A DNA stretch of 64,000 nt, from NCBI GenBank assembly GCA_038087875.1, contig CM075982.1, forward strand, positions 22,568,001-22,632,000. Reading direction: 5' to 3'. The stretch is from Malacoraja senta. Taxonomy: Eukaryota. Positions 1 to 64,000 of this stretch are shown piece by piece. Made by a program: the position numbers and the translations under genes. The notes beneath the pieces are model-generated. The model saw only the letters and a program-made list of their open reading frames with translations. It had not been told where the DNA came from and ran no database searches. Position 1 is the first letter of the stretch, and the number at the start of each line of letters is the position of its first letter.

Positions 1-90
1 TTACAGAGTTGATAAAGTGGTAACTGTTGCACTGTATATTGTGGCATTATTAGCTTAGATATTTGATCAGATTTGTCAGGCCAATCAATG

Positions 91-170
91 AAACATAGAA
101 ACATAGAAAATAGGTGCAGGAGTAGGCCATTCGGCCCATTCGAGCCTGCAATATGATCATGGCTGATCAA
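91..170 (-). mobile_element. CR1/HER1-type LINE 3' tail fragment
   Basis: aaacatagaaacatagaaaataggtgcaggagtaggccattcggccc; the same tail occurs at 23091 with an octamer tandem end. Confidence 0.7.
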
Positions 171-1289
171 ATTTCTCAATTAAAATATTTGTCCAAAATT
201 CCAGCAAGGCCATCATTACAGGGTAAATTAAACAACTTCACGAGTCTGCTTGGGGCCAAAAATATGCAGTTAAATGCAAAAATTCTAACAACTACCATTT
301 GCTGCTGATCCACAAACTTTGCTACACTGATGGCTTGCAAGGATTTCAATGCTGAGTTTATTAGTGAAGGTGTCCGCCCGTTCGTAACTCACAAAACACA
401 CTCCCTCGCTTTTGTTTATACCCTATGATTTTACCATGAACTGAGAAACGGCAGATGATGTATTTCAAGAACTAGTGCTTTGACTATATGATTGTAATTA
501 TCTGCAAGTAATGATTTTCTTTTAATGCAACTCTTGCACATGTATAATAGTTTTATGCTTGGCACATTTTTCAAATGGTGATGGCTTTGTGTTCTTCAAT
601 AAATATGTTTATTGTATATGCACACATCCATTATTTCTCCAAACATCAAACATATCGGGCATAATGCACAGCTGGATGGCGTGTACTATTGTGTGTCTTG
701 CGTTAATGCCAGAGTCTCAGTCCCAGATAAACCAATATTGTATTTGCACTACATGGGGAGGGTGGAGGGGGAGAGAACAGAAGGGATTTTTTTTCCGATA
801 ATTAATATGCTGGAAAGACTCAGCTGGGCAGATAGTATCATATATTTGTAGAGTTACACCACAGAAACAAGCCCTTTGACCCTCCCATTTGCACTAATTG
901 TACCTTTAAAAAATAAACAATTTATTCTTCCTGCATGTGTGGAAAGAAAAACAGAGTTAATGTTTGCGGTTGAAGCTGCTTTGTCAGATGAGAATGAAAG
1001 AAAATAAGCTTGTTTTAAGTGGGGGGAGAATTGGATAGAACAAATGGGATACCTCGGAGGGTGAGGTCAGCATTGCTGTGGGGAAATTGTCGAGGTCATC
1101 TGAACGATAGAGCCAGTTGAGGGGGAAAAGATATAAATCAAAGAAGATGAAAAGTTTCAAAATGCAGGGCTATGGGACCTGCCCAGCTGATCAGGCTATG
1201 TTAAAGGGGAGAGAAGAAACTGGGTCAATATCTTAGATGGATTCCCTGTAGCTGAATTTAAAACCTGGAAACTGGACTATTTAGTTAAC

Positions 1290-2335
1290 AACAGCAGTAG
1301 GTAAATTACTGAGGGGGATTCTGAGGGATAAGGTATATGCATTTGGGAAGGCAGGTTGATTTTAGGATTGATACCCCTGACTGGTGATGTGCCTCAGGAA
1401 TCTGTGCTGGGCTCATTGCTGTTTATCATCTATATCAACGATTTGGAAGAGAATGTACAATGTATGATTAGTATGTTTGCAGATGACACCAGAATAGGTG
1501 GTATCATGGATGGTGAAGAAGATTAACAATAGTTATAGCAGGATCTTGATTTGTCTTGATTGAGTGGGCCAAGGAATGGTAAAATGAGTTTCACTCAAAG
1601 TATGAGGTGTTGCATTTTGGGAAGATAAACCAAGATGGGGCCTTTACAGTGGAGACCAGGGGGCCTTTACATAGTCCCCCTTGTGTGGAGTCACTGGTAG
1701 GCATGGTAGTGTACAAGGCTTTTAGGTTAGGACATTGAGTTGAAGATCCATGTTATTTTGCAGGGAATGGAGGGGTATCAATCATGTATAGGCAGAAGGG
1801 ATTAGTTTAATTTGGCATCATATTTGGTACAGACATTGTGAGTCAAAAAGCCTGTACCTGTGCTGTACTGTTCTTTCCATTTAAAAATAGATGTACTAGA
1901 CATTGATGAGGCTGTATTTGGAGTATTGTTCCGTTTTGGCCACACTGCTGTGGGAAACATGCTATTAAGCTAGAAAGAGTGCAGACATGATTTGAGGATG
2001 CTGCCAGAATTCATGGGACTGAGTTATCAGGAGAGGTTGGGCAGGCTAGAACATTATTCATTGGAGCCTAGGAGACAAGGGAGAGTATAAAATTCAAAGG
2101 GGCATGGTTAGGGTGAATGCTCAGTCTTTTTCCCATTGTTAGGGAATTGGTATATATATGGAACAAGCTCCAGCGGAAATAGTGGAGCCAGGTACAATAA
2201 CAGCATTTAAAAGATATTGAGAAGAAAGATTTAGTGGACAATTTGTGCTAATCTAGATGGGCATCTAGGACAACATGGATGTGTTGGGCTGAGTTGGACT
2301 GAAGGGCCTGTTTGGGTGCTTTGTGACTCTTACTA
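1290..2335 (+). mobile_element. Degenerate CR1-clade LINE, RT C-terminal half to 3' UTR
   Basis: Remnant motifs VPQESVLGSLLFIIYINDL (about 1390-1445) and FADDT (about 1476-1490), followed by the 3' tail gggctga...gaagggcctgttt...gtgctttgtgactct. Confidence 0.85.
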
Positions 2336-2469
2336 TAAATAGCCACTTTAATAAAGACATATTTTCCTGGTGTGGTCCAGAAGGATTTGAGTTGTGTTAA
2401 CTCCAAACTCAATTAAAGTAAAAACCACTCAAGTTCTGGGTTTTACTTCCCTGTGCTTGGATAATTTGT

Positions 2470-2904
2470 CACGGCACCCCTTTGCCACGCAAGCCCAAGA
2501 GCTGCTCTGCACAACACCGGCTGACGCTTCTAATGCTGCCTGGGTCAAGACGAGATGGAGAGACCAGTGGAAGTCAGCGGAACCATCTAGGCTACACCAT
2601 TACATCGATGACCCCATGGACGTCCCTGGCCAGGACCTGCCCCGAAAGCAGTGGACAACCCTCAACCGCTTGAGGACAGGCATCGGACGCTATGGAGTAG
2701 CGATGAAGAGGTGGGGCCTCGTGGACAGCGCCTCCTCTGAGTGTGGGGACCCAACACAGACAGTGGAGCACATAGTCACCAGTTGCCCCAAACACCGGCC
2801 ACCGAATGGTGAACGAGGTCTGATTGACCCGGACGATGACACGTTGGCCTGGCTCGCCTCAACGGAGCTGCAGGTCTAAAAGACACACGACAGAAGAAGA
2901 AGAA
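2470..2904 (+). mobile_element. 5'-truncated non-LTR retrotransposon, Vingi/Ingi-like C-terminus, with 11-bp TSD
   Basis: Open frame with WTTLNRLRTGIGR...ECGDPTQTVEHIVTSCP (zinc-knuckle-like) ending at 2879, a short 3' UTR and a (GAA)n tail. Perfect TSD ggataatttgt at 2459-2469 and 2905-2915. Confidence 0.8.
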
Positions 2905-3624
2905 GGATAATTTGTGATCAAATTATTTATCTGTGGCAATTGCTGCAAGGCTGAAGTCGGCAAGTGAATATAGTTTTAGTCTGCATCTGTCTTGGAGTAA
3001 TAGCATCTGCTCTCTATAAACGGCAGGTTTCAGTTATTTTGATTCTATTGTTTTTGAAAACTTTTGTATAATATTCTCCAATAGTCCACACAAAACAGAC
3101 CAACATCGCCCAGAAGAGGAATCTTTCATCCTAAGAGTGCACACATTTGAGTCCAAAATGCAATAGATTAAAATAGTTATTGGCAGAATTTCCAGTATGA
3201 GTGATGTGGTTCATATCACAATGAATGTTGCATTATAATGAGGATTCAAAGTCACAAGAATTACTGGATGATTACATCATGAAGGAGGCTTATTGAGTCC
3301 ATACCACCTCTGTGCTAAAGCAATTCAGTTTTCCCGATAGCCCTGCAGATTATTTTCATTCAATTTTCTTAGCCAGTGACCTTCTGAATGCTACAATTGA
3401 CTTTTTTTTTTAACAACTACTGGAAATGTGTTACAAACTCTAATCAATGGCTCTGTCTATTTTTGTCTTGTCACATTCTAAATCAATCACCTTCTTTTTT
3501 GCTCCCAAGTTCTGGAGCCTTCTGGTTCAAATGTGTGTACGGATATGATGTTCGGAACAGTATAAATGCTTCTTGAAGTGTCCCACCTTTTGAAGTAGCT
3601 CTGGCATGTCATGGAAGATCACTT

Positions 3625-3770
3625 ATGTGTAGGAAGGCTCCAGCATTTTGTGTCTACCTTCGATTTAAACCAGCATCTCCAGTTCTTTCCTACACAAGGA
3701 ACTGCAGATGCTGGTTTAAACCGAAGATAGACACAAAAAGCTGGAGTAACTCAGCGGGACAGGCAGCATT
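3625..3770. repeat. Penelope-associated terminal repeat in fold-back arrangement
   Basis: ctccagcattttgtgtctaccttcgatttaaaccagcatct...cctacac followed by its own reverse complement ...agatgctggtttaaaccgaagatagacacaaaaagctggag. Confidence 0.7.
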
Positions 3771-5139
3771 ACTTTGTAGTTTCAACTATGTAGCACTTCA
3801 TACATGTAGCAGGATTTAAAAGCTGTCAAAGAAGTTAAGCTGCCCCCTGTAACTTTCTTAATCTCAAACTCTGCAGTTAGAGCCGGAAGTCACTGCACTG
3901 AAGTTAGTTTTTAATTTTTTACCTTTTTATTAGAAATTGAAAATGTTATTTTGCAAGTCTTTCAAAGGTGCAAAGTCACAACATTTGTGTACGTTTTGAT
4001 TATGTGGAATTAAAAGGAGCATCCTGGGAAAAATAATCAATTGTGACATAGATTTCATTTTAATGGAATGTTCAGGCATGAAATGCCTCCACACATCTCA
4101 TGGTGGACAGCAGGAAAGCCCATTTTCCTGAAGAAATAGTGGAAAGCCTCATCTCAAGAACTTGCAGCGAGGAAGAGTAACTGAGAGAAAGAGATGGCGT
4201 CCTTGCAAGGGATAGGGTGGTAGTGTAGTCTCGGAAGCTGGTGTGTGTGTCATAAGACAAGAGTAGCTGGTTTAAAGGAGGGTGAGAGATTTTTGGGGTG
4301 ACAGCTGAGGGGTGGAATCCAAGTTTGGGGCCACATTACTGAAGACACAATTGCTGAATTCCCAAAGGACTGAGTTGCAGGAACTTGACATTCTTTAATC
4401 GTTTTTATTTATTTGTTCATGGATTGGATATTGCTGGTAAGGCCAGTGTTTATTGTCCATTCCTAATTGCTTCTGAACCGAGGAAGCAGTTAAGAGCTAA
4501 CCACAGTTAAGAGCTAATATCTAAGGGATAAAAGAGTGGCATGAATGGGAAGCCCAGAAACAATGGAGAGTTAGAAAAATCAGAATGAATTGGGAAATAT
4601 ACAACCAAGGAGGTGGGTACAATAATGGCATGTAAGGTATGGTGTTGTGGGCATGCAACTACATTGGAATATGGGGAAACTGAGGAAAACAGTCAAAGGC
4701 AAGACTGGAAGTAGCAGTGGTGAGCAGAGGTAATGGTGGTGGGATCCCATAGAAATGAAAGAAAGCAATGTTTATGATACTTGGTATGTGAGGTTGAAGC
4801 AGTAGGAGCATTGAAGCCGAGCTTGATCAGAGAGCTGACAATGTGGATAGAATCAGAGGATGGATTGTATTTCTTGGCAGGAATAGAACTGAATCACAGC
4901 TGTTGCGTTTTAAATGTCAGTTTAAAAATAGTGAACATTCAGGCAGGAGGATGTGCAGGTAGGGCAAGCCATATAGTGTTTAGTAAAAATATAGAGGAAC
5001 AGAGTCGGAGGTTTGAAAATGGGTTTCAATTGAGGCCTGGATAACGAGATTCATAATTACTTTAAAGATGTTTTTATTGTCTCTTTATACTTTTCTGTCT
5101 TCTAAACTAAATGCAACCTTAAAAATGGGGTAAGATTCC

Positions 5140-5590
5140 AATGCACAGCAATGCAAGAGGCTGCAAAGAGTGGTGGACTCAGCCTAATTCATCACAAGCA
5201 GAGCCCTCTCACCCATTGAAAATGTCTACAAGAGGCACTGCCTCAAAAAAGCATATCTATCATCAGTCGTCTCTGTCATCCAGGCTATGCTCTCTTCTTG
5301 CTGCTATTGTTAGGCAGGAGGTTCAGAAGCGTGAAGTACCGTAACATCAGGTTCAGGAGCAGCTATATTCCTACAGGTTCTTGAACCAACTTGCAAGAAC
5401 GCTACAAACCCACACTTGCATGGCCATGACTTGTTTTTTAGATGTGTTTTGCACTAATGTTTTGTTTCTTGCACAATTGTTTTATTTTCACTGTTTTGTA
5501 TAATTTTTTTTTTTGTGTGTTTATGTGCCTGTAATGCTGCTGTACCTATACCTCGTCATACTTGTGCTTATGACAATAAACTCAACTTGC
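5140..5590 (+). mobile_element. Degenerate LINE 3' end (Rex1/Babar-like)
   Basis: LQRVV.SA..IT-like remnant, aggttcaggagcagc motif and a tail ending gacaataaactcaacttg; similar to 8770-9185. Confidence 0.55.
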
Positions 5591-6764
5591 CTGGAGCAGG
5601 ACATTCTCATTCCTTATTGCGAAATTTGCACTAATTTGTGTGGATGCAAAATGTTGGTTGTAGTAGGCACACTGGAATGTAATCCAACAGGAAACGCATT
5701 ACAAAAGGAACAATGACGCTTTGATATTGACTGAACCACACAGAACCTAAGTGGTAAATGAGCAAAAAACAAACCTCTAGAAGAAATTAAGTGGATCAGG
5801 CAGCATCTGTGGAGGGAAATGGACAGAGAATATTTCAGGACGCAGTCGTCTTCAGGACTACAGTAGAAGGGAACTAGCTAATAGTAAGTGGTGGGGCAAT
5901 GGCTTAGTTGGCAAATGTGTCAGGTGGGATGGAAATAATATCAAGGCTGGAGGTGATAAGTGGTGAAAGCAAAGGGCTACAGTTAGTAAGGTGCTCAAGT
6001 TTCCACTATCGGAAATCTCTTGTCTCCATTTTAATGTGAAGAGATTCTCAAATTTGTTTAAAATGGATGGTGTCAGGTGTGCTTACGAGTCTGCTCCATG
6101 TTTGTGATCATACTCTTAGCTGCCTTGACCCCAAGCTTTGCACTTTCTTTCTGACAGCAGCCTTTTTGACCAAGCTTTTGGTCATCTTTCGTAATATTTC
6201 AAAGTAGTTTGTTGTCAGCTTTTCATGCTGCACCTGAGGATATTCTGTGGAAATGCCAATGATTCTAATTTGCTCCATTAGAGTTAAAAAAAAAAGAATT
6301 ATTGATTAGACTCATTTTCAAGAAGAAACTTCTATACCCCAAGAACAATATGGGATGCTTCCAAGGGAATGAAGTAAATAAAGTAGGCACGATGTGAGGT
6401 AAGCATATGAGGAAGGGAGTAGAGAGTCGCACTGAGAGGTTTAGTTGAAAGATCAGGAACGGCCTGAATGGAGCTTAAATGACAGCATTGACTAGCTGGT
6501 CTGCATAGTTTGTTTCTGTTCTGTAATTCTTATGTAATCTGCAGTCAAAATAGTCAATCAAACCTGCCTAAAAACATACATTTGTGTTACAGGGCTCATA
6601 GATGGCCGATAAGGTGAGACATGATGAAACGGAACTTTTTCCATAAACAAAAGTATCTAATTTGACCTTGAGCTAAACTTTAAACTCTCATCACCTTCAT
6701 TGAAATAATTTGGTGTTTCATGAGAGAAAATGATATTTAATGAGCAAACATGACGCTGTAGCCG

Positions 6765-7063
6765 TCACGGTGGCACAGCGATAGAGTGACTGCCTTACAG
6801 CGAATGCAGCGCCGGAGACCCAGGTTCGATCCCGACTACGGGTGTTGTCTGTACGGAGTTTTACGTTCTCCCCGTGATCTGCGTGGGTTTTCTCCGAGAT
6901 CTTCGGTTTCCTCCCACACTCCAAAGACATATAGGTTTGTAGGTTAATTGGCTTGGTAAATGTAAAAATTGTCCCTGATAGGTATAGGATAGTATTAATG
7001 TGCGGGGTTTGCTGGCTGGCGTGGGCCGAAGGGCCTGTTTCGGCGCTGTATTTCTAAACTAAA
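6765..7063 (+). mobile_element. tRNA-derived SINE (HE1/V-SINE type), full length
   Basis: A-box-like tggcacagcgatag, B-box ggttcgatccc, central ggtttcctcccacactccaaagac domain, CR1-like tail gggccgaagggcctgtttc...ctaaactaaa. Confidence 0.88.
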
Positions 7064-8769
7064 ACCTCCAGGTAATGAGATGAAAACTGCTTTATCAATT
7101 GTAGTTCAATTCTGTTAGATTCAAAATGTATGCATGTGGAGTACATTCATATTAAATCTCTTTTGGTGGTCATCCGTCGACGGGGTGGAGAGGGGGATAA
7201 ATGGTGAGGTGTCCTTGTAGAGTCACGGGTTTTAATTTCACTCAATGTCCTTGAAAGAGGTTTTACAATCTGGCACACTCAGTGATTTATTGATAAATAC
7301 TCTGGATTATTGGATGTTATTCCAATTTATACTTCAACTTTTATTTCGCTTTTTAAAATGTTACAATGTGATAAATTTTCTAGCGACAAAAAGGTTGAGA
7401 GGGTCACGGAAATGGGGCTGTGAAGAGCTTAAAGGCAAAAGAGAAAACAATACAAGTTTCAAGAAAGTGTGGAAGTGGGGCAGTTGAGCACCAGATATGC
7501 TGGATGCTAAACATAGATATTTCTGAAAAATTGGCAGGTGGAATATCAGACATGTAAGAAGGAACTGGAGATGCTGGTTTAAACCAAAGAGTAACCGCTG
7601 AGTTACTCCAGCTTTTTGTGTCTATCTTCGGAATATCAGACATGTTGTTTCAGTTTGTAGGGCTGTGGGCATTGGCCAGTCAGTATCCTCCGATTGCTCC
7701 CGCGGTGTGTCTTATTTAGGTCACAAAATATTTTCTTTGAATCGAGTGTTTACTGATTGAGCTTTGTTAAATTGGACGGATGAAATGTCTGATGAAGAGG
7801 AAAGGCAGAATTTCTTTTGGACTGAAATTTATTGGCTGCGATCTTAATGCCAGCTTTGGTTAAGGGGTAGCTTCCTTGTTTCCAAGTCAGTTTCACGATA
7901 AATTAACTTTTCTTTGCATCTATTTGTGTAAATATATCATATTTATACCCATTACCGCGGTCCTGATTTTCCTCCTAGGAGAGGTAGGTAGCATTCTGTG
8001 ATTTTAAAAAATTCTACACAAAGCCCTTAGTCCAGATTGCCATTTCACTGTACTGAAGGAGTGCTGTAATCCCAGTGATGCTCTCTTTCAGATTAGACAT
8101 TGAATGAGTTGTCTTCTTAAATGAACATTTCGAATGCTAATGATGCTCAAGGATATTTTTCCTGGCTAATATTTATTGTTCAGCGACTAGTGGAAGATTG
8201 CAAATTTCTTATCCCAATTAATATATATTTAAACAATGCCTCCATTTCATAAGTATTCTCTGGTTACATAGAGAGAATAGAAAATACTCAAGACATTCAG
8301 CAGATCAAGCAGTATCTGTGGAAAAATAAACTTGATGTTTCAGGCCCGAAGACACCTGGACCTGAATTGTTAACTGTTTCTCTCTCCACAAATGATGCCT
8401 GGCCTGTTCAGTGTTTCCATTGTATGTTTTACATTTTAGATTTCTAGCCTGTGCAGTTTTTGTTTTATTTTGATGTACTTTGCTAAACACACACTGTAAA
8501 AGGACTTGTATGAACAGTGATAATTGTTAGACTAATTCTAATTTATCCTTTCTGTCGTCAAGGAAAGAGGGCACTGCTGTTTTAAAAAAAATTAACACCA
8601 CAGTTAATGTGTGAGATTGTGCAGATATTTATCTGATTATGGGACCAGGGTTTTTGAGGGAGAGAGAGAGAGGGAACTTTAATCTGCCAACTGTTGGTAC
8701 CCTCCAACTCGATGTCAGCAAAACAGAGGAAGTGGGTGGAGTACACGGCCCAGTCTGTATTAGCGCAAA

Positions 8770-9025
8770 AATGGAGATTGTCGAGAGGGCTTCCATTTCC
8801 TAAGAATCACCAGCAATTTGTCCTGGTCCCACCACAACATTGATGTGATATCTCTGAAAGTACACCTTTACTTCCTCACGGGAAAGGAAAATTTGGCATG
8901 TCCAGGTTCAGGAACAGCTTCTTCCCTGCAGCCATCAGGCTATTAAACACTACAACCTCGTTTGTCTCTGAACCACAATAGACTATTATTATTATTGTTG
9001 CACTGTTTTGTTTGTTTTTTGAGTA

Positions 9026-9061
<36 letters not shown>

Positions 9062-9185
9062 CACACAGCTTTTCTTTTCTCTCGTTTGTTATATGTTTGC
9101 ATATTCTGTTGTGCTGCAGCAAGTAAGAATTTCATTGTTCTATCTGGGACATATGATATTAAAACACTCTTGACTCTCTTGAGTC
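8770..9185 (+). mobile_element. Degenerate LINE 3' end (Rex1/Babar-like) with an internal (GT)n(AT)n microsatellite
   Basis: aggttcaggaacagcttcttccctgcagccatcaggctattaaac (RFRNSFFPAAIRLLN); microsatellite at about 9025-9066; tail attaaaacactcttgact. Confidence 0.65.
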
Positions 9186-9454
9186 TTGAAAGATCAATAC
9201 CAAAAGCAACTCTGAAACTTCAAACTTGTTAAATTTTACATGCAGTAACCCCTCCCCCAATCTCCAGCCAAAACTAGTGCAGGTGACCCCCGTTCTATAG
9301 GGATAGGGTGGTTGTTCCTAGAATACGCTCCATATTGTGATTTTTTATGACGTAGCACAGCATGGTCTGTGAATGCATTTGGATTTGTGAATTTTTAACA
9401 TTTCTTTACTTTTTTTCCCACACTTTTCCAAAGAGCAAATTCTGTGTCGTAGAA

Positions 9455-10295
9455 TTTCAAGTTCAAGTTACATTTATTATCGCATGCACCAATTGGTGCA
9501 GCGAGATTTGAATTACCATACCCAATTGGTGCAGTGAGATTTGAATTACCATACAGCCATACGAATAAAAAGAACACAACACATGATAGAATTTAACATG
9601 AACATCCCACACAGCGGAATCGAGGTTTCCCACTGTGAGGGAAGGCAATAAAGTTCAGTCATCTTCCTCTTTGTTCACCTGTGGTCGGGGCCTTTGGGCC
9701 CTCCGCAGTCGCCCCTACGGCGGCCCGATGTTTCAGGCCCTCTCGCTGGGATAATCGGAACTCCGACGTCGGAACGGAAGAACACTCTCAGCGGCTTGGA
9801 GTTTCCGTATCCGCCACTTCTTACCGGAGACCGAGGCTCCCGAAGTCAACAGGCCAAGCTGGGAGGAGATTCAACACTGGTGAGGATCCCAGGACTCCGC
9901 GATGTTAAAGTTAGCCCCGCGGCTAGAAGCTCCGCAAACCACAGCTCCACGATGTTAAAGCAGCAGGCCCAACACTCCAGAGCCTCAACATGGCGATCCC
10001 CGGTAAGGCATCGCCCGCTCCGCGATGGTAAATCAGTGCTGCGCCGCTGCTGAAGCTCTGGCCGGTCTCCGGCAGGAAAGGCCGTGCCAATCCAGATGGT
10101 AGGCCGCGGGGGGTGGGGGGGGGGGCGAAGAAGCGACTCAGAGAATAGACGCATCCTTGACCAGGAAGTGACTGAGTCAAGTGACTATTGGCTGCTTTAA
10201 CATCCGGTTTCCGCCTTCCCCTCCCCACCTCCCCACATAAAAAACAGACAAAAAATAACAAAAAAGGTTAAATGACAAACAGACTGCTGGCGAGT
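9455..10295 (-). mobile_element. GC-rich non-autonomous retroposon with (TTGAAC)n tail, unclassified
   Basis: Minus-strand 3' end ...gataataaatgtaacttgaacttgaa. Both ends are shared with the copy at 37096-37790 and the tail with 49228-49360. Internal 33-bp tandem duplication at about 9488-9553. Confidence 0.65.
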
Positions 10296-11259
10296 GACTG
10301 AATGACCCGATGACTGAAATACTAGTAGTGATTTGTGAATTCCTTAAGGGAGAACTTTCGTTGCCTGAACTGCTGTAAAGCTGGGGTTATTGTGTGAATA
10401 AGCTTCACAGTTGCTTGTGCTGTACTGAGCTTGCTGGTCATAACAAAACTGAGTGGAAACGTATCCATACAGTGCGTAGTCAGTAAAATCCTCAGGAGTT
10501 CAAATACAGATTTTATTCTCTATGCAGAATGTTTTGAGATCTTGCACAACAGCACGATAATGAATCAGTGGTTACAGGCCTGTCATTCGGAGTGGAAGCA
10601 GTTTGTGGAAATGATTTAAGAATATTGCAAAACAAAAGTATCACATGCTGGAACATTGGCACAGATAGTTTTCTCTCCCTTATTGGCAGTGACTGCTGGA
10701 AAGGCACGACAAAGGAGTCAAAGGCTTTTATCTTACTTGGTCAGCCTGATATTCTATTTTTTCCCCTTCTATGAACAAGTTGTAGAATAAAAGGAACTGC
10801 AATAATCCTTTCAAAAGCAATTAACATCATATGTTCTCTACAGTAAGGTTTTATGATCAATTATGCTTTCATTTCAATCCCATTCAACTGCATGTCATTC
10901 TGTAGACCACAGTGTATGTATTTTAAGGCGGGTCTGGTAGTTGACTTCAGAGAAACTGATGTTCGTTTGCGGCCAACTTTATTAGCTAGGAAGTGCAAAT
11001 TTCAAAACCAAGATGTTTGAATCAGTCTTATGAAATATAGGCACTCCCCTACTTGTGTAATGGTTGACATGTGTAAACTCGCACAATGGCTGGTCCCGTT
11101 TCCTGAATTATCTGTTATTGCAAAAGGAGGATGGCAAGGGCTTCCCGTCTTCAGGATAGGAAAGCGTTACCTGTGCTCGCTACTCTTCCAGTTTAAGCCA
11201 CTGTTGGTGTAACACTGGAAAGGCGAGTGAGAACGAGGGAGGCAGTGGAGAGTAATTCC

Positions 11260-11480
11260 TCGCCGAGTCACTGACATCTTCCACAAGGTGCATTAGCGAG
11301 TGCTCCTTCACCAGCTGCCGCACCATCCAGCTGGCATGGCTGTTGTTGTGGCTCACGTTGTAGCCCCTGGCTGACAGCGCAGGGTTCAGGCCACAGACAG
11401 GACGCTCTCAGTCACCATGGAACTCCCCCCCACTAGCTGCAGCTTCTTCCACCACTGCCTCCTCCTCCTCCCCCCGTCGC
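11260..11480 (-). pseudogene. Linker histone H1-like globular-domain fragment (degenerate)
   Basis: Minus strand reads MVTESVLSVA, then after a frameshift/deletion ALSARGYNVSHNNSHASWMVRQLVKEHSLMHLVEDVSDS; compare H1 [40 protein letters not shown]. Confidence 0.6.
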
Positions 11481-11689
11481 TTTGTTTGTCCCCCCCTCTC
11501 CACTGCCGCCTCCACCTCCTCACCTGGAGTCACCAAAATCACTTTTGACAGTGGTGGAAGGGAGAGTGGCAAAGGTATTGATGATTTTGGGGGAGAAGTA
11601 GGCAACAGAAGAGGGGGGAGCGGACAAAGTGAAAGCCGACAAGAAGAAACAGTAACCAGTTAGAGGGAAGGGAGTCCTACAATGATAAA

Positions 11690-11782
11690 GCGGGTCATGT
11701 CCCTGGTGGTGGTTCGAAGAAAGTGCTGTTGGCCCGGGCTTCAACATGAGCCACAACAACAGCCGCGTCAACCGGGTGTGCC
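11690..11782 (+). pseudogene. Second H1-like fragment (degenerate), inverted relative to the first
   Basis: With frameshifts reads MSLVV / KKVLLAR / FNMSHNNSRVNRV. tgagccacaacaacagcc (11747-11764) is the exact reverse complement of 11338-11355. Confidence 0.55.
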
Positions 11783-11807
11783 ATCAGTGCCTAGTTTTAA
11801 GGTGAAA

Positions 11808-12020
11808 TTACACAAAATGCTGGAGGATAGTCAGGGAACATCTCTGGAGAACATGGATTGGTGATGTTTCGTGTCGGGGCCCTTCTACAGACTCGAAGGA
11901 TCCTGTCCAAAAATGTCACCGATCCATGTTCTCCAGAGGTGCTGCCTGACCCGCTGAGTTGCTCCAGCACTTCATATTATTTTATGTATTTACCAGAATC
12001 TGCAGTACTTTGTTTTTATC
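11808..12020. repeat. Back-to-back Penelope-associated terminal repeats
   Basis: acacaaaatgctggagg...gatgtttcg...ccttctacagac, then the inverse ...atgtcacc...gctgcctgacccgctgagttgctccagcac. Confidence 0.65.
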
Positions 12021-12289
12021 TACTAGTTTTAAGGTGATTCCGACTAGCATAAAATCGGATGTGCAAGGGTATACAGAACTTAATCCTTGTGCCTGTATTG
12101 CATATAGATGAAAAAACTTTCAACAGGCTGCTGGTATGTAAAGTGGTCAGTTCTTGCAAGAATTTGGAATTAATTAATTATAGCAAAGGATTAAATTTGC
12201 TGCAATTTTATCAGATAAAAGCTATTTCGAGCAGTTGGGTGGAGTGTCATTTAAGACTGGAACCTAAGTTCTCATTTTTCACGGTCATA

Positions 12290-12610
12290 AACATAGAACA
12301 GCACATGGATAGCACATTACAGCACATGGATAGGCTTTTCGGCCCACAGTGCCAAACATGATGCCAACATAAACTAAACTCATCTGCTTGCACCTGATCC
12401 TTATCCCTCCATATCCTGCATATTCATATGCCTATCTAAAAGCCTCTTAAATGCCACCATTATCTGCCTCCCCCACCAGCTTTCATGCACCCACCACTTA
12501 AAACGCCCCCCCCCCCCAAAAAAAAACCCACCTTGCACATCTCCTTTAAACTTTGCCACCCTCACCTTGAAGCTGTGCTTCTAGTCTTTGATATTTCCAC
12601 TACGGGTGAA
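12290..12610 (-). mobile_element. CR1-type LINE 3' fragment
   Basis: catagaacagcac...aggcttttcggcccac...taaactaa; typical reverse-strand CR1 3' region. Confidence 0.6.
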
Positions 12611-13679
12611 ATGCCTACTCCTTCTCATTTCCTTTCAACACACCACTTAAGCACAGTCATGTACCTTTGTTCCCACACATTTGTACCAGATCACAATCGT
12701 CGAAGCCCATGATCCCAGTTATATGTTAAAGCCCAAAGCACTGAATTTATTTAAGTTTGAGCAACTCTACTTGCGCACAGCACTGTGGCGGTGAAACACA
12801 CAGCGGTATTAAGCGATGTTAAGCTTGAGCATTTAAATTATCGTGGGCGGCTGTCTGATTGCCCCAGCTTGTACATTGTTGAATTCATCTGGTAAGGGAG
12901 GTTTTATGAGGAGGAGATAATTGGCAGATTCATTATCTCCTCTGATGTGAGAGGAGAAAAGGCTGCTGTATCTGCAGGCCAACTGGCAATTTCTTTCATC
13001 CCCCGCCACATTTGTAATTATATGAAAGCAGCAGAACAGATGAAGTGTGGGAGGGTAGTTCCCACATATCTGCTGTTGTCTGTCTTGGTATGGAGGACTC
13101 GGGCTTCGTGCATTGCTCCATTGCAATTAGTGGAAGCTGCACTGTCATTCTCTAAACACCTTTTATGTACTCGGCTCCCAAACCGTTGGTAGTGTGGGAA
13201 CAACGAAAAATGAAGGGAGTCAAATGTTCTTTAAGAACAAAAAGCATAGCCTCCTTGGGAATCAGACTCCAGCTATCAACCTTATCTATGCCCATCATAA
13301 TTTTATATCACCTCATTCGCTCGAGACAATTGCACTCAGCATCTATCTCATAACTCATAGTCCTCATAACTAAACTCAAAGCCCTCCTTCATGCAAAATC
13401 CCTGTGAATCTTTTCTGCACTCTCTTGACCTGAATCACATCTTTCCTGTAGCCTGGTGGCTAAAACTGTGTATAATACTCCAAGTGCGGCCTAACCATGA
13501 CAGAAGAGGTAATTTATTTTTGAAACAATCCCTTGCAGCATGAGTTTTTGAGTGCTGCTTAAAGAGTTCAAAATTTGAGGCGGACTGGACAATCAAGGTA
13601 GGGTTACTAAATCAAGACAATCAAGTGCTGGTTACTAAATGGCAGGAATGGATTTTCTACATAACATGTTTCAAACAAA

Positions 13680-13842
13680 TGTGTAAGAAAGTACTGCAGA
13701 TGCTGGTTTAAATCGAAGGTAGAGACAAAATGCTGGTGTAACTCAGCGGGACAGGCAGAATCTCTGGAGAGAAAGAATGGATGACGTTTCGGGTCAACAT
13801 CTTCTTCAGTCAGAAGAAGGGTATCGACCCGAAACGTCACTC
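13680..13842. repeat. Penelope-associated terminal repeat with an inverted pair of hammerhead-like motifs
   Basis: atgacgtttcgggtcaacatcttcttcagt|cagaagaagggtatcgacccgaaacgtcac forms an imperfect palindrome centred near 13810. Confidence 0.75.
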
Positions 13843-14439
13843 ATGTTTCAAACCATCCACTGTATTTAAACCTCAGCATGGATTACAAGGCTGTCCAAAT
13901 AAATCAAGTCAGGTTTATTGTCACATGCATAAGCACAGTGAAGTGCAGGCACAATTAAAATCTTGCTTGCAGCGGCATCACAGGTACATGGACTCAATTA
14001 ACGCACAAAAACAGGAATGTGTTAAATGATTGTCATCTGAGAACACTCTCAAATACACAGTCATTTTTTTTTTAAAGTTCAGGCACAGTTTTAATTTGGG
14101 TTTTACTTGTTTATATATTAAATTTGCTTGTTTGTAAAACTCGCCCTGCTCATTCTGTTGCAACAAAGTAGGCTCATTGATTGGAACCTTTGAAATGTTC
14201 TAAGTGGGGCACTCAACCACACAGATGAAAAGTTCAAAGATCAATGAGTTTGGATTGGTATCAGCTAACTAAAATGGAACATTTGTTAAATGGGGCCAAG
14301 TAATAAATGTGCAGTACAGAGCTATGCCCAGGAATATGGGGTTCCTGGTAAACTTTTGGATGAAATACAAAATGGGGATGTGCAGAAGAGTTAAACTAGG
14401 GGCGTTCCAGAATTCTTTGCCTCTGTCAATTGCCATTTG

Positions 14440-14710
14440 AGTCAGTCACACAACATGGAAACACATCTTTCAGCCCACCAAATGTACACTATTCATCGAC
14501 CACAGACATGCACAAATCCTTTTTTATTCACTCCATATTCTCATTAACTCTTCCAGATTCTACCCCTCAAATTCACATTGTGGCAATTTACGGAGGCCAA
14601 TTAACCTACTCGCATGTCTTTTTGCGATTTGGGAGGAAACCAGAACACCTGGAGGGAATCACTCTGCAATTTCCACACAATCAGCACCCAAGTTAGGAGT
14701 GAACCCAGGA
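14440..14710 (-). mobile_element. Degenerate HE1-type SINE
   Basis: ggccaattaacctac...gggaggaaaccagaacacctggagg is the reverse complement of the SINE core. Confidence 0.6.
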
Positions 14711-15929
14711 AACAATCAATTCAGGATGTGAGCTGAGGGATATCTCTATATGAAAGAACATCCCCCAAGAATGGTGAAATCAGTCGTGGAACAATAATTA
14801 TGGAGATCTCTTGCTTTTCTATTAGTAATCCTTTACATGAACTTATGAACTGCATCTTTTCTTTTGCTTTGGAGCACTCATTAAATGCAGTCTTAAAATA
14901 CTTGGTTAAAATTTAGAGATAATTTCATTTAGTTGGTCCCTATTTTCTATGTTTCATTACTTGACCTATTTAACATATTAAATGTCGGAAACATAAAAAA
15001 TGGAAGCTGAAATAGGGTATTCATCCTTTTACGCCTGCTCCATCATTAAATATGACTATGACTGATCTTCTATCTCAATGCTACATTATGGTCGTCTTTT
15101 GCGCCTGGAAATCTACCTATCTGTTCCTGAAATATATTCATTAACTTAGTCTCCAGGCTCTATGGTGGTTAATCCACAACAAAAAGCAGTGCTGGAGGAT
15201 GTCAGCTGGTCAGACACTATCTCAGGAAGGATATGGACATTGATGTTTCTGTAGAGACCCTTCCTCAGGACTGTAATTCATTGAATTGCCGAGATTCACG
15301 ATCCTTTGAGTGGAGAAATTTATCTTTACCTCATTGGATTCTTGCTTTGCATCCTGAGCATGTGCGCATGCACAGACTAACATACCATTTGTCTTCCTAA
15401 CAGTGTGTAGTACCTGCCTATATGACTGATGTACCAGTTCTTTCGAGTCTCTTTGTATGTTTCCTCATTAATCAATATATAAATAAAATTCTACCATTCT
15501 GCTCTTCCTAGCCAATTGAATAACCACACTTTGTCATGTTATACCTGCCGTATATAAAAGCCGTCGCCAGGTCACAAATGGGTTTTCTTTTTACAGAAAT
15601 CCATAAATCCATTTTGCCACTTGATATGATAACAATATTTACACAGTATGACAATGACTGGAACCAAAAGCGCAAATGATTGATACGGAAAAACATTTAT
15701 TGGAAGTGGAGAGAGAGAGATTAGTTCTGATGTTCATTTGAACAAACATGCAAGTGCATTGGACGTCCGAATTTAATAATATTACAGGCACTTGTTTGTA
15801 TATAAGGGTGACCTCAAGTCAGTTGTTTGTACAGCTTGTACTTACAAAATGTGTCTAAATACCTTGAAGCCTCTTCATCCTCCTCACAACATATAATCCC
15901 AGCCAAACAAAAGACAAAATAATGGAGTA

Positions 15930-18510
15930 GGTCAGGCAGCATCGCTGGGGAACATGGATAGGTGATGTTTCCGGTTGGGGATGTTTCTTGAGGGGGAGCA
16001 AACTGGAAATGTGGTGGGGATGGTACAAAGCCAGGCAAGTACATGTGGATGCAGGTGAGAGGGTTTTAATTGGCAGATGAGTGGACAAAGGCCAGAGATG
16101 GAAAGAAGACAAAAGGTTGTGAGATAAGGAGAGAAGTGAGAAATACAAAGCCAAAGGAAGGTATGTAGGTGGAAGGGGGTGGAGGGAAGGGGAAAGGGGG
16201 TTGGATAGTGGAAAAAATAGGTGGGGGCATGTGGAAGAGGGGGGGGAGAGAAAAAAAAGTTGTAAGCTACTGAAGTGGAATATGAGGTGCTGTTTTTACA
16301 ATTTGCGTGTAGCCACACTATGGCAATGGAAAGGTCAGTCTAGGAATGGGAAGAGAGTTAAAAATAGTTAGCAACCTGGAGATCCAGCAGGCCTTTGCAG
16401 ACCAAGCATAAGGTTTGGTGACAGTCGCCTCTTCTACACTTGGTTCCTCCAATATAAAGGAGGCCACATTGGGAGCACCAAACCCAATAGTTGATGTCTT
16501 CTATAAACCTGCTGCCTCCCACAATTATCTGGGCTACACCTTCTTCCATACTGCCTCTTGTAAAAACGGACTGCATGCCTGACTTTCAATTCCTCCATCC
16601 CTGCTGCTTTTGCACCCAAGATGAAGCTTTCCACTCAAAATGTCCTCATTCTTTAGTAAATGTGGTTTTCCCCCTGCTGTCATAGATAGATCCCTCGCCC
16701 ATGTCCTCTGTGTCCCGTATTTCTACTCTCGTTTCCCCCCTCCCCGAGGATAGAATTTCCCTGGTCTATGCCTTTCACCCCATCAGTCTCTGCATCCGAC
16801 ACATTCTCCAACATTTCCGCCACCTTCAATGTGATCTCGGCACCAGTCACATCTTCCCGTCCCCACCTCTTTCTGCAGAGGCCACTCCCTTTGCAACTCC
16901 TTGGTTCAGTCTTCCCTTCCCACCCAAACCATCCCACCCCCACATCCCTTCCCTGCAAGCACAGGAGAGGTAACAAGTGTACATATACCTCCTCTCCCTC
17001 ATCCATCTAGGGGCCCCCACAGTCCTTTCAGGAAAGATAGAGATTCATGTGCACCTCTAATCTCATCTACTGTATTCGGTGCTCCTTGTATGACCACCTT
17101 CACGTTGGCGACACCAAGTGTAGACTAGGCGATCATTTCACTAAACCTTTAAGAAGGGATTGCAGATGCTGGAAAAATCGAAAGTAGACAAAAAAATGCT
17201 GGAGAAACTCAGCGGGTGAGGCAGCATCTATGGAGAAAAGGAGTAGGCGACGTTTCGGGTTGAGACCCTTCTTCAGACTGATGTTGGGGCGGGCGGGAAA
17301 AAGAAAGGAAGAGGCGTAGACAATAGGCTATGTGGGGGAGGGGAAGGAGGGAGAAAGCAAGGACTACCTGAAATTGGAGAAGTCAATGTTTATACCGCTG
17401 GGGTGTAAACTACCCAAGTGAAATATGAGGTGGTGTTCCTCCAATTTGCGCTGGGCCACACTCTGTCAATGGAGGAGGCCCAGGACAGAAAGGTCAGATT
17501 CAGAATGGGAGGGGGAGTTGAAGAGTTGGGCAACCGGGAGATCAGGTTGGTTAGTAAAGACTGAGCGGAAGTGGTGGGCAAAGTGGTCGCCGAGCCTACG
17601 CTTGGTCTCGTCGATGTAGAGAAGGTTACACCTACGACAGTGGATGCAGTAGATGAGGTTGGAGGAGGTGCAGGTAACCTCTGCCTCACCTGGAAAGACT
17701 GTTTGGGTCCTTGGATGTAGTCAAAGTAACAAGTGGAACATTTCCTGCGGTTGCAGAGGAAAGTACCAGGGGATGGGGTGGTCTGGGTGGGACGGGATGA
17801 ATCTGCTCAGTCCACCAAGGCCTGCTGGATCTCCCAGTTGCTAACCATTTTAAATCCCCTTCCCATTTCCATACCGACCATTTTGTTGTGGGCCACCTCC
17901 GTTGTCATAGAGATGCCACACGCAAGCTTGTAGGAGGAACAGCAAATCGTATTCTGCTTGAGTAGCTGACAACCCAACAATGTGAATATTGAATTCTCCT
18001 ATTTTGGGTAATTAACTAACCCCCCCCCCCCTTTTTTATCCCCTTCTCTTCCCTGTGCTCCACCTGGATGTGCACCTATTTCTCGCACTACCCCATTCCC
18101 TTCCACCTCCATCCCTTCGTCTGTCTTCACACTTTGCGCCTCGTCTCCTTATCTTGTACCGCTGCTGGCAAATTCATTGTACCGCTGCTGGCAAATTAAT
18201 TTCACTTGCACGTTATGTTCAAGTGACGAATAAAACTGATATTGATATTGTAGCCTTTCAACTTCTTCCCATCTCTGGCCTTTGTCAACTCATCTGCCTG
18301 TCAAAACCCCTTCACCTGAATGCATGTCTCACTTGCCTGGCCTCGTCCTGCCCTCAGCTTTCTTTGTCCTACTACAATAAGTCTATAACAACTTTCTACC
18401 CCCGACTACAATCAGTCTGAAGAAGTTCCAGGCCGAAACGTTGCCTATCCATGTTCCCCAGAGACGCTGTCCTGACTCGCTGAGTTCCTCCCGCAGTTTG
18501 TATTTTGCTT
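15930..18510. mobile_element. Cluster of Penelope-like element fragments in alternating orientation
   Basis: About 15930-16480 (-), 16500-17140 (+), 17160-17790 (-) and 17810-18510 (+). GIY-YIG-type remnants (CSQCGLLYIGGTKCRRGD; LIYCIRCSL) and ISLVYAFHP...HILQHFRHLQCD...HIFPSPPL. Confidence 0.85.
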
Positions 18511-18879
18511 ATAAATATTACATTCAGCTCCCTTATCTGAATCATTGAAGTGCATTGTGAATAGATATTAATATTACAAAACCAATAATGTTTTAAGATA
18601 AGCTTTCTGCACATATCAAATTGCAAGGGACCAAACAATGACCTGTAGATTTAAAAATAGATGCTACATGTGTGAATAGAAACACAGATTCCTCTGAGTC
18701 CAAAATCTGCTTTTGAATAAAGTATCTTGAAGTTGTCAGTTCTATGAATATGGAGAACAATTGGGCACCATTACACCCAGCAGCTAACTGGCTAAAATGC
18801 CAATTTTCTCTGCAAGTTAATGTTCAATTTTTTTGCATTTGTCCAATGCATCAGCTCATCAAACGTAAGCTGCAAGGAA

Positions 18880-19125
18880 TGTATATTTAGACACAAAATG
18901 CTCGAGTAACTCAGCAGGACAGGCAGCATCTCCAGCGTTTTGTGTCTAACTTTGATTTAAACCTGCATCTGCAGTTCCTTCATGCACATATTGTCTGCTC
19001 CACTGCGAAATTGACTCAAGGTATGTCTACCTTGAAGAAGTACATTCCTTCTCTTCAGAGATGCTGCCTGTCCTGCTTTTACTCCAGCATTTTAAACCAG
19101 CATCTAAAGTTCCTTCATACACAGC
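18880..19125. repeat. Penelope-associated short terminal repeats
   Basis: agacacaaaatgctcgagtaactcagc..., and gatgctgcctgtcc...actccagcattttaaaccagcatct. Confidence 0.6.
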
Positions 19126-19179
19126 ATTGTATATTTGTCTGACTATCCAACGGCAGTGTTGGATGTGAAAATTTCTCCA

Positions 19180-19428
19180 ATGATGGGGAGGCGGGGGCGC
19201 AGAGGGAAGGAGGCGGTGGATGCGGCACCAGCACCCCCTCAGGCTGGCCCAGCACTGGATAAGGGAGCAATGGTGAAGAAGAGGCGGCGGCAGCAACAAC
19301 AACCGGCTCAGCCGCAGCCCCAGTCAGTGCAGCTGCCCAAGAAGGCCCACCGTCACCGAGCGCGTCTTGTCGGTGGCGGCGTCCAGCAAGCAAGCAGAGG
19401 CACGGCATCTCGCTGGCCGCGCTCTCGG
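19180..19428 (+). pseudogene. Linker histone H1-like gene fragment (N-tail plus start of globular domain), frameshifted, running into the assembly gap
   Basis: A/P/K/R-rich segment (EAVDAAPAPPQAGPA...KKRRR...PKK), then PTVTERVLSVAASSK from 19346, then QRHGISLAAL at 19395-19424 once a 4-bp caag duplication is removed; compare H1 PSVSELIVKAVSASKERSGVSLAAL. Confidence 0.65.
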
Positions 19429-19604
19429 NNNNNNNNNNNNNNNNNNNNNNNNNNNNNNNNNNNNNNNNNNNNNNNNNNNNNNNNNNNNNNNNNNNNNNNN
19501 NNNNNNNNNNNNNNNNNNNNNNNNNNNNNNNNNNNNNNNNNNNNNNNNNNNNNNNNNNNNNNNNNNNNNNNNNNNNNNNNNNNNNNNNNNNNNNNNNNNN
19601 NNNN
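19429..19604. other. Assembly gap (176 N)
   Basis: Run of n characters. Confidence 1.
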
Positions 19605-20769
19605 TAAGTTGAAGCATCGTAAGTCGAGGAGCACCTGTAATACTGCTTGAACAATTCTTTCTTCCAACTCTAGCCTCTTGTATATTCTCCATTTCACTTG
19701 CTTCACTATTAGCAAATGTTATTCATCTACTGAGACCATAAATTTTGCATTAATCTCCACCCCTCTACCTCCCTGTGGCTTTCAAATTTCATCTTAAAAT
19801 CCAAGCCCAGCCCCTTGATCAAGCTTGAATTTGTTCTGGTTTATTTTGCATGAGTTCATTCCTATTAAGTGCCTTGTGATGTTTTCTTATAATAAGCATA
19901 CTATATAGGTTGGTATCCCTTTGTCGAAATTCATTTGGATAATGCAATGATTTCCATCTCAGTGGGCTGATCTACTTCAGTAATGCAGTCGTGCCCATAA
20001 AACCCATGGCTTTGATTGTAAATGGTTTGAAACCACAAACGTCTGTCTGTTGTCCGACAAAGTAATTTTCATATTGTGATCTCATCTGTTAGCTTGAAAG
20101 TGTTCAAAGATAGCTGCTCAAATCTGGTCAAGTTACGAGTTTTCCAGTAGCAACTGAAAGTTTGTTGTAGGTGTATGTATTCTGGGAATTGTATACATGT
20201 CTTAACTAGGTTGGCATACAGATACAAATCTTTCCCATTTGGAATCTCCTTTGCAATGTGTAAATGATGGGTAGCTTGAAAATTTCAAGATGGAAGAGGC
20301 GCAGTTCCAAAAACATATTTTTGTTCAATTATGTAACTAGAGGAGCGGTTGCAATTTTTTTGTGAAACTGGGAATTATGAGCTCCATGTTTTGTTTCTTG
20401 GTGCCAGTATGTTAGTTTTTAGTCGGGTCCACCATTTATTCACTCTATTCTACTTCTCCTTTTCTGTATTGTAATCAAGTCATCTGATGTCCTGAATCCA
20501 TCTCACTGTCGAGATGCTCTGTCATAATAAGGTCATCATAATGGACAATAAGAAGAATAAGCACTGAGTAATTGTGAAGGAATCACGGATCGGTGTCAGA
20601 CTAGTTGTACAGGAATTCACTAGCAGCAGTTTGATGGAATATTTGTACGAAATATTCCTCTGAATTTTTAGTTGTGCAAATGCTCTAAAAGCATTTACTG
20701 AGTTGCATGCATCAGCAATGGCTTCATAACACTAATTACACAAACATGAGATCAACTTTTCAAAAACGT

Positions 20770-20905
20770 AGACAAGGAAATGAATAGATAGGGCGAACGC
20801 AGTCTTTTTCCCCAGTATAGGGACATCAAAGACATGAGGGGATAGATTTAAGGTGATAGATTAAATACGAACTTGAGGGGCAACCTTTTCACACAGAGGG
20901 TGTTG
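20770..20905 (+). mobile_element. CR1 3' fragment interrupted by the TIR element (resumes at 22863)
   Basis: ...acttgaggggcaaccttttcacacagagggtgttg | ggtatatggaac continues after the insertion. Confidence 0.7.
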
Positions 20906-22862
20906 CAGGGCTCTCACTTCTTTTTTCCCTGATGCCAGCCGGGCAACCTAGACAGCTTTTTAGGTTGCCAAATGACGGTTCAGGTGGTCATTACATGCAT
21001 GACGCGTGTGATAATGTGCTCGGATGAAGTGCGTAGTTACCAGTCGGAATTATGCTCAATGAAGCATTCACATATTATTTCTGCTTCAAATAAAGTCACA
21101 AACTAAACATATTCACCAATCAAGACATGATATATACCATAATGACATGCAGCAAAATTATAATACAGTATCTCAACTCTTTTTACACATTGCAATGAAT
21201 GCAATTTCTATTATTTCTTTCCACTTCCAAACAAAAATGTGGTTGGATTATTCAGCGTATGATCAACCTGTGTCAATAAATCCTGGACCATGGTAACATA
21301 TATGCTTAACCATGCACACTACAGATTGATGCAAGCATGTTTTCTGTGAAGGACACGGCCATAGCATGGGTCGTTATTGCTATTGGTACAGAAACACTCT
21401 CGCTTCCCACATAATTTATCCACAACAAAATATACAGGTTGCAAGGAAATTTTTAAAGGCATTTTATGATAATAGCTGTTAAAACTGACTATACCCATCT
21501 GACAGGTTAAATATTACACTAACTGACAAGAGATGGCCAAAGGACATAACTGCAGCAAATGTTCTTTTGGTAATATGTTTAAAGGTGTCAAAACGCCACA
21601 TTACCGGACATTCAGATTAGATTATGTTTCCATCATTCCCAATTCAGAATTAACGTTAAAATTTAAACTGAAATATCTCCTGAGCAAATTTGTGATGTAT
21701 ATGACTGACTGTAGAAGTAAAACCTGGATAAATCCAACGTTTCGTGAATGTTGCTCATTAAATAACTACAGTACTGATACTCCATATTAAGAGCATTGAT
21801 TTGCCGTTAAAATGAATTCTGTAATAACATGTCAACCGTAGCAGTGACAATCGAACACTGCGGTTTTAATGTTTCACGTGTTCACAATTTAATTAATCCA
21901 TCTTTATGGATTAAAACAAACAATGGGGGGAGCAGTGCATGATGAATGGGAGGAGCAGTGCAGGATGGATGGGAAGGGGGGTCAGTACAGGAGGAATTGG
22001 GGGGCCAGTGTCGGATGGATGGGGGGTGGCATGAGAATCAATGTGAGGTTGATAGGGAGATCAGTGCAGGATGAATAGATGGGGGGGGGGGGGGTATATG
22101 GGGGGGGGAGCACAGGGTATGCCAGTGAGGACTGAATAGAGGCAGGAATGGGGATCAGTGTGGGATGGAGAGGAGGGGTCCCAGGATAAAGGGGGGCGGA
22201 GGGGGGCGTACAAGAGAGAGAGAGGGGGGGGGGGGTGGGGAGGAAGGAAGGTCAGCATTCCTCGGACATCACCGGCATCATCGCCCCGCTGCCTTGGCCG
22301 TCCCTGTCCACCGCCAAGTGCTGCCGCCAAAGGGGGAGGCAGTTGGGATCTCCTCGCCACTGCCTCCCCTCCTCCGCCAGCCAACAGGAAGGTGCGGGGC
22401 TGAGCGGTGCAGGTGCTTCAGACGGCAGAATGGGGCCTCCCCCTTCTCCGCCCCCCTTCCTCTCTCCTGCCGGCCTCGGCGTGCGGGAGGGTTTGTTTTG
22501 AAAGCGGTTATTGCCGTTGGCGGAGTGGCAAGCAGCGGCCACTATCAGGGCCGGCGGGGTGCGGGAGGAGGTGGAACCGCTGCTGCTGTACGGGCCCGTC
22601 ATTCGCTCCGACCCTCCGTCACCCCGCACCTAGTATCTTTCCCCGCACTACTGCCGCCACCGCCGCTGACACAAAACGTCACTTATTCCTTTTCTCCAGA
22701 GATGCTGCCTGACCCGCTGAGTTACTCCAGTTTTTTGTGTCTATCTTCGGTATAAACCAGTATCTGCAGTGCCAAGCCGGGCAAAATGACTCTGCATTTA
22801 GGTTGCCCGGTGGCACTTTAGGTGACCATTGGCACCCAGGCAACTGCTAATTTCGAGCCCTG
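20906..22862. mobile_element. Non-autonomous DNA transposon with TIRs and 5-bp TSD (hAT5-like)
   Basis: Ends CAGGGCTC...GAGCCCTG; subterminal inverted motif gccagccgggcaacct / aggttgcccggtggc; TSD TGTTG at 20901-20905 and 22863-22867; no transposase ORF. Confidence 0.82.
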
Positions 22863-23090
22863 TGTTGGGTATATGGAACAGAGCTTCTCTATCAAGTTTG
22901 CAGTTTAGAATACTTGTTCAAAGAGGCCAAATGGGTGGCATTGGTGGCTTGTTTACATAGAATGTATTAACTTGATGACACAAGATGTATAGAGTGGATG
23001 ACAATAGAAATATAAAGAAAGCCATGTACTATCTGATTTCTTGTATGTATTTATGAACACTTTGTTTTTTAAATTAAAAGATAGATGGCA

Positions 23091-23420
23091 CATAGAAACA
23101 TAGAAACATAGAAAATAGGTGCAGGAGGAGGCCATTTGGCCCTTCGAGCCAGCACCGCCATTCATTGTGATCATGGCTGATCGTCCCCTATCAATAACCC
23201 GTGCCTGCCTTCTCCCCATATCCCTTGACTCCACTAGCCCCTAGAGCTCTATCTAACTCTCTCTTAAATCCATCTGGTGACTTGGCCTCCAATGCCCTCT
23301 GTGGCAGGGAATTCCATAAATTCACAACTCTAGGTGAAAACGTTTTTTCTCACCTCAGTCTTAAATGACCTCCCTGTTATACTAAGACTGTGGCCCCTGG
23401 TTCTGGACTCGCCCAACGCT
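23091..23420 (-). mobile_element. Well-preserved CR1/HER1-type LINE 3' end
   Basis: (catagaaa)3 tail followed by ataggtgcaggaggaggccatttggcccttcgagccagcacc... Confidence 0.85.
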
Positions 23421-23575
23421 CACCCAATATGTACCTTGGTCATGAGGCACAGTTCCTTTGCTATATTAGTATATTGGTTCACACCAGGTTTTACAGTGGG
23501 TGTACGGTAGTGCAAGGTTTCTTTTGAAAATGGTGTAATTGTAACATTGTAATTATGTCATTTCTTCATTTCTAG

Positions 23576-23657
23576 GTGGCTGCTGTGGATCAGATCATAA
23601 GCAATATGTCATTGGGGGATGGGCCTGGGCCTGGTGGTGCGTCTCGCAGGCACAGAG
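23576..23657 (+). CDS. FLOT2: Flotillin-2 coding exon 2 (82 nt; SPFH-domain N-terminal hydrophobic stretch with the CC palmitoylation motif)
   Basis: tttcttcatttctAG|GT GGC TGC TGT...CAG AG|GTGAGA. Translates (G)GCCGSDHKQYVIGGWAWAWWCVSQAQ(R), matching vertebrate FLOT2 GGCCGSDYKQYVFGGWAWAWWCISDTQR. Length 82 nt with phase 1/2 boundaries as in vertebrate FLOT2. Not shown in this frame in the ORF track. Confidence 0.96.
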
Positions 23658-24255
23658 GTGAGATAGGCAAGGGCACTCTCTCTCCCTTTTCCTCTTTTTC
23701 TTCCTCGCCAAGGTATGAGAAGCTGTGTAAATTAATATTTGATGGGAATAACATGCAAGGTGTCACCTTGCACCCAGTGTCGCTGATTGCCTGTGGTAAA
23801 TGGCCGGAGCTGTCAGCCTCCCTACTTTTCAGAAAATATGATTTGTATTTCAATGCATTTTACATTTTCTATCACTTGAGTGAATGTTAAATTACAGTGA
23901 ATGTAAGTTTTATTTGTTTATATTCAGTATATGATGACACGTTACCAAGGGCTAGGTTGTTACTAGTCTTTCTCTGCAAAAAATTGTTTTTGCCTTATGT
24001 GAAGATCTTTGCTAATATAATTTTTATTTTCAATAATTTTCTTTTATATTGTCTTTTTAACTAAAAATGTCATGTCAATAGAAGGATATGGTGAGAAGCT
24101 CAATAAAGTAATGTGTACGGGGAAAATAACTATTCCAAAATCAAGAAACTTGAGCATTGACACAGCATATCCAGAATATGTCCATTTTCTTGAGTGGTAT
24201 GGCAAATTTATTTAAATAACTTAAATTTACATGTATTTAAATAGTGTATTTAAAG

Positions 24256-24572
24256 GGCGATACTGTGGCGCAACTGTAGAGCTGTTGCCTCACAGCGCCA
24301 TGGACACTGGTTCGATCCTGATCACCGGTGATCTCTTTGTGAACTTTTTGTTTTCCCTGTGACCATATAGTTTTTCTCCAGGTGCTCTGGTTTTCTCACA
24401 AATCAAAGACATCGGGGTTTGTAAGTTAATTGGCCTCTGTAAATTGCCCTTCATGTGCAGGGAGTAATTGTGAAAGTGGAGTAATATAGACCGAGTGAAT
24501 GGGTGATCGATGATCAGCGTGGACTTGGTGGGACGAAGGGCCTGTTTCCATGCTGTATCGCTAACTCTAATC
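24256..24572 (+). mobile_element. HE1-type SINE
   Basis: tggcgcaactgtagag...ggttcgatcc...gaagggcctgtttccatgctgtatc; homologous to 6765-7063. Confidence 0.82.
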
Positions 24573-27500
24573 CTGTCCATTTCCTTGAACGGTTTGGGAG
24601 GTATATTTAAATAACTAAAATATCTTTAATTTTAATATAATGAGCTCTGGTGTTATTAACAGCAGTACATTGTTTGTATTTCCAGTTGTTAAATTGACTT
24701 CAGGATTAAATGATAGGGCACAAATTAAAAGCGGAAAAATAATGGAGAGAGTGAAGACAGTATATGTACAAATAATTGATCAAAAGTGTAAGCTGACTTG
24801 GTCACTTAACATTTTGCTTATGTCATTCTTGGAAATATTCTGGCAGTGCTTGGGTCTGGGAACTTGCTTTCACAAATAAGAGATAAAATAAACTTACCCT
24901 CTCATTGTTTTTAAAACTTATTTGGGAGAGATAAGTGGATCCAGAGTCGCGCACACTCAACAAAACTGTTATTGATCAGCTGCTGTGTGTTGATGGAAAT
25001 AATTTTATTTTAATTTAAAAAAAAACTCCCTATAAAACCCTTGAGGTAATGTTTTTGGTATGATAGTGGAAAGTGAATTTGCTCTTTGCAAGGATGCAAC
25101 TCCTTCACTTTTCACTGCCGTATTGAATGTCCTAATTACATGTGCTGAACAGTTTCCAAATAGCTTAAACTGGTTTTGTTTTTAATTCCCTGCACTGGAT
25201 GGCAATTTACAGAAATCCATTCTCCAGTCATAAATATTCTTGAGCCATTTGGTTCACTGCCAATTCCGAGGAAACAAAAAGGAACTTACTGCTCTACTTG
25301 TCTCATTGCCTTTGTATGCTTTGGTGCAACGCTTTTTTGATGTTCTCTGCATTTGAGGGTCTTATCACTGCTGCAGCTTTGGTGTTACCCCACCAAAAAA
25401 AAAGACAAATAGTTTACCAATTCTTCCATAAATGTATTCAAAAATTACCCGTGTACTTGGGAACTGGTCCATGCCAGTGTATTGCTGCCTTTGAACCTCC
25501 TTTCATTTTTCCTCATCTGCTTCGATCAACATGGACATCTGTTTCCATCTCCCTCAAATTCTTGAGCCTCAACCCATCCCCGTTGGACTAGGTTCAACAT
25601 TCTGGCTGCTCTTTTGGCTGAAGAAGTTTTGCTTGAATTTCTTTTTGGATTTATCTTGCATTGATGGTCCTTAGTTCTGCTCTTCCCCACTGGGGAAGTC
25701 TCTCTCTATCTAGTCCGTCACAATCTTGGTGACATGCTTCTTCACTTCCTTCGTCCTCCCTCTCCACATCTCACATTGCTTTTTCAAAAGAGAACCCAGT
25801 TCTTTTTTTTAATCTCAACAATATATGCGGTAAATGGAATCATTGTATTTTCCTGAATTCACTGTACCATCAGTGCAAAGCATTATCTTAAACTGTCAAT
25901 GCTGCCTGTAAAGTACTTTAGAGGAGTGGCACCCCTGTGTCCAACGGCAACAAGGTCCTAGATTCTGATCCTTTCCACAGCCTTTGTAATGGCTGTACCG
26001 AGCTTCAGTATCCCTCGGTATGTACTCTTGCACCGGGGCATGAGCCAATGGATAATATTTGCTTGTTTGGATAGATCAAAATAACGGTATGGTGTTGCCT
26101 TCAACAGCCCTTATGTAGATCATGGAGTCCTCTGTTATAGAGCTGCTCAGGATGAATCTTGGCATAGGAGGTTTCCTGAACATCTTGGCAATCGTACCAT
26201 TCAGGAGGATAAGGTATCATCAGCACCACAGCCATCTCAAGTTGACCACTGGTGGAGTTGTGGCAAAGGTGTTCTTGCTAAGAAAATTTTGTTCAAAAGT
26301 TGTATTTCCCACAACTCTGACTTTGGGACAAGAAGTGCACTAAGATCCAACTGAATGGAACGTGGCACGTAATGAAGTTAGGCCTATCCTTTGTAACACC
26401 AAGGATAGGTGAAACCTTGGCATGTAGTGACACTTTGCATTTGTGTACCATATACAGCTTGATTCAGCCACATACGAAGGTGTCCATCAGCTGGAGGGCT
26501 TCATTAGCCACATTTCTCACCATTCTCTGGGGACTAACACATCATAACACTCAGCATCCAAGTGATATAGAAGATTCGATATGTTACATATAGAAGATAT
26601 ACAGCTCGGGTGACTGACAATCTGTTCATCATTTTTATTTAAAATATAAACATTCTGTGCAGGAGCAATCTCAGGGAAGGGCCTCTCTCATTGCCATTCA
26701 AGTGTGGTTTTGGTGCTTGTTGGTAAGTGCAGGTGGTAAGACATTGTGCCTAGTGGTTTTGACGGTGCTTGGGAAGCCATCCCTCAAAATCTATGGTGTC
26801 CTTCTCCTGTAGGGCCTGCAGGACATTGCATGCTGACCACTACCTGATGGATTTGTGGTCAAAAGCGTTTTTCAGAATTAACCTTTTTATGAAAGGCAGA
26901 TAGTGGGGTAGGGTCCGAATGAGTGGTGCATGCTTACCAGTGCCTGTTGGACCTGTGCTCAAAGGTGTTTTCAGAAGGGACTTTTCTATGAAGGAAAGTG
27001 AGTGTGGCAGAATCCAAATAAATGGCATGACACATTGTGTAGAGGCAGTGCTCAACTTTCTACACATGCACAGAATCTGGACAGGTAGAACATTACTATG
27101 TAATTACACTTGGTGTTTGCCTCCTATGGTTCTATGCACAACTAGATACAGCCACGCACAAAGTTGGACATCAGGATAAAGACAACATTGGCTATGATGT
27201 TCCAATCATCCAAATCTCCGTTTACTGGAGACACGCGTTGCATCAAGATGGACTTTCTTCATCTTGGAACCTCAGATGAAACCGAAGATGTCAAAGGGCC
27301 TGTTTCCATGTTGTATCTCGACACTAAACTACCACGGTGGAGGACAGGGTATGGGTCACACTTCCACTCTAGACAGCAGGGCCAAGAGCACCTAGCATCT
27401 AATGATCAGAATTTTACCTTATGGATGGCAGAGTGCCACAACCAAATTCTGTTGGACCTTGCCTCTCCGTTCCAGCCAATTTCTACATTATGCTCATGTT

Positions 27501-27960
27501 CCTCTGAAGCAGATCCCCAGCACCTTCAGGTAGTCAGAGCAGATAGTTATAGATGTTTGGTCAGGCCTGCTGCCAAAGAGCAAGGCCTGTTTCTGTGATT
27601 GCCTCTGGCTTCACAAACCAACTCCAATTGATTGCTGATATTGACAACCTGCTATGTATGCTTTCAAATTCTTGGATTATCTCGAAATCACCCAACTCTA
27701 TCCAATGGCTCTATATCTTTTTCATAATATGGTGATCAGAACTGTCCTCAGTATTCCAGTTGGTGCTATTTTTAACTACTCATGCCTGTTGTTCATTCTT
27801 TGAACATTTAATATTTCAGGCACCATTTAGATATTGTGGCAATAGGGGAGGCTGTTTCCTGTTAAAAATGTATTGTGCTCGGTTACCTAAGTTTCATGCA
27901 CTTGCTCAACAGTCGGAACAGTTATTGCTACGCTACATCAGCTATTTTGTAATGGAGACT

Positions 27961-28953
27961 ACACTTCTTCCCACCCTGCTTCCTGTAAGGACTCCATCCC
28001 CCACTCCCAATCCTCCGTCTACGCCGCACCTGCTCCCAGGATGAGGCGTTCCACACCAGGGCATCCAAAATGTCCTCATTCTTCAGGGAACGGGGGTTCC
28101 CCTCCTCCACCATAGATGAGGCTCGCACCAGGGTCTCTGCCATACCCCGCAACATTGCTCTCTCTCCCCATCCCCCCACTCACAACAAGGGCAGAGTCCC
28201 CCTAGTCCTCACCTTTCACCCCACCAGCCATCACATACAACAAGTGATCCTCCGTCAGTTTCGCCACCTCCAACGTGACCCCACCACTCGCCACATCTTC
28301 CCATCTCCCCCCATATCTGCCTTCCGCAAAGACCGCTCCCTCCGTAACTCCCTTGTCAATTCCCTTGCAACCGCAAGAGATGCAACACTTGTCCCTTCAC
28401 CTCCCCCCTCGATTCCATTCAAGGACCCAAGCAGTCGTTCCAGGTGCGACAGAGATTCACCTGCATCTCCTCCAACCTTATCTATTGCATCCGCTGCTCT
28501 AGATGTCAGCTGATCTCGGCGGCTTGGCGATCGTTTCGCCGAACACCCCCGGTCGGTCCGCAATAACCTACCTGACCTCCCGGTGGCTCAGCACTTCAAC
28601 TCCCCCTCCCATTCCGTATCTGACCTCTCTGTCCTGGGTCTCCTCCATGGCCACAGCGAGCAACACCGGAAATTGGAGGAAATGCACCTCATATTCCGCA
28701 TGGACAGTCTACATCCTGGGGGCATGAACATTGAGTTCTCCCAACTCTGCTAGCCCTTGCTGTCCCCTCCCCTTCATCAGCCCTCTGGTTGTCTCCTCCC
28801 ATCCCCCAGCCCTCGGGCTCCTCCGCCTTTTTTCCTTTCTTCTCCCCACCCCCTATCAGTCTGAAGAAGGGTTTCGGCCCGAAACTTTGCCTATTTCCTT
28901 CGCTCCATAGATGCTGCTGCACCCGCTGAGTTTCTCCAGCATTTTTGTGTACC
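27961..28953 (+). mobile_element. Penelope-like element: RT end, GIY-YIG endonuclease region and terminal repeat
   Basis: YTSSHP..., RVPLVLTFHPTS..., FTCISSNLIYCIRCSRCQL..., RLGDRFAEH. Flanked by the near-duplicate ttgtaatg(g/c)agact at 27947-27960 and 28954-28967. Frameshifts and internal deletions present. Confidence 0.9.
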
Positions 28954-29734
28954 TTGTAATGCAGACTGTTGGACTGCAGACCGTTAATTTCAGATAGTGG
29001 GAAATCCAGTCGGGAAATGATGGGGTATTTCTTCATTTAGAATAGTTAGATTGGGTAACATGCAAGCATGGGCAAATAATTAGTAACCTTTCAAAATGAA
29101 ATAAAGTGAATGGAAAGATACAGGGAGTAACTGAATTAAGGTTAATGGGCTATGAGGAGACTGGATAGAGTTCTCAATATCTGAATTAGTTTTATGTAAT
29201 TCCCTTGCATCAACTTGGCTAAGTGGATAGGGTCTGTCTCCATATAGAGATTGTGGTTCAATTATCCCTTCCATTATCTGAGTAGTGCACTTAGAAAATA
29301 AACAGAATACAAGAAATGTAAAAAGTCATACGCCACTTGGCTCATGCTTCATATTCAACGAGCCCATTGCTAATCTGACTTCAGCTCTGCTTTTCTGAAC
29401 TAACCCCAGACCCTTTGATTCCTATAATATCCCCAAATCTTCCAACCTCTGTCTTGAATATGATCAGCAACTGATCCTTCACAACTCTTTTGGGTAGAGA
29501 ATCCCAATCTTTGTATTAAGAATTTTTTATTTATGGCAAACCCTTAATTGTGTGCCTGTGACGACCTCTGACTGAATTTGTGAATTTTTACCTGTGAATT
29601 TTGTATGATTTGATGAGCTTGTCACATTCTTGTGAACTTCAAGTGTAGGTCCAGTTTGCTTAATTCTCTCGTCAGGTGACAAAGACTCTTTCCCAGAAAT
29701 CAATCAGGTGAGCCTGGGTAGTAATCTCTCTCTT

Positions 29735-32168
29735 ACTGCACATCCTTCTGCCACAGCGCAAGACATCCAAGCTTCTCCGTGCATCATTCAACACCGAGAT
29801 GCTCAAATGACCAGACGGCACTGAGAAGTACCAGTCCCAGCTGGACAACAAGCTGACTGCTCATGGACCACTGACAGGCGACCCAACTGAAAAGCGGAAC
29901 CAGTTCAAAGAGCTGATGACAGTCAGCTAAGGAAGTGCTTGGACGCAAGTAGCGAGTGCACCAGGAATGGTTTGATGTAAACAATGATGAAATAACCAAA
30001 CTCCTGGAGGAGAAACACAAGGCATTCATTGAGTGGCAGAACGACGTATCCTCCCATCACCAAAAAGAACCGCTTCAAACACCTGCAGAGCAAGGTACAG
30101 GAGCTACAAGAGATGCAAGACAGCTGGTGGGCGAGTAAAGCTGACGAAGTGCAACGTTACGCAGACATGGACAACTCAAAACAAGTTTTCAGCTTGATCA
30201 AGGCTGTGTATGGTCCACCCAAGCTGACCTCCTCCCCCTTCCTTTCAGCTGGCGGCAAAACCCTGCTCAAGGATAAAAGCAGCATCTCAGACAGATGGAG
30301 AGAACACTTCACCAACCTCCTCAATAGACCGTCTGCCGTTGACCCATTCGCTCTCGACCTGATCCCACAAAAGCCAACACTTGACGACCTTGACCTCCGC
30401 CCATCTTGGGAAAAGATCAAGAAGGCCATCAGTCAAACCAGCACAGGCAAGGCATCAGGCATGGACGGAATCCCTATTGAACTCTACAAGACAGCAGGTC
30501 CTGAGACACCAGATGCCTTCCACAACATCTTGTCCAGCATCTGGGAGACAGAAAGTATGCCCGATTAATTTAGGGATGCCACTGTTGTCTCCTTGTTCAA
30601 AAACAAAGGTAGCAAAGCTGACTGTGGCAGCTACCGAGGCATCTCCTTGTCCGTCGCTGGAAAGATACTGATTCGTGTCATCCTCAACCGCTTAATCAAT
30701 AAGGTCGTGGAAGCAAGGCTCAGTGTGGTTTCAGACCTGGTTGCAGTGCTGCTGATATGATCTTCACGGTGAGACATATACAGGAAAAATGCGTCGAGCA
30801 GATTATGGACCTCTACGCGGTCTTCATCGACTTGACAAAGGCCTTTGACACGGTCAACTGGGAGGCTCTGTGGTTGATACTTCACAAGCTCAGCTGCCCA
30901 AGAAAGTTCATCCAGTTCATCCGCCTCTTCCATGATGACATGACAGGAACAGTTCTGGTCAACGGCGAAACTTCTGCACCTTTCGACATCTCCAATGGAG
31001 TGAAGCAAGGTTGCGTTCTGGCCCCCGTACTCTTCAACCTCTTCTTCGGCTGCGTCCTGAGTCACGCACTCCAGGACCTTGACCGTGGCGTGTACCTGAA
31101 GTACCATCTGGACGGATCTCTCTTTGACCTTCGACGACGCAATGCCAAAACCAAGACGCATGAACGGCTCATTCTCGAAGCCCTTTTTGCGGATGACTGC
31201 GCCGTCATGGCTCACGAGGAGTAAAACCTCCAGTTCATTGTGACCAAATTTGCGAAAGCAGCACAGGCTTTTGGTCCCACAATCAGCCTCAGCAAAACGG
31301 AAGTCATCCACCAGCCGGCTCCAGACTCTGCAGCACCGCCCCCAAGTGTGCATGTTGACAGCACACAGCTGAAAGCCATTGACTCCTTCAAATACTTGGG
31401 AAGGGTAATATCTGATGGCTCCCTGGACAAGGAATTCTCAACGAGAATCAACAAAGCCAGTCAAGCACTTGGACGACTGCGTACACGAGTGTTGAAACAC
31501 CACAACATCAAGCTGTCAACTAAACTCAAAGTCTACAAAGCAGTTGTGCTTTCCAGCCTGCTCTATGGCTGTGAAACATGGACCTTGTATAAGAATCACA
31601 TCTGTCAACTTGAGAAGTTCCATATGCCCTCTTTATGGTCCATCATGGGCATTCGCTGGCAGGACAAAGTGCCCACCTAGAAGGATTGGACAGATCCAGC
31701 TTCACAAGCATTGAGGCAATGATCATCAAAGCACAGATCCGATGCTGGGCACGTCATCAGGATGAATGAAACCCACATGCCTCGACAGGTCTTCTACGGC
31801 GTGCTCTCCCAGGGACAAAGGAACCGTCGGCGTCCCAGGAAGCGGTACAAAGATTGCATCAAGGACCATCTCCACTATTATAGTCTTGCGCCCAAGCAAC
31901 TGGAAGCCTGCGCCAGCGACAGAACACGCTGGCGTGCAGCAGTGCGAATAGCAGCCAGCAGCTTCGAGGAGCGCCGCATTGAGCGACTTACCAAAGCCAA
32001 GGAGAGCAGGAAGGCTGCTGCCCAGAACCCGCCAGCGATGACCTTCATCTGCCCCCACTGCCCTCGAGTGTGCGGTTCACGAATTTGACTTGTGAGCCAT
32101 GTCAGAACTCACCAGAATTGAGACTGCACAACCCGCCATCGTTGTTACTGACGGGCCACCACCACTAG
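29735..32168 (+). mobile_element. RTE-clade (BovB-like) LINE, 5'-truncated, with disrupted reverse transcriptase
   Basis: Motifs FIDLTKAFDTVN, GVKQGCVLAPVLFNLFF, LFADDCA, FKYLG, LLYGCETW and C-terminal CPHCPRVC. Several stops and frameshifts; short (CCA)n tail. Confidence 0.95.
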
Positions 32169-32169
32169 T

Positions 32170-33065
32170 ATATCTATTCTAGGGTAGAGAGATCGGAGCT
32201 GGGCACACTATTACAGGAGTGCAGTTTCATCAGGGTCCTGTATAATTGCAACACGACGTCTCTACTCTTGCATTTAAATCATTTCTTGGCAAAGATCACC
32301 ATATAGCTTGCTTTTCTAATTGCTTGCTCGTTAACCTTCAGTCCTGTTCATGGCCACCCAGGTTCCTCCTGAGCACAAGCACCTTTAAGTCTCTTATCAT
32401 TTATAAATAAAAAAGCTCTTCAGGCAAAGAGGATGACTGAATATTTTTCCATATTTCTACTGCTCCTGGTCATTAACTTAGCTAGTCTATTTACCATTGA
32501 ATCCTCTGTTCTCACTCTCCACTATCTCAAAATTGCCACCCACCTTTGCTTTGTCAGCAAACATGGATTCTTAATGCCATATCTAAATCGTAGGTATAGA
32601 TTGTGAACAGCTGAGTTCCTCGCACCAATCTTTGTGATGCACTGATGGTCAGACCTTCCCAATCTAGAGATGACCCGTCCTATTTTTTTTTTTTTTTTGG
32701 CATGTTAACCACACCAGAATGTCAACCCTCTAGTGTGTCGAAAGTTTTCTGAACCATATCCACTGGTTCCCTTTATTCTGTTCCTCTCGTCATTGCCTCA
32801 GAAAAAAACCCTTAACAGATTTGGTAAAAGTGATTTATCTTGCACAAGGCTATGTTAACTATATCTAGTCCTGTTATAATTTCTAAGTGCCATGATACTG
32901 ATTCATTAATAATGAATTCTAGCTGTTACCCCACTACTGATGGCAGGCTAACCAGTCTGTTCTCCATTTTGTCTCCCCACCTCTCTTAAATGGTGGATTC
33001 ACTATCATTCAATTTTTTATGATCTTGTCAATAATCTATGAAATTTTGGAAGGTGACAATCATTG
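32170..33065 (-). mobile_element. Old CR1 fragment hosting the RTE insertion (the other part is at about 29300-29720)
   Basis: tttgctttgtcagcaaac (reverse of FADK) and a reverse-strand CR1 RT sequence pattern on both sides of the RTE. Confidence 0.55.
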
Positions 33066-34024
33066 GAAGTACTGTCTTTTCTCTTCTGGTGAAGATCACA
33101 AACGCTTGACTCCTTGCATGTGAATCTAAGCTTGGTGTAAGCAACCCTAAAGTAATTTTTGAATCAAATCTCAAATGCAACTGGAAGTAATTTGGAGCAT
33201 CTGCTGCTGTGCATTCTCACTCCCTTCCACCTTGGAGCCAGGATCCCAGGTTCCACAGAGTTGTCTCCAAGGAGAAAGTTGAGGGTCAACTCAAGGCTAC
33301 AGCCCTTGTGGGTGGGTGCAGCCCCTGGAACTGGGGAGGGTGGTAAGTATCCTAGTGGTCTTTGTTTCAGCATCATTTACTGACAAATGTGTGTTTTTGT
33401 TTTAAAGTAATCTATTTTGATGCTGCCTCAACCGATGAGTTTCTCCAGAACTTTTGTCTATCTTAAATATTTTTCCCTGATAATCCTTTTGAAATTTTTA
33501 TCGGAAATGGCCTCCTTGTAGCCAGTCAAAAAAATAGAAATTTAAAGCAGTCTCCAGGGATTTTTGTGAAATACAGTTCTGGCAGTACATTTCATTTATC
33601 ATATTCTGTTAGTACTGAACACTAAATTCAACAGGACCCTTTTGATTTAGCTGGACTTGTTTTTATGGAGAGGCAGCACAGAACTCCTGATGCAAGGATT
33701 ATTTATGGCCTAATTTAAAATGCCATCCTGTAATACCTTAATTACTTCCCCCTCTGCCAGAAATACAGTGCTGCATGTACTGGTCACTCTCAAGCAAAGA
33801 TGAAAAATATTGTGGATGTTGGAAATATTCTGCAGATGGGATAGTTTCTCTGGAGTGAAGAACACATTTAATTGTTTTAATGAAATACCTTTCACAAGAA
33901 TAAAAATATAGGGGACAGCACAACAGCACAGCTTGTAGAGCTGCTGCCTCATAGCTCCAGAGACCCTTTCAATGCTGATCGGATCCTGTTCGTGTAAATT
34001 TTTCCCTGTGACCAAATCAGGTTC

Positions 34025-35400
34025 ATAAGAGAACAGGAGCAGTCGGCAGCAGGCCCTTCACTCCTGCCCCACCATCTAATATGATTGTGTTTGATCTATG
34101 ATGGCCTCACTCCTGTGTATCATTTCTCCATGCTCCTCTATTTACCTCCTCGTTAAATATGTCCAAAAATCTGGTTTCCACCTCCAATGCGAGAAAATTT
34201 GCATATTTGTCAGCCTATATGACGAAATTTCTAGATACCTCAGTCTTTAACGACTGGCCCCTTGTAGTCATGTCTGTTTGGACAAGACTCTCCAACTAAT
34301 GAAAGCAGCCCAGTATCTCCCCTGTCATGCATCTTTAGGATCTTGTGTGTTTAAATAAAATAACCCCTCATTCTTCTAAACTCAGTGGCACAGGCTTTGG
34401 GTAGGTCTGGATGCTGAATAAATAAAATGGGATTAGTTTATGGCCAATATGAAAGGGGTGGTTTGTGTGAATGAGTGGGCCAAAGGGTCTGTTTACATAC
34501 AGTATGACTGACTCCAAGTAGGAGCAGGTGGTGTGGCCCATCAAGCCTGCCCTGCCATTCAATAATCATGGCTGATTTGCCTCAGGCCCCAACTTCACTA
34601 CTTTCCCATTGCTCTCAATTCCTTGATCTTTCAACAAGTTTTCTGTAACTACCCCTATGTTCCAGCCTCTAAATTCCAGGAGATAGAGAATTCTAGAGAT
34701 TCTCCAATCTGAGAAGAAATTTCTATGCACCTTATTTTTAAATGACTGGCCTTTATCTTGTAACTGTGCCCCCTCATTCAAGGTTCAACCACCAGTGAAA
34801 TAATTCGATCATTAACCCTGTCATGCCCCCATAGGAACTTGCAGGTTGCATTCAGATCACTTTTTTCAGAAACTCAAAAAATATAGTTTCAACTTTTTTA
34901 TCCATTCATGGTGCATCATTCATTTTATCCAAGGAAAGAACCCAGTGAATCTCTAATGGATTGTTTCTAATGTAACCATACTTTCTAAAGTATATGGTCC
35001 GGTGATGGAGATCGTACTCTAGGTGCAGCCTCCCTAACACTCTCTACTTCTGTAAGAATATTTCTGTTACTGAACACCAAATGGCGTGCAATTAAAAGGC
35101 CAATATGCAATTTGCTTTCTTAACTACTTGCTTCACCTGCCCGCTGTGTTTTGTTCACAAGAACACTTGGATCCCCTTGTGCCATTTGTAGTCTCTCTCC
35201 ATTAGATAGGCTTTGCACTTTTCTACATTAAGTTAAATTTACTACGTTTTCACCCATTCTAATCAACCTGTCTACGTACTGCTGTGGATTCCAAATATTG
35301 TCATGCGATTCCCACCTATTTCTATGTCATCACCTAAAACTGCCTCAAAGTCATTCGTATAGGTAATAAATAATTGAGGGTCAAGTACCAATTCCTGGGG
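34025..35400 (-). mobile_element. Degenerate CR1 3' fragments
   Basis: cataagagaacaggagcag...aggccc and gtaggagcaggtggtgtggcccatcaagcctgccctgccattcaataatcatggctga tails followed by RT remnants. Confidence 0.55.
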
Positions 35401-36339
35401 AACTTCCTTCCAGCCTGAGAAAGAGATATTTTATTCCACCTGCCTTCCATTAGTTTTTTTATTGATATGGAGGCAGTCCATGGGGCACAGATAACTGAAA
35501 TTATCTTAGTTCTGATATTTACAAAACTTAAGTTATTCAGCAATTTGAAAATAAAGATCTTCATTTTAACCAAGTGCTTTTTTAACAAAAGTGCTTGAGA
35601 TTGTTTGGTTCCTGCCCAGATTATTGCAGAAAATATTTGAAGAGATTTCAGTAGTAGAGATGATAAAGATATAAACATGCATCTTAAGTGGCTCAAGAAG
35701 TTATCAGATGCTAAAAGCAAATTGCATTTTGGCCACCTGCTGGCAAATCATTGTGGAAGAGTCTTGGGAATGGCTGTGATGGCATTGTGCTGTTCATGCA
35801 ATGACTGTTTGAAAAACGTTTCAAATTCCCATTCCTCTGCATCGTGGAAATTGAATCTGTATCTAATTTATTTTTGTGAACCTCCGCAGAGGTTTTTTGT
35901 TTTATTAATTCCATGTTTACCAAGTGCACTTGTGCTTTTTAGGTTTCTTGTGTTGGATGGTGCAATACTTTATAAATCAATTTCAAATGTTCACAATGTC
36001 TTAAAGATGAGAACTACCAATAAGCAATTAAGGAATATGAGGAATTGTATTGGAGAAACGTCAATTCTCCTTGTCCTTTCCTTTTATTTTAATGTTATTT
36101 GCTGAAGACACGGCTTCATTCCCAGAGGATGTCTCTCAAAAATGGATTGGTTACTCCACTGTTTTAACCTGCTATTATTACAATGAAGATGAGTGCTGGG
36201 AACCCATATGATGCCTGATTACAGCTCTGGCCTGGCCTTAATTTATTAAATACAGGAATCTCTGATTTCCCCATTTTGTCTTTTCTACACATCCAGCCAA
36301 ATCAATGGGCATTGTGGTAAATTTAACAATCCTCCTGAT

Positions 36340-36495
36340 GTCTGAAGAAGGGTCTCTACCCAAAACGTCACCCATTGCTTCTTTCCAGAGATGTTGCCTG
36401 TCCCGCTGAGTTACTCCAGCTTTTGATGTCTATCTTTGGTTTAAACCAACATCGGCAGTTCCTTCTTACACATTCCTGATATCTGCAGTTGCCTA
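36340..36495 (+). repeat. Penelope-associated terminal repeat
   Basis: tctgaagaagggtctctacccaaaacgtcaccc...gctgagttactccagc...ttaaaccaacatc. Confidence 0.7.
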
Positions 36496-37044
36496 TCCTG
36501 GTGTAGACCTGACCCTCTTGCCTTGAAACAAGTTTCTCAGACCAAATGGAACTGAAATTACATGAGCAAAATCTGAATATGAATGCCAATTTGTTCATGG
36601 ATTTATCTTGAGAGCAGCTGTTATCCCATTCATGGGTTTGGGTCATCTGACTGTTGGACTTGTGTGTAGATATTGTTGGCTCTTATTTTCTTTCAAACTC
36701 TGGGAGGAGGGGAGGGAAATTTGAACAAATGCTCTCTGGCATTTTTTCTGGCAAACATTGACTTATTGTAAGGCAGAGAAGGCACAATAGATCAAATGTC
36801 CCACTTCAATTAAGACAATAGTTAAAGTAGTCTGACTGCTTAAACTTTCCTTATTTTTGTGTTTGCCATTGCTGTGCAATGCCACAAGTATAACAGTTTT
36901 CCTCTAACCAGTGGTGATAATGTTTATACACCTCCATTGTCATGTGGAGATTGCCATTTTTGCATCACTGCCACCTATTCTGACATTTAATATGTCCAAT
37001 CTTCTATAATGAAATAGCTCTTCCATTTTAAAAGGCCAAAAGTG

Positions 37045-37850
37045 ATAGGAGCAGAATTAGGCCATTTGCCCATCAAGTCTACTCCACCATTCAATCAAGT
37101 TCAAATTACATTTATTGTCACATGCACCAATTGGTACAGTGAGATATGAGTTACCATACAGCCATACGAATAAAAAAGAGCACAATACACGATAGAATTT
37201 AACATGAACATCCCCACTCAGCGGAATCAACGTTTCCCACTGTGAGGGATGGCAATAAGGTTCAGTCAGCCTCGCGAGCAACACCGGAAATTGGAGGAAA
37301 TGCACCTCATATTCCGCTTGGGCAGTCTACATCCTGGGGGCTTGAACATTGAATTCTCCCAATTCTGCTAGCCCTTGCTGTCCCCTCCCCTTCATCAGCC
37401 CTCTGGTTGTCTGCTCCCCTCCCCCAGCCCTCGGGCTGCTCCTCCGCCTTTTTTCCTTTCTTCTCCCCACCCCCTATCAGTCTGAAGAAGGGTTTCGGCC
37501 CGAAACGTTGCCTGTTTCCTTCGCTCCATAGATGCTGCTGCACCCGCTGAGTTTCTCCAGCATTTTTGTGTACCTTCGGAGTTATAAAGTTCAGTGCGAC
37601 TCGGAGAAAAGGCGCATCCTCAACCAGGTAGTGACTGAGAAACGGTTTCCCCTCTTCCCCCTCCCCACCCCTCACATAAAAAGACTAAATAACCTCCAGG
37701 AACATACATTTTTGATAGACTAAAAATAACAAAAAGGATAAAAGGACGGACAGACTGCTGGCAAGGCTGCTGCGAGTAGCGCCACTCGATGACGTCATGG
37801 CTCTATCTATCTCTTCCTCCTAACCCCATTCTCCCCATAACCCCTTACAC
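37045..37850. mobile_element. Nested composite: CR1 tail containing a GC-rich retroposon containing a Penelope 3' fragment
   Basis: CR1 tail broken at ccattcaatca (about 37096) and resuming at tcatggct (about 37796). Inside is a copy of the 9455-10295 element, itself interrupted at about 37270-37577 by a fragment nearly identical to 28655-28953. Confidence 0.8.
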
Positions 37851-40485
37851 CTGCATTTTGATTGTTCCATTCTCTCTAACCCAGGCTTGTTTCTAACATG
37901 CTGCAGTCCCCATTTTTTCCCAATTCTTCTGTGCCTTCACAGATGCTCCCTGACCTCTATTTTAGTGTTTGGATCTCCTTTCATATTCTGCTTTTGCATT
38001 TGTGTTTAATCCACTAGCCAACCAGTAGCTCACATGGCAAAACTAAAGTGAAGTGCCCGATTACCATACAAATATACAAAGTTCGGAAGATTTAAAAGCA
38101 AAATGAAGGTTATAGAGAAGGCAATTCCGGTCCAAATTTGATGTTAACAGGAATGGAGAGCTATCTCATTTCCATGAATATAAATGCCGAATAATTCTCA
38201 AACAGAATTCTTTCATAAATTGAGAATAATAGCTGAAAAAAATGATGGGAACATCTAGATCGTTATTCACTTGTCAGAGGGGTAGTTGTTGTTTTTTAAG
38301 TTCCCACCTTTCTTCTTTCAATTTAGATAATTATCAAAATTGAATTATTTTAATGAACTATATTTGAACAGTCTGACTTGTTCGATACCAATGTTGGTTT
38401 AGAGAACTGGAGATTGTTTTGGGTGAGACTGCAGAAACATTCCAGGAATTCCACATCCCTATGTGTGGAGGATAACGTCTGCATTTGGAATATGTTGAGA
38501 ATGAACAGTAACAAGAGCGACTTGGCTTTTTTCACATCAGCTATCAAACTTAGTCTCAAACTGTGTGGAATTTAGCTTTCTTCTATTGTTGTCTTTTATT
38601 TTTATGCAGTATAAATTAGATATATAATTCAAGCTTGCCTTAAGGCAAAAATAATATTGATATTCTGCAAAATTGGTGGTTTCATTGTTAAATGAAAGTC
38701 ACCAGTTTAATGCTGTGTTGTAATTCACATTAATATAAAGGAATTTTTTCTGAAGATAGGAAATTGTGCTGGAGTTTAGTCCTATTCCTGTTTTCTAAGT
38801 TCTTAAATTTGCCAAGTCGACTGCAGGCAGAAATTGGATTCTCCCATTTCCCATGTCAGAATTGTGGTGTCCCTAGCAGAACTGTGTGCACATTTGTCTT
38901 CAAACTACTGACCAAATTGCTTCAGTTCTCAGAAACTATATCTTGTTGCAACTCGAGTTGTTTGCAAGGCAGTAGCTTGGCTCGTGCCCATGGTTGGAAT
39001 ACCACAGCCATTGCAATGTTCTCAGCATCAGGCAGGCAGTGAAAGATGGATGATACAGTCTGCTCTCCTTCAATCCTTCAGACCAGATTGAGGAGCAGAG
39101 ACTGACTGGCTGCATTTGGAGCGGAGATGCTCACTACAGACATGGCAAAATACAAATCTTTCTTTATAAATCTTCTGTCTTTCCCTCGGATCTTCCTGGG
39201 CTGGGTCCAGGGTCAGTAATGACCTGCTGCCAATGAGAAAAGGATGGTGCCAGAACAAGCCTTTGTTCCAAGTTGGGAAAAGGTCATCCAGCATTCTTCA
39301 GAAATACTTATTCTGAGTTTAGAATGACTGGTGAGGCTGCTCCAGCAAGAGTGGGATTGGAGTCATATCTGTCAAAATATTGTCATGGGAATGCTTTGCC
39401 AATGTCCAAATAAAAAACCGTAGTCCTGTTGAACTGATTCTCCCTTATTTTGAGTGTATTATCTTTTGATGTGCACAGTCACAGCTTTTGATCTCCACAC
39501 CTCAAATCCTTTCTGTGCTTTCCATCATCAATTTAATCTCGATTTACTTGTTAGGAATACATCATGGGCATTTTTTTTTTGAAGTTGTACATTTCTAATT
39601 CTGTCTGAGGTGGGAACATTAAAACTATATGATAACAAGCAGTTCTATGCTTTGACACAGCTCTTAAGATTTTGCATTAGAGTAATTAACATTGAGAAGA
39701 TGATCCCACAGTTACATCCTCAAATATTTGGCATTTCTGAACCTTAATAATAAAAAAACCTGCTGGAACACAGACTATATGACAGAATCCTATATCAGGC
39801 AGTCAGCTTGTGAATTATTCTCAAATAACTGGACCATCAGTCTTTAATCCAATGAGGAATGTATTTCTCATCAATCTGTTAGATGTTTTTGTCAAAAACT
39901 AGACTTCAGGATATCAGTAATGTTTTTGGCATTTGGAGACTTCACTGTGATTTTGAAGAAAAAATTGTTTGCAGGGTGTGGACATGGCTGGCAATGACAG
40001 AAATGTATTTTCTCGAAAATAAGTATGTCTCCTGGACTATCGAGTCTCGTATAACTACATCCCTGTCTGACTTCACCCTTCCTGCTCTGCCTCCGAGCCA
40101 GTCTTGGTGACACAGAGTTGGCGGTTGCTTTTGCTTGTGTTAGCCAGCCACTGTATGCCAATATCTGTTTTTAAGGGTGCTTTAGTGAAATGAGATTGAA
40201 TGATCTTGGTCTACTTCCTTTTTCCAAATTTCCAGGCTGACTTGTCCTGAGCTTGCATCGTATGGAAATCCCAGCGTGACACTGCAGTTGGTGCTCGACT
40301 GAAGTTCAAGACTCTATAGTAGCTTGAAGGATATTTCACTCTACATCTATCCACTCATGCTCTGCAAAAATACCTAATCTCATTGAGATTATACATTACC
40401 TTGATGGTACAATGCTTGGATACATCGCCTTCCTAGAAAATACAATATCATATCTGTGCCAAACAGTGAGTTACTTCAGTCTGAT

Positions 40486-40620
40486 CAGTCTGAAGAAGGG
40501 TCTTGATCCAAAACAACATCCATTCCTTCTCTCCAAAGATGCTGCCTGTCCCACTGAGTTACTCCAGCATTTTGTGTCTATCTTCGATTTAAACCAGCGT
40601 CTGCAGTTCTTTCCTACACA
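40486..40620 (+). repeat. Penelope-associated terminal repeat
   Basis: cagtctgaagaagggtcttgatcc...gatgctgcctgtcccactgagttactccagcattttgtgtctatcttcg. Confidence 0.72.
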
Positions 40621-43600
40621 TCCTGCTCTACATGCCCTTGGGTTAGGGAGTTAAAAGCTGCACAGGCTTCCTAATCTCAAGGCAGTGCACCTTGGTGTAT
40701 GATGTCTGATTTGACTGAAGAATGGATTTGTTCCTGATGCCAGCATTGAAAATGCAGACTTGCAAATGAACCAAGGCTAATGATGCTGGTGTTCAAATGC
40801 ACCTACTGCAAACTCAAAATTTTTTGAAGAGAACTTCACACACTTTAAATTTAAAAAAAAAAAAAAACTGTTTGCCATCATTAATTATTGTAAGTCATTT
40901 AATTAAATCATATAGCAGCGATTGGAACAAGCTTGCATTAACCTACAGTAGATCTTTACGATATCATGAGGAAAATGTTTTTGTTATGTGACTAATATTT
41001 ATGCTGGACATCAAGGGAACCCAGTTTTGAAACTGTCATTGTTCATTATTAATTTTCATATTTGCAGGCAACTGGCTAATATCACTGTCCTGTTCTTGTA
41101 TGTGATGTTATAAAATTCTAGAGTCTCGAAACTAATAGTGTAATACAGGATAGGAACAAGCCATACAGCTCACCATATCCATACTAACCAAAATAATGTG
41201 TGAATTACTTGAGTTGATAACATGTTGCAACCCAGTGAAAACGTCATCTCATTTCTGAAGGCTACAGTCTATACACGAACACTCCAATGATACAATCAGC
41301 TGTGAAAGCTTGGAAGCATCGATTTTTGTTGTGATCAGTTTCCAAGTGATTGTCGTCCTCTTCTAACATTTAATTAAGAGTAGCATCTCTTTTTTGTAGA
41401 ATGCAATTATTACTCTGCCAAACCCAAATCTAATAATTTAGCATTGGCAAATGCTAAGTGGTGTGAAAATCAAACATAGTGTGGACAAGAATAACTGGAT
41501 TAGCCTCTGTCTGGAATTATCCTTGGCCCCTATTGGTAGTGTGTCTACCCACACCATTGAAGTCCAGGCACTCAGTTTAATACCCAAATTTCCTCCACCA
41601 CATGAGTAGTGGAAACTCATTCAGTGCACCCAGAATGAACAAAGCCAGGGAGCAAGTTGAACGACTCTTCATTTGCTGGAATTACATATGGTACTTGGGG
41701 TTTTCATCACTTTAGTGGAGCTTCCATCACTTGGAGTTTCCATACACTTAAAAAAGACCCTAAAATCGTGCCGGTTCCTCATTATCTTATGTGAAATATT
41801 TCTATAGTATGAGTGGGAATTTGCAGACTTTACATTTTCTGACATTACTACTGAGGCTTTTTTCATTCCTTATTTTCCCTTCAAGACGTGATGGTCCCAT
41901 GTAGCCAAATCGCTCTGTGTCACTGACGGTTGCAATTGATATGGTGAGGAAGGAAAACTACTGGGGCAAATTACAGGCATGGAGCCTTCATGACTTTGCG
42001 ACATCAGCTGGGTTACGCACTGACACAAGATCTGTTGAGAAGAGATTATTCTCTCTTACAAAAGCACACTGAGGTGCAACAACACTTGATTCCTTAAACT
42101 TTACAGTCTAAATGTGAACATCAACATGGGAATTTATCCCCTGATATAATTTTGTTTTATAATCCATATTTTCTAGTCCAGTGTTACATTCAAATATTTC
42201 TGCAAATTTTCCGTTCAGTGGTTTTGGATTAATTGTATTTTGTCCTATATTGGTTAACACACTGAAATATTTTATGCAGAAACCCCCTGACTCACCTCCA
42301 GTTGCTGGTCAAAAGCTAAATTTCCTTTTGAGAAAATAAAAGCTTCATTTTATATCATCTCCACTCCCACTCATCTCCTGGCGAGTGAACTGTTTGCAGA
42401 TTTAAAATAAAACCATTTACAAAATGAATTTACAGTGAGACCTTCTCAGGCAGAAGAGGATACAACACAATCATTTCTGTTTCCTGTACAATGGTTATCA
42501 GCATGAATAACTTTCAATATAAGCCTGCCCTAGTTATGTTCCTTCAGTTCCCTGACCTGAAAACTTGCAGAAGTGTTGATGGAATGTGCTCTGAATCTGA
42601 AAATAAAGATTGAAAAAAGAAATGTATGGAGCTGAGAAAATACTTCACAATTTCATAGTGTGCAAAAGCAGATTTACCATATTCCACAGACTCCTTGTGA
42701 TCAGAAGCTTGTCTCAAATTGAGAGAACATACCAAAAATGGGAAACCGTAAGCCTTCAGTGTCTGTGGAGTGGTTTTAAAATAAACTTCAATACTTGTTC
42801 TAATGTCTCAATGTTCCATAAATGACCTGCTCAGTTCCCCCAAGTTCAAAATATCCTCTATGCAATTATATGTTCTATGCAATTGAGTTACAGGCTGTAA
42901 TTCTTGTCGGTAGTCTATCCAATTTTGGTCAAACTAGCTTGCATTCTTTTGTCACCATTAAACGGCAGTGAGGAATGACATTAAACGCTGGCATTTGCCA
43001 AAATTGCTCACATTATGGTTGTTAAGAGTGTAGTATTTATGGACTAACATCCAGAGTTCTGGATCATTGGTCCAGAGACACGAGTGAATCTCACTGGGGA
43101 GCATAGGGAACATTGAATTCAAAGAGTTTTTTTTAAATCTAGAATTTAAAAAAAGCAATTAATCTTTGTAATGGCAGCCGTAAAACTACTATTCAAAAGT
43201 TCACCTGGTTTGTAAGAAAGCAGCTACTCTCCGGTCTGGCCAGAGTTATCGATTATGGATGACTTCTATCAGCTACCTCAATGGTGGTTAATAAATGGCC
43301 ATAATTTTGTCATTGACGTCCATATCCCAAGAATAAACAAATGTTGTTCTTGGACAAAAAAAAGCCAAGGGAAGAGCTGCTTGGGAAAACTTGGCAGAAT
43401 AGGTCGTTAGTGAACAAAATTCACAGATGTTTTCCAGGTTTCTTTTCCAGGCCATGCATTGCTGTTTACAGAACACCCAGAAACCAAGTTCGGCATTATC
43501 CAGTGTCGCTGTCGTCAAGACAGGACAGCGGTTCTGAGTTCAAGAGTTTTTTTGTCTTCAGTCAGGGTGTTTCCAGGATACCAGACTCGCCTCCAAGTCT

Positions 43601-44122
43601 TGGATTGAATGTGGTGTTTTACCAGGATAAAAGAACAGGATTTGAACTGCACTTTATTTCAAAGCAGATAACCTTTTGAGAATTGAAGCACTTTGCAGTC
43701 GTGAAATGTTTGTGTCGAGTGGTTTAACATTGATTATTGTAAAACGTAAGCATTTGGAATTGGCTGCGCAAGAGTGTATAAATCACGCATGCCGAAGTCC
43801 AATGTGTTTAATTTATTGTGTTATTGGAATATTGACTTGTGCATGGAACTTCAGAAGATTTAACAGCAGGTATAGGCAGTTGAAAGTAAATCATGCTTTC
43901 TGTAAGCACAAAATGAAATGTATGGCTGCTAAAGTGCTGTTACAGTTCTTAAAGGATTGAATTACCTTGAACACCCATTGAAAAAGAAAGAATTGATTTT
44001 CTTACTGTCACTGGGAGTTGGATTTCTCATGCTTTGTTCTGATGATTGCTCTGACTGAATGTGTGCTGTCCCACCCCCTTCCTCCCCCCATCCCTCCCCT
44101 GCCAACTCCTCCTGCTGCATAG

Positions 44123-44213
44123 ACTACCTCTGGAGATCATGACTGTCGTCTGTCAGTGTGAGGATATAGAAACCATTGAGGGGGTCCCTGTATATGTTAC
44201 AGGGGTGGCACAG
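44123..44213 (+). CDS. FLOT2: Flotillin-2 alternative exon 3A (91 nt, mutually exclusive with 3B)
   Basis: C-rich pyrimidine tract, then catAG|A CTA CCT CTG GAG ATC ATG...GTG GCA CAG|GTAACT. Translates (R)LPLEIMTVVCQCEDIETIEGVPVYVTGVAQ. Same length and phase as exon 3B, no stop codon. Confidence 0.9.
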
Positions 44214-45055
44214 GTAACTTGTTCTTAACCGTGTTGTATTTTCTTGCCTTGTTTTCTTGCCCCTCCTTCTCCCCATCCAACCTCCTTCCTTTCCTCTTCC
44301 CCCAAGCAGCAGCTGAATGTTGAGCTCTACTGCAGCACCTTCACCGCTTTATCCAAGTGGCATGGCCTGTAGCACTGTAGGTATCGCACCAAGGAAGCGG
44401 ATTGAACCCAACGAAGAGGCAATGGGCGAGCAAGAGGTGGGATGGATAGGTGGATTAAAACATTGCCTAAAAATATTTAATAGTGGGTGTGTGCTGAGTG
44501 CATTGCCACTTCCACATCTGAAATCCAAGAGTGTCTAACATCCCTCATGAACAACTATTGATTACAGATTACAATTCTCTAATGGACAGCTCAGAATTCA
44601 GAAGGTCTGCCACATATGAAATGCACTCACCGCAACAACAAACACAAATCCTTTCTGGAGAAAAGTTGCATCCCCCTGTGCTGAATTGTGGGGATTGTCT
44701 GGTATTAAGAATTATTGTTTACCTTAAATAATAAGCTATGCTGTTCAATATAATGACTCGTTCTTTGTGAAAAGTCACGTGCAATAGTCCACGGAATAAC
44801 ATGGTTGCTTTTGCAACTTTATCAGGAGTTATAACTACTCGGTCATCTATGCTCTGAATATCTCATGAGGTCAGTCTCTTGGGAATAATCTAATGGTTTT
44901 ACTTAAGCAGTTATTTTATTTAGATCAAGTTTATTTTGAGCTCCATACTGCACATCTGGTTGGGTTTAAAGATAAAAGGATTGGAAGACAAAGGAAGTGA
45001 GGCTTGAGGCCTGTCATGTGACCTGGAATTTGCGAGTGTTTTACGTTTTCCACAG

Positions 45056-45146
45056 GATTTCCCTTGAGATTATGACGCTTCAGCCCAAGTGTGAGGATGT
45101 AGAGACCGCAGAGGGGGTAGCACTAACTGTCACAGGGGTCGCTCAG
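45056..45146 (+). CDS. FLOT2: Flotillin-2 canonical exon 3B (91 nt)
   Basis: ttttccacAG|G ATT TCC CTT GAG...GTC GCT CAG|GTAAAT. Translates (R)ISLEIMTLQPKCEDVETAEGVALTVTGVAQ, almost identical to canonical vertebrate FLOT2. Confidence 0.97.
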
Positions 45147-46211
45147 GTAAATAACCCCACAATCCCCCAAAAATATGATTTCTAAAAAGAAACTCTTTGC
45201 AGCCTAAGCCTGTCAATAGGCATAATTAAAGCTTACTAATGCTTTTGCTTAACTTAACAAAACAGTAGGAGGTCACACAATCTGTAATTTGTATATGAAT
45301 AAAGTTCAAGGGTGGAAAATGTGTTTTAGAAGGGCCTGACTGTGAGAGCATTCAGGCTCATGGCCATTTAATCTGGACCCATTGTGTAAAGTATTGGAAT
45401 GTCATTTTTCTTGGCTGAGCTGAGTGGCTTCCATGAAAAGTATTGCTGAATCCCAAAAGCTCAGCATCAAAATTATATGCTTGTGGATGAACACACAATC
45501 TGATGTATGATGCAAAATCTTTCACACGGTTTTCCACCTTTGAATGTTGGTGGTGAGCTGATTGTTCACTTTGGAACCATGGGAACATTTTCTCTAACTT
45601 TGCAGGTTCTGATTATTTTTGTTGTTGTTGACATGTGTTTCTATTCTGCCTCACCTGGTTAAATGGAACTGCATGACCTTAAGATGAATGGCATTCTCCC
45701 TGGTTTGAGCCCATACATTGTGGGAAGTCGCAAGCATCCTGAGTTGTCTTGGTGTCTCATAATGGGGCATCAGCTTTATGGTACAACATGTGCCTGCATG
45801 CACCATAGCTATCTGTGGTTTCACTGGCCACACATTTTTGTCAATAAATGTGCAATATTGTTGGAGTATGTAACTATTAAGCACCATTGATTATTTTTTT
45901 TTTAAGTGTAGACAAGTCTGTTGGATTTACAAATGGAGTCATTGAGTACAAAGGTCTAGTTATGGTAAATTATAAATCATTGGTTGTGCTGCAGCTAGTG
46001 TATTTTGTTCAACAGAGCAGCATTGTGGCAGCTTCTGACGATAATGTAAGAATTTATTTACTATTCTTTAACCAACAATTGTGCCCAGGAATAGCATTTT
46101 ATGACAGTCAACTACAAAATTTCACACCTGAATTTTGCATTTTAATTGGCTCTCCCTAAACAATAATAACACTTAAATCTGGATAATTGACAGCTAAGCA
46201 TTTAAAATGAG

Positions 46212-46281
46212 GTTTCCCATTAAACATGAGGTTGTGGAGACTGCAGAGGATGTAGCATTAACTGTCATAGGGATTGCTTGG
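46212..46281 (+). pseudogene. Degenerate duplicate of FLOT2 exon 3B (probable pseudo-exon)
   Basis: 46228-46290 matches the 3' part of exon 3B plus its donor at 52/63 nt (EVVETAEDVALTVIGIAW|GTAAATAAC vs EDVETAEGVALTVTGVAQ|GTAAATAAC). Similarity continues about 30 nt into the intron. No polypyrimidine tract upstream. Confidence 0.8.
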
Positions 46282-46959
46282 GTAAATAACAAGCATATTC
46301 CCAGCAAAATAAGATTTTTTTTAGTTTGAGGAATTAAATTAGTTTTTCAGTGTGATTGTAGTCTATTGGTTGTGCCTTGGAACCCTTTCTACAATTATAT
46401 TTAATTTCCTGCAACAGAGCCAACAGATCAGGAACTGTTTGAGACAGATTGACAAGGCAGAGATAGAGCAATAACTTTCTACACAAGGTAAGCTGCAGAG
46501 AGATAAATGATTTACGTGAAGAAATGCGTTGGGAAAATAAATCTTGAGTGAACAAGCTCTTTTGGCACAGTGACCACATGAAAGATGGAGTAGTTTATTG
46601 GGGGGGGGGGGGACATTTTCAAAAGGAAATCAAGACTGCATAATGGGACATGAATGTTAATATAGAGAAGGTAAGGTGGTCATTTCAATATGACAGGATT
46701 GTATTTCTTTTGATGTCTAATGTATATGGAAGGACAATTTCCAATCTATGCTCCAGAGAAATTTCCCAAGTAGAGTTTTATTTATTTACATACATATGAT
46801 AAGAAAGAGAAACTGCAGCAGGAGAGGCTCAGTTGCCCCTCCCCTCTCCCCTGATTGTTAAGGTAGTGGTAGATCCAGGTGTGGCCTCAACACCCCTTTC
46901 CCATTCCAACGACTTGCAGTTCGAATGTCTGCCAATTTCTGTTTTGAATACAGAGGATT

Positions 46960-47470
46960 GATTTTGGTTTATCACTGTCATATGCACCAAGATACAATGG
47001 GGAAAATGTTGCATGCTTTCATGTCACATCATACCATACATGAGTACAAAAGGTAGTGCAAACAGAGAAATAAAACAGTGCAGAATATAGTGTTACGTAA
47101 CAGGGAAAATGCAAGTTAAAGCAATACAAGGGCGGCAACCTGGTAGATTGGAAAATTGGAAATACATTCGTAGCATATGAGACCTGTTCAAATGTCTGAT
47201 AACAGCGGGGAAGAAACTGTTCTTAAAATTGGTGGTTCGTGCTTTTAAGCTTTATCTTCTGCCTGATGGGAGAGGGGAGCAGAGAGATAACTTGAGGCCT
47301 GAGTGGACCTTTGTTATGCCAGCTGCTTTCCTGATGCAGCATGGTGTAGATGGAGTTGATAGGCGGGTGGTGGGGTGGAAGAAGCTGGTTTGCTTGGTGA
47401 GCTAGCTGGACTGTTCACAACTCTCTTCAATTTCTCATGGTCTTGGGCAAACAGTAGTTGCCATACCAGG
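46960..47470 (-). mobile_element. Rex1/Babar-like LINE 3' fragment
   Basis: ctgataacagcggggaagaaactgttctt is the reverse complement of the NSFFP motif; similar to 59700-59980. Confidence 0.55.
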
Positions 47471-50400
47471 CAACTGGGAAAATGCTGGAATCTATTAGAG
47501 TGCTGTGCTATGTTCTATGTTTGCTCTAAGCTGGATTGGCATATGATTTTCCAATATCCTATTTACTCTGAATAGATTCCAGCTTTTTGCAGTGATTTGG
47601 CGCTTTCCCCATTGTTAGGCAAACCGCTCTGTAGTTTTCAGCTTGTCTCCCTTCTTTCTTGAATAGTTTATTTGCAAGTTTCTGATCGTCTGGACTTTTG
47701 CAAAATTGAGGAGATTTCAGTAGGTTACAATCACGATCTCTATTCCTCTGGGGTTATTCCCTAGACAATGCTGGCCAGCAGATCCAATTAAATTGTTTGT
47801 CTTTTGGCCTCTTAATTGCCTGGCATCTTCTCTATCGATGGAGATTGTTTGGGTTCTTCCATCCCTGCTGTCTCTTGATTATCTATTATCATTGGGATGT
47901 ATTTCGTTTCTTTAACCATGAAAATGGATCCAAAATAATTATTAAGGATATCCGAAGACTCGCGATTCCCGATGCTGCAATTTTGAGCAAACCGCAAAAT
48001 GCTGGAGGAACTCAGTAGATCAGGCAGCATTCAGACTCTGAAGAAGGGTTCCATCCCACAACATTACCTGCCCGTTCCCTCCATAGATACCACCTGACCT
48101 GCTAAGTACCTACAGCACTTTGAATTTAGAATCTCTATTACTTTTTCTCATTATTAATCCACAATCTTGGCCTCCAAGGGACCACTGTGTACTTAAGCTG
48201 CTATCTTTTAGTATATCTACCGAATAACTTATTTTATGCTATTTGCTAATTTAATATCTTAATTTTCTCTCTTTTATCATTTTCAGGCATCCTTTGCCAG
48301 TTTATAAGTATTTCACAATCTTTGGCCTACTTCTATTCTTCACAACTATGTCTGGTTCTTCTATCAATTTACTCTCATCCTTCTTTAAATAGCCACACAG
48401 TACATTTTTTCTCTTAAGGGATTTTTTTGCTGGTAACTTCGTTTGCTGAAATTTCTAATGTGTCTCCTTAAGTGTCTGTCAATGTTCATGTAATACCTTC
48501 CATTTTAACTATTTCCCCAGTCCATTCCAGTCACTTCTCCTCATTACTCTGAAATTGCCTTTATTTAGGTTTAGGATACTTGTTTCAGACTGTTTCAAAC
48601 TCTAAAATTGAATTTAAAACACCTCCAAGGTAAGATCACTCATTCCAATGAAATTGTTTACTATGAGAGCATTAATTATTCCTGTCTTATTACACAACAC
48701 CACAACCAAAATAACTTGCTCCCTGGTTAGATAATTTCTCATTGCAGTGTTTTCACCCCACAAATGCTCAAACCACCCATCCCAAGCCAGTACCAAACAA
48801 TACTTGTTTAAATCCAGAGTTCAATGGTTTTAGGCACGAGGCAATGCTTACCAAGAGCCTACACATTAAGTCGTTATTCATGTGGGATAGGGATAACAAA
48901 AAAAAACACAGGCAATGACACGAAGGCTGCGATTGGACACAAGGCCAATTTTTCCATTGATGTAGCAACTTCTACTTGCATCTCAGTTTCAGCTGTTTAT
49001 AAACCTGCCCACGTTTCAGACCCTTTGCTGCTCCCAGCCCACATGCCTGACACCCCCTCGCCCAACATCCCTGACGCTGACCCAGGCCTTGTGAAGATAT
49101 GGATCTGTGGATGATAACCCAGCAGATATTGTAGTCTACGTGCACGATTATTTCTGGAGTCTTTTAAAATAGTGCAGCATAAGAGCATAATTCAATCTTA
49201 AAAAGATTCATGTGGGATCATTTTCCACTGTGGTGGATGTTTATGTTAAATTTTATTTTATGTGTGTATTATTTTCTTTTCACTTAGTATGGCTGTATGG
49301 TAACTCAAATTTCACTGTACCTTAGTTGGTTAAGTGACAATAAACGTGAACTTGAACTTGATCTCAATAGCAGAGATGTATGTTTACATTAGAATGGCAG
49401 TTCTGCTAAATAATTGTAAAAGACCAGTTTGACAACATGCAGAGTAATATTTCATAAGATCAGAAGAACATAAATGATAGCAGAATTAGGCCAATCGGCC
49501 CATCAAGTCTACTCCGCCATTCAATCATAGCTGATCTATCTCTCCCTCCTAACCTCATTTGTGGCTCACTTGTTACGATCTCACTTTCTAAATCCCAAAT
49601 TATGTTTGGGGAAACTTCGGAAACTAAAATTGGGTCCCATTTGAGAGACTCGAGTCCATAATCTTTATGGGATTGCAGAACAGAGGGTGGCAGTCTCATG
49701 AGTTGAGGATTACTTCCTTCCTCTGCAGTTTTCTCGGTTGTGAGGTGCTGAAATGTCCATTGCTGGATCTGCAGATTCTCCCCCAACGATGCTATGGGAG
49801 GATGGTTTGAATGTTGTGCCTACTGTGGTTTGTAGTTCATTATGTGCTCCCATTGTAGAGACTCACTGCTCATAGTTTTCCCTGATGCTAAAGAGCCACT
49901 TTAGATAGGCAAAGTTTTTGGATTCCCATGAGTCAGTGGGGATGCTACATTATTTCAATGAAATCTTGGCTTTCCTCTGTGGTCCTGAAAACCTTTTGGA
50001 ATGGTGAATCTCAGAATAGAGTGCTTGATTTTAAGAGTCTTGGTGTGAGACACGCGGGCAGTGATGCTGTTGGGCAGGCTACATCATTCATTTGCCAGAG
50101 ACCATTCTTCTGAATCAGGCACAATATCAGATAAATAGCAGGGGTGCTGGCTTTCCAAACTGCCCATCTATGCCACCAAAAACATATGGAAGTCCCCCAT
50201 TCCCCCCGTAACCTGATATTGGCTCTGCACGTTGTTTAACTAATAGAAATGGCAATTTATCCAAGGCTGAATTGGATTGAAAGGGAAAGAGATCAGCCAT
50301 GATTGAATGGTGGAGTAGACCAGATGGGCCAAATTGCCTAATTTTGCTCCTATGATTTAGAGACAGTGGATGGTTCAAGTTAGAAGGCAGGGAACTAGAG

Positions 50401-52159
50401 TTCGAAGTGGCCAAAAAATGGAGAATATCCATTCTTGATTGTTGCCCAGTAGTGCAGGGGTGAATAACTTATTTTGTCTTGTGATGCGGACGTGAAGTAA
50501 TGTTGGAAAATGGGAAGTTCTCAGCATTGTTAGTATTTTAGAAGCTTGCCTTGTCTACTGCCAATGTTATTTTTGTGTTTGTGGCAATAGAAAGGTCTCC
50601 AGCATGAACTGAAATGGCTTTGAAGAATTTACAGTCACAGGAATTCCCATTGTTAGGTTCATTGTTCTGCTAACCAACTGTGGGCAGATTATGGAACAGG
50701 GACAGATAACGTCCCTTTTTTTTGTAAAATGTAATTACCATTATATCCATTAATATATATAAATTTTCTGAGAAAGGATGGCTATTTTTGTGTTTTAACA
50801 GATGTGATTGTAAATTGGAGGCAAAAGGGTTAGAGATTTGCCTCTGAATATTAATTATGATGAAGCTTTCATCTTGAGTGAGACAAATCACACCAGATTT
50901 TTCAAAAGCAAAACTGGAGCGTGTACATTAAAGCAGATTTTGAAGGCCATGTCGGGCCATGTTCCTGCTTTTAGTTTCAGCCTCTGTGACCTAAATATTC
51001 GTAGATTCTTCTTTGATTTAAATGCCCTCAGAATTTGCCTACCAGTATTGAACCAGTTGTGCTGAAACATGCTGATCAATGGGCACCAGGATCACTGTCC
51101 TGTCTAGTGAAGGTTTTAATTCAATTTTAAGTTAAATCATTCAATTGAAACTGTTTATATTTTTCAACCTTTCTCTCAAACAACATTTTAATTTTTAATT
51201 AAAAGCACTTGACCATTAGCCTTCCAGATCTGTGAGCTAAAGAGTGGGGAGAGGAGTTAGCAAGAAATGTGTACGACTTCAGAGCAATAGAGTGGGATGC
51301 GCTGGCAAGAGTATGTGTGAATGTCCAGATGAGGGCACCATTGGAGGCGATTGTGATGCACTCCAGAGTTGAATACCCCTGCAGAGATTTGTTCGCTAGG
51401 CTCACACATGTTTGAGTATTCATGCCAAATGTCAATGACCGTTGTAGGAGATGAGGGAAAGGAGAAGCTATGCTTTCACAACATTACTGTTGACGGTTCA
51501 AGATCACTGATTAGTGCTTGAGTGTCAGCCTTTCAGTGCTAATGATAGATTCTCCCACATTCCAAATTATTTTGTTTGTGATGCAGTATTAAATATTAAT
51601 TAAAGTTCTAGTTCTTCTCGTGTCAACTTTAATTGGGGTCGGCAGCAAAGCTTCCATAATGTATTCATGCTCAGAGAGGAGTACATTTTTGTTCTGAAAA
51701 AGAATTGTTCCATTTAGAATGACTCCCTTTGACATCTGGGCCCTCGTACTGGCTTGTGTTACCTTGTTAATAAGCCCTTTGTGTGCAGGACTTAGGAAGT
51801 TTATCAAAGGTTCCTTGGAACCTTTCATTGGACTCTCGGGTCCCCAGTCTTTTGTTGCCCTTCTATCCAGTGAAAATCACAGTTCTATTTCACTTCCAAT
51901 AATTCCACCTCCCCCTGCCTCTTTTTAAAGTTGGACACCAAAGTAAAATATCACTTTCGGTGGGCTTAGGAAGTACAGATAACCAGAGGAGACCTGTCTG
52001 ACTTTCTGTACCTGGTGTAAAAGTGTCTATTTTCATGGTGTACTACAGTTAATAATTTAAGTAAGAAAAATTGTCGTTCTATTAGGGAAACTTTTTCTAA
52101 TATACAAAGTGTCTATATATGTATATGCCAAATCTTTGGTATAAAACCAACCTACTAAA

Positions 52160-52258
52160 GGGAATGTAGACAAAAATGCTGGAGAAACTCAGCGGGTGAG
52201 GCAGCATCTATGGAGTGAAGGAATAGGTGATGTTTCGGGTCGAGACCCTTCTTCAGAC
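52160..52258 (-). repeat. Penelope-associated terminal repeat with hammerhead-like motif
   Basis: Nearly identical to 17185-17278; minus strand reads gtctgaagaagggtctcgacccgaaacatcacc. Confidence 0.78.
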
Positions 52259-52779
52259 TTAAAGGGAATGCTCGCTTATCACTTTATTGAAAAGGCTATA
52301 AATAAAATTAAAACTTGTAGCTAGGCTGAGTAATTTATCCCACTGAGTCCAGGCCACAGACAATGGCCTCCCTCCCTTGCCCTTCAGTGAGCTGCCCCCT
52401 GTGGGTTTTCTGATGTGCTGAAACCCTGGGGAAATGGAGGTATGTAGCACTACTGTGAGACCTAGTTAGTTGTAGAGATAATTGGTCACTGATTCATGCA
52501 CCAGCACCTGAGCTTGTTTTCTTCACTTATTATTATTAGTTCCTGGATATTGTGAAAGACACCTCTGATATAATTCTCATAAATTTCAGTCGGTAGGAAT
52601 GCAGCTGCTTCTTGATGTCTCCTTGCTACTAGTGCAGCTAGATAACGATCTGTGAGAATCCATCATGATTTTGTGTTAGTGTTGACCACCATCGGTCGAG
52701 TCCCTTATGGTGACAGTGATAACTTTCAGAAATAACTGATTTGCAGCAGGAATCCATTAGCCCTTTTGAGATTTTGCCA

Positions 52780-53290
52780 CAAGAAATGGAAGTAGGATTA
52801 GGCCATTCAATTCCTCATGCCTACTGCACCTTTAATTAAGATTGTGACTGATTGACTTCAGGGCCATATCCCTGCACCTGCCTAATTTCCCATTTTTCCA
52901 TTAATGTCCAAAAATCAATTGATTTCTGCAGAGCTCTTTGATAGAGAATTCATAAGACGCACACCCTTAACATCCTTAAAAAACTCTAATTTCAGCACTC
53001 AGTGGCCCTTTTATTTTTGAAACTATAATCCCAGACAGCACTGCACAGGGAAATTGTCTCCTCAGCTACCCTCCAAGTCCTGTAATGGTGCATGTTTCAG
53101 TGAGTGCTTTTTCTTTTTTTTCTTGTTCAGAGAGTATACGCCCAGTCTATTTAATACCTGCTCACTGAACAATCTCCTGATCCCAGGAATCAATCTGGTA
53201 AACCTTCATTGCACTTCCTTTACTGCAAGAGTATCCTACTTTGGGTAGGGAGACCAAAATGCATGCTTCATCAGTGCTCCATATAATTGC
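52780..53290 (-). mobile_element. Degenerate CR1 3' fragment
   Basis: ggaagtaggattaggccattc...ccaggaatcaatctggtaaaccttcattgcact...ggagaccaaaa. Confidence 0.6.
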
Positions 53291-53734
53291 ATGATCAAAT
53301 GATTGTGTGGCCCCAGTGTTTATTCATAATCCTATGAATATTTCCATTTCTACAATTCAATTCTTCCTTGTTCCCTTTTAAGATTGAATCTACATAGAAG
53401 CTTTCTAAGTGGGAGTTATTATGTACTGTATATTTGAACTCTCAGCCTGCCATTCTCTATTGACAGCACTGCTGATCACATCCCACTCTGTACTCGAGGG
53501 CCATCCATTGCTGATCTTACAACATGCCCTCAGCTCTGTTCGAGGACCATATTCAGCACTTCATGCTGTGTTAATAATTTAGGCAGTATCATCTATAACA
53601 CAGTGAGTAAATCAGATAGTTATTCCAGGCCCCCACCCAGTTTTTCAAATGAAAATTTAAAATAAAAATCAGCCGACAGGTGCAGTACTTCTACTCTTGA
53701 GGTCTCTTCATCAGATAAATCTGATTAGGATTTA

Positions 53735-54523
53735 CTTAGTTACTTTTTATTACAGACTCAAGGTCCAGATAAAAGACAAGACATTACATAGAATAAATTG
53801 CATACAAAAGCATAATAAATTACATACAAAAGCACAATACATGGTTTAAGATCAAGAATTTAAAAAAACAGTGTCCTATAACGAAACAACTATACCAATA
53901 TCTCCACAACTGGGATTGGTAGCGTGTAGTGCTAAACCTTATGTTTGATAAGGCCAAGATGATTTCATTTTCAGAGTAATTAATCCGGCAAATAAATTTA
54001 TACAAAAGATTTCTTAAGACAGTTTGTAAAGTATTGTCTCCTGCAGCCGCAAACATTTCACTTGCACTACACCATCTAGGTCTCTTAAGTAATATTGTCA
54101 TGGCATCATAGTAAGCTACTTTAAGTCTCTGTAACCATAGGCATGCAGTATAGAGTGGATTACAATATGCTCTGAACAGAGACATCTTCACTCCATCTGT
54201 ACAAGCACTAAACTTCAGTAAGAGAATGTTTGCTTGTGCATACAGCATACGGCGTTGCCTATAAATATCCTCATCATCTGTCATTTGTTCTGTAATAAAA
54301 TGTCCAAGATATTTTACCTTATTACAGACACTAAGATTATTATCAGACAATTTAAAATCAGGAAATTTTAGACATTTATCCTCTTTAGTTCAACAGATCG
54401 TAACAGCACTCTTACCAGCATTATATTTAATATCATGTTCCACACCATACACAGAACATATAGTAAGGAACTGCTGGAGACCAGCGGGTAGATGGACTAA
54501 AGACCACAAGATCATCTGCATAC
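53735..54523 (-). mobile_element. 5'-truncated LINE (RTE-X-like; clade uncertain), RT C-terminus
   Basis: Begins at YADDLVV (about 54522); ORF 53820-54350 has KVKYLGH...DIYRQRRMLYAQAN...LFRAYCNPLY; AATAAA near 53750 on the minus strand. Confidence 0.8.
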
Positions 54524-56844
54524 AATCCTATCTTCAATAAGAGATAGGATTGGCAGAACCAGGACTTCTGATGAAGTTGACTTACTAAAGTGCTATCCCT
54601 CAAATGTACTAGACCTGTCTCTCCAACGGATGCTTACAGAGTATCTAAAGATCCTGCTAATAAAGCAGGAACTAGACCATGGAGCTACAGAAGCATAGTG
54701 CTGAGAAAGAAACTCCTGTGGTTATATTAGTTGCATAAGTTTGTTTTCCAGTGGTTATGCTGGAGCCTATGGATTTCCATCCAGCATTGATGAAAGTCCC
54801 ATCAAATCACTTGCTGTGTAATGCAAGGAAATATGTAAATGTTAATGTAAAGTGCAATCAACTTGCCTAAATCCACCAACAGTTTTATTTAGAATGAAGC
54901 TCTCAGAATTATTGAACTTTTTTTGGTACTATACGAGGCTGTGATATCATAGTCTTTAGTTGCGCATACCCGCAAAAGTATGAGTGCAAATTTATCATAC
55001 TAATGCTCCAGGCTGTGTTTATGTGCCTCCTAGCAGCCGACCATGGGATAATGTTGTAGAGGATGCAATTGACCTGCTTTCTGGTCAACAAGTGTTAAAG
55101 GAGCAGATAGCATTATTTTAATGAAGAGGAAAACATTATTCCGTTTATTCAAGGTGGCAGAGGCTGTCCCATTAGCTCCCCTGCAGCTTGCAAATACTGA
55201 GCACACAGAGAATATCTGGTCCTAATTTTATTCTCACTGTGCCGACAGAGTGGTTGTTCTGTTCTCCATTATTCCCTTTAGCTGTTAAATCATTCCAATG
55301 AAAGGAAAAGGACCCTTGCTCCAAATATCTAGCTGGTAGACAATGCTCCACAGTGTGAATTTCAGGGGCTGATCATGTTTGGCTGTGAAAGCAGGCAGTG
55401 GTTACTGTCAGCTTGGTTTTCAATATCAATATCAATATCAGTTTTATTCATCACTTGCACATAAAGTGCAAGTGAAATGAATTTGGCAGTGGAACTACCA
55501 GATCCCTCCTCCTTCCTGGAGATGTTCTCCGTGCAGGATTGACTGCCTTTTGCAGAGGGTTAGAGAAGGGGCAAATTGGCATTAAATCTTTTCAAATCAA
55601 GCTATTTGCTTAATTTCCTAAGGTACTGTATTTCTGCCTCCAGATGGTATATAAAACAGTTTGGAAGATTCAACCTACAGAATCACAACCTGTCATGAAA
55701 ATTAATGTGTGGTCAGAGTGAGAAGGAAGAAACTAGTTTAAAGCTTTAAACTCGGATGACCATGTGTCATGTAATTAAATTTCAGATGAGAAAATTGAGC
55801 ATGATTAGCATTTTATTTTCAAAGCAATGTGAACCTGATGGTTGATTCAGATTTAGATTTCACAGCTTGTGTTGTGCACGATTAACCACATCCAAAATCT
55901 CAAACCCCTCTCTTTCCAGCTTGCCACTCCTAAACTTGCAAAGTCTCTCGGTGCCTTCTCTCAGAGTGTGACAAGTCATACCCTGTCTGTGAAAGGCTGG
56001 TAGACACTGAAAGGGAAGGTGTTCAGCGGAACCTCTATATACCATTTTGGAGTTGGATTGTAGTTGTAGCAGAGATTTAGGAGCAGGAAGTGTTTGGAAG
56101 GCAAGAAATAATTGAAACCCATAAATCCTTCCACTTTGAAGACATAAATTGATCACATTAACATCTATACTCTGAAGTATTAATCAAGGTACACCCTGGC
56201 ACATCAGACTTCCATTCTCATACACCCACTCAAGACCACAGTGTTTTATTCAATACTAGAAACAAATCAGTGCTCTGACATTTCCGAAATGTTTCCCCTC
56301 TTTCACTTCTGGTTCATTGTGATTTTATTTTTCCTCTAACTTCTCCTTATTTTCTTGGCTATACCTACCTACCTGCCTGCCAATTTTGAATGGTCATAGA
56401 GTCATACACCACAGAAATAGGCCATATGGCCCACCTCGTCCCTGCTGACCATTTAAATACCATCTACACGAAGCCTATTTGCCAGCGTTAGTTCCGTGAC
56501 CTCAGGTCGAAGTTCCTGGCTAGAAATGGGAGTGAATGTTCATCCAAATGAATATGTCTTGGTCACAAGATTAATGCTTTCACCTGCATTCTGTGCCAAA
56601 GTGTGGGGTTGATAAATCATTGTGTCATCTTCTGCTCTGGATCACTGCTCTCAAACTGTCATCGGGTTTATGAGCACATTAAACATTTTTGCTTATAGTT
56701 CCTCCCTGACTGCATTGAGTGAAGCCGAATCTACTGGTGATTTTTGTATGAGGTAGCAGATGGGGATGTTATCCAAGTCCCGTTACGGATGCTCAGACTA
56801 GCTAGATGCAATTGATTAGAATCCAGTCTCCTACTCTAATTGGT

Positions 56845-57125
56845 TGAACGGGTCCTTTGGCCTACCGAATCCAAGCCAACCATCGATCACCCATTCACAC
56901 TAGTTCCACGTTATCCCACTTTCATATCCACTCTTTATACATTAGGCGCAATTTCCAGAGGCCAATTAATCTACAAAATCACACGCTTTTGGAATGTGGG
57001 AGGATACTGGAGCACCTGGAGAAAACCCACCAGATCGCAAACTCCACACATACCACACCCGAGGTCAGGATCGCACTGTGGTCTCGGCACTGTGGGACAG
57101 CAGCTCTACCAGCTTTGCTACTGTA
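56845..57125 (-). mobile_element. HE1-type SINE
   Basis: Reverse complement of the SINE (ccatcgatcacccattcacac...ggccaattaatctacaaa...cagctctacc). Confidence 0.75.
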
Positions 57126-58644
57126 GTTATCACGGTCTGGCTGGTAACAGCCTCTGGACCTGTGTTGACAGGGTCAGTTCCAATATGATTCTGTCAGGTG
57201 GTTTCCCAAACCTGTTTGGGCTCAGGTAGAGAATTGTCCCCTGGAAATGGAAGGCTGCCAGTGACCCAAATCGGCATGAGTAAGGGAGTCCTTGTGCTTT
57301 GGAGATGAGAGGAGAAAAATTGTGTAACCCACTACATAGTCTGGTAACTGTCAACCCACTTTATGCCCTTAGAATGAATGTTCGTTGTTGACTTCATGTT
57401 GAACTTTACAGAATCAGACATTCAATAAAACCTCCTTTTAAATTTCATTATCTGCATCTGTCATATAAGTCTTGCATATGTCTGCCATAAAAGGCACAGT
57501 GCATCTTCAGATTTTTCCCTTATTTGTTTGAGATCTGGACACATCTGGCAACACCGGCATTCTTTGTCCATTTGTTTAACTGTCAACTGAGGAGGCAGTT
57601 AGGAGTCAATCATGGATGGGTCTGGAATTGCATAAAAGTCCCACTGGGTTAAGAATAGGGTTCAGTCACTATTGGGCATCAATGAACTTGATTTTTTTTC
57701 TGTGCTGGTAGTTTCATCATGACTGCCAGTGATATCAGTTCTTGATCTCCATGGCTGTTTAATGAAGTGAATTTAAGTTGTCTAGTTATCATGATGTTGA
57801 GCGTATGTTGCCAATGGTCCAGCTCTCTGGATACTAGTCCAGTGATGCAACCAATCTACCAATTAGATTTGCCTAGATGTTCTCGAGTTGGTCCAATTTT
57901 GTAATTTTCCACTCACTCAATTCCTGCACTTTCCAGTGGGCAATTAGGCATCCACGTTGCAAGCCAGATCTGATGAAGTTCAAATAGCAAGATAGCTTTA
58001 ATTTTCTTGTGTTCTACTTTGGCTGATTGTGTCCACTTTTCGGCAGCTTCAGGTCCCACTCTAAATACTTGAGGGAAAACACAAACCTATGTTGAGAGTT
58101 TTGGAATGTTAGATTTGAGATCCTAACTCGCTTAATCTAGAGAGGGGCGAGGTGAGAAGGACACGCAGTCACCAGGGTATCCTGGTGAACATTTCACTCT
58201 TAATCAAACAGGCGAGGAAGTCATCATCAGACTGGTATCTGTGGGAGCTTGCCCTTCATGCCCAGCCCATTTTCACATTATGGCAGTAACACACTTCAAA
58301 AGTCCCTCGAAGGCTGTAAACCATTGAGATGTTCCAAGGAAAATTGTTGTATAAATGCATGTCTTGTTTTTTCAGTAGCTAACCTGCGATGATTTTTATT
58401 TTCTCTGCAATTTCAGTTGATCCTGATTTGGAACCTATGACTTGTTTTAGACTGAGTTGGGTCTTGAGAGCTTCCCTGGTGCAAGCACATAATGAGTTCT
58501 GTGTTGTATAATTTACTAGTTCTCCTTCCCCACTTCTCTGTTTTGTCATGTTTCTCGAGCATTCTGGATTACAGCGACAAGGGCAATTAGAAGTCCACAT
58601 TGCAAGCCAGACTTGATGAAGTTCAAACAGCAAGATTGAGAACC

Positions 58645-58915
58645 TGATTTGCTTCATTAGACTGTTCAAAACTTCCGATTGTTTGCAACTGATTTAACAA
58701 ATCTAAGATGGCTTTTGTGGAAATTGAAATATCCCTGTTTGTATAGACACTAAATGTTTTTAAATAAAACAGTAAAGTGCAAGTGATTAATTGTGGTTAA
58801 TTGCTGCAACGTTGTATTAAGCATTAAAATTGGGAACTGTAGTGATTCCAAAGTTGTAACTTTTAAGGAAGTTCTGCAAACAGTTCCTGAACTTTTTAAA
58901 ACGTTACATGAAGAA
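58645..58915 (+). repeat. About 275-bp direct repeat, copy 1 (copy 2 at 61828-62107)
   Basis: Colinear high similarity from tgatttgctt(c/t)attagactgttcaaaactt to aaacgttacatgaagaa. Confidence 0.9.
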
Positions 58916-59694
58916 GAACTGAAGTATTCTACCATGAGGATTTGAGATGGGCAATGTAAGAAATAATTAACTGCACTGTTACCAAATGTGCTTATTAAAA
59001 GGCAGGTGTCAATTCTGGTCTTTGCATTTTAGAACAAGAATAAATGCATGAAGCAAAGACTGTGTTCTTCCTGAATATAAAAATACAAGATGCAGATAGG
59101 GCTGCATCCATGGAAGAGAAACCAACTTGTTAGCCTAGTAGAGAGCTTTGCTTTGATGCTAGTCTCTGATGTTGTAAATGTTTTGGGAATTGCTTGGAGT
59201 ATCCTGGCAGTAGCAGTGGAATTTCCATCAGCAGGGAAGGGGGAGGGGGGAAGAGCGAAAAGAACAAGTGAAATATAAATGACACTGGACTGCATTTCAC
59301 TTCCATACTGAAAATCTGTTGAAAATGTTTGCTTGAAGCCCCCTTTGAGCTCTGGTTGTGATAATGGCCATAGGTTGATCTGCTGAAACAACCATCTACC
59401 AGGGTCCCTTTGGATGTTCAGTTAATCTCTGTTGCTGTTGGACGCTGCCACCAGAATGTCTGTAACTGGTTGCTGCACAGAGGTAATTTTTGAAGGAATG
59501 GAGGGTATGAAATTGAGTCTGTAAAAGAGAGAAGGGAAAAGCAGGAATAAATCTGTTTGTTGGCCAGAAAGGACAAGGAAGAGGAGGGAGCAAGGAATGA
59601 GGATAGACTGTGGCACAAGGCTGGATGATATCTTTCATCTTCTCATCCTCAAACTGGTGAGGCAAGGTGAGAAGATGAGAAATCTCAGCATTAG

Positions 59695-59980
59695 TTTGTT
59701 TAGGTTTTTATTGTCGCGTGTACAGTGAAAAGCTTTGTTTTGCATGCTGTCCAAACAGATCAGATATACCATATAGAAATACAATCAAGTCAAACTCAAG
59801 TACAATAGATCGAGCAAAGGGGAAGATACAGAATGCAGAATATATATTTCTCAGCATTGTCACGCATCAGTTCCATACACAAAGTCCAAAGTCCACAAGG
59901 GGGTAGAGGTGAATCGGGCAGTACTCTAGCTTATGGAAGGACTGTTCTAAAGCCTGATGACGGAGGGGAAGAAGCTTTTC
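59695..59980 (-). mobile_element. Rex1/Babar-like LINE 3' tail
   Basis: tttattgtcgcgtgtacagtgaaaagcttt...gcctgatgacggaggggaagaagct. Confidence 0.55.
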
Positions 59981-61220
59981 AGAGGCAGCGTGAACTGTAG
60001 GGTGGTGGACACATGTCGCCAATTTCAAGCCTCGTGTAATCCCTGAAATATGAGCTGTTTTTCAAAGGCAAAATAAATTGTAGTGGCACTCATAGTCAGA
60101 TATAGGAATGATGATTGAGGGAAGCTTAGGGCAACTGGTGGCTGTCGACAGTCCAGCCTCCTTTTATTTCTGGCTTAATGCTGGGATATTTCTCTCTTCT
60201 CTCTTCTCTCATCATACCACCTTCCAGACTGGAGAAGTTACCAACCAAGCAGAAACTTGAGAAATCAGGGTTACAATAATCTGAAGCTGAAGGGTGGAGA
60301 TAGCCCATTGCCCTTGACCTGCCTGTACATCCTTTCAACTGAGGTCAACTTGCATTTAGTGGCTATTTAAGGGTGGTTGATTGAGAAGTTAGATGTGTTA
60401 TATTTCCTTAACCATTTGCACTTCAACATTAAGTGTCTTGCCATTCTGTCACCACAGTAGTGCTCCACCAACAGGGTGCTTTCACACGCTCCCTTGCTCA
60501 CAATTCTACAGTCAACGGCCAACTCCTTGGACCTCCCTACCTTCCACATGCGACTCTCCCTCTTTCCCACCTCCTCCCCCTTGCCTTTTGTCAGCTCCAC
60601 AGTTTGTGTATTTATTTTCCTTATTATTTTGCTCGTTCGACCATGACTGTCACAGCTGCATGCCACAGTCATATTGAATTGCTGCCATGTGGTGATTGTA
60701 ATTGGTGTGATTCATGTGAATGCATGCACTTGCAATGGCTCCATCCAGACCAATCAGGTTCACATTTGTCACCAAAGCTCCAAATAATAATATGAAGAAT
60801 TATCCTGTAACAACTTAATTTGGCAACATCTAATTCTGAAATTAATTGGGTTGATTAATGTATCCAAATCTTACAGTCCAGGGAATCGGAATGAAAACGT
60901 ACTAAATTCCTTAGTTCCCTATGGATTTCAGTTGCCATGTTAAAGTTACAGGTTCCAAGACTGTTTTGTTGCTTTATGCATTGGTGTGCCTTATTTTTAA
61001 AGTGTGCTTTGCTTTTTCTTTGCGGTGTGTAATCTGCTTTCATAGTGTAGTTCTGCAATTTTTAACAGCTATTAATCTTGAAAAAGTATTACAAACGTGT
61101 CGTCTTGGTTTAATTCCAGTAAGTGTTGCAACACTTATGTTAATAGTCTTAAAGTATTATCAATATATATTTAGTTGTTTGTCACGTGCTGTGGGCTCAT
61201 GTTCTGTTCCCTGTGTGCAG

Positions 61221-61344
61221 GTGAAAGTAATGACTGATCTGGAGTTGCTAGCTGTAGCATGTGAGCAGTTCCTGGGGAAAAGTGTCGTGGAGACCAAAAG
61301 TGTGGTGCTGCAGACCCTAGAAGGACACCTCCGAGCAATCCTGG
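61221..61344 (+). CDS. FLOT2: Flotillin-2 coding exon 4 (124 nt)
   Basis: ttctgttccctgtgtgcAG|GTG AAA GTA ATG...ATC CTG G|GTAACT. Translates VKVMTDLELLAVACEQFLGKSVVETKSVVLQTLEGHLRAIL(G). Phase 0 start joins either exon 3 variant. Confidence 0.97.
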
Positions 61345-61827
61345 GTAACTTGTCTGTCTTGAATTTGTTTGATTTACATCCCAGCAAAGAATTTATCCAG
61401 ACAAGCTAATAATTCTGCACCACTTGTAACCTATCTGGTTATGTGAATGAAAATGGGAAATTGTAATCCTTGGCTGATGGGTCCTCTCATGCAAGGCATA
61501 AGGCACCCTTCCTCAACAAAGATTGCGACCATTGGATAGGGGTGCACATGCAGGTGCTCTTTCACAGCATGCTTTCACAACTGATCACTCTTCTTCACCT
61601 GCTAGGGTGGGATTCGAACCCATTTCTCTGGATCGCCGGTCGAGTAACTGCTGCAGTCTCATCCAAGATTAATAGGTTGAAGAGTTTGATTGATTGAAGG
61701 TTGATTGAAAGATACAGAATGGAAAAATCACTTCAGCGCACTGACACAATGCCAACCATCGATCAGTTCTATGTTATCCCACTTTCACAGCAACTCCCTA
61801 CAAACTAGGGGCAATTTACAGAGACCT

Positions 61828-62107
61828 TGATTTGCTTTATTAGACTGTTCAAAACTTCTGACAGTGTGCAACTGATTTATCAAATCGAAGATGGCTTTTG
61901 TGGGAATTGAAATATCCCATTATGAATATACAGTAAATGTTTTTAAATAAAACAGTAAAGGGCAAGTGATTCAAAGCCAAATTGTGATTAATTGCTGCAT
62001 AATTGTATTAAGCATTAAAATTAGGAACTGTAATGATTCCAAAGTTGTACCTTTTTAAGCAAGTTCTGCAAACAATTCCTGAACTTTTTCAAACGTTACA
62101 TGAAGAA
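61828..62107 (+). repeat. About 280-bp direct repeat, copy 2
   Basis: See copy 1 at 58645-58915. Confidence 0.9.
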
Positions 62108-62221
62108 CATGGGTGAAAACTGGAAAAGAGAGGTGAGGTAAGGCAAAGGTGAGCAAGTGATAGCTTACAGGTGAGGGGAGTTTGAATGGCAGATGGATGG
62201 AAGGAATAAATGACAAATGAC

Positions 62222-63105
62222 AGGGTGGCACAGTCGCGTTGTGGTATATCTACTTGTCTTACAGCGCCAGAAACCCAGGTTCTGCTGCCTGTATGGAATT
62301 TGGACGTTCTCCTCTGACCGCATGTGTTTTCGCTGTGTGCTCCAGTTTCCTCCCACACTCCCAACGACATACAGGTTTGTAGGTTTTTTAGGAAGGGACT
62401 ACAAATGCTGGTTTACACCGTAGATAGACTCAAAATGCTGGAGTAACTCAGCGGGACAGGCTGGATAGAGTATTTGCAGCAGGCAGGTGGGAAGAAGTGT
62501 AGTCTCGATAGTTGTGGGAGTCAGTAGTTTTATAACGGGCTTCAATCGATAGTTTATCTCCTGTGATCAAGAAAGGGGAGGGAGGTGTCAGAGATGATCC
62601 AAGTGAATTTGAGTGCAAGATGGAAATTGGTAGTGAAGTTATGAAGTCCTTGAGTTCTGCGTGGGTGCAGGAGGTCGCATCAATGCAGTTGTCAATCTAG
62701 CGGAGATAGAGTTTGGGGACAGGGTCAATGTATGCCTGGAACAGGGATTGATCAGCGTACCTTACAAAGAGGCAGGCGTAGCTAGGGGCCAGACGAGTTC
62801 CCATGGCTACGCCTTGGATTTGGAGGAAGAGAGAGGAGTCGAAGGAGAAATTGTTGAGAGTAAGGACCAGCTTCACTTGGTGGATGAGAGTGTTGGTAGA
62901 GGGTGGATAGAGTCTTTGCAGGAGGCAAGGAGCCTGTCCTGAGTTTCTCCAGCATTTTGTGTCTATCTTCAGGCTGTAGGTTAATTGGCTTCGGTAAAAA
63001 TGGTAAATTGGGGTGCTAGAACGTAGGATAGTGTTAGTGTACGGGGTGATTGCTGGTTGGCATGGACTCGGTGGGCCGAAGGGCCTGTTTCGCACTGTAT
63101 CTCTT
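62222..63105 (+). mobile_element. HE1-type SINE split by a minus-strand Penelope RT fragment (about 62390-62970)
   Basis: The SINE 5' half ends ...acaggtttgtaggtt and resumes caggctgtaggttaattggc. The insert encodes LVLTLNNFSFDSSLFLQIQGVAMGTRLAPSYACLF...YLR (Penelope RT). Confidence 0.85.
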
Positions 63106-63199
63106 AAAAAATATATGGCAGAGGTGAGATGGGTGTCAAATAAGGCAAGAGGAGGAGAAATTTAAAGTCAGAAGGAGTGATATGTATAATTCTATACCC

Positions 63200-63470
63200 T
63201 CTAGTCTTTGACATTTCCACCCAAGGAAAATGGTTCTGACTGTCTACTCTTCCTAAGCCTCATCATTTTATATACTTCCATCAGGTATCCCCTCAGCCTC
63301 TGGCACTACAGAGAAAACAATCCAAGTTTGTCCAGCTTCTCCTTACAGCTAATACACGGTAATCCAGACAACATTCTGGTCAACCTATTCTGCAGCCTCT
63401 CCAAACCCTCCACATCTTTCTTGTAAAGGGGCGGCCAGACATATGCAGCCTATCCAGTCTCATAAAGTTG
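63200..63470 (-). mobile_element. CR1 fragment
   Basis: cctcatcattttatatacttccatcaggt...gagaaaacaatccaagtttgtccagc. Confidence 0.6.
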
Positions 63471-63623
63471 CAGTTTAGCATATTCCTGTAAAATATAGTG
63501 CACACTCAAAAGAGGAAGCTAGAATAGAGGGAGCAAAGAGGAAAAGAGTACCTTGAAAGTAAAAACGACTGCTGCAGTTCTGTCACCTGAATATAGAACT
63601 TTCGAGTCCTGATTGATCTAATA

Positions 63624-63707
63624 AACCACCTCCATGCACTTAATATGCATGGCCTTATTCGAGAATAATGAACCACCTCCATGCACTTAATATGCATGGC
63701 CTTATTC
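63624..63707. repeat. Perfect 37-bp direct repeat with 10-nt spacer
   Basis: aaccacctccatgcacttaatatgcatggccttattc at 63624-63660 and 63671-63707. Confidence 0.95.
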
Positions 63708-64000
63708 AAGTGATGAACAACAAATACTCTTCAGAATCTCCTGCCGCACACAGCATTGCTGAGAATGGACTGAGTACAAGCTCCGGTGTCCCTGCTACCG
63801 TTAGTTTTTAGCCACTGCTCCTCATTGTATGCCTTCGTATTCAGGTTTGTTAGATAAAACTCCTATGCTTTGGGACATTTTATTTTGCTGAAGGCTGTAT
63901 ACAAATATCATTTATTAAGTAGTGGCTCAGGTTCCTTCCTGTTCCTTTCCTGTCCATGTTCTTATATTCCAATGGGAAGGCTCCTAACTCCTCTGAAGTG

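What the first reader, a model, noticed from the sequence alone, without database searches (positions are those of the whole stretch)
11260..19428. Dispersed linker-histone-H1-like fragments in FLOT2 intron 1: a possible H1-derived repeat family
Seen: three GC-rich islands in AT-rich intron encode overlapping parts of one divergent protein. At 19180-19428 (+) there is a basic/Pro-Ala N-tail, then PTVTERVLSVAASSK-QRHGISLAAL. At 11260-11480 (-) there is VTESVLSVA...ALSARGYNVSHNNSH...LVK. At 11690-11782 (+) there is SL..KKVLLAR.FNMSHNNSRVNR. Known: these follow the H1/H5 (H15) winged-helix motifs 'PSVSELI..AV.ASKERSGVSLAALKKAL...[10 protein letters not shown]'. The copies share unusual residues (VTE.VLSVA; N.SHNNS), pointing to one non-canonical H1-variant source. 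Inference: three broken copies within 8 kb, away from any histone cluster, suggest an H1-like gene (perhaps a germline or protamine-like variant) amplified as an interspersed repeat by retroposition or transposon capture. The ORF track hides this because of frameshifts.
Basis: partly seen in the sequence, partly recalled or inferred. Interest (0 to 1): 0.75.

Follow-up and report, generated by a model that had tools for sequence, protein, structure and literature searches.

The report
Dead histone-H1 foldback repeat copies
Three GC-rich islands upstream of a skate-like FLOT2 exon are decayed, non-coding relics of a dispersed repeat built from the front half of a linker-histone H1 gene, two of them being the two arms of one hairpin; a curiosity of genome history, with no sign of present function.

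Summary
There are two loci, not three copies. At 11195-11805 two H1-like fragments lie head to head: start codons face each other across a 38-base spacer, and the stretch folds as one long hairpin (z -5.4). At 19180-19428 a solo fragment runs into a 176-N run. Pfam finds no H15 domain in any piece. The H1 origin holds through an intermediate. The best piece matches P0001, an unnamed ORF from public run assemblies, at E 2.9e-14. P0001, and a family profile, then hit only H1 globular domains among solved structures (E 1.8e-4 and 1.1e-3). P0001 reads antisense through one arm and sense through the other, as in this window, so the foldback is a family trait and was not made here. P0001 stands for ten mosaic variants, and a second ORF, P0002, is a further copy, so this is a dispersed family. 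The scan had already noted the same family elsewhere in this genome. Retroposition is not supported: the 5' end is kept, the lysine-rich tail and poly(A) are missing. Carriage by a DNA transposon is plausible but not shown here, because no convincing terminal repeats were found. No parent gene was found, and copy number and expression could not be measured.

The parts
11195..11542 (-). Arm A of the foldback: H1-derived fragment. It holds a start-codon equivalent (GTG, 11542-11540), a GC-rich N-tail, helix I (VTESVLSVA, 11389-11415), an internal loss of 11-13 codons plus a frameshift, helix II-III (LNPALSARGYNVSHNNS...LVKEHSLMHLVEDV, 11273-11389), and a non-lysine tail (..PLPPSFSLAFPVLHQQWL) shared with P0001.
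   Evidence: frames and coordinates. (P0001, E 2.9e-14). (62% identity over 65 aa to P0001; 67% over 36 aa to P0002). (top solved-structure hit is chicken GH1, E 0.56).
11085..11194 (-). Non-H1 sequence distal to arm A that is still shared with another family copy (P0002). It is part of the repeat unit, not of the histone domain.
   Evidence: P0002 residues 65-126 align to 11267-11085 in a shifted frame (34% identity; this piece alone E 0.01). Weak beyond 11085.
11543..11580 (.). 38-base spacer at the centre of the foldback, between the two facing start codons.
   Evidence: sequence. (the fold centres here).
11581..11805 (+). Arm B of the foldback: the same H1-derived fragment in the opposite orientation. 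It holds ATG 11581, N-tail, PTMIKRVMSLV (11676-11708), SKKVLLAR, and GFNMSHNNSRVNRV (11737-11778). It has the same internal deletion as arm A, several frameshifts and stops, and is cut distally by an insertion.
   Evidence: local alignment to the reverse complement of A: score 86 against shuffles 23 +/- 3.3. (I9). (alignment). (P0001 sense part 54% over 24 aa; the P0001 N-terminal part matches the antisense of this arm, 11747-11589).
11806..12022 (.). Later insertion into arm B: a 217-base foldback copy of the window's most abundant short repeat, flanked by a perfect 15-base target duplication (CTAGTTTTAAGGTGA at 11791-11805 and 12023-12037).
   Evidence: (I7, D2).
19180..19428 (+). Solo fragment C. 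It holds ATG, a 56-codon basic/Pro/Gln-rich N-tail, helix I (PTVTERVLSVAASSK), and then KQRHGISLAALS after a 4-base CAAG duplication. It has two frameshifts. It keeps the codons that A and B lack. It is cut by the N run.
   Evidence: (three-way alignment around helix I). (best non-self hit of the A/B profile, E 0.3). One search shows the GH1 segment ERKGLSLAALKKAL, to which QRHGISLAAL corresponds.
19429..19604 (.). Run of 176 N that hides whatever follows fragment C. By rule it was not filled or looked up.
11029..11044 (+). Candidate left terminal inverted repeat (TA|TGAAATATAGGCAC), paired with 12089-12104. At chance level, so a lead only.
   Evidence: 14 of 16 bases complementary; about 0.1-0.3 such pairs expected by chance..
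12089..12104 (-). Candidate right terminal inverted repeat (GTGCCTGTATTGCA|TA), partner of 11029-11044. At chance level.

Best explanation
The islands are dead, neutrally decaying copies of a dispersed repeat family of a skate-like cartilaginous fish. The family's cargo is the 5' part of a linker-histone H1 gene: a few dozen bases of leader, the start codon, the N-terminal tail and the winged-helix globular domain, without the lysine-rich C-terminal tail.

In the family's usual form two such pieces lie head to head, start codon against start codon, making a foldback. The locus at 11195-11805 is one such foldback. It arrived as a unit, lost 11-13 codons of helix I-II before or at the time of folding (both arms share the loss), decayed to about 57-67% arm identity, and was later hit by a short retroposon-like foldback. 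The locus at 19180-19428 is a much more distant solo 5' fragment of the same H1 type that still has the codons A and B lack. Nothing here codes for protein.

Shown:
- H1 origin, through intermediate sequences.
- Foldback anatomy.
- The same anatomy in an independent copy.
- More copies outside the window.
- Coding decay.

Inferred:
- The pieces were spread by a non-autonomous cut-and-paste DNA transposon (Pack-type/MITE-like) or a self-standing foldback element, not by reverse transcription.
- Fragment C belongs to the same family and is not an independent pseudogene.
For: - H1 origin. The piece 11183-11407(-) matches P0001 at E 2.9e-14 in 1.84 billion representatives. P0001 against solved structures gives H1 globular domains as its 8 best hits (GH1 E 1.8e-4; H1.1-H1.4 E 0.008-0.012). 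A five-sequence family profile hits only H1 (8 of 8, best E 1.1e-3). The piece alone already ranks GH1 first (E 0.56).
- Foldback. Arms align at score 86 against shuffles 23 +/- 3.3. The 515-nt RNA fold is a single hairpin, -221.9 against -182.5 +/- 7.3 kcal/mol, z -5.4. Both arms begin with (A/G)TGATTTTGG.
- Family trait. P0001 is collinear with the window's minus strand. Residues 50-101 match the antisense of arm B (11747-11589, E 0.009 window-wide). Residues 107-171 match the sense of arm A (11389-11195, E 6e-20).
- Dispersed family. P0001 stands for 10 variants on 10 contigs of about 0.9-1.06 kb. They differ at 1-12 of 171 residues, with a mosaic pattern: 50 of 91 informative site pairs show all four combinations. 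P0002 is a further copy with a different 5' break.
- No coding constraint. Identity to P0001 is about 60% inside and about 64% outside the H1 domain (read from the alignment). Stops and frameshifts occur in all fragments.
- Against retroposition. The start codon is kept; the lysine-rich tail and poly(A) are absent.
Against: - Pfam Linker_histone does not hit any piece, nor P0001 or P0002.
- No bona fide H1 protein reached E 0.001 in the large search, and no parent gene was found.
- The link of C to A/B is weak at DNA level (E 0.3), so C could be an unrelated pseudogene of the same gene.
- No significant TIR or TSD bounds the foldback, and no transposase domain lies nearby.
- Copy number in this genome was not measured. 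The species of P0001 and P0002 is unknown, so they are not proven to come from this genome.
Confidence: 0.7

Rival explanations
1. The fragments are retroposed (processed) pseudogenes of a germline H1 variant mRNA, amplified by LINE machinery.
For: The fragments are intronless, GC-rich and dispersed. The window is full of retroposon-derived short repeats.
Against: All three fragments keep the 5' end (start codon and some leader) and lack the 3' part, the lysine-rich tail and poly(A). LINE-mediated copies are typically 5'-truncated and keep the 3' end. The head-to-head arrangement recurs in an independent copy, which retroposition does not explain.
Confidence: 0.07
2. The fragments are ordinary local pseudogenes: an H1 gene copy once sat here and was broken by an in-situ inverted duplication and deletions. 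There is no mobile family.
For: Two H1-derived loci lie within 8 kb. No TIR or TSD was found. C retains codons that A and B lack, as expected if C is closer to a local source gene.
Against: P0001 (10 variants) and P0002 are only 59-62% identical relatives, carry the same non-H1 flanking sequence, and P0001 has the same antisense-sense architecture. Earlier notes of this scan report the same pair at other places in this genome (leads, not checked here). C and A/B are too diverged for a recent local duplication.
Confidence: 0.12
3. Fragment C is the first part of a real, still functional H1-variant gene. Its frameshifts are assembly errors next to a gap, and A/B are unrelated relics.
For: C has an ATG, a 56-codon open N-tail typical of H1, and a canonical-length helix I-II. 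Sequence beside gaps in GC-rich DNA is error-prone (general knowledge).
Against: There are two frameshifts within about 80 bases, one a clean 4-base duplication. No protein in 1.84 billion representatives matches the family as an intact H1. The sequence after the N run is AT-rich and unrelated.
Confidence: 0.06
4. The resemblance to H1 is chance, arising from short GC-rich open frames.
For: Pfam finds nothing. Single pieces give E 0.56 at best against solved structures. Piece C gives no H1 hit.
Against: The transitive link is significant at both steps. The profile hits H1 exclusively. Helix I and helix II-III motifs occur in the right order and orientation in both arms.
Confidence: 0.03

Closest known systems
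Pack-TYPE transposons (Pack-MULE, Pack-CACTA) of plants: non-autonomous DNA transposons carrying captured host gene fragments (PMC8903248, PMC6379663)
   Same: A host gene fragment (here the 5' half of an H1 gene) is multiplied as part of a non-coding repeat unit. The copies decay without coding constraint. The cargo is flanked by non-genic sequence shared between copies.
   Different: No TIRs, target duplications or partner transposase were shown here. The host is a cartilaginous fish, where such capture is little documented: no paper was found with the terms searched. The cargo is folded head to head.
Foldback elements and inverted-duplication relics of DNA transposons
   Same: Two long inverted arms with a short spacer. 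The whole unit folds into one hairpin. The same arrangement occurs in another copy.
   Different: The arms are made of host gene sequence meeting at the start codons, not of transposon ends. Arm identity is now only about 57-67%.
Linker histone H1/H5 globular domain (Pfam PF00538; chicken GH1 1ghc; human H1.1-H1.4)
   Same: Order and spacing of the motifs P.V.E...V.ASK.R.G.SLAAL ... AL.A.GY.V..NNSR....L..LV match. Only H1 chains are hit by the family profile.
   Different: There is no open reading frame, no lysine-rich tail, and an 11-13 codon loss in A and B. Pfam's own profile does not reach threshold. The residues (VTE.VLSVA; N.SHNNS) match no H1 protein retrieved.
Processed histone or H1 pseudogenes
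   Same: Intronless gene-derived sequence away from a histone cluster.
   Different: The 5' end is kept, the 3' end is lost, and there is no poly(A). The architecture is a foldback.

Membership tests
Linker histone H1/H5 (H15) domain, as sequence origin | Significant match to an H15 profile or to H1 globular domains | tested here: met
   Met only indirectly. Pfam gives no hit for the pieces, P0001 or P0002. The related copy P0001 (E 2.9e-14 to the window piece) hits GH1 at E 1.8e-4 and seven further H1 chains. The family profile hits only H1, best E 1.1e-3.
Linker histone H1/H5 (H15) domain, as a functional gene | Uninterrupted ORF through the three-helix winged helix | tested here: not met
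   Frameshifts and stops in A, B and C. A and B lack 11-13 codons between helix I and II.
Linker histone H1/H5 (H15) domain, as a functional gene | Lysine/alanine/proline-rich C-terminal tail after the globular domain | tested here: not met
   After the domain A reads ..YSPLPPSFSLAFPVLHQQWL, and the DNA is not AAG/AAA-rich. The downstream part of C is under the N run.
Pack-type / MITE-like DNA transposon with captured gene fragment | Terminal inverted repeats at fixed ends | tested here: inconclusive
   Local alignment of the flanks is at shuffle level. One 16-base pair (11029/12089, 14 of 16) is near chance expectation.
Pack-type / MITE-like DNA transposon with captured gene fragment | Target-site duplication of fixed length (such as TA) | tested here: inconclusive
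   TA adjoins both candidate ends, but TA is too short to weigh and the ends themselves are unproven.
Pack-type / MITE-like DNA transposon with captured gene fragment | Many dispersed copies with unrelated flanks | tested here: inconclusive
   Copies outside the window exist: the P0001 cluster of 10 mosaic variants and P0002 with a different 5' junction. Earlier scan notes list at least 4 other loci, unchecked.
Pack-type / MITE-like DNA transposon with captured gene fragment | Cargo recognisably derived from a host gene | tested here: met
Processed pseudogene / retrocopy | 3' end of the mRNA with poly(A) kept; 5' truncation | tested here: not met
   The start codon and leader are kept in A, B and C. 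There is no 3' part and no A-rich end.
Foldback repeat | Two long inverted arms folding into one hairpin, recurring between copies | tested here: met
   (this locus). (P0001 reads the antisense arm and then the sense arm).

The most novel reading that the evidence does not exclude
The H1 foldback family may be, or may once have been, a source of hairpin-derived small RNAs (endo-siRNA or piRNA) against the parental H1 variant. Copies inside transcribed introns such as this one would supply the double-stranded precursor. That would make transposon-borne gene fragments a regulator of a linker histone in cartilaginous fish. Younger copies, such as the roughly 95%-alike P0001 variants, would be the active ones. 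The copy in this window is too decayed (57-67% arm identity) to serve.
Probability: 0.04. Interest if true: 0.7.

Novelty: new member of a known kind. Interest (0 to 1): 0.33.

Why it matters
If the family is carried by a DNA transposon, it would be a vertebrate case of host-gene-fragment capture and amplification, a process described mainly in plants (Pack-TYPE elements). The cargo, a chromatin protein folded into a hairpin, could in principle feed RNA silencing. For annotation, the result is practical. These GC-rich islands are repeat relics and should be masked. They are not histone genes, nor exons or regulatory islands of FLOT2. This window adds two more, very old copies to a family the scan had already met elsewhere in this genome, and it shows that the foldback centre lies at the start codons here too.

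Tried and rejected
- Pfam on five pieces and on P0001-P0003: no Linker_histone hit.
- Word-index protein search with the 75-aa piece, and with P0001 residues 100-171: nothing but the query itself. Because of the tool's length limits, this says little about longer proteins.
- Large representative search: P0003-P0005 passed E 0.001 only by summing weak matches to internal repeats, so they are spurious.
- ESM Atlas on P0001 96-152: no usable hit.
- Solved-structure search with the two C pieces: no H1 hit.
- Search for TIRs around the foldback: at shuffle level.
- The post-gap sequence ..AGTTGAAGCATCG.. looked like a Tc1-type end, but it has no partner in the window.
- Further H1-like fragments elsewhere in the 64 kb: none.
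- Transposase or any Pfam domain in ten ORFs between 9.7 and 22.8 kb: none.
- Rfam and tandem repeats in 9-21 kb: nothing relevant.
- Literature: no paper on linker-histone-derived repeats in skates with the terms tried.
- The N run 19429-19604 was left as it is.
Full report
**1. What is in the sequence**

- Fragment C (+ strand) starts with ATG at 19180 and reads a 56-codon basic, Pro/Gln-rich tail. It then needs a frame change for PTVTERVLSVAASSK (19346-19390) and another for KQRHGISLAALS (19392-19427). The second change follows a 4-base CAAG duplication. It stops at a run of 176 N (19429-19604), which I left untouched.
- Fragment A (- strand) holds VTESVLSVA (11389-11415). After a stop and a frame change it reads LNPALSARGYNVSHNNSHASWMVRQLVKEHSLMHLVEDV (11273-11389).
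- Fragment B (+ strand) holds PTMIKRVMSLV (11676-11708), SKKVLLAR (11714-11737) and GFNMSHNNSRVNRV (11737-11778) in three frames.

The islands are GC-rich (0.55-0.59) in a 0.35-0.40 background. Other GC-rich stretches nearby are not H1-like. No further fragment exists in the 64 kb.

**2. Two loci, not three copies**

A and B are the arms of one inverted repeat.

- The repeat finder reports a 43-base core pair (I9).
- A local alignment of B with the reverse complement of A scores 86 against 23 +/- 3.3 for shuffles.
- Both arms begin with the same (A/G)TGATTTTGG. This is GTG at 11542-11540 on the minus strand and ATG at 11581 on the plus strand, so the two start codons face each other across a 38-base spacer.
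- As RNA, 11290-11804 folds into a single end-to-end hairpin: -221.9 kcal/mol against -182.5 +/- 7.3 for shuffles, z -5.4, with no shuffle as good.
- The arms are old, at 57% identity overall and about 67% in the core.
- Both arms lack the same 11-13 codons between helix I and helix II that C and canonical H1 retain. The loss therefore predates or accompanied the folding.
- Arm B is cut at its distal end by a 217-base insertion (11806-12022) with a perfect 15-base target duplication.

**3. Is it H1?**

Pfam gives no family at E up to 10 for any piece. The word-index protein search is blank. Against solved structures, the 75-aa piece of arm A ranks chicken GH1 first and human H1.1 third, but only at E 0.56 and 1.4. 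The C pieces give no H1 hit.

The large representative search (1.84 billion proteins) found two true relatives:

- P0001: 171 aa, E 2.9e-14, 62% identity.
- P0002: 210 aa, E 3.5e-6, 59% identity.

Three other hits are artefacts of internally repetitive proteins.

P0001 and P0002 are unnamed ORFs from assemblies of public sequencing runs. P0001 is less decayed than the window copy, and its eight best matches among solved structures are all H1 globular domains (GH1 E 1.8e-4; H1.1, H1.3, H1.4, H1.2 at 0.008-0.012). A profile of five family sequences hits H1 chains and nothing else (8 of 8, best E 1.1e-3).

The H1 origin of helix II-III is thus supported by a two-step chain that is significant at each step. 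Helix I has no independent statistical support. It rests on three points:

- Its position upstream of helix II-III in both arms.
- The shared motif P-T-[VM]-[TI]-[EK]-[RS]-V-[LM]-S-[VL] in A, B and C.
- The fit of C's QRHGISLAAL to the GH1 segment ERKGLSLAAL shown.

The best matches are somatic-type H1, not H5/H1.0. No intact parent protein was found. This absence is weak evidence, because the library keeps one representative per 50% cluster and the word search has length limits.

**4. A family whose unit is the foldback**

tblastn of P0001 against the window shows collinearity with the minus strand:

- Residues 50-101 match the antisense translation of arm B (11747-11589; 38% identity, E 0.009 for the whole window, 2e-4 locally).
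- Residues 107-171 match the sense translation of arm A (11389-11195; E 6e-20).

So the P0001 locus also reads from one arm, backwards, into the other arm, forwards. The head-to-head pair is inherited, not made at this locus. In P0001 the sense arm lacks the N-tail and helix I, so its arms are asymmetric.

At 59-62% amino-acid identity these are paralogous copies, not the same locus of a close relative. Their species is unknown.

P0001 represents ten 171-aa variants, each on its own contig of 0.92-1.06 kb. They differ at 1-12 residues in a mosaic pattern: 50 of 91 informative site pairs show all four combinations. This is what a young multi-copy subfamily gives in short-read assemblies.

P0002 has a different 5' break, with unrelated sequence up to ..RGHNVSHNNS. 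It extends the shared sequence beyond the H1 part to window position 11085.

Identity between the window copy and P0001 is the same inside the H1 domain (about 60%) as outside it (about 64%), as read from the alignment. This indicates neutral decay.

Earlier notes of this scan describe the same head-to-head H1 pair at other places in this genome, inside TA-flanked TIR elements, and in one case centred on a palindrome over both start codons. I treated these as leads. What I could test here agrees: the head-to-head pair, and the centre at the start codons. What I could not test is the transposon ends.

**5. How it spread**

Retroposition is unlikely. All three fragments keep the start codon and some leader. 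They lack everything after the globular domain: there is no lysine-rich tail, no AAG/AAA-rich DNA and no A-rich end. LINE-made copies usually keep the 3' end instead. A recurring foldback is also not a retroposition product.

A cut-and-paste carrier or a self-standing foldback element fits better, but in this window the case is open.

- Flank-to-flank alignment is at shuffle level.
- The one candidate pair of ends (TA|TGAAATATAGGCAC at 11029 and its complement at 12089-12104|TA, 14 of 16) is near chance expectation.
- No ORF between 9.7 and 22.8 kb has a transposase domain.

If the candidate ends were real, the unit would be about 860 bases without the later insertion. That is of the order of the P0001 contig lengths, but this remains an inference.

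**6. Fragment C**

C is only distantly related to A/B at the DNA level. It is the best non-self hit of the A/B profile in the window, in register at helix I, but at E 0.3. Pairwise z is about 4. It has no partner arm. Just upstream lie copies of the abundant short repeat (18885-19123), and downstream lies the N run.

C may be an older or different-subfamily member, or an independent pseudogene of the same H1 variant. Two frameshifts in about 80 bases argue against a live gene, unless they are assembly errors beside the gap.

**7. Context**

FLOT2 exons are on the + strand at about 23.6 kb (GGCCGSDHKQYVIGGWAWAWWC), 45.06 kb and 61.26 kb. The MGNC... first coding exon was not found in the first 24 kb. 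'Intron 1' is therefore plausible but unverified.

**8. Limits**

- Nothing under the N run was sought.

**9. Verdict**

The H1 origin and the repeat-family idea hold. The retroposition and germline-variant ideas are unsupported. The carrier is unproven here.

This is a further, very old pair of copies of a family the scan already knows. It is a new member of the known kind 'repeat carrying a captured host gene fragment', and of modest interest.

Noticed in passing
window 11806-12022; also 13720-13840, 15179-15253, 15908-15980, 17186-17281, 18885-19123 and at least 10 further sites (3638-3769, 7553-7628, 22685-22773, 28895-28950, 36373-36473, 37516-37571, 40521-40621, 47995-48030, 52164-52224, 62392-62969): A very abundant short repeat (core ..GCTGGAGTAACTCAGCGGG.CAGGCAGCATCTCTGGAGAA..GACGTTTCGGGTC.AGACCCTTCTTCAGACTGA) that often sits as a foldback of two copies. 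The copy inside arm B has a perfect 15-base target duplication. Earlier scan notes call such elements Penelope-derived and hammerhead-bearing. The reverse strand does read CTGAAGA...GAAAC, but I did not test the ribozyme.
   Followed up: partly
window 16046-18324: A complex 2.3-kb structure of inverted and direct repeats (arms 16046-16494 against 17804-18324 inverted; 16261-16330 against 17404-17473 direct) with GC skew flipping four times (+0.68, -0.51, +0.40, -0.44). It lies between the two H1 loci. ORFs there have no Pfam domain.
   Followed up: partly
window 9600-10200: A GC-rich (0.58-0.60) block with repeated ..CTCCGCGATGTTAAAG.. units and a G18 run, flanked by a 33-base tandem duplication at 9489-9554. 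ORFs on both strands have no Pfam hit. Whether it is a repeat or a CpG island was not decided.
   Followed up: partly
P0001, P0006-P0014 (public run assemblies): Ten 171-aa ORFs stay open although they read antisense through one H1 arm and sense through the other. They are about 95% alike with mosaic differences. This suggests a young, possibly still transcribed subfamily in some cartilaginous fish. Their source runs could not be identified.
   Followed up: partly
window 23626, 45060, 61263 (+): FLOT2 exons were recognised by motif. The first coding exon (MGNC...) is not in the window upstream of 24 kb.
   Followed up: partly
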